Below are positions 1-21,003 of a stretch of DNA of 21,003 nt, piece after piece (the stretch's first letter is position 1; the number at the start of each line of letters is the position of its first letter). The stretch is from Promethearchaeota archaeon (lineage in GTDB: Archaea > Asgardarchaeota > Lokiarchaeia > Sigyniarchaeales > SOKP01). The notes beneath the pieces are model-generated. The model was not told where the DNA came from, searched no databases, and saw only the letters and a program-made list of their open reading frames with translations. A program made the translations under genes and the position numbers. The stretch lies in contig SDNY01000063.1 of assembly GCA_004524535.1 (NCBI GenBank), positions 1-21,003 of the forward strand, in the 5' to 3' direction.

Positions 1-103
1 AAGCTGAGGCGCCACACAGCACAAGGATTGATAGTATGAAGTGCGAAAAAATGTTAATTCCAAGAGTTTAAATAGTAACAATCTAAATTTTTACTAAATA
101 AGT

Positions 104-142
104 AAAAGAAAAAAAAATGGCTTATCACCTAAAAGGTGTTAA
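104..142 (-). terminator. Putative terminator of the ABC operon (short hairpin followed by oligo-T)
   Basis: CACCT-AAA-AGGTG hairpin at 126-138. On the minus strand it is followed by a T9 run (A109-117 on +) and T4, about 30-60 nt downstream of the permease stop. Confidence 0.35.
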
Positions 143-166
143 TACCAAAATTTAAAATTTGTTGAT

Positions 167-1150
167 TTATACCGAAATTTCTCTTTTCTTTAAGCTTATC
201 AAACCATAGATTAAAAGAAATACAGCAATACCAATCCAAACTAACAAGGACACCCATGAATATACATAATCATTCCTTTTCATGCCGCCAGGGTTGATGT
301 CTTGGTCGGGATCCGTAGGGGATGCGATATCATATACCCCAGTGAACTGAGCAAACCAAGTTTGCCATTCTGCTACTGGAGGAATTGCGTTAAAAAAGTC
401 TAAAAAGCCAACATAGATATTTCCTAAATGATATCCCAGATCGATGATATATAAATAATAAGTCTCATAAGAAGCAGCGAGGAACATCTTGAGAATCATC
501 ATACCTAAGAAAGAAAAAATCACTAAGAAAATTACTATTAATCCAGCATTTCTTGGTCTATTTACGATCGATGATAGTGCTAATGTAATACTGCAAAAAA
601 TAAGTAAAAGGACCAAAGAATAAAGATAGGTCACAAATAGGAATGGAATGATTCCAAAAAAGTGAGTAATGTTGGCAGAATATCTTAGTACAGCTATCCA
701 TCCTATTGAAAAAATGGCAACAAAACTTAGAGTAGCACCATAAAGGAATAATCCAATATATTTACCAATAAATATTTTCACTCGCATAATTGGTTTACTT
801 ACCAATATTAGCATAGTTCCTGAATGAACCTCTTCGGAAATAAGGGAGGCTCCACTAGTACCAATAATGCAGATAAAGGAAATTCCTAAAGTCCAAAAGA
901 ATAGGATAAAAACAATAGCAATACTTATGGCTGCTGCACCGTGCTGAGGAGAGATTGATTCATATTCAATTGTTGATGGAAAAGCAATAGTGACTAGTAG
1001 AGGGATGAGCATAATAATCAAGGAAATGATAAATTTCTTCAGCGATGCTAAATCCTGAAATGTTTTTTTAACTAGTATAAGTGTATTTCTGTGTGTTTCT
1101 TCCTCTCTATCTTTTCTTGAAAAAACTGATTTAACTTTTGCTAAAGTCAT
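167..1150 (-). CDS. ABC-2 type transporter permease (NosY/GldF-like family)
   Basis: About 6 hydrophobic TM segments and the family motif ISEEVHSGTMLILVSKPIMRVKIFIGKY (E-x-x-x-GT...L..P..R......K). Overlaps the ATPase stop by ATGA at 1147-1150. Confidence 0.9.
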   Translation of the reverse strand: MTLAKVKSVFSRKDREEETHRNTLILVKKTFQDLASLKKFIISLIIMLIPLLVTIAFPSTIEYESISPQHGAAAISIAIVFILFFWTLGISFICIIGTSGASLISEEVHSGTMLILVSKPIMRVKIFIGKYIGLFLYGATLSFVAIFSIGWIAVLRYSANITHFFGIIPFLFVTYLYSLVLLLIFCSITLALSSIVNRPRNAGLIVIFLVIFSFLGMMILKMFLAASYETYYLYIIDLGYHLGNIYVGFLDFFNAIPPVAEWQTWFAQFTGVYDIASPTDPDQDINPGGMKRNDYVYSWVSLLVWIGIAVFLLIYGLISLKKREISV

Positions 1151-2127
1151 TTTTTATCACCCTTTTCTACATAAACTTCCATAAAAATATCTTGAAGTGA
1201 GATTTCAGGTATATGGAAGCTATATAATATTGCGTTATTTTCTAATATCACCTTAGGCATTTCCTGCTTAAGTTTGTCCGCATCTTGAGGTATTATTTGG
1301 ATTGTTCCATCTTCTTCTTTTATCCAGGTATTTTGGACATAATCTTTCTGTTTTAAAGATTTTAACATTTCCTTGTTCTTATTGGTGTCTAATTCATATG
1401 TATTGCCGATGTATTGTTGCTTAATATTTTTTAAAGTGTCCGAGATAACGATTGCACCTTTATTAATCATAGTTACCCTTTCACACATCTGTTCAATTTC
1501 AGATAAAATGTGGCTCGATACAAAAACACTTACTGTTTTAGAGATTTCCTTGATTTTATCAATTATATTTGCGCGTCCAATAGGATCTAAATTGGCCGTT
1601 GGCTCATCTAATATAAGGAGTTTTGGTTTGTGTATTAATGCTGCCGCTATACCAATTTTTTGTTTCATACCACCTGAATATTCACCGATAGGTCTAGTTC
1701 TATCATTAAAAATATCAAAATATACACATAATTCTTGAGCTCTCTTCCTTGCTTCCATCTTATTCAATCCTCCTAACTTTCCCATATAGATCAAATATTC
1801 TTCTCCTGTCATATTGTCGTAAAAAACTGGATCTTGAGGTAAAAATCCTATTAAGCGTCGTGCTTCTACGGTACCTGCTTTTTCGTTTCTGATTTTTGCT
1901 TCACCTGATGTTATAGCAAGGGCTCCAACTAACATATTCATTGTTGTTGTTTTACCAGCTCCATTAGGACCAAGAAAACCATGAATTCCAGGTTCTATGC
2001 GTAGATTTATTTTCTTTACAGCTTCAAATGCTTTGTCTTTTTTCCCATAGATTTTTTGAAGTTCATTACTCAAAATTTCATATTGAAATTCTGCCTCTTT
2101 CTCATATGCTTTCTTTCTTTTTATCAT
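1147..2127 (-). CDS. ABC transporter ATP-binding protein (ABC-2/drug-exporter type)
   Basis: Walker A GPNGAGKTT, Q-loop LPQ, signature YSGGM, Walker B LLILDEP, H-loop SSH. ATGA overlap with the upstream giant ORF at 2124-2127. Confidence 0.96.
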   Translation of the reverse strand: MIKRKKAYEKEAEFQYEILSNELQKIYGKKDKAFEAVKKINLRIEPGIHGFLGPNGAGKTTTMNMLVGALAITSGEAKIRNEKAGTVEARRLIGFLPQDPVFYDNMTGEEYLIYMGKLGGLNKMEARKRAQELCVYFDIFNDRTRPIGEYSGGMKQKIGIAAALIHKPKLLILDEPTANLDPIGRANIIDKIKEISKTVSVFVSSHILSEIEQMCERVTMINKGAIVISDTLKNIKQQYIGNTYELDTNKNKEMLKSLKQKDYVQNTWIKEEDGTIQIIPQDADKLKQEMPKVILENNAILYSFHIPEISLQDIFMEVYVEKGDKK

Positions 2128-5100
2128 ATCTGTATCTCCTCCATTTCTTTTTCTTTATCAATTAAAACGATTTTTGCTTTCCTCTTTTTATTTCGTTTAT
2201 AAAAGATAACAAGAGCGCTAATTACAACGGCTATTATTGCAGTTAATATGAACATCGAATAATCGGCTGGAACTGTGATAGTAACTTCGTCCACTGCGAT
2301 GACTATACCACTTTTATCATACATGAAAATTTGGATATTTTTTTCACCAGCTCCAAGAGATACTTTACATGACAAGGATTCTGTCCTATTATAAACATTT
2401 CCATCAATTATTAACTCGAAGAAATCGTAATCTGCATCCGTTTCCCATTCAATAGTGAATCTACTCGATTTCATCTTATCATCATCTTCGAGGTCAGAGA
2501 ATTCAACTTCAAATTCTGAATTTATACAAAAGAACGATTCACCACTTGCAAGAATAAATTCTGGTTTTCTATCACCTGTAAAATCAACGGTCCTATATAT
2601 TGCATCAACACTTCCTAAATTAAACCTATAGAGTAATTCTTGATTGTATATATCTAATAGATCTGTAATATGACCAGTTATATAAGCATCCTCTGAACGT
2701 GTATATGTATTATGGCTACAAATAATTTCATCCTTTCCATCTCCATTAAAATCACCTATGTTTTCGATAACATCGAAAAATTCATAAGTGACTTCTTCCC
2801 AGTCATACGTTTGTTCATATGGCTCTAACTCCCATGCTTCTTTATCAAAACCACTGTCATCGTCATCATCATCATCGTCATCATCATCATCAGCAATATC
2901 CCATTCTTCTGGTTCAATTTCTTCTAATTCAAAACCAGAACTATGAGCAATATCTAATGGTAAAATTGCTGCACCTTTTGAATATAAATTATCATCCCAA
3001 CCACTCTTAGAACATTGCGTTCCAATAATCCCATCAAGAATATTGTCTTCATTGAGATCACTTGTGTACGCAAATGGCAATGTAAACGTTCGTTCGTCTG
3101 GATCGATATCGCTTTGCCATTCCTCATACTTTTCGCTAATCTTACCATCTTCAATTATTTCTTCTAGATCAATGTCAACAATCGCATCGCCAGGATTAGT
3201 TGAAGATCCGCTAAAAATTTTAATACTTCGACCCCATTGGGAGGAAGCTAAATGTTCATAATAACCATCCCCATTTAAGTCAGCATACGAAAATTTAATT
3301 CTATAACCAATATAATTTGGTCTAAAATCGTTCCTTGCAGGCGTCCATCGACTTCTTCCGAGGGGATCTAAGTTATCAGGATTATTTATATAACAGACAA
3401 GAGATTGTGTATCGGGATTAATAATTTTTATTCCTTGGAAGGAATTAGAATCTGTTTGGTAATCACCTAAAATTAATCCTAACTTTCCATATTTATATGG
3501 AGTTGTACCTGGAATTTCATAAAAATCACTCCATTTATCTGTATAATTGAGAGACATTGCATCATTATAAGATATCGTCGGATCCGCATAATTATCATAG
3601 TTAGTTATTGAATTATCCCAATCAGCATCATCGATGTATTCATGAGAAAAATATCTACCACCATCTTCAAATGTACCACTTAAAATCCAACCGTTTGAGC
3701 TACTAATATCGTATATTGTAGCGCTAACACGACTAAAAGGAATTTTATCTCTACGATTATTAAGATCATAATCCCACTGAGCAGATATTCCCTGATTTTT
3801 CACATCGTAAAGAATTAATCTTGATGACCAATAAGGAGAACTATAAGATGTTTCATATCCGGCCACTACTAATATATCAAGATACTCATCTCCGGTACCA
3901 TTTATCACCTTGAAATCTTGAATTTTAAGATTTAAAATGTTATCTAATTTAGGTTCCCATTTCTCAGTATTCAAATTATACTTATACACATAATATTGAT
4001 CCCATTCATTACCGAATACGCCCCAGTAAAACATAGCAACCCCAAAGCTATCAATAGTAAGATTGAAAGGTTTTGTATAAGTAATATTGATACGTAATTG
4101 TAAAATATTGTTGGACATAAAGTATTCCGATATAAAAGATTCATTTGCGTAATCAAATTCCACACCATTATCTATACCCCATACTTTTGTCGGATTATAG
4201 GTTCCACGTTTAATGATATATAAGCTGTCATTTCTGAATGAGTTAGTTAGATTAAAACTCGTAGCATTATTTCTATATCCAAGAGGTTTTTCTGGGGAAG
4301 ATGTAGCATTGTTGTAATCTCCGTGCCAAGAATTGAAAGGTGCTTCTGGACCAATAGTTCGTTCACTTGCATTGATACTAAATGGAAGCCAATTATCCCC
4401 AGTAGCATTTTTAATCTCATATCTGAAATTATATACCCCATCCTCAGTGCGATTAGAATAAACATTACTTTGAATTTTTAAACCAGATAGTCTTTCTAAT
4501 TGACTAAGATCATGATAATCAAATCCAAATTCAACTGGAATAGTGAAATTAATAACAGTCTCCCAGATTGTTCCTTTATTCTCTGCTTCAATCGTATAAT
4601 TGCCCAACTCATATAAATAATTGACAACTAATTCATCGATCGATAAATCAAAACTTTTAGAATCTTCTGCATCAATTCTAATCCTTACTAAGTTATTATT
4701 ATCATCATCAACAAAATCAATGACCTCAGCCCATTCATCTTCTAAGAATTGCCATTGAACACTAGTCGAATTTATTGAATTCGGACTTATTCTTCTCCAA
4801 TCATGAAGAAATCCATCCCATATCGAAATGTCTATCTCATCAACTACTTTTGAGAGGTTTCCGATATAGTCTACGATGAGATATTTTGGAAGCCTTCCAA
4901 AATCTAATGATTGATTAAAAGACATTTCTATTGCTATTCTCTGTTTTCCTCCAGAAGAGACCGAATCAACAGTCCAAAAATTATTATCCTCTTTTTCAGT
5001 ATCTTCAGAGGAGCTAACTACAGCAGCACCGATTTTTATATCTGCCGTTGCGTCAGAGGAAGTTATAGTATGATTATCTCCGGTAAGTCCAAATAAATCG

Positions 5101-7466
5101 AAAAATGAATCGTTTGATTCTCCTGATTCAAGGCCAACTTCCGTTGCATGTGTTAAAGTAGAGTAAGGCCAATAATCATACCATAAAATATCACTCCAAT
5201 CATCAGGATCATGCCAACTATGTGGAATCTCACCATATGTTCTATGAGTTATATTTCCGGCATAAGAGTATAAACCAGTAGGGTTGACGAAGGTTCCACC
5301 AGTATAGCCGAACTCACGATGATATTTATAAGGGAAATCGACTAAAGGTCTTTCCCAGATTATTTCACCCTTTTTACCGCTAATTGCCAAGAATCTTGTA
5401 TAGGGTGCTAATAATGCTCTATTGATTGCTTCTTCCTTGTAATTATTTTCATAGTCCTCATAAGATGTTATTGAAACGGTTGATTGCCCAGTAAGATCTT
5501 TAATATAATCTTCGAGCTCCGGAGGATATGCACTCGGCATTACCCAGCCAGCATAATCATCAATATTATCATCATCAATATCCCCGATATTAACAACATC
5601 TCTAAATCCCTCGTAATAATTATAGGGGGGTGTAGCCTCCCATAATACGTCTCCTGTTGCACCACTAATGGTCAAGAATTCAGAGATCACAACTTCATCC
5701 TCAGCAGGGTCTCCATCCTGTATATTATACCTTTCCCATTCAGTAAGCCCAATTTCATCACCTTCATATTCTCTCCATGTTGGGTCAAAACTACTGATTC
5801 TCTGAAATAAGAAGTCCTTAACATCATCATCATCAATAGAATCAATCTGAGTCAGTTTTGTACCGCCCGATGCTTTAGATCTAGACCATAGAATTTGCTC
5901 ATTTTTCGTATCGATAAGCATATATTTACCATCATCACCAATAGCAAACAAATCATCAACGCCATCATCATTAGTGTCTCCTACATTTAATAAATACTTA
6001 CCAACAGTATCAGTTTCGTCAAGTTTATCTTCCCAATCATCTCCCGTCCTAACGACAGGGTATGATAGCGATGAATCCAAGCCGTAGGAAAAATAATCAT
6101 TATAGTAAATACCCTGATAATTTGAACCTTGACCTGTCCCAGCTTCAAAATTATTTCTAAAGAAATATGCTTTAATCACCGATTCATCATTAATGAATTC
6201 TGGATATGAAGCTGTATAAAGAATAGGATCGTAATCAAATTCACCTCCACTTATGTCTTCAATAGAATCACCATCAAAATTAAAAAGAACACCCTCAAAA
6301 TCGAGCTCATCTAAAGAATTAAAATCTTCATCAGAATATTCCAGATGGTACGCAATTGCCATATAATCTCGTGAACCGTCTCCATTTACATCAATGGTAT
6401 TTAATAATTTCATTCCAGCATGTTGAAAAATTCTCCGTTCACAGCTATAGGGGGAAGTTAATATATCATCAGTTGATCCCACTTCATCATCATATTCAGG
6501 TATTTCATAAAGTTCATAACTATCTATTTCTTCACCATCATCACCTGAGACAGCATATAAATATCCGTCATCTGTAGAAACTATTATATCATCACCATCT
6601 ATAATTATATCATCAATAGAGCTATCTACTTCTTTCTCTACCACCACTGCTAAGCTTCTAACTAATATCGTTGTTGAAGGAGTTATTTCTGAAGTCCATT
6701 CAAGTTCTCCATTATCTATATCAACTGCTACTAATTCTCCTGCTTCTGAACCTGCAATAATTTTATCATCTAATTGTTCAATGTTCCAGATATCATTAGT
6801 ACAAGCATCATCATTTACCCAGATTTCATCTCCATCATCTCCCTCTAAAGCAATAATCCTATTCCAAGAGGAAATGACAACATCTTGGCCGTCTTGATCA
6901 TCGATATCATCAACTACTTCAATATCCCATGTATAGGTAATAAATTCTCGAACAGCAAACGTCTCTGTATCATACCCTTTGACTCTTGGATCGTATTTCC
7001 AAATCTCACGCCCATCATCTGAATCAACCGCAATAACATTAGCGTGTTCTCTATCGTACACCACCAAAACTATATCTTTTAGCCCATCTCCTGAGATATC
7101 GTCAATTAAATCAAATGCAATTACTTCTCCAAATGTCATATAACTCATGCTTATGACACCATCCAATGTTAGTGTTGCTATTCCCCCGTCAGTTCCTATA
7201 ACAATGAATTCTTCTCCTCCAGCTTCAAAGGTAACCTTTTGAGGCTGCATAGTCGCTCCCTCACCTGGCATTCCACTTCCAAATCTCCATAATATTGAAT
7301 CAATATCTTTATCTCCATTTTCTTTGGGTTCCTCGTAGTAATAATCTATTAAAGGAGGCAATACAATCGCAAGAATTGGCACTGCTACTAATGCTGCTAT
7401 TATCCCCATTGATATTGGTTTCTTATGTTTTTTAACAAATGGTTTGAGCTTAGATTTAAATTCCAT
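2124..7466 (-). CDS. Giant acidic cell-surface protein with PQQ-like/FG-GAP-like beta-propeller repeats, N-terminal signal/TM and C-terminal TM anchor
   Basis: N-terminal basic stretch plus hydrophobic helix (ISMGIIAALVAVPILAIVLPPLI). Repeated blade motifs (AVDSDDGREIW, ALEGDDGDEIW, AVDIDNGELEW, TISGATGDVLW, AISGKKGEIIW) and about 10 DxxGDG-type loops (DISGDGLKD, DVNGDGSRD, DTNDDGVDD, DLNGDGYYE, DFNGDGKDE, DFTGDRKPE). C-terminal TM (MFILTAIIAVVISALVIFY) followed by KRNKKRKAK. Confidence 0.85.
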   Translation of the reverse strand: MEFKSKLKPFVKKHKKPISMGIIAALVAVPILAIVLPPLIDYYYEEPKENGDKDIDSILWRFGSGMPGEGATMQPQKVTFEAGGEEFIVIGTDGGIATLTLDGVISMSYMTFGEVIAFDLIDDISGDGLKDIVLVVYDREHANVIAVDSDDGREIWKYDPRVKGYDTETFAVREFITYTWDIEVVDDIDDQDGQDVVISSWNRIIALEGDDGDEIWVNDDACTNDIWNIEQLDDKIIAGSEAGELVAVDIDNGELEWTSEITPSTTILVRSLAVVVEKEVDSSIDDIIIDGDDIIVSTDDGYLYAVSGDDGEEIDSYELYEIPEYDDEVGSTDDILTSPYSCERRIFQHAGMKLLNTIDVNGDGSRDYMAIAYHLEYSDEDFNSLDELDFEGVLFNFDGDSIEDISGGEFDYDPILYTASYPEFINDESVIKAYFFRNNFEAGTGQGSNYQGIYYNDYFSYGLDSSLSYPVVRTGDDWEDKLDETDTVGKYLLNVGDTNDDGVDDLFAIGDDGKYMLIDTKNEQILWSRSKASGGTKLTQIDSIDDDDVKDFLFQRISSFDPTWREYEGDEIGLTEWERYNIQDGDPAEDEVVISEFLTISGATGDVLWEATPPYNYYEGFRDVVNIGDIDDDNIDDYAGWVMPSAYPPELEDYIKDLTGQSTVSITSYEDYENNYKEEAINRALLAPYTRFLAISGKKGEIIWERPLVDFPYKYHREFGYTGGTFVNPTGLYSYAGNITHRTYGEIPHSWHDPDDWSDILWYDYWPYSTLTHATEVGLESGESNDSFFDLFGLTGDNHTITSSDATADIKIGAAVVSSSEDTEKEDNNFWTVDSVSSGGKQRIAIEMSFNQSLDFGRLPKYLIVDYIGNLSKVVDEIDISIWDGFLHDWRRISPNSINSTSVQWQFLEDEWAEVIDFVDDDNNNLVRIRIDAEDSKSFDLSIDELVVNYLYELGNYTIEAENKGTIWETVINFTIPVEFGFDYHDLSQLERLSGLKIQSNVYSNRTEDGVYNFRYEIKNATGDNWLPFSINASERTIGPEAPFNSWHGDYNNATSSPEKPLGYRNNATSFNLTNSFRNDSLYIIKRGTYNPTKVWGIDNGVEFDYANESFISEYFMSNNILQLRINITYTKPFNLTIDSFGVAMFYWGVFGNEWDQYYVYKYNLNTEKWEPKLDNILNLKIQDFKVINGTGDEYLDILVVAGYETSYSSPYWSSRLILYDVKNQGISAQWDYDLNNRRDKIPFSRVSATIYDISSSNGWILSGTFEDGGRYFSHEYIDDADWDNSITNYDNYADPTISYNDAMSLNYTDKWSDFYEIPGTTPYKYGKLGLILGDYQTDSNSFQGIKIINPDTQSLVCYINNPDNLDPLGRSRWTPARNDFRPNYIGYRIKFSYADLNGDGYYEHLASSQWGRSIKIFSGSSTNPGDAIVDIDLEEIIEDGKISEKYEEWQSDIDPDERTFTLPFAYTSDLNEDNILDGIIGTQCSKSGWDDNLYSKGAAILPLDIAHSSGFELEEIEPEEWDIADDDDDDDDDDDDSGFDKEAWELEPYEQTYDWEEVTYEFFDVIENIGDFNGDGKDEIICSHNTYTRSEDAYITGHITDLLDIYNQELLYRFNLGSVDAIYRTVDFTGDRKPEFILASGESFFCINSEFEVEFSDLEDDDKMKSSRFTIEWETDADYDFFELIIDGNVYNRTESLSCKVSLGAGEKNIQIFMYDKSGIVIAVDEVTITVPADYSMFILTAIIAVVISALVIFYKRNKKRKAKIVLIDKEKEMEEIQI
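2856..2891 (-). repeat. In-frame GAT/GAC trinucleotide tract encoding 12 consecutive Asp
   Basis: + strand reads gtc atc gtc atc atc atc atc gtc atc atc atc atc; the protein reads IADDDDDDDDDDDDSG. Confidence 0.95.
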
Positions 7467-7650
7467 TTTTTACCACGTTTGTAATTAAATAGTTTTTTTT
7501 TATTAGATTTTAGATTAAAAAAATTAAGATGTCTATTTATTTAAAGCTTTAGTTAAAATAATTGGTAAAAAGAAGAGCGATACTTAATTGTATAAGATTG
7601 AAAATCCCTTAATATAACTGAAATAAGCAAATGGGTCTAAATAATACGTC

Positions 7651-7690
7651 AAAAAAAACCCGCATTATTCTAGACTTAATAGGAGGTTTT
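7651..7690 (-). terminator. Putative terminator downstream of the gelsolin-like gene
   Basis: Minus strand AAAACC-TCCT-ATTA-AGTCTAGAA-TAAT-GCG-GGTTTT-TTTT: an imperfect hairpin ending in a T8 run, about 50 nt after the stop at 7739. Confidence 0.45.
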
Positions 7691-7738
7691 CTTGCCAATC
7701 TTTCGACGATTATTTCTTTTTATTTGACAGAAAAAGGT

Positions 7739-8524
7739 TTAATCTTCTTTTGGTAATTCCTCAGGCATTTGAAACGCATTAATTAATGTATCTAAGCGCC
7801 CGTTTTTATTAAATTTTTCTTCGGTAAAAATAGGAATTGATACTTCTAATAATTTCGTCTCAGGTTTATCTTTTTCGTGAATATATAATTCAATTCCCTG
7901 TATTTTTCTATCATTTATAATTAGACGGGGTGAGTAATTCTTAAAAAAAGTAAAACCTCTATTTAATCTTCCTAATTTCAAGGGCTTTTTGATTTCCTTT
8001 TTTTCTGTTATAAAAGATTCTGTTATCTCTTCGTCAGTATATATATCTCCCCCTACAATCATAAATTTTCTTATAAAATTTTCAGGGGGAGGAATTTGAT
8101 TTATATATTCTAATGATTGCTTTACACGCATTACTGGAAATATTTTGATATTAGCCTTAACTTTAAATCCACCTTCAAACTCTATAAAATCTTTTTTTTC
8201 GATTGCTTGTGCTCCTCCTCCACTAAGGGGTTTTTCCATTATTTCTTGAAAAGTCTCATCTTTTTTAGAAAATCTGTTTAAAGGAGATATATTATATCTT
8301 AATTGAAGTTGTTGTTTAAGCATTTGTGCTAATCTATTACCATACATTTGTAATTTGAAAGAACTTTTATACCCATTATAAGTCCAAATTCTATTCATAT
8401 TATGATCAACTATTAGGTAAACTTGGTTCTCTTTTATTACATCACTGACGATTTCACCTTCATGAATTTCCCTCGTCATCATATAAGGAAATTCGTCTAA
8501 TTTAACAACCTCAAAGACTTGCAT
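7739..8524 (-). CDS. Asgard gelsolin-like protein (one N-terminal gelsolin domain plus C-terminal domain, 1DGelX-like)
   Basis: The N-terminal ~95 aa fit the gelsolin-domain pattern: IKENQVYLIVDHNMNRIWTYNGYKSS (cf. L.s.dvfild....iwvW.G..ss), long helix GNRLAQMLKQQ and terminal ETFQEIM. The C-terminal beta-rich domain (FMIVGGDIY...GFTFFKNYSPRLII...IQGIELY) resembles, from memory, the X domain of Asgard one-domain gelsolins. Confidence 0.7.
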   Translation of the reverse strand: MQVFEVVKLDEFPYMMTREIHEGEIVSDVIKENQVYLIVDHNMNRIWTYNGYKSSFKLQMYGNRLAQMLKQQLQLRYNISPLNRFSKKDETFQEIMEKPLSGGGAQAIEKKDFIEFEGGFKVKANIKIFPVMRVKQSLEYINQIPPPENFIRKFMIVGGDIYTDEEITESFITEKKEIKKPLKLGRLNRGFTFFKNYSPRLIINDRKIQGIELYIHEKDKPETKLLEVSIPIFTEEKFNKNGRLDTLINAFQMPEELPKED

Positions 8525-8654
8525 AGAATATCCTAAAAATTTCTTTTTGTGTCAAATAAGCTATTATTCAATAAAATATTTAAATTTTCATACCCTTTAT
8601 TACTCAATTTTCTTTTTATAAGTTTACAATCTTCCTTTTGTAAGTTTGATAAAA

Positions 8655-9056
8655 ATGAGTTCTGAGAAAAGAGTATATAAATTAAATATTTCTGGTGGAA
8701 ACACAGGAAAAGGAAAAGGACTATCTAAATTAGTACAAATTGATGAAAATAAATTTCGTTTTGATGGCATGAAGATTGGTGATTTGATTAAAGGGGGTTT
8801 GATAGGATTTCCTAACTACGAATTTGAGATTACAGGAGGGAGTGATGCTTCCGGTTTTCCGATACGAAAAGATGTGCATGGTCCCGTGAAGAAAAAAATT
8901 TTAGTTTCCAAACGAGGTATAGGATATAAACCTACAAGGAAAGGGCAAAAAAGAAGAAAAACTGTAAGAGGGAACGAAATAACCCATGATATCACTTTAA
9001 TTAATCTCAAAGTAATAAAATATGGTGAAGTAGAACTTTTTAAAACAAAAGAATAA
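8655..9056 (+). CDS. rps6e: 30S ribosomal protein S6e (eS6)
   Basis: GMKIGD, EITGGSDASGFPIRKDVHG and GQKRRKTVRGNEI are S6e hallmarks. ATG at 8655 preferred over TTG at 8646. Confidence 0.97.
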   Translation: MSSEKRVYKLNISGGNTGKGKGLSKLVQIDENKFRFDGMKIGDLIKGGLIGFPNYEFEITGGSDASGFPIRKDVHGPVKKKILVSKRGIGYKPTRKGQKRRKTVRGNEITHDITLINLKVIKYGEVELFKTKE

Positions 9057-9075
9057 GATAAGAAGGTGATTTGAG

Positions 9076-9258
9076 ATAGTTAAGGTTAAGAAATGTTCTT
9101 TCTGTGGCTTCGATATCCCCATTGGAAGAGGGATAATGTTTGTTAGGAAAGATGGTACTATCCTAAACTTTTGTACAGCAAAATGTAGGAAAGCAATGTT
9201 AGAGTACAAGAAAAATCCGAGAAAAACGCGCTGGACTAGTTTCTATGGAAAGCATTAG
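9076..9258 (+). CDS. rpl24e: 50S ribosomal protein L24e (eL24); not in the ORF track; apparent ATA start
   Basis: Manual translation: (I/M)VKVKKCSFCGFDIPIGRGIMFVRKDGTILNFCTAKCRKAMLEYKKNPRKTRWTSFYGKH*. It carries the L24e zinc motif CxxC...G.G.MFVRKDG...FCxxKC and NPRK..WT. SD-like AGGTGAT at 9064-9070. Confidence 0.95.
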   Translation: MVKVKKCSFCGFDIPIGRGIMFVRKDGTILNFCTAKCRKAMLEYKKNPRKTRWTSFYGKH

Positions 9259-9276
9259 TTTTTATTCATGTTTCCT

Positions 9277-9477
9277 TTATTGCAAACGAGGAAACTTTAG
9301 TAAGTCATCTATTAAATCAACGTGCGCAACAATCATACGTTTGCAGCAGAAACGGTCGATACCTAATTTTTCAAACGCAATTTCAGAACTTTCGCCCTTT
9401 TCCAATAAATCCAGATATGGTTGGTAAACATGGGCGATAAGTTTACCACAAGAGAAGCATCTTATAGGAATTATCAT
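9277..9477 (-). CDS. rpoN: DNA-directed RNA polymerase subunit N (Rpo10/RPB10)
   Basis: MIIPIRCFSCGK and LGIDRFCCKRMIVAHVDLID match the Rpo10 signature. Confidence 0.98.
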   Translation of the reverse strand: MIIPIRCFSCGKLIAHVYQPYLDLLEKGESSEIAFEKLGIDRFCCKRMIVAHVDLIDDLLKFPRLQ

Positions 9478-9624
9478 TATAAATAATAAAAAGAAAACAT
9501 CCTAAAAAAATTTTGATATTTTCAGCTCTAAATCATAAATTTTATTTTATATTATGTACTTATTTTCTCATTATAAACTCTATGATTAATGAAAATATAT
9601 ATTAATATATTGGAATGAGAAAAA

Positions 9625-9996
9625 ATGTCATATGTTAAGTTTAAAGTTCCAGATAAATTAAAAGATTCAATTAAGAGCATTTTAAATGCTATAGCTGATA
9701 CAAAAGATTCAAAAATCCGCAAGGGGATGAATGAAGTTACCAAAAGCATAGAACGAGGACAAGCTAAATTTGTTGTGATGGCTGAAGATGTATCCCCTCC
9801 AGAAATATTATATCATGTACCTATCCTATGTGAAGAGAGAAATATTCCTTATGCTTATGTTTCTAGTAAAAAGAATTTAGGGAATGCCGCAAAATTAAAT
9901 ATTGGAGCTTCTTCAATCGCAATTGATAATGTTGGCACAGGAAATGAAAAGATATTAGATGATATAATAAAGCAGATTGGAGCATTAAAAAAATAA
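9625..9996 (+). CDS. rpl7ae: 50S ribosomal protein L7Ae (eL8; k-turn binding)
   Basis: [41 protein letters not shown] and [13 protein letters not shown]. Confidence 0.98.
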
Positions 9997-10009
9997 TTGG
10001 TGTATCTTT

Positions 10010-10258
10010 TTGTCTAAACTTGATAAATCAAAAAGTATTGGAATGATAGATGAATCTATTCCAGCTCAAGTTATTGCCGTTGTTGGGCGTACAGGACTTC
10101 ATGGGGAGGTAACTCAAATTAAAGTCCGTATTCTCGAAGGTAGAGATAAAAACAGGATTCTTACGAGAAATGTTAAGGGGCCTATAAGAATGGATGATAT
10201 AATCATATTACGAGAAGTTGAGAGAGAAGCTCGAAAGCTGCGCGGTCGACGCCATTAA
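10010..10258 (+). CDS. rps28e: 30S ribosomal protein S28e (eS28)
   Basis: [51 protein letters not shown]. The TTG start is supported by GGTG at 9999-10002; an alternative ATG lies at 10043. Confidence 0.97.
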
Positions 10259-10308
10259 ATAAACGCTTCTTTTTCAAGCAAGAAAAATAAGAAGAATAAA
10301 AGCTACTC

Positions 10309-10521
10309 TTATTCTTTTTCATCTATTTGATGAAAGCTTAACAGTTCTAGATTAGTTCCATACTCAGCTTGTAAAAATTCTCTTAGGGCAGTTCTAATTG
10401 CTTCTGATCTGGATGCGATTAGTTTCTTAGAAATTAACCACTGAATGTTTTTGTCGTAACATTCTGGAATGTTAATTGTAATATTTTTCATCGGTTTTTT
10501 TTCATCTTTTCTATCTTTCAT
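10309..10521 (-). CDS. Ribbon-helix-helix (CopG/Arc/MetJ-type) DNA-binding protein
   Basis: Beta strand NITINIP followed by two helices with the SRSEAIRTALREFL motif. Confidence 0.85.
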   Translation of the reverse strand: MKDRKDEKKPMKNITINIPECYDKNIQWLISKKLIASRSEAIRTALREFLQAEYGTNLELLSFHQIDEKE

Positions 10522-10783
10522 TTAATTCGCTTCCATTAATATTTGAGATTCATTGGTATTCTAGAGCTTAAAATTCATCGGAATTAAATTTTTGGTATCA
10601 TTTCTCATAAAGAGACGCCCATAATATATTCCTATTGTATTTAAATATATATATAATAATTAGAAGTGTTATTTATATATTTGCTTCTATATAATGCGCT
10701 CTATATCAGATATAAGAGATTTAATTGAACGAATTAAATTCATGTTTATAATATCATTGAAAAAATTTTATTTAAAATCAAAA

Positions 10784-11458
10784 TTACAATCTTTCCTCCT
10801 TTTTCACATATCTTCCCCGTGTTTCAATAACATCTATGTTTTTTATTATTTGACGACATTCTTCTGTTGCTTCTTTACAATATTCTTGGTGATACCCTCT
10901 TAGAAATGCATTAAAACACATATTAAAATCTTTGCCATGGGTGGAGATCAGTATTCTTTTTAACAAATGGAGATCAACGCTCTTATCTTCAATTGAATCT
11001 GAATATTCATGAAGTCCAAAATCAATAAAAAAGATTTTGTGATTTTTTGTAAGAATAATATTACTCGTGGTAATATCGCCGTGGATATGTCCGTTCATAT
11101 GTAATATAGCAATATAACGACCAATTTCTTTAAAGATTTCCTCTTTTCTCGAATTATCTAAGCTTTCAAGAGCATTCCTCAGTTTTTCGCCCTCTATGTA
11201 TTTCATTACAATTATTGAATTCTTAGTGTCAATTTCATACACTTGAGGGACATTTAATCCATAATCTTTAACCCTAATAAGGGCTCGAGCTTCGTTTAAT
11301 GTCCGATCATTTCTAATCGTCTTATCTAGTTCCTCAATACGATATTTTTTAGGTATTCTGTATTTAAAAATAACTTCCTTGTCAAACCAAGATCCATAGT
11401 AAAGAGTGGCTTCAGCACCTTTATGAATGATTTTTTCTTTCATAATATTCGAATCCAT
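10784..11458 (-). CDS. bud32: KEOPS complex kinase/ATPase Bud32
   Basis: KGAEA, KYRIPKKYR, RTLNEAR, HGDITTSN, IDFGL, VDLHLL and C-terminal RGRY. Adjacent to kae1. Confidence 0.96.
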   Translation of the reverse strand: MDSNIMKEKIIHKGAEATLYYGSWFDKEVIFKYRIPKKYRIEELDKTIRNDRTLNEARALIRVKDYGLNVPQVYEIDTKNSIIVMKYIEGEKLRNALESLDNSRKEEIFKEIGRYIAILHMNGHIHGDITTSNIILTKNHKIFFIDFGLHEYSDSIEDKSVDLHLLKRILISTHGKDFNMCFNAFLRGYHQEYCKEATEECRQIIKNIDVIETRGRYVKKEERL

Positions 11459-11465
11459 TATAATC

Positions 11466-12479
11466 CTAATCCCTCCATGGCACAGTAATCTGATCCATTC
11501 TTTCTTTGGGTTTTATAAATGTATCTGAGAGTTTTTGCCCTCCTTCCATCTTATATCGCAAAATACCAGTCCAACCAATCATAGCTCCGTTATCTCCAGC
11601 ATATTTAAGAGGCACTACTTCAAATCTTGCATTATGTTCTTTGCAAATATATTCAATCATTTTTTGTAATCTTTTATTTGCAGCAACTCCACCAGTTAGT
11701 AATACTTCTTTTTTTTCAGTATGGGCTAACGCTCTCTCTGTAACCTCCGTCAACATAGCGAAACATGTTTCTTGAACTGAATAGGCTACATCGCTTAAAT
11801 TATAATTCTTACCATATTGTTCCGATTCTATTAATCTTTTAGCAGCAGTATATAGTCCAGAAAAAGATAAATCCATACCTTTCACTATATAGGGCAATTC
11901 TAAGTAGTTATTTGATTTTTGAGCTAATTTTTCTATTTTCGGTCCACCTGGATGGGCTAATCCTGCATCTCTAGCAAATGAATCTAACATATTTCCTATT
12001 GACAAATCTAGGGTTTCTCCAAATATCTGATATCTAGCAGATTCAAAAGCGCTTACAATTGTATTCCCTCCAGATACATACAACGTGAGGGGATCTTCAA
12101 TATTGCACATTAAACGTCCAATTTCAATATGTGCGATGCAATGATTTACTCCAATAATTGGAATTTTTAAAATTTGACTGAGCATACGTGCTATTAAAGC
12201 ACCTATTTTCAATACTTGCCCAAGACCAGGACTATCGCTAAATGCAATAAGACTAATATCTTTTATTGAACAATTTGCTTTTGAAAGTGCGTTTTTTATA
12301 GTTATCATAAAGTTATTTAAATGATGTTCTTTTACTAAGACAGGATGCAATCCTCCCTCTTTAGGTGTAAAAATGTCGTTTACAAGACTATAAACATTCC
12401 CTTCAAAATCTAAAACTCCAACACCAAATGTATGTGCTGTGCTTTCTATACCAAGACAGATTTTTTTATGGGAATCCAT
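11466..12479 (-). CDS. kae1: tRNA N6-threonylcarbamoyladenosine (t6A) synthase Kae1
   Basis: LGIESTAHTFGVG, VNHCIAHIEIG (metal-binding HxxxH), LYVSGGNT, GETLD, VKGMDLSFSG, GGVAAN and DNGAMI. Confidence 0.98.
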   Translation of the reverse strand: MDSHKKICLGIESTAHTFGVGVLDFEGNVYSLVNDIFTPKEGGLHPVLVKEHHLNNFMITIKNALSKANCSIKDISLIAFSDSPGLGQVLKIGALIARMLSQILKIPIIGVNHCIAHIEIGRLMCNIEDPLTLYVSGGNTIVSAFESARYQIFGETLDLSIGNMLDSFARDAGLAHPGGPKIEKLAQKSNNYLELPYIVKGMDLSFSGLYTAAKRLIESEQYGKNYNLSDVAYSVQETCFAMLTEVTERALAHTEKKEVLLTGGVAANKRLQKMIEYICKEHNARFEVVPLKYAGDNGAMIGWTGILRYKMEGGQKLSDTFIKPKERMDQITVPWRD

Positions 12480-12639
12480 ATTTTTTACCTAATTTATCTA
12501 TTAACTTATTTCTTTTATTTAAAAAAAAAATTTAAATCTAATTGCAAAAGCTTTTTTCTATTAAATATTGATATATTATTGTGCGTAAAAGAAAATCATA
12601 AAAAAGAGTTCTATTATCTTATTGGCCTGGTTAATATTA

Positions 12640-12852
12640 TTATCTCGATTTAGTACGCCTTCGTGGAGATCTTCGTTTGGACGTTTGAGCCCTTTTTCCT
12701 TTTCTTTTAAATACCGTATAAGCACAGCGTCCACAACTCCAACGATCATAATGGTCTGCAAGGAAAAATCCCGCACCACATTTTGGGCATTGCCTATGTG
12801 TTCTAATTAATTTATTATCTTCAATTTTATAATATTTTGATGCATCAGTCAT
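12640..12852 (-). CDS. rps27ae: 30S ribosomal protein S27ae (eS31), no ubiquitin fusion
   Basis: YYKI...[25 protein letters not shown] zinc ribbon, in the canonical position between rps24e and kae1. Confidence 0.96.
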
Positions 12853-12878
12853 TTATAACTCACATTATTATTCTTTTA

Positions 12879-13235
12879 TTATTTATAATCAAAAAGATGT
12901 TTATAGCTTTCCTTCTTTTTTTTAAGTTTGTAAATATTGTCTCTTTGATCTTTTGGTAAATTCCGCACTTGTATGTGAAAAGGTTCAAAATATTGAAGTT
13001 CTTCTGCATTACCATATATATATACTTTTGCAATGTCTTGGGTTGCCCCAAAATGAGTTTGAATATCTTTTACTATAGTAAGTTTTTCGTTAGATGTTTT
13101 TAAAGCTGATATTTTTTTTTTTAATTCTAGTCTATTTGGAGTTCCTTTGGCAAAATGTTCAATTTTAACTTTTAATTCTATTCTATCAATTAATAGATTC
13201 TTTTTTTCTTCTAAAATTTCCACATCGAACGACAT
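12879..13235 (-). CDS. rps24e: 30S ribosomal protein S24e (eS24)
   Basis: EEKKNLLIDRIE, GTPNRLELKKKI, IQTHFG, AKVYIY and FEP motifs, plus gene context. Confidence 0.93.
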   Translation of the reverse strand: MSFDVEILEEKKNLLIDRIELKVKIEHFAKGTPNRLELKKKISALKTSNEKLTIVKDIQTHFGATQDIAKVYIYGNAEELQYFEPFHIQVRNLPKDQRDNIYKLKKKKESYKHLFDYK

Positions 13236-13318
13236 ACTTAAAGTTGAAAATTATGAATAAGAAATAAAATTTTGTATTTTATAATTAAAATAATAAAAAG
13301 AGAGAAAATTATAAAAAT

Positions 13319-13903
13319 TTAAAATTTTTCCATTAGATTTATATATTTTTTAACTTTATTTTGAATTTCTATATTTACATCTACAAGTACAATCCCTTCA
13401 GGAATGATAGTCCTTGCATCCGTAATTGGAGGTTGTCCGTAAAAAACAAAATTCTTAACATTCTCTTCCAATGGAAGTTTTAATATAAGAGGTAAGACAA
13501 GTAAATCCTCCTCTCCTTTTGTAATTATAAGTAAAGTTTTTTTTTTAGATTCGACAATAGTTTTTAATAGAGACCAGCTTTCTTTTTGAATAGTTCCCTC
13601 AGGATTTTCAAGTTCTATAATTTCCTCAAAATTCTCAGTTTTGATATAGATCTTCTTTCTCTGAGTTTTCTCATCAATGATACAAAGTTTAATAAACGAT
13701 TTTAGAAATTGATTCGCTAAGAAATCTTTAGATACAATATCTCCTACTATATAAAAGTTGATTGATAAATTAGATTTAATATAATTTTTGATAATATTTT
13801 CTACTTTTAGAAGAGTTTCTTCCCTCTTGCCAGATATTAATTTATCTAAAGGTTGAGCAAATTCATATCTTTTATCTTGGGGAATTCTTAAATTATATTC
13901 CAT
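13319..13903 (-). CDS. DUF359 family protein (archaeal GTP-dependent dephospho-CoA kinase)
   Basis: VGDIVS, IIDEKTQR, NPEGTI, GEEDLLVLP and FYGQP...EGIV motifs, in the conserved position after spt4. Start uncertain (ATG 13903, ATG 13909 or TTG 13912). Confidence 0.9.
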   Translation of the reverse strand: MEYNLRIPQDKRYEFAQPLDKLISGKREETLLKVENIIKNYIKSNLSINFYIVGDIVSKDFLANQFLKSFIKLCIIDEKTQRKKIYIKTENFEEIIELENPEGTIQKESWSLLKTIVESKKKTLLIITKGEEDLLVLPLILKLPLEENVKNFVFYGQPPITDARTIIPEGIVLVDVNIEIQNKVKKYINLMEKF

Positions 13904-13962
13904 CCACATCAATGTAATATTAAATATGAATTCTAATTTATAGACTAAAATCTTAGAAAATC

Positions 13963-14160
13963 TTAACGAACTCGTAGTGCATATTTGCCCGGCATTCCAA
14001 CTTTAAGGTATTCAGCGATTTTTGATTCGCTTGGTTTTATAATAACAACCTCTCCTGTAAAATCGTCACTTAATGTGTGAGTTTTGCATTTTGGGCAAAC
14101 TTGCTCGCTTTTAGTTATAATATGGCACGTTTTACATGCTTTTTCTTTAATAATAACCAC
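13963..14160 (-). CDS. spt4: Transcription elongation factor Spt4 (RpoE'')
   Basis: EKACKTCH...CPKC...LSDDFTGEVVII.P..SKIA....PGKYALRVR. The true start is most likely just after the rpoE' stop (GTG 14160 or ATT 14151), not the track's 14202. Confidence 0.95.
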   Translation of the reverse strand: MVIIKEKACKTCHIITKSEQVCPKCKTHTLSDDFTGEVVIIKPSESKIAEYLKVGMPGKYALRVR

Positions 14161-14164
14161 CCAT

Positions 14165-14743
14165 TTAGCTTGCCTTTTCAGCAAGTTCTGAAGAACTTTC
14201 AAGTTCTGAGATGTCAGATTGAATCCAATCTTCCTTCCCTAAGAACTTTTGTCGCATCGTTAATCCCAGTTTGCCCGAGCGGCCCATACCGAGAGAGACT
14301 GCTATAATTCTTGCTCTTACGGAGTCTTTTACTTCAAGGATTTTTCCTGTCTCCTTTCCTATAAATCTATTTCCTACTTGTTCGTATGATATGTAGTCAT
14401 CACATATTTGTGACACATGTACAAGCCCGTCGAGAGGACCCATTCTAATGAATGCGCCGAAGTCGACTATTTCTACTATGTCCCCTTCGATAACTTCCTG
14501 TAAAGATGGTTTAAAAGAAAGAATTGTAAATTCGACCTCATGGAAGGTATTTGGCTGACCCGGAATGATTATACCGGGACCAACAGTGAGTACATCGACG
14601 ATGGCAATAATAAAACCGTATTCTCTCGTAATAATTCCTTCATAGTCTTCACTGAGAATAATTCTTGCCGATACGGCTTTCTCTTGGCTAAATAAGAAAG
14701 GGGGAATCTCAATTTTTCCAGCTATTGTGTAGAGCTTAAACAT
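14165..14743 (-). CDS. rpoE: DNA-directed RNA polymerase subunit E' (Rpo7)
   Basis: IEIPP, EVIEGDIVEIVDFGAFIRMGPLDGLVHVSQI (S1 domain), VRARIIAVS and KLGLTMRQKFLGK. Confidence 0.98.
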   Translation of the reverse strand: MFKLYTIAGKIEIPPFLFSQEKAVSARIILSEDYEGIITREYGFIIAIVDVLTVGPGIIIPGQPNTFHEVEFTILSFKPSLQEVIEGDIVEIVDFGAFIRMGPLDGLVHVSQICDDYISYEQVGNRFIGKETGKILEVKDSVRARIIAVSLGMGRSGKLGLTMRQKFLGKEDWIQSDISELESSSELAEKAS

Positions 14744-14863
14744 AAGTTCATTTTAATAATAAATTTTAAATAATAATTTATTAAACGATATATACAATTA
14801 TTTATAATTAGTAAAGAAATTAATAGTTTACCTAAAGGAATAATAATTCTCACAATATTTTGT

Positions 14864-15457
14864 TTAAATGTTAAATGAATAAAATCTAAAAAAACTCTTT
14901 TGATTCTCATGAATTAAAATATTACCACATTCATCACAGATATCTTTTATTACATTTATTTCTTCTTCATCTAAATTTTCAAGAAATTCCTTAATTGGTA
15001 TACCTAACGCAATTTTTTCGTCCAAGTCTTTTCTAATATCTTCTTTTATACTTTCATGACATTTAGCGCAATATAAGGCTCCACAATGAGGGCACATAAA
15101 GGGAAGCGCCCCACAATTACTGCATAGAGTAGTTTTGGGCTGCCAGATAAGATTATCACTTTCACATTTAATACAATACCATCCTTTACTATGTGGAATG
15201 TATATCATATCTCGATCAGAATGGTTACAAATCGGACATTTACATATTGAAGCGTCTATTGCCCGTTCAAGTAATTGAATTTTTTTATAAAGTTTGTGAC
15301 CCTCTAAAGATAGTGCTATTTCTCCATCAATAGGATACCATATAGCTTTTAGAGTTCCCAATTTATCATAAGCAGCATTTAATATAATAATTCTTAAATT
15401 ATTTCTAATTCTCTTAAGCTGAGAATTATTAAGGATTATTTTTCTTCTCTTCTTCAT
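14864..15457 (-). CDS. Hypothetical Cys-rich (multi zinc-finger) protein; candidate immunity/accessory protein
   Basis: Six CxxC pairs: CPIC, CIKC, CSNC, CPHC, CAKC and CDEC. ATG start with a TATA-like TATATTTAAA about 30 nt upstream. The function is inference only. Confidence 0.7.
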   Translation of the reverse strand: MKKRRKIILNNSQLKRIRNNLRIIILNAAYDKLGTLKAIWYPIDGEIALSLEGHKLYKKIQLLERAIDASICKCPICNHSDRDMIYIPHSKGWYCIKCESDNLIWQPKTTLCSNCGALPFMCPHCGALYCAKCHESIKEDIRKDLDEKIALGIPIKEFLENLDEEEINVIKDICDECGNILIHENQKSFFRFYSFNI

Positions 15458-15509
15458 TATAAGATAAATGGAATAATTCTAATTTAAATATATAGACTTA
15501 CCTAAGAAA

Positions 15510-16547
15510 TTAAGAATTATTATCTCCAAGATAGTTATAAATTCTCTGTTGCTTAGGTAATAAATATTGAGCATATGATGGAAATACAGGAATAAATCTT
15601 GGATGAAAATCGACCCATTCTTCAATCACCTTAGAAATTTCGGTATCTAATTCTTTTGCAAGAGTTATTTTTTGTTGCTCAGTAAGGTAAATTACTCTTT
15701 TTCCACTTTTCAGATTTTTAGAGTAAAAGCGTTCAATAAAATAATTTCTACCAGTACGACCATCTGTTAGATATTTAATAATAAACCTACCTGCTCCATA
15801 CTTTTCGATATAATCGACTCTACTTAAAAATTCATTCCAACCATTAGGATCATTTTTATAATAATCTGGTATAGATCGTTTACCTTCAATCCTATGCTTT
15901 AATAATTCTAAAATCAATACTGTATTTCCTTCATGTGCTTTATGGTCTCGATTCATTGGAAGTGTCAATCTATTTGGATCATTTGATGCTTTATCATTTT
16001 CGAAAAGATGATTGCGTTGATATGTATACCATTGGGATTGTTTTAATTTTCGAAAAGCCATTGGATCCATTGTCTTCAAGTTAACAACATCAACTAAAAG
16101 ATCTCTAATAACTAGTATTGTACAATGAGCTTTAATTGTACTTTCATCAAACCATTCAGAGGAGTATTCGGAATTTAGCTGTGAAAGAGATTTTAGATAT
16201 GCATGATACCTTGCAAGGTAAACTTTCGCTTTTTTTGAGTATTGATTATCAAAATTAATTAATCTATATGCATTTTTGATGGTATTAATATGAATTTTAT
16301 CATGTTTCTTTAAATTCTCTTGAAACAATGACTTATAATCGGTATTAGATACATCTTTACTGAACTGCATCAAATCATATTCCTTCCCTTGATCTTTCAT
16401 ATGTTTGGCAATTGCGAGATATGAATAAAATATAACATTAAATTCAGTTAATTTTTCCTCTGATAATATTTCACGATTAATCATTGTCTGTACAATTAAT
16501 CTGTGACAACGTGATTTAAGCTCATCAAGAGTATTAGGTTGTGTCAA
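15510..16547 (-). CDS. Hypothetical protein with an HNH-like nuclease motif; possibly the orphaned C-terminus of the upstream gene
   Basis: 345-codon ORF in AT-rich DNA containing RNHLFENDKASNDPNRLTLPMNRDHKAHE (H...K.sN...L.....H..H). Weak TTG start 2 nt after the upstream stop. Confidence 0.6.
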   Translation of the reverse strand: MTQPNTLDELKSRCHRLIVQTMINREILSEEKLTEFNVIFYSYLAIAKHMKDQGKEYDLMQFSKDVSNTDYKSLFQENLKKHDKIHINTIKNAYRLINFDNQYSKKAKVYLARYHAYLKSLSQLNSEYSSEWFDESTIKAHCTILVIRDLLVDVVNLKTMDPMAFRKLKQSQWYTYQRNHLFENDKASNDPNRLTLPMNRDHKAHEGNTVLILELLKHRIEGKRSIPDYYKNDPNGWNEFLSRVDYIEKYGAGRFIIKYLTDGRTGRNYFIERFYSKNLKSGKRVIYLTEQQKITLAKELDTEISKVIEEWVDFHPRFIPVFPSYAQYLLPKQQRIYNYLGDNNS

Positions 16548-16549
16548 TT

Positions 16550-19500
16550 CTAATAATTCCCTATTGTCATAAATTCAAATCCTTCAAAAGGCTCTAAATT
16601 AATTATGGTAGTGGAATTTGTATATACTTCAAAAAGAGTTTCATAAAACGCTTCTTTTTTATCCATACCTTGTGCCCAAATACGAATATTATGAATGCCT
16701 ATTGTATATCCATCTATTGAAAAAACTATATCTTCATCAGGGATATAAGGTCCTTGATCTACTATAACATCATCAATAGATACATTAAAAAAACCTGAAT
16801 AGTCTGAGGAAATACTAAAATTTAGCAAATTACCTGTTGTCATAAATTGATAGTTAGGAATCTCATTTATATTAATAAGTGTTATTGAATTAGAGAACAC
16901 AATAAATTCAGCAGAAGCCGTTCCAACCTTATAATCTTCTCCAATCGCCCAGATGGTGATATTATGAGGGCCTATCCCATATCCATCTATACAATAATTA
17001 ATGAGTTCCCCACTTATATAATCATCCTCGAGTTTTAGCTCCGTATCAATAAAGAGCTTAAAATAATCCGGATACCGTGAACTAATATTAAAACTTACAA
17101 AATGTCCAAGAGACATAAATTCATAATCATTAAGCTCTATTATTTCAACTTGAGTAATTGACAGAGAATATACGGTAAATGAAGATCCACATGTAGATAC
17201 CTTGCCTATACTATCATTAGCCCAAATTAAAATGTGATGCTCTCCAACATCATATCCATCAATTGAGCTGGTTATTATATCTCCCCCAAACTCGTAGCAC
17301 CCTTGATAAACTAAAAAATTATCTATGAAGATTTTATAAGATTCTGGAAAGGAAGCATTAATTTTAATGAGAGCAGTATGTTCAGTTGTTCTAAACTCAT
17401 AATTAGGGAGAGAAATTATATCTATATAAATAAAGGATTTACCAAATACTTGAAATTGAACCATAGAAGAAGTCTCTTTTTCATCGGAACTATTTGCCCA
17501 TATTAAGACAGTGTGTATTCCAACTTTATATCCGTCTAAACTGTATATTATAGATTCTCCATTTAGATATTTACCCGAATCAACCAAGATATTGTCAATC
17601 TTCAATTCATAGCTATCAGGATAATCTGAAAAGATACTAAAATTTAGAATGTTGCCTGTACTGTTATAGAGAAAATTATTGATATGATTTATTTTAATAA
17701 TCGTTTCTGAATCTGAATAGACTGAAAGATATGCCTCAATTATTCCATCCTTCCCATCTAGAGCTGTTGCAATTATAGAGACATTATGAACTCCGACTTT
17801 ATACCCATCAATTGAAAAATTAAATATTTCACCATCATAATAGTGACCAGAGCTTATTTTATTACCATCAATTGTAAAATTATATTGATCAGGATATTGC
17901 GAAAATATTTGAAATGAAATATTATTTCCTTCGGACATAAATTTATAATTATTAAGCTCTAATATATTAACTATTGTAACAGAATCTGAGAAGACCGCAA
18001 ATATAGCAGAAGTCTCACAATAATTATCATCTTTAGAAGTAGCATTAATTTTCAAAATATAATCACCTAATTGAGCTGTATAGTTGTCTAAGGAATAGAT
18101 ATGCGTTGTCTCTCCATAGTTAAAATTAGTGGAGTTTGCAAGTTGGTTATTAATCCAAATAAAATAGGTTCCGGAATAGCTTGAGCTTATATTAAATTTA
18201 AGATAATTTTCTGTACTTAAGAATTTACAATTTTCAAGATGTTCAATATTTATTATAAGGGAAGAATCACTTAATTCATATAAATAAAGCTCACATACCC
18301 ATAATAGAATATCTTGATTAAGGTCCTTTCTTTCAGTTGTTAAATAAAATTCCTTGTACTCATTATCATGAATATCATTAATTAAATCATAAATTAGATC
18401 AAAATTAAATTCAATGTCCAGGTCTAGAAGCCCATCAATTTTCCAAGAATAGTATATATTCTTAATATTTGAGTAATCAAGATTATTTTCTATGAAATTC
18501 TTAATTTTCTGAGTATTTAGTGAAAACATATCGGTCTCGTTTAGAATATAGATCATATAATAAGTAGCCTCAAGAGAGTCTTCAATTTTGTTGCTGTATT
18601 CAAATTTAGAATATATCTCGGTCGGGGTCTCAATAATATTATTAGAAACATAAGAGTATAATGCTGCTGTATCGACACCAAGACTTTCATAATCGCCTAG
18701 ACCTTTATAGTCAGAAATTAATTTTAAGATTTTTATAGCCCAATAAGAGTACTTAAAACGAACATCGTTGTCTTTCCATTCTTCAGGAACAGAATGAGTA
18801 TCCCACCAAGGATCATTCCAATACGAATCTGCCATAAACCCTCCAAAATTACTTTCAGCATTGTTTAGATATTGACTGTTTACTACCTCAGAAATCACAT
18901 CCTCAAGATCATACTCCCCATCAAAGTCATCGAGTTTGGAGGTTCTCTCAAGGATATCTAATGCCTTGTATAATGTCATTAAAGAAGAATATCGATTTGG
19001 AAAAGAGTATTCAATAGGATAGGCCCTAAATTGTCCATGTTTCGGAAAGGGCGAGACCATCAAAGGGTTGGTTTCATGCATAGAAACAGACGTAAATTCT
19101 GGATTGGGATACTTTTCAGTTGCATCATCGATAAAATCATAAATCATTTGAATATCCAAATCTCCGACTCTCCCATAGAGGTCAAAGGAATTCACAATAG
19201 AATATAGCAAACTTAAACTCATATAATCCTCAGAAAGCGCCGAAAATCCCTCTCCCGACATATAATTTGTCATTGAATTTGCGATTTCATTTTTATTTCC
19301 AGATGTCAATTGAGAGATCTCACCCGTATGTACCAAGCTTCTAATTACTTGGTAAGAATCAATAAGTTCGTGGTATCCAGGTATATTGCATTGCTCCCAA
19401 CTACCCATTGAGTTTCTGTTGTCAAAGAGATAATCTAGAACTGCGCTCCTATTAATACCAGCATACCCATAAATGTCAGACAATTCTAGCCCAACAGCAG

Positions 19501-20548
19501 ATGCCGGAACGCTAAGTTGTACGGTATAAGCAGGATAAGTACAGTACTGGAAAAAATCGCCACCTTCATTATAAAGCGCACCTAGATAGTCAAGGAAATC
19601 ATTTACTCTAATAGTATCCTCCATTCCAAATAACTCTAGACTCTTGACGCAATAATAGGACGAAAAGATATTTGGCTCACTAGCAAAAGCTTCTAAACTA
19701 TCAAAACTGTTAGCTCCTTTGTCAAGATCATTCCAGAACCCTCCAAATTGCCAACCGCCAGATTCTTGTAGAGAATTAATATAATCAATGATATTGGAGA
19801 TTTGGGTTTCGTAGCCTACCCAGGTATCCATAAGAAGATCTAAGGTAGTTAACGCAAAATAGGTATTATCCATTGTAGAGATTCTATATTCGTTATCTGG
19901 GCTTGTAGCGTAAGGTCTTCCTATAAAACCCCCCGTTATCGGATTATAGCAGCTCCATATAAAATCAATTGATTCTTGCTTATCAATTAATCCTAGTTGT
20001 CCTAACATCTCAAGCGTAAGAATCGCATAACAATTGACTTCCAGCAAAGTGGTAAAAGGATAATACTCATACCGTGTACTGAAATCAATGCTTAGATATC
20101 TCTCGGCGTAAGCGTCTATGAATGTATACGTACTTGAGTTATAATGTGACATTATAAAATCTGTTATTTCAGTTTGATTGACTGTATTCAACCGATTAAT
20201 CGCATGAAGTAGGTAGACCGCATAATAAGTCGCTTGTAGGGAAGATTTATAGATTTGAGGGAAATATCCCTTAGAAGAATATTCGTTCATTTTATTATCC
20301 AGAGTATTGTTAATCAAGTCAGAATTGCTAGAGGAGGCTGAATAAGGAGGAGAATCATTGTTAATGATGTATTTATCTATCGGAACATCCCCTTCTTCAA
20401 GAACATATAGACTAGGATTTTTCTTCTGCTTATTTATATCATTATTATCTTGACTTGATGTTATCTCGGTTAAAAAGACTCCCAGAATAATAATTGATAA
20501 AAATAAAATAAAGAATTTGATCCTATAATTTTTTTCTCTAAAGACCAT
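16550..20548 (-). CDS. Exported protein with prenyltransferase/squalene-cyclase-like (alpha/alpha barrel) repeats and tandem Ig-like repeats; appears C-terminally truncated
   Basis: N-terminal signal/TM (IKFFILFLSIIILGVFL). Repeats of the type GGF....(S/T)YYA..L..L (QATYYAVYLL; GGFIGRP..NTYFALTTL; GGFWND..SSYYCVKSL; GGFMAD..YSYWAIKIL; EATYYMIYIL), then beta-rich repeats. No C-terminal anchor. Confidence 0.8.
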   Translation of the reverse strand: MVFREKNYRIKFFILFLSIIILGVFLTEITSSQDNNDINKQKKNPSLYVLEEGDVPIDKYIINNDSPPYSASSSNSDLINNTLDNKMNEYSSKGYFPQIYKSSLQATYYAVYLLHAINRLNTVNQTEITDFIMSHYNSSTYTFIDAYAERYLSIDFSTRYEYYPFTTLLEVNCYAILTLEMLGQLGLIDKQESIDFIWSCYNPITGGFIGRPYATSPDNEYRISTMDNTYFALTTLDLLMDTWVGYETQISNIIDYINSLQESGGWQFGGFWNDLDKGANSFDSLEAFASEPNIFSSYYCVKSLELFGMEDTIRVNDFLDYLGALYNEGGDFFQYCTYPAYTVQLSVPASAVGLELSDIYGYAGINRSAVLDYLFDNRNSMGSWEQCNIPGYHELIDSYQVIRSLVHTGEISQLTSGNKNEIANSMTNYMSGEGFSALSEDYMSLSLLYSIVNSFDLYGRVGDLDIQMIYDFIDDATEKYPNPEFTSVSMHETNPLMVSPFPKHGQFRAYPIEYSFPNRYSSLMTLYKALDILERTSKLDDFDGEYDLEDVISEVVNSQYLNNAESNFGGFMADSYWNDPWWDTHSVPEEWKDNDVRFKYSYWAIKILKLISDYKGLGDYESLGVDTAALYSYVSNNIIETPTEIYSKFEYSNKIEDSLEATYYMIYILNETDMFSLNTQKIKNFIENNLDYSNIKNIYYSWKIDGLLDLDIEFNFDLIYDLINDIHDNEYKEFYLTTERKDLNQDILLWVCELYLYELSDSSLIINIEHLENCKFLSTENYLKFNISSSYSGTYFIWINNQLANSTNFNYGETTHIYSLDNYTAQLGDYILKINATSKDDNYCETSAIFAVFSDSVTIVNILELNNYKFMSEGNNISFQIFSQYPDQYNFTIDGNKISSGHYYDGEIFNFSIDGYKVGVHNVSIIATALDGKDGIIEAYLSVYSDSETIIKINHINNFLYNSTGNILNFSIFSDYPDSYELKIDNILVDSGKYLNGESIIYSLDGYKVGIHTVLIWANSSDEKETSSMVQFQVFGKSFIYIDIISLPNYEFRTTEHTALIKINASFPESYKIFIDNFLVYQGCYEFGGDIITSSIDGYDVGEHHILIWANDSIGKVSTCGSSFTVYSLSITQVEIIELNDYEFMSLGHFVSFNISSRYPDYFKLFIDTELKLEDDYISGELINYCIDGYGIGPHNITIWAIGEDYKVGTASAEFIVFSNSITLININEIPNYQFMTTGNLLNFSISSDYSGFFNVSIDDVIVDQGPYIPDEDIVFSIDGYTIGIHNIRIWAQGMDKKEAFYETLFEVYTNSTTIINLEPFEGFEFMTIGNY
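16553..18270 (-). repeat. Six complete ~91-93-aa Ig-like protein repeats plus the first 22 aa of a seventh
   Basis: Consensus S.T.I.I..L.NY.F...GN...F.I.S.YPD.Y...ID......G.Y..G.....SIDGY.VG.H.I.IWA...D.K......F.V(F/Y)S recurs six times. The seventh (NSTTIINLEPFEGFEFMTIGNY) ends at TAG. Confidence 0.9.
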
Positions 20549-20628
20549 GTAAAAAAAAACTGATGAGTATATTTAAAAGAAAAAAAAAAGAATCATTATC
20601 AACATATAGGTTTTAGGGGAGAGGAACA

Positions 20629-20656
20629 CATCTAGATGAGTATTATCTATATAAAT
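20629..20656 (-). promoter_or_regulatory. Putative TATA box for the 1332-aa gene with an adjacent 10-bp palindrome
   Basis: Minus-strand TTTATATA at 20655-20648. Perfect palindrome CATCTAGATG at 20629-20638, between the TATA box and the expected TSS. Confidence 0.3.
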
Positions 20657-20724
20657 GAATAAAAAAGGAAAAAAGGATAAAAATTTTATATTATGATATT
20701 TTACATTATATTGGCAATATAAAA

Positions 20725-20844
20725 GACTCCTGCCGCACCCTGGATTTTTGTCTTTTGGTTAGTGCACTTAGGTGCGCTATGATTTTGCCCCACTTCTCCT
20801 TAGAGATTTTACGACCTTATCGTTAGGTCTCGCGGGCAGGAGTC
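20725..20844 (+). ncRNA. Candidate structured non-coding RNA (unclassified)
   Basis: GC-rich island in AT-rich intergenic DNA. Perfect 10-bp closing stem GACTCCTGCC/GGCAGGAGTC, internal hairpins at 20760-20779, 20795-20806 and 20813-20829, and a T-rich tract from 20848. G-U pairs favour the + strand. Confidence 0.5.
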
Positions 20845-21003
20845 ACCTTTTTAAAATTTTCTATTTTCAAGTTCCATTATTGACTTTTCATTTATATGTT
20901 ATTAAAAGTTATAGATACATGGTACATCAAAAAAAATTCGATTATTTTTAGAAATTTAGATTGATTGATAAACGACGAGTTTTTTTAATAATTTAACAGC
21001 AAA

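Follow-up and report, generated by a model that had tools for sequence, protein, structure and literature searches.

A probable deletion scar joins a truncated surface protein gene to a truncated cytoplasmic gene with a small zinc-binding neighbour in DNA inserted at rpoE' of an Asgard archaeon

The window, a stretch of 21,003 nt from an Asgard archaeon, was analysed around three adjacent open reading frames at 14864..20548, for which a reading of the sequence alone (the sequence-only reading) had proposed that ORF1 and ORF2 derived from one surface-displayed toxin and that ORF3 was its immunity protein. All three ORFs were found co-oriented on the minus strand where that reading had placed them. 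The window comes from a metagenome bin, 198 contigs in all, with a completeness estimate of 99.11% and a contamination estimate of 4.41%. The features were delimited as follows, with the evidence used for each given in brackets.

14165..14743, minus strand: rpoE' (RNA polymerase subunit E'/Rpb7), intact host gene (Pfam SHS2_Rpb7-N and S1)
14611..14745, no strand: left copy of a 135-bp direct repeat, from the rpoE' 5' end (blastn, three-way alignment A4 with G008)
14746..21003, no strand: non-syntenic inserted DNA carrying ORF3, ORF2 and ORF1, running off the contig end (comparison with G008)
14864..15457, minus strand: ORF3, 197 aa, conserved partner of ORF2 (homologue neighbourhood, alignment A3, model, complex prediction)
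15158..15250, minus strand: zinc-ribbon core of ORF3, residues 70-100 (invariant Cys pairs in A3, model strands 84-87 and 92-95)
15510..16547, minus strand: ORF2, 345 residues, the C-terminal part of a cytoplasmic protein whose family measures about 500-600 aa (homologues, profile match, AlphaFold2 model)
15930..16028, minus strand: HNH-like (His-Me finger-like) motif, ORF2 residues 174-206 (alignment A2 columns, model, structural matches)
16546..16552, no strand: breakpoint (deletion scar) from truncated ORF1 to truncated ORF2, creating the ORF1 TAG stop (Logan contigs)
16550..20548, minus strand: ORF1, C-terminally truncated surface protein, 1332 aa (PF00432 match, repeat boundaries, anchored relatives)

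ORF1 had been described as an N-terminal hydrophobic segment followed by an alpha/alpha-barrel region and a stalk that halts mid-repeat with no anchor, and each of these features was recovered. The protein matched Pfam Prenyltrans (PF00432) with an E-value of 6.4e-15 and a score of 55.8 bits against a curated cut-off (gathering score) of 26.5, and four stretches were assigned to this model at a lenient threshold; the toroid domain may be non-enzymatic. Repeats of 91-92 aa begin at about residue 760, and six complete repeats are followed by 25 residues of a seventh, after which the frame closes with ...MTIGNY and TAG. The last 70 residues hold no hydrophobic anchor, their best 19-residue hydropathy being 0.87 compared with 1.8-2.6 in 11 of 12 relatives; a membrane anchor (TM helix) and a basic tail close 11 of these 12 proteins and are absent from the window copy. 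A relative from the same genus (L052), 49% identical to ORF1 and collinear with it over 913 aa, extends 318 residues beyond the ORF1 end, to the TM helix and basic tail. Judged by this alignment, the window copy lacks about 318 C-terminal residues, the membrane anchor included, and has lost its last three-plus repeats together with that anchor. The family was present in 47 of 60 genomes of the GTDB family, G000 among them, with an architecture of signal/anchor, prenyltransferase-like toroid, Ig-like repeat stalk, C-terminal membrane anchor and short basic tail. ORF1 is an ordinary member of this surface-protein family, which is widespread in its archaeal family.

ORF2 abuts ORF1, is basic (pI 9.2) and mostly helical and has a poor start, all as had been noted from the sequence. 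It begins at a TTG two bases past the ORF1 stop codon, in a different frame. In three close homologues (579-593 aa) only the C-terminal part aligns, spanning 97-99% of ORF2, and the family profile match in ORF2 begins at position 191-194 of 531, which leaves about 190 N-terminal positions missing. Full-length homologues of 440-594 aa were found at 14 loci in other genomes or contigs and ORF2-family ORFs of 581-660 aa at four metagenome loci, all of them free-standing. At the N-terminus these relatives have 190-250 residues of their own, and the sequences read showed no signal peptide. Full-length members combine HTH-like segments in the N-terminal region with a helical bundle and with a domain of HNH-like (His-Me finger-like) type; the AlphaFold2 model of ORF2 (pLDDT 89.5, pTM 0.71) retains the helical HTH-like bundle (about 28-126) and the HNH-like domain (about 132-250) with a helical tail. 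The window copy has lost roughly its N-terminal third, together with its own start and promoter.

The ORF2 family was represented by 79 proteins among 1.84 billion library proteins, of which two exceed 1000 aa, neither with a Pfam domain. As far as was searched, it occurs only in the GTDB family of the window itself, in 25 of 133 genomes, and the family had no match in Pfam, PADLOC, PHROG or NCBIfam. The genome of the window has a distant ORF2 paralogue of its own on contig C56. Decay is frequent: ORF2 fragments with internal stops were found in at least six genomes. Against a view of the window copy as a relic, it keeps an open frame of 345 codons, and its start abuts the ORF1 stop, so that translation from the ORF1 transcript is possible; the library also holds other short forms of 287-408 aa, which might be cut by contig ends.

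The mid-repeat stop of ORF1 and the poor start of ORF2 are explained as two sides of one breakpoint. ORF2-family homology begins at the join. A Logan contig of run X1, the probable source sample (1943 nt, depth 46, 0 differences), covers 14700-16593 and thus crosses the join, extending just 45 nt past it into ORF1. Run X2 yielded contigs from a relative that match the ORF1 end at 94-97% identity and diverge from the window sequence at 16546 and 16552; by eye their loose ends carry on the repeat in the ORF1 frame (..TIHSDYPDY and LNFTIYSDYP). Both genes are truncated, and the join is present in an independent read assembly. A single deletion between two co-oriented genes probably lies behind both truncations; one such event would truncate ORF1 and ORF2 together and generate the ORF1 stop codon. 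No slippery heptamer was seen by eye in the 27 nt where a frameshift could fuse the two frames. No ORF1 match was found in any of 34 distinct ORF2-family loci outside the window's own contig, nor any ORF2 or ORF3 homologue in the 14 ORF1-family loci examined. The ORF1/ORF2 adjacency is unique to the window and is attributed to the deletion.

The HNH-like motif, which the sequence-only reading had picked out in ORF2 alone, proved to be conserved across the family and no chance match. Its pattern is [FY]xR-H/N-H ... NDKxSxD-x-N-R-L-x-L ... H-x3-E, and in the 34-row alignment A2 the columns were R178 (32/32), H180 (32/32), N192 (27/32), H202 (34/34) and E206 (32/34). The residues conserved in HNH/His-Me finger nucleases are thus found at H180, N192, H202 and E206, and by analogy to those enzymes we take the His and Asn residues to have catalytic, structural and metal-binding roles. 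Position 179 is His in 29 of 32 sequences and Asn in the window ORF2. The short library form P0011 shares this Asn, an observation that runs against the relic view.

In the ORF2 model the motif lies on short strands (176-180 and 194-198) and a helix (199-204). Structural comparison of residues 132-250 gave Z 5.2 with the Cap5 HNH chain 7rwk_B (rmsd 3.1, 92 aligned), Z 4.5 with Cap5 8fmh_C and Z 2.8-4.1 with Cas9 chains, four of them titled HNH domain; the whole span of Z 2.8-5.2 is, according to the tool, a range common for unrelated pairs. Cap5 and Cas9 chains made up 16 of the 18 rows aligning to the C-terminal part of ORF2 in one structure search (Z 2.8-4.5), and in the other search 7rwk_B was the only row covering the motif region alone, among the matches listed. 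No Pfam HNH model matched ORF2 even at E up to 10, and none was matched in NCBIfam, PHROGs or PADLOC. Foldseek with the ORF2 model returned nothing at E <= 0.001, and no PDB sequence matched the ORF2 family profile at E below 0.27. The modelled fold is weakly suggestive of an HNH-type domain.

ORF3 was Cys-rich as first described, with 13 Cys including six CxxC pairs. Its model, of pLDDT 75.2, combines a helical hairpin (12-70) with a C4 zinc ribbon (C74, C77, C95, C98); the window protein differs from the other sequences in an additional Cys-rich insert (112-133) and in a C-terminal tail. Its TATA-like element was located as a string about 30-38 nt upstream of the ATG, but it cannot be distinguished from chance at about 30% G+C. 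The gene downstream of an ORF2 homologue in locus L007 encodes a protein 45% identical to ORF3 over 116 aa (E 6e-32), and R22, S70, C74, C77, W93, C95 and C98 are invariant in 20 ORF3 sequences. An ORF3 homologue lies directly downstream of ORF2 on the same strand in 11 of the 14 full-length loci and likewise in 6/6 loci of a more distant ORF2-like branch, so the co-occurrence named in the sequence-only reading stood. ORF2 and ORF3 are a conserved two-gene module, limited as far as searched to one Asgard GTDB family.

The complex modelling suggested at the same time also came out positively. The ORF2-ORF3 complex scored an ipSAE of 0.61, with 0.61, 0.69 and 0.29 in its three runs, against 0.00 for the best of three controls, with at least 37% of contacts shared between runs and a partner pLDDT of at least 65; when the tool was calibrated, 58 of 80 solved complexes scored at or above the mark, as did 2 of 110 mismatched pairs, counts that are rough here, since own alignments were used. 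The predicted interface comprises ORF2 residues 167-177 and 199-204, with the invariant H202 inside, and ORF3 residues including 75-76 and 89-90. ORF3 is therefore predicted by the model to sit on the conserved H-H...N...H...E motif of ORF2.

As an immunity protein ORF3 fared less well: its co-occurrence with ORF2 and the predicted binding agree with such a role, but intact ORF2 homologues were found at seven loci with no intact ORF3 beside them (L010, L016, L013 and 4/4 metagenome loci of the closest subfamily). ORF3 cannot therefore be an obligatory antidote. One of these, L013, is the genome's own 594-aa ORF2 paralogue, where ORF3 survives only as a 44-codon relic. In the opposite arrangement, ORF3 adjoins ORF2 fragments in L024 and L038, and L026 has both genes in pieces.

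The block that carries the three genes is foreign to its position. The rpoE' protein is 96% identical to its counterpart in G008, and DNA identity to that genome (91%) ends at 14745. A second copy of the 135-bp repeat, 90% identical, lies at C45:3769-3903 on another contig of the same genome. The left flank of the repeat (window) and the right flank (C45) both match G008, where they are contiguous, and the SNP pattern inside the repeat is a hybrid in the three-way alignment A4. Upstream of rpoE', G008 has Roadblock/LC7 and other genes; here the same genes are on C45, past the repeat. Nothing in G008, G002, G005 or G001 matched 14746-21003 at the DNA level except a short multi-copy repeat. Direct target repeats at both ends, on different contigs of the bin, and the empty site in G008 are those of Campbell-type insertion, by which the block probably entered. 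Foreign DNA would have entered the rpoE' 5' end by a single crossover, leaving the 135-bp repeat and rebuilding an intact rpoE'. The inserted DNA presumably continues from the contig end of the window to C45:1-3768, and an enzyme responsible for the event is presumed; no integrase or recombinase was found among the ORFs of 14746-21003 and C45:1-3768, the roughly 10 kb available of an insertion whose middle is unassembled. The site offers a clean example of how foreign DNA can enter at the 5' end of an essential gene, here that of an RNA polymerase subunit, and leave the start of the gene in duplicate.

Several other explanations were weighed. A single exported polymorphic toxin of which ORF1 and ORF2 would be the remnants, built as a toroid and Ig stalk with a C-terminal HNH toxin and with ORF3 as immunity protein, would agree with three co-oriented, abutting genes, with the conserved HNH-like motif and with a conserved neighbour predicted to bind ORF2. 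The sequence-only reading had itself named findings that would overturn it, and the first of these was obtained. When the ORF1 homologues were checked for variable C-termini, 11 of 12 were anchored and none had an added domain matching ORF2. The relatives of ORF2 stand free, with no ORF1 relative adjoining, and among the 79 representatives there is no fusion with an ORF1-like part. The two genes are also in different frames. By the terms of the sequence-only reading this origin is refuted, and it was given hardly any credence. A chimeric contig, joined within the ORF1 repeats or at 16550 so that neither gene is truncated in the cell, might be suspected in a bin of so many contigs and with the join in a repeat-rich gene. 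Such an artefact was judged highly improbable: the X1 contig that spans the join was built independently, the missing N-terminal third of ORF2 and the tail of ORF1 are nowhere else in the nearly complete bin, the ORF1 query has one match in the genome, and P0002, a full-length ORF2 homologue, has no matches in the genome other than C157 and the distant C56 paralogue.

The pair might alternatively be the insertion machinery itself, a homing or recombination module of HNH type that acts where conserved informational genes end and that imported the block into rpoE'. In the window 119 bp separate the end of ORF3 from the repeat at the start of rpoE'; two other genera have the pair about 40 bp from the rps11 3' end, ORF3 side first, at a site that holds intact, truncated and relic copies; and in the closest subfamily the gene adjoins the end of the SAH hydrolase gene. 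Free-standing HNH homing endonucleases combine DNA-binding modules with an HNH-type domain, a build that the ORF2 type would resemble. However, no second copy of the rps11 end was present in 5/5 genomes tested, the window copy is truncated, and the multi-copy pieces of the insertion on C45 exclude ORF2 and ORF3. Nor was a known recombinase fold recognised (a Cre match had a Foldseek E of 2.6), and no integrase appeared among the best 50 rows of one structure search or in the second search. We regard such a role as distinctly unlikely. Its fuller form, in which ORF2 and ORF3 would be an undescribed zinc-ribbon-gated Asgard nuclease module that homes or recombines at rpoE' 5', rps11 3' and SAH hydrolase 3' ends and carries cargo DNA into housekeeping operons, was considered very unlikely; if true, the pair would be a new kind of insertion machinery and not a passive passenger. 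A non-catalytic DNA-binding regulator pair, with a His-rich motif that would hold a structural metal or bind nucleic acid and with ORF3 as co-factor, was thought unlikely. It draws on the N-terminal helical region, which matched the ChiS DNA-binding domain (Z 7.0), the CapH N-terminal domain (Z 5.4) and ComR and PlcR (Z 4.0), on the small winged-helix gene placed divergently in many loci, and on the missing HNH profile match. The invariant His, Asn, His and Glu on a strand-strand-helix and the weak but consistent Cap5/Cas9 matches fit a catalytic site better, and frequent decay with patchy presence would be unusual for a housekeeping regulator.

The locus is best explained as a deletion scar that ties the truncated gene of a surface protein to an unrelated cytoplasmic gene, likewise truncated. 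The only real uncharacterised Asgard gene pair here is ORF2 with ORF3, its small zinc-binding neighbour. We consider the whole account probable, namely a scar and a relic, a conserved ORF2/ORF3 module of a proposed nuclease-plus-clamp type and a foreign block at rpoE'; the locus would then be viewed as scar plus relic and not as a single system. For the module we infer a mechanism in which the large protein would bind DNA through its helical and HTH parts and cut through the HNH-like site, with the zinc-ribbon partner clamping its helical hairpin and ribbon over the catalytic face and so gating or blocking cutting. The pair would act as a selfish or conflict element of addiction, defence or homing type, gained and then decaying. 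The window module would be one such decaying copy, having no N-terminal third and an Asn for the first His of the H-H pair, with ORF3 persisting alongside. An unannotated pair with a conserved His-Me-like site and a predicted clamp partner is a reasonable candidate for such a module in a lineage where little is known of mobile elements and defence systems. The system first proposed would have added a new class to the contact-dependent toxins of archaea; it does not hold, and the check disposes of a false lead. The check also gives a caution for reading from letters alone: where a gene stops mid-repeat beside another with a poor start, a deletion scar is a simpler explanation than a split fusion.

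Compared with polymorphic toxins (CDI CdiA/CdiI, Rhs/YD-repeat, MafB), the locus likewise has a repeat-rich surface protein, an HNH-like protein and a small gene, all co-oriented, with the small protein predicted to bind the HNH-like one. In those systems the toxin is the C-terminal part of the delivery polypeptide, whereas ORF2 is out of frame and past the stop, and no stalk protein in the data searched contained the HNH-like protein as a part. Homologues of a polymorphic delivery protein carry differing C-terminal toxins; the ORF1 family shows no such series and ends in a membrane anchor.

With the HNH domains of Cap5, a CBASS effector, and Cas9 (7rwk, 8fmh, 6jdv, 5vgb), the ORF2 model shares a short strand pair followed by a helix, and the ORF2 residues H-H...N...H...E are spaced 11-12, 10 and 4, as in HNH/His-Me finger domains. 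Among the matches listed, these were the only solved folds aligning to ORF2 132-250. A small protein on an HNH domain has precedent in listed entries titled NmeCas9 HNH with the anti-CRISPR AcrIIC1 or AcrIIC3. Unlike Cap5 and Cas9 HNH domains, ORF2 has no sequence profile match, and its domain, aligned at the Z-values given above, lies inside a larger helical protein of an unannotated family.

In the MqsR/MqsA pair the toxin gene precedes that of the antitoxin, which contains a zinc-binding domain. ORF2 and ORF3 resemble that pair in having the larger gene first and a small zinc-binding partner second, with predicted binding, and resemble toxin-antitoxin pairs in that the partner persists beside broken large genes (L024, L038). 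No similarity to MqsA was found, and the ORF2 family, at about 500-600 aa with DNA-binding-like modules, is unlike a small toxin. An intact type II toxin keeps an intact partner, in contrast to the seven loci where an intact ORF2 copy has none beside it.

In Campbell-type integration a circular element enters the end of a gene and brings its own replacement for that end. The insertion differs from the usual case in its target, a protein-coding gene for an RNA polymerase subunit that was entered at the 5' end, in having no integrase in the 10 kb available and in having its two ends on different contigs. As in Campbell-type integration at tRNA genes, the ends of the element carry the 135-bp repeat of the target end with hybrid SNPs, the gene is intact and the site is empty in the closest relative.

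The three co-oriented genes on which the sequence-only reading had been built were all found where it had placed them. The window is one complete contig (C157) among the 198 that make up a metagenome-assembled genome, and the genes concerned are as follows.

16550-20548, minus strand: ORF1, 1332 aa, with a hydrophobic N-terminal segment
15510-16547, minus strand: ORF2, 345 aa, pI 9.2
14864-15457, minus strand: ORF3, 197 aa, with 13 Cys and six CxxC pairs
Downstream of the three ORFs: rpoE', DUF359, S24e, Kae1 and Bud32, ordinary archaeal informational genes

ORF2 starts at a TTG codon two bases past the TAG of ORF1 and in a different frame. The proposal that ORF1 and ORF2 derive from one surface-displayed polymorphic toxin, with ORF3 as its immunity protein, was not borne out: nearly all ORF1 relatives end in an anchor and ORF2 relatives are free-standing. 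The locus is a deletion scar joining a truncated surface-protein gene to a truncated gene of an unannotated family with HTH-like segments and an HNH-like domain, together with that family's zinc-ribbon partner, and the whole of it lies within DNA inserted at the start of rpoE'.

ORF1 was matched above the curated cut-off by the Pfam prenyltransferase alpha/alpha toroid model (E 6.4e-15), and beyond residue ~760 it is built of 91-92-residue repeats, the seventh of which halts after 25 residues at the TAG. Relatives, often in multiple copies, were present in 47/60 genomes sampled from the same GTDB family (own genome included), with open frames of 780-2014 aa and conservation over the first ~755 residues. 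The Ig-like repeats were shared by L051 (1896 aa), L052 (same genus, cut by the end of its contig) and L053 (2006 aa), all three of which close with a hydrophobic helix and then a short, basic tail. The same-genus L052 is collinear with ORF1 residues 434-1331 at 49% identity and runs 318 residues further, through three more repeats, a linker, an anchor and a tail. Judged from these alignments, ORF1 is a truncated copy of a common surface-protein family. The idea that this family forms a toxin-delivery stalk failed: a hydrophobic helix lies within the last 70 residues of 11 of 12 relatives (absent from L046 and from window ORF1), and tblastn and family HMMs run on six-frame translations found no ORF2 or ORF3 homologue in any of 14 ORF1-family loci.

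The three closest database homologues of ORF2 (579-593 aa, 41-43% identity) covered 97-99% of it using only their C-terminal ~340 residues, and 14 loci with full-length homologues have ORFs of 440-594 aa. Four metagenome loci of the subfamily closest to window ORF2 have ORFs of 581-660 aa; no ORF1 homologue was found in either set. On the 531-position family profile the alignment with ORF2 begins at 191-194, and ORF2 therefore lacks roughly the N-terminal third. With a seven-member profile the family was detected in 26/399 genomes sampled across the phylum, all from the window's own family (25/133 genomes of that family when the window's own is left out, 0/265 others). Among 1.84 billion representatives searched exhaustively with a profile, only 79 ORF2-family proteins reached E <= 0.001, including two forms longer than 1000 aa (P0015 and P0050) with N-terminal parts unlike ORF1. 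By sequence comparison, then, ORF2 is best described as the C-terminal part of a free-standing cytoplasmic family that is unrelated to ORF1. P0015 (1099 aa) carries a 770-residue N-terminal extension with hydrophobic stretches, unlike ORF1 and without a Pfam match, and is the sole sign of a larger fused form in the family.

Annotation libraries contributed little. Pfam, run on 30 of the 79 representatives, gave nothing above threshold and two sub-threshold matches only; neither ORF2 nor ORF3 had a usable match in Pfam, PHROGs, NCBIfam or PADLOC, the best being phrog_13662 (41 residues, E 8.5e-4) and TFIIE_beta (E 0.012, under its cut-off). A scan of viral contigs with ORF2 gave no match, which is weak evidence because the scan requires exact peptide words.

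The homology of ORF1 to intact repeats and that of ORF2 to its family both stop at ~16550, and the simplest reading of the join is a single deletion between two co-oriented genes. Assembly chimerism is a very improbable alternative. Contigs of runs X1 and X2 were compared with the join, the small-share run X3 being set aside. A Logan contig of run X1 covers 14700-16593 at depth 46 without a difference from the window and spans the join, reaching 45 nt into ORF1; as X1 probably represents the source sample, this contig is independent as an assembly, not as data. X1 has no contig over 16594-18200, a hole that proves nothing. Run X2, a different sample within the same study, has two contigs that match the ORF1 end at 94-97% identity and depart from the window at positions 16546 and 16552. 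Their loose ends, followed by eye in the ORF1 frame, carry the repeat on as expected (..TIHSDYPDY and LNFTIYSDYP), with a Leu codon at the position of the window's TAG. Neither the missing tail of ORF1 nor the missing head of ORF2 was found elsewhere in the bin (estimated 99.11% complete). A programmed -1 frameshift fusing ORF1 to ORF2 was considered and rejected: only 9 open codons precede the TTG in the ORF2 frame, and no X XXY YYZ heptamer was seen in these codons by eye.

The boundary of the inserted DNA was located by comparison with the closest relative (genome G008), the rpoE' protein of which is 96% identical. DNA of G008 is 91% identical to window 12567-14745 and diverges exactly at the rpoE' start. 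The genes upstream of rpoE' in G008, Roadblock/LC7 among them, lie in the window's own genome on contig C45, where they are preceded by a 135-bp copy of window 14611-14745 (90% identical). In a three-way alignment the first half of this repeat is identical in both copies, while in the second half C45 follows G008 and the window differs; both outer flanks match G008. A single crossover of the chromosome with a circular DNA that bears a homologous stretch leaves just such a pattern. Window 14746-21003 had no DNA match in four genus relatives except a short multi-copy repeat. The other end of the inferred insertion is on C45.

C45 1-3903 (locus L062): wHTH-like ORF, PCNA-like gene, 152-aa ORF, 207-aa ORF and the 135-bp rpoE' remnant

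The wHTH-like ORF is small, the PCNA-like gene (PF00705, E 1.8e-10) encodes 393 aa with an N-terminal extension, and the 152-aa ORF is Cys/His-rich. C45:1-3768 is built of pieces found on >10 other contigs of the same genome at 73-95% identity; three of the four relatives have none of it, and G008 has one 102-nt match. No integrase was seen in the assembled parts of the insertion, the middle of which is unassembled.

Several further features of this genome were noted. On contig C73 a CCG-domain Fe-S gene lies near a copy (89% identical) of the gene next to the rpoE' remnant on C45. On contig C188 (L069, 4978-6684) an LRR gene (311 aa) and a 106-aa ORF lie between S17 and L14 of the main ribosomal-protein operon, and part of C45 recurs at 90% identity in DNA that overlaps the 106-aa ORF; this appears to be a mobile cassette inserted into a housekeeping operon. 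Upstream of the ORF1 start, window 20665-20864 holds a G+C-rich stretch of ~130-200 nt in AT-rich DNA, with complementary ends on the minus strand (GGTGACTCCTGCC ... GGCAGGAGTC). It recurs on four other contigs of the same genome at 73-86% identity, in a single copy in each of the relatives G008, G005 and G002, and in five copies in G001. It matched no Rfam family; a small structured RNA is one candidate identity and a miniature mobile element another. At gathering thresholds no Rfam family was found in the window as a whole. Window 1-167 matches the end of contig C65 (L067, 12386-12553) at 89% identity in reverse orientation; this repeat at the contig ends probably interrupted the assembly. 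A 1780-aa minus-strand ORF at 2124-7466 with PQQ/beta-propeller repeats (PF13360, E 2.8e-16) encodes another large surface-type protein and has an ABC transporter pair downstream.

The co-occurrence expected of ORF2 and ORF3 held, and the two are a genuine gene pair. In genome G018 the gene after the ORF2 homologue shares 45% identity with ORF3 across 116 residues (E 6e-32). In 11/14 loci with a full-length ORF2 homologue, the next gene downstream, on the same strand, is an ORF3 homologue. More distant ORF2-like genes (354-733 aa) keep the R-H-H ... H motif and are followed by an ORF3 homologue in 6/6 cases. ORF3 homologues were obtained from loci neighbouring ORF2 homologues; a word-indexed search gave none. 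L010 and L016 have a full-length ORF2 homologue without ORF3, an own-genome paralogue (L013, contig C56) retains only a 44-codon ORF3 relic, and 0/4 of the metagenome loci of the closest subfamily have an ORF3 homologue.

In two other genera the pair is convergent to the S13-S4-S11 genes, with the ORF3 end ~40 bp from rps11, and is bordered on its other side by a small divergent winged-helix gene and then a variable region with HEPN, GIY-YIG, IS630-type transposase, LRR and SUFU-TPR genes. The same site also holds relics (ORF2 fragments, and ORF3 intact or in two pieces). A duplicated rps11 3' end as att site was rejected, a second copy being present in 0/5 genomes tested. In the closest subfamily the ORF2 homologue adjoins an SAH hydrolase gene, near Lrp, archaeosine TGT and TFB genes; in L065 (9657-10958) this SAH hydrolase gene reads as two ORFs (313 + 114 aa), which could reflect a frameshift, a sequencing error or a disruption near the 3' end. 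A gene of 113-129 aa lies divergently upstream of the ORF2 homologue in L054 (3306-3695) and at the same position in L056, L057, L011, L012, L014, L015, L019 and L022. One copy had a weak winged-helix match (HTH_34, E 5.8e-4, below cut-off). This gene, absent from the window, may be a third member of the module.

The AlphaFold2 model of ORF2 was confident (pLDDT 89.5, pTM 0.71). Residues 28-126 form a helical bundle, best matched by DNA-binding domains of HTH type and by generic four-helix bundles (Z 5-7.2, counted as non-specific where folds are helical). Short strands and then a helix make up residues 176-204, which carry a family-wide motif comprising R178 (32/32), H180 (32/32), D185, K186, N192 (27/32), H202 (34/34) and E206 (32/34); position 179 is His in 29/32 and Asn in the window copy and in P0011. 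A wide VIA-align search gave the HNH nuclease domain of the CBASS effector Cap5 (7rwk_B; Z 5.2, rmsd 3.1, 92 aligned), the only one of the best 50 matches to cover the motif region alone. When Foldseek candidates were re-examined, 16/18 rows aligning to the C-terminal part were Cap5 or Cas9 chains (Z 2.8-4.5), four of them titled as isolated HNH domains; the ranges aligned in Sa and Sp Cas9 are presumably their HNH domains. Foldseek itself gave no match at E <= 0.001 for the ORF2 and ORF3 models, the ORF2 family profile reached at best E 0.27 against PDB sequences (an unrelated DUF4827 protein), and all ESM Atlas rows for ORF2 had TM <= 0.34, the Atlas's own model having pLDDT 0.40. The HNH-like motif noticed in the sequence-only reading thus stands as a conserved family feature with weak likeness to Cap5 and Cas9, but no HNH sequence model matched ORF2; an HNH-like His-Me finger is the likely but provisional assignment. 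A tyrosine recombinase was also considered, as the gene adjoins a repeat, and was rejected: Cre appeared only at Foldseek E 2.6, and no integrase was among the best 50 VIA-align matches or the re-examined Foldseek candidates.

What is conserved in ORF3 is a helical hairpin and, after it, a C4 zinc ribbon, with R22, S70, C74, C77, W93, C95 and C98 invariant in 20 sequences. The window copy alone among these 20 has an extra Cys-rich insert (112-133) with three further CxxC pairs, and its C-terminal tail has a further CxxC (174-177) absent from all 19 relatives. Profile libraries gave only zinc-finger models below their cut-offs, and a wide fold search gave only generic helical hairpins (Z < 8). 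Complex modelling of ORF2 with ORF3, as had been suggested earlier, predicted binding: the pair passed the mark at 0.61 (runs 0.61, 0.69 and 0.29; best control 0.00), with contact agreement of at least 37% and partner pLDDT of at least 65. The mark had been calibrated at 58/80 solved complexes and 2/110 mismatched pairs, and is only approximate with the custom alignments used here. The predicted interface comprises ORF2 133-138, 159-177, 199-204 and 235-294 and ORF3 34-65, 75-76, 89-90 and 103-140, including part of the 112-133 insert. The model supports binding of ORF3 to ORF2, with the predicted interface on the HNH-like domain.

For the pair we adopted, with modest confidence, the reading of a gated DNA-directed His-Me nuclease serving as a selfish or conflict module. 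The ORF2-type protein would be the DNA-directed nuclease, ORF3 would gate it by clamping its catalytic face, and together they would act as the module. A nuclease with its gate, in addiction or defence, remains a tentative assignment, short of an even chance. The strongest argument against ORF3 as an antidote is that seven intact ORF2 homologues have no intact ORF3 alongside. A homing or insertion function is unlikely, a non-catalytic regulator about as improbable, and the remaining weight falls on something else.

No description of the ORF2/ORF3 pair was found among the listed titles and abstract openings on Hodarchaeales HNH proteins, Asgard polymorphic toxins and aloposons. Aloposons, as described in PMC8813620, are giant-gene transposons that integrate at tRNA genes and are unrelated to the ORF1-ORF3 locus.

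Follow-up and report, generated by a model that had tools for sequence, protein, structure and literature searches.

The window very probably carries a real and conserved gene, standing on its own, whose product is a structured small RNA of about 125 nt from a new family (positions 20725-20852, + strand; probability about 0.9). The window is the whole stretch of DNA that was analysed, comprising 21,003 nt (positions 1-21,003, forward strand) of contig SDNY01000063.1 from assembly GCA_004524535.1 (Promethearchaeota archaeon). The source genome (label G000) has a size of 3.66 Mb in 198 contigs and is 99% complete. Pfam domains encoded elsewhere in the window, namely ribosomal protein S24e, Kae1 with a Bud32-like kinase and an Rpo7-like protein, indicated archaeal content, and only 150 nt remain on the 3' side of the element before the contig ends.

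The RNA is closed by a long stem, P1, which contains a perfect 10-bp helix formed by GACTCCTGCC (20725-20734) and its exact reverse complement GGCAGGAGTC (20835-20844). In the MFE fold, the complete 5' strand of P1, GACTCCTGCCGC (20725-20736), pairs with the 3' strand GCGGGCAGGAGTC (20832-20844), with G20834 bulged, and the model-fitted alignment of the family described below gives the same 3' strand. Between the two strands of P1 lie, in order, the single strand J1/2 (20737-20759), which holds the invariant core CTGGATTTTTGTCTTTTGG at 20740-20758 as delimited in an 88-sequence alignment; the hairpin P2 (20760-20779; TAGTGCAC-TTAG-GTGCGCTA, with one G-U pair); the pyrimidine-rich strand J2/3 (20780-20812), which begins with TGATTTTGCCCC; and the hairpin P3 (20813-20829; GACCT-TATCGTT-AGGTC). 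Both P2 and P3 are marked by compensatory changes. A conserved 3' tail, ACCTTTTT (20845-20852), follows P1 and is the probable end of the transcript.

The stability of the fold was evaluated by comparing the MFE of the + strand with that of 200 dinucleotide shuffles. The native sequence reached -48.7 kcal/mol, compared with -30.2 ± 3.15 kcal/mol for the shuffles (z = -5.87), and 0/200 shuffles folded as well; the - strand gave a z of -3.01. Moreover, the element forms an island of 42-48% GC between flanks of 17-25% GC. These results agree with an earlier note on this DNA, which had described a structured + strand element, and the stems, hairpins, fourfold TTAG and T tract listed there were all found in place when read from the sequence.

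The regions on both sides of the RNA were also evaluated for signals of transcription. A putative promoter region, TTTACATTATATTGGCAA (20700-20717, + strand), lies about 8-25 nt 5' of the RNA, and a similar block is present in the paralogs on contigs C70 and C123. These three copies share TTAYRTTAT..TGGCAA at the place that is occupied by an ATAGGR block in other members of the family. Of 106 distinct upstream regions, 32 contained the ATAGGR block, mostly at a distance of 22-30 nt, compared with 2.8% of random 60-mers from the genome. In addition, the six bases before P1 are conserved, with A at -6, -5 and -2 in 89-97 and U at -1 in 78 of the 106, a count in which the anchor pattern fixed position 0 and the five bases after it. 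The tail follows the family pattern N-C-C-Y-U-U-U, with C at +2 in 72, C at +3 in 73 and U at +5 to +7 in 77-78 of 99 members. U runs are established terminators in archaea. Taken together, the upstream blocks, the conserved bases and the tail agree with a primary transcript whose start would be at P1 or close to it and whose end would be in the U run. Judging from these sequence signals, the RNA most likely has its own promoter, and the transcript would begin with the first G of P1 or slightly ahead of it.

The element is a member of a multi-copy family. BLAST revealed five full-length copies in the source genome, the other four being 90, 87, 86 and 73% identical to the window's copy. The boundaries of these paralogs are sharp, extending from GACTCC to CACCTTTTT, and the flanks are unrelated among the five copies. 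For the survey of relatives, f1 denotes the element's own GTDB family, f2 a neighbouring family, and f3 and f4 further families of the same order. Among 40 relatives, BLAST matches were obtained in 22/23 genomes of f1, 1/11 of f2, 0/1 of f3 and 0/4 of f4, and the block GCACCCTGGATTTTTGTCTTTTGGTTAG was frequently the only part that could still be aligned. A covariance model was then built from a structure of 26 pairs (14 in P1, 7 in P2 and 5 in P3) written onto a 42-sequence MAFFT alignment that had not been fitted to structure; its 99 matches in 100 loci gave the model-fitted alignment. Using this model, copies were detected in 21/21 f1 genomes of a 41-genome sample of the order, together with 3/14 of f2 (genera g20 2/2 and g69 1/1), 0/1 of f3 and 0/4 of f4. 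In a 151-genome sample of the phylum, the model matched 25/25 genomes of f1 and 1/125 genomes of all other families, the latter being one weak hit (27.5 bits, stricter filters). The sampled genomes carried 1-7 copies each by the model, and BLAST revealed as many as 11 sites with the core in a single genome. The homologues in f2, which include three copies in the closed 6.0-Mb genome G182, display the same plan; their P1 is different, and their core is shortened to AUUUUGUCUUUUUGG, after which come P2 and UGAUUUCGCCC.

The distribution was further examined by scanning one genome per prokaryote species for the exact 19-mer of the core, which returned at least 120 loci. Among the 80 matches listed, 3 carry bacterial labels, 18 are named only as 'uncultured archaeon' and the rest bear Asgard names (Promethearchaeota/-ia, and some Hermod-, Hod-, Thor- or Odinarchaeota). 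It seems that submitters used these varied phylum names for members of a single GTDB family; as an illustration, record L056, labelled Hodarchaeota, has an element identical to that of the same-genus genome L012. In IMG/VR, the same scan found 4 loci, and one of them, on a 225-kb contig filed as viral, belongs to the family (37.9 bits). The other three score 16-17 bits, look like chance sites and read like coding sequence, and a viral origin of the family was rejected.

Across the family, the RNA follows a common plan, P1 (10-16 bp), J1/2, P2, J2/3, P3, the 3' strand of P1 and the tail NCCYUUU, as seen both in locus prints and in the 88-sequence alignment. To what extent the helices are maintained was measured as the share of alignment cells able to pair. 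In the unfitted 42-sequence alignment, 89.0% of cells were paired, compared with 84.4% in shuffles (0/500 reached 89.0%) and 36-45% for slid partners. In the model-fitted alignment (99 members, 2,333 cells), 93.1% of cells were paired compared with 72.4% in shuffles and 23-44% in slid controls, and 437 double changes were counted compared with 98.8 in shuffles; these counts are biased towards the aligning model, and kinship among the sequences inflates shuffle tests, but the slid controls and the unfitted alignment lead to the same conclusion. Compensatory changes were found at 26/26 modelled pairs across the three helices of this alignment. P1 contributed 14/14 pairs with 92.2% of cells paired and conserves its sequence in addition to its pairing. 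P2 contributed 7/7 pairs with 92.1% of cells paired, its compensatory changes being visible already among the five paralogs, and P3 contributed 5/5 pairs with 97.7% of cells paired, as in the replacement of GACCU/AGGUC by GACGC/GCGUC. Moreover, RNAalifold recovered P1 and P2 unaided, with a compensatory change at 13/19 pairs.

The helices also reveal which strand is the RNA. G-U pairs outnumbered A-C combinations by 143 to 47 among helix cells, pointing to the + strand as the RNA strand, as the earlier note had proposed. The location of the U run on the 3' side and of the promoter-like block on the 5' side agrees with this orientation. Of the structures listed in that note, the closing stem and the first and third hairpins recur and covary in homologues. 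The middle hairpin, TCTC/GAGA (20795-20806), lies in J2/3 and proved private to the window's copy, with 17.8% of cells paired among the 99 homologues. The fourfold TTAG, although present, is likewise peculiar to this copy in the paralog alignment.

The most conserved part of the RNA is single-stranded. The 19-nt, U-rich core (RNA form CUGGAUUUUUGUCUUUUGG) was identical in 87/88 aligned members, with 18/19 columns invariant and the 19th differing in one sequence; thus, the core is invariant whereas every helix varies. In addition, short variants occur in the source genome (C52:24061-24150, C189:360-411 and near C32:2700), which consist of the closing stem, the core, a CUGAUUUU block and little else, with P2 and P3 absent. 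The retention of the core in these variants suggested that it is the functional unit. The strand J2/3 has the consensus CUCUGAUUUCGCCCUCCUCCCCCUAUUUUAUUU in the 88-sequence alignment and is 76% pyrimidine, with CCUCC in 45/99 members and the recurrent sub-motifs YUGAUUUYGCCC and CCCUAU. In the window's copy, J2/3 deviates from the family consensus GCCCUCCUCCCCCUAUUU of the paralog alignment, and CCUCC is replaced by CUUCUCC.

No established family accounts for this RNA. Rfam 15 at gathering thresholds returned 0 matches over the whole window, in line with the earlier note, which had assigned the small RNA to no family. Relaxed thresholds over 20600-21003 returned only two noise matches (E 2.9 and 6.6), neither of which spans the whole element and one of which overlaps only its first 25 nt, and 20 diverse family members gave 0 matches at E<=1. 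ARAGORN detected 0 tRNA or tmRNA genes in the whole window; in the genome it called only 9 tRNAs, too few for a comparison of their flanks with tRNA-like ends. A literature search with the motif string retrieved no relevant paper, its three text matches being primer listings for human VSX1. The openly available Asgard literature on non-coding RNA, snRNA and small RNA that was covered contained no description of the RNA family. It is close to certain that the element is a stand-alone gene for a structured small RNA from an undescribed family.

Two known classes of RNA were considered for the element and rejected. Y RNAs are bound by Ro60, and they resemble the element in their size of about 100 nt, ends paired in a long stem, pyrimidine-rich interior, 3' U run and multiple copies. 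In contrast, the element has no match to Rfam Y_RNA, and PF05731 (TROVE/Ro60) gave 0 matches in the 99%-complete source genome, with control genomes matched as expected. The identity with 5S rRNA was considered because no RF00001 5S gene was found in the source genome; the element itself has no RF00001 match, and a separate, permuted 5S-like gene is located elsewhere in the genome.

The 5S rRNA of these archaea merits an observation of its own. RF00001 detected no 5S rRNA in the source genome or in three same-genus assemblies, and it detected three copies (64.5 bits) in an f2 genome. On the - strand of contig C7 of the source genome, at about 20100-20300, a GC-rich island displays the hallmarks of 5S rRNA in swapped order, such that GGAAGUUAAAC...AGUACUG...GGGAAC precedes ACCCGGUCCCAUCCGAACCCGGAAG. 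The locus is conserved in 12/17 f1 relatives. Complementary flanks border it (ACCACAAAAG / CTTTTGTGGT in several), and an insert of about 30 nt is present in three sequences. The source genome appears to circularise a permuted 5S rRNA. In the portion of the literature on permuted rRNA that could be consulted, the sole match for a permuted 5S was organellar, and the archaeal matches concerned permuted 23S rRNA.

The genomic context was surveyed at 27 loci with 3 kb flanks. The element overlapped no ORF of >=90 aa in 27/27 loci, the upstream gene was divergent in 17/26 loci possessing one, and the downstream gene was co-oriented in 21/27 and convergent in 6/27 (gaps 4-1109 nt), counts that include sets of orthologues and hence loci that are not independent. 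The C7 paralog is followed downstream by a radical-SAM gene that encodes an N-terminal zinc ribbon. Pfam confirmed this arrangement at four loci, which represent four genomes and two genera, and a same-strand ORF of about 410-430 aa occupies this position in four more loci. Another paralog precedes a DEAD-box helicase gene in two loci, and other copies adjoin a TFIIB gene or a gene for a CCG-domain protein. The earlier note had read the gene next to the window's copy as a putative toxin gene; a prenyltransferase-type alpha-alpha toroid is the only domain that Pfam recognised there.

This context bears on whether the element could be a cis-acting leader, a riboswitch or a conformational switch, in which the junction nucleotides would form a pocket for a ligand or protein and P1 with the U run would control read-through into the downstream gene. 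Many riboswitch aptamers share this architecture, in which stems that covary enclose conserved junction strands and a U run directly follows the closing stem, and the 21/27 co-oriented downstream genes point the same way, although the orthologue sets among these loci overstate the case. Against it, the downstream genes are unrelated in function (radical SAM, DEAD helicase, TFIIB, CCG-domain protein), the gaps to the co-oriented ones range from 95 to 813 nt, and the downstream gene is convergent at the remaining six loci; the convergent cases and the unrelated genes together argue against a general 5' leader. The earlier note had envisaged a switch with three alternative partners for the 3' arm. 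The segments involved, GATTTTTGTC (20743-52), TTTTGCCC (20783-90), GGGCAGGA (20834-41), CGCACC (20734-39) and GGTGCG (20771-76), were confirmed in place, but their alternative pairings are not conserved in homologues. The decamer of the core, GAUUUUUGUC, can pair with the 3' arm of P1 in 90% of cells, which would favour a switch; this pairing nevertheless drops from 10 to about 5 of 10 pairs as the 5' strand of P1 departs from GACUCCUGCC, whereas P1 itself keeps 9-10 pairs in most of these groups, and 7-8 of 10 at 7-8 differences. The loss with the divergence of P1 indicates that the decamer pairing is a by-product of the commonest P1 sequence and not a maintained feature. In the f2 homologues, which have a different P1, it looks lost by eye. 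Furthermore, TTTTGCCC (RNA form UUUUGCCC) was paired with the 3' arm in 70.6% of cells, below the 81.5% of the control slid by +1, and CGCACC was paired with GGTGCG in 30.6% of cells in homologues. A regulatory element acting in cis is improbable.

Two further readings place the element outside ordinary small RNA genes. A MITE-like or ssDNA-hairpin mobile element, in which the 10-bp inverted repeat of P1 would represent the transposase ends, had been offered as an alternative in the earlier note. Like MITEs, the element is short, has terminal inverted repeats (a perfect 10 bp here, though they covary as an RNA helix) and occurs in several dispersed copies; moreover, the window's copy and several in relatives lie near contig ends, and one member is on the 225-kb contig filed as viral. 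Unlike MITEs, it is present in only 5 full copies that are 73-90% identical, without a consistent target-site duplication in the aligned flanks, and orthologous copies hold the same neighbours across genomes and genera. The conserved neighbourhoods, the low copy number, this range of identity and the lack of shared flanking repeats rule out an active MITE. In addition, the compensatory evolution of the hairpins and the three-to-one excess of G-U over A-C point to selection on an RNA from one strand, and the conserved 3' tail and upstream motif lie outside the inverted repeat. Pfam found no TnpB/IscB, IS110 recombinase or other transposase among 12 neighbouring ORFs from 10 loci. A mobile element is scarcely credible. 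An IS200/IS605 omega/reRNA or an IS110 bridge RNA was rejected as well, no transposase or nuclease of such kinds being adjacent in these ORFs, which for the window's copy cover its 3' side for 150 nt at most. The other reading is a self-cleaving or processed RNA, either a small ribozyme of a new kind or an RNA that undergoes cutting and circularisation, with the junction nucleotides as active site. Several copies, small size, covarying stems and invariant junction strands are typical traits of small ribozymes, and the apparent circularisation of the permuted 5S rRNA would mean that RNA cutting and joining are active in the lineage. On the other hand, the 20 members searched in Rfam at E<=1 matched no ribozyme, no bulge-helix-bulge motif was seen in P1 by eye, and the short variants keep the core without P2 and P3, unlike a catalytic fold. 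We consider a ribozyme or processed RNA highly improbable.

For the stand-alone small RNA, we propose that it would act in trans as a small ribonucleoprotein. The stems would merely frame the invariant U-rich strand, which would serve as the docking site of an RNA-binding protein; a Sm-like (SmAP/Lsm) ring is the candidate that we favour for this protein. The pyrimidine-rich J2/3 may pair with purine-rich, Shine-Dalgarno-like stretches of mRNA, and the several diverged paralogs would represent 'sibling' small RNAs. As a whole, the statement that a stand-alone trans-acting small RNA docks a protein, possibly a Sm-like ring, on its invariant strand is tentative and falls somewhat short of an even chance. 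The mechanism taken alone is inferred and stands at or slightly below that level.

Several observations are consistent with a Sm-like partner. The core holds AUUUUUG (A-U5-G), the heptad of the eukaryotic Sm site, single-stranded between P1 and P2. Compared with the form R-A-U(4-6)-G-R, the core reads G-A-U5-G-U, its last base being U and not a purine. One study gives the eukaryotic Sm-site consensus as AAUUUUUGG and describes binding of poly(U) by archaeal SmAPs (PMC5587771). Four LSM-domain ORFs are present in the source genome. Two of these LSM paralogs were profiled, and relatives were found both inside and outside the range of the RNA, with identity falling similarly outside the family; hence, there is no co-occurrence signal. 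As a counterpoint, a genome with a GC content of 30% is expected to contain many U-rich strands. With respect to J2/3, the 3' end of 16S rRNA reads GGAUCACCUCCUAAU, and J2/3 resembles its stretch CACCUCCU. Moreover, positions -12 to -8 relative to start codons are enriched in G.

Comparison with known systems gave partial likeness in each case. The element resembles 'domain A' of Sm-class snRNAs and the sRNAs bound by SmAP, Lsm or Hfq in that a single-stranded A-U5-G lies between two helices of a small, closed and stable-looking RNA. It differs from snRNAs in that sequence and structural homology is lacking (no Rfam match), the base after the heptad is U, and the 19-nt block far exceeds a Sm site. 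A row of 'sibling' trans-acting small RNAs that share an invariant single-stranded region is known from Qrr1-5 of Vibrio. Similarly, the present family has several diverged paralogs per genome, one invariant single-stranded block and drifting stems; in contrast, it is archaeal and forms a closed three-helix structure, whereas Qrr RNAs consist of consecutive hairpins, the last of which is a terminator. C-rich small RNAs that resemble the anti-Shine-Dalgarno sequence include RsaE of Firmicutes and sRNA41 of Methanosarcina mazei. The likeness to these lies in J2/3, which is pyrimidine-rich, contains CCUCC in 45/99 members and resembles the 16S 3' end, but not every member has the motif, the window's copy shows it in degraded form, and the most conserved block is U-rich rather than C-rich.

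The length of the invariant block hints at another or an additional partner, as 19 nt is longer than a Sm ring needs. Alternatively, the RNA could be a scaffold, decoy or sponge for a non-Sm partner, such that the 19-nt strand and the CUGAUUUY and CCCUAU blocks are read by a lineage-specific RNA-binding protein or a conserved RNA, which the RNA would titrate or deliver by a route other than a Sm ring. That the 19-nt block and the further conserved single-stranded blocks exceed the constraint of a heptameric Sm ring is in favour of this reading, as is the conservation of P1 in sequence and not in pairing alone. The restriction to one archaeal family and a few neighbouring genera is also what a lineage-specific partner predicts. 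By contrast, the neighbouring genes differ between paralogs, so that no gene is linked to the RNA. In addition, no conserved complementary RNA was noticed when the core-bearing loci were read; nor was a long antisense match to the core noticed there, which also weighs against the trans-acting mechanism proposed above, and once oriented the loci read as family members or resembled chance sites. Overall, a non-Sm partner is unlikely, although it deserves serious attention. The most specific version of the Sm-like docking proposed above, in which the multi-copy RNA with its A-U5-G heptad between helices is the RNA core of an Asgard Sm-type RNP assembled on an archaeal Sm ring, is a long shot.

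If true, such a Sm-type RNP would be a prokaryotic counterpart of the 'domain A' architecture of snRNPs in the lineage closest to eukaryotes. To our knowledge, descriptions of Asgard non-coding RNAs other than rRNA, tRNA, SRP RNA and RNase P RNA are very few, and none turned up in the literature that was covered. A near-invariant 19-nt strand that is shared across at least a dozen genera provides a handle on RNA regulation or RNP biology in the prokaryotes closest to eukaryotes. Furthermore, the combination of a Sm-site-like strand with several Sm-like proteins makes the question of what Asgard Sm proteins bind testable with one short RNA, and the homologues in the closed genome G182 may make experiments possible if that organism is cultured.

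The window's copy of the small RNA (20725–20852, + strand) is followed by only 151 nt (20853–21003) before the contig ends, and its downstream neighbour therefore lies outside the sequence. Contigs also end within a few hundred bases of several homologues in relatives, for example at C65:8–135 and C80:1–120 of the related genome G018. The divergent gene on the other side (16550–20548, − strand) encodes a 1332-aa protein whose N-terminal hydrophobic stretch resembles a signal peptide. After this come a prenyltransferase-type alpha-alpha toroid domain and numerous repeat modules, each of ~90 aa. The earlier note had called this gene a putative toxin, a proposal that was not borne out by Pfam, which shows no toxin domain in the protein.

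Three short, diverged relatives of the small RNA were found in the window's own genome (G000), all lacking the canonical P2 and P3 hairpins. The copies at C52:24061–24150 and C189:360–411, both on the − strand, comprise a closing stem and the U-rich core, and the copy at C32 (about 2680–2790, + strand) comprises a closing stem and only the inner 14 nt of the core. The block CUGAUUUU is present in two of the three. When scored with R1, the covariance model of the small RNA, two of these relatives gave 19.3 and 18.5 bits, under significance, and the C32 copy was not reported.

Two further observations concern the stable RNA genes of the same genome. ARAGORN in its default mode called only 9 tRNA genes in this 99% complete assembly; many tRNA genes may be intron-bearing, split or permuted, and thus missed by default detection. 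In addition, RF00001 (5S rRNA) had no match in G000 at E ≤ 0.01, and a 5S-like locus was observed outside the window, on the − strand of C7 at about 20100–20300, with loci L186–L198. At the C7 locus the 3′ two-thirds of 5S comes first, followed by the part containing helix II/III and loop C, and the flanks are complementary. From this order, the 5S rRNA gene appears to be circularly permuted. The 5S-like locus is kept in 12 of 17 same-family relatives, and in three sequences of the alignment loop C is interrupted by an insert of ~30 nt.

In the R1 search, matches to the small RNA were confined to a single GTDB family and a few genera next to it. Record titles of carrier loci L039, L056, L063, L080, L082, L090 and L091 read Hermod-, Hod-, Thor- or Odinarchaeota, and these Asgard phylum names seem to disagree with the GTDB placement of the carrier genomes. 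The L056 element is identical to that of L012, from a genome of the same genus. Moreover, one family member (L179, 37.9 bits) lies in the range 102252–102870 of IMGVR_UViG_3300029288_000001, a contig of 224,826 bp filed as viral in IMG/VR. The contig may be a chromosomal fragment that was misfiled, or it may represent a large mobile element from these archaea.

Within the family, the pyrimidine-rich strand J2/3 carries extra hairpins. An additional hairpin lies 3′ of P2 in L028/L045, L029 and L134, and in L093, L128 and L138 a hairpin is inserted inside GCCCUCC|CCCCCU. These J2/3 hairpins are lineage-specific, located at fixed insertion points and confined to some members, and in this they resemble the expansion segments of structured RNAs.
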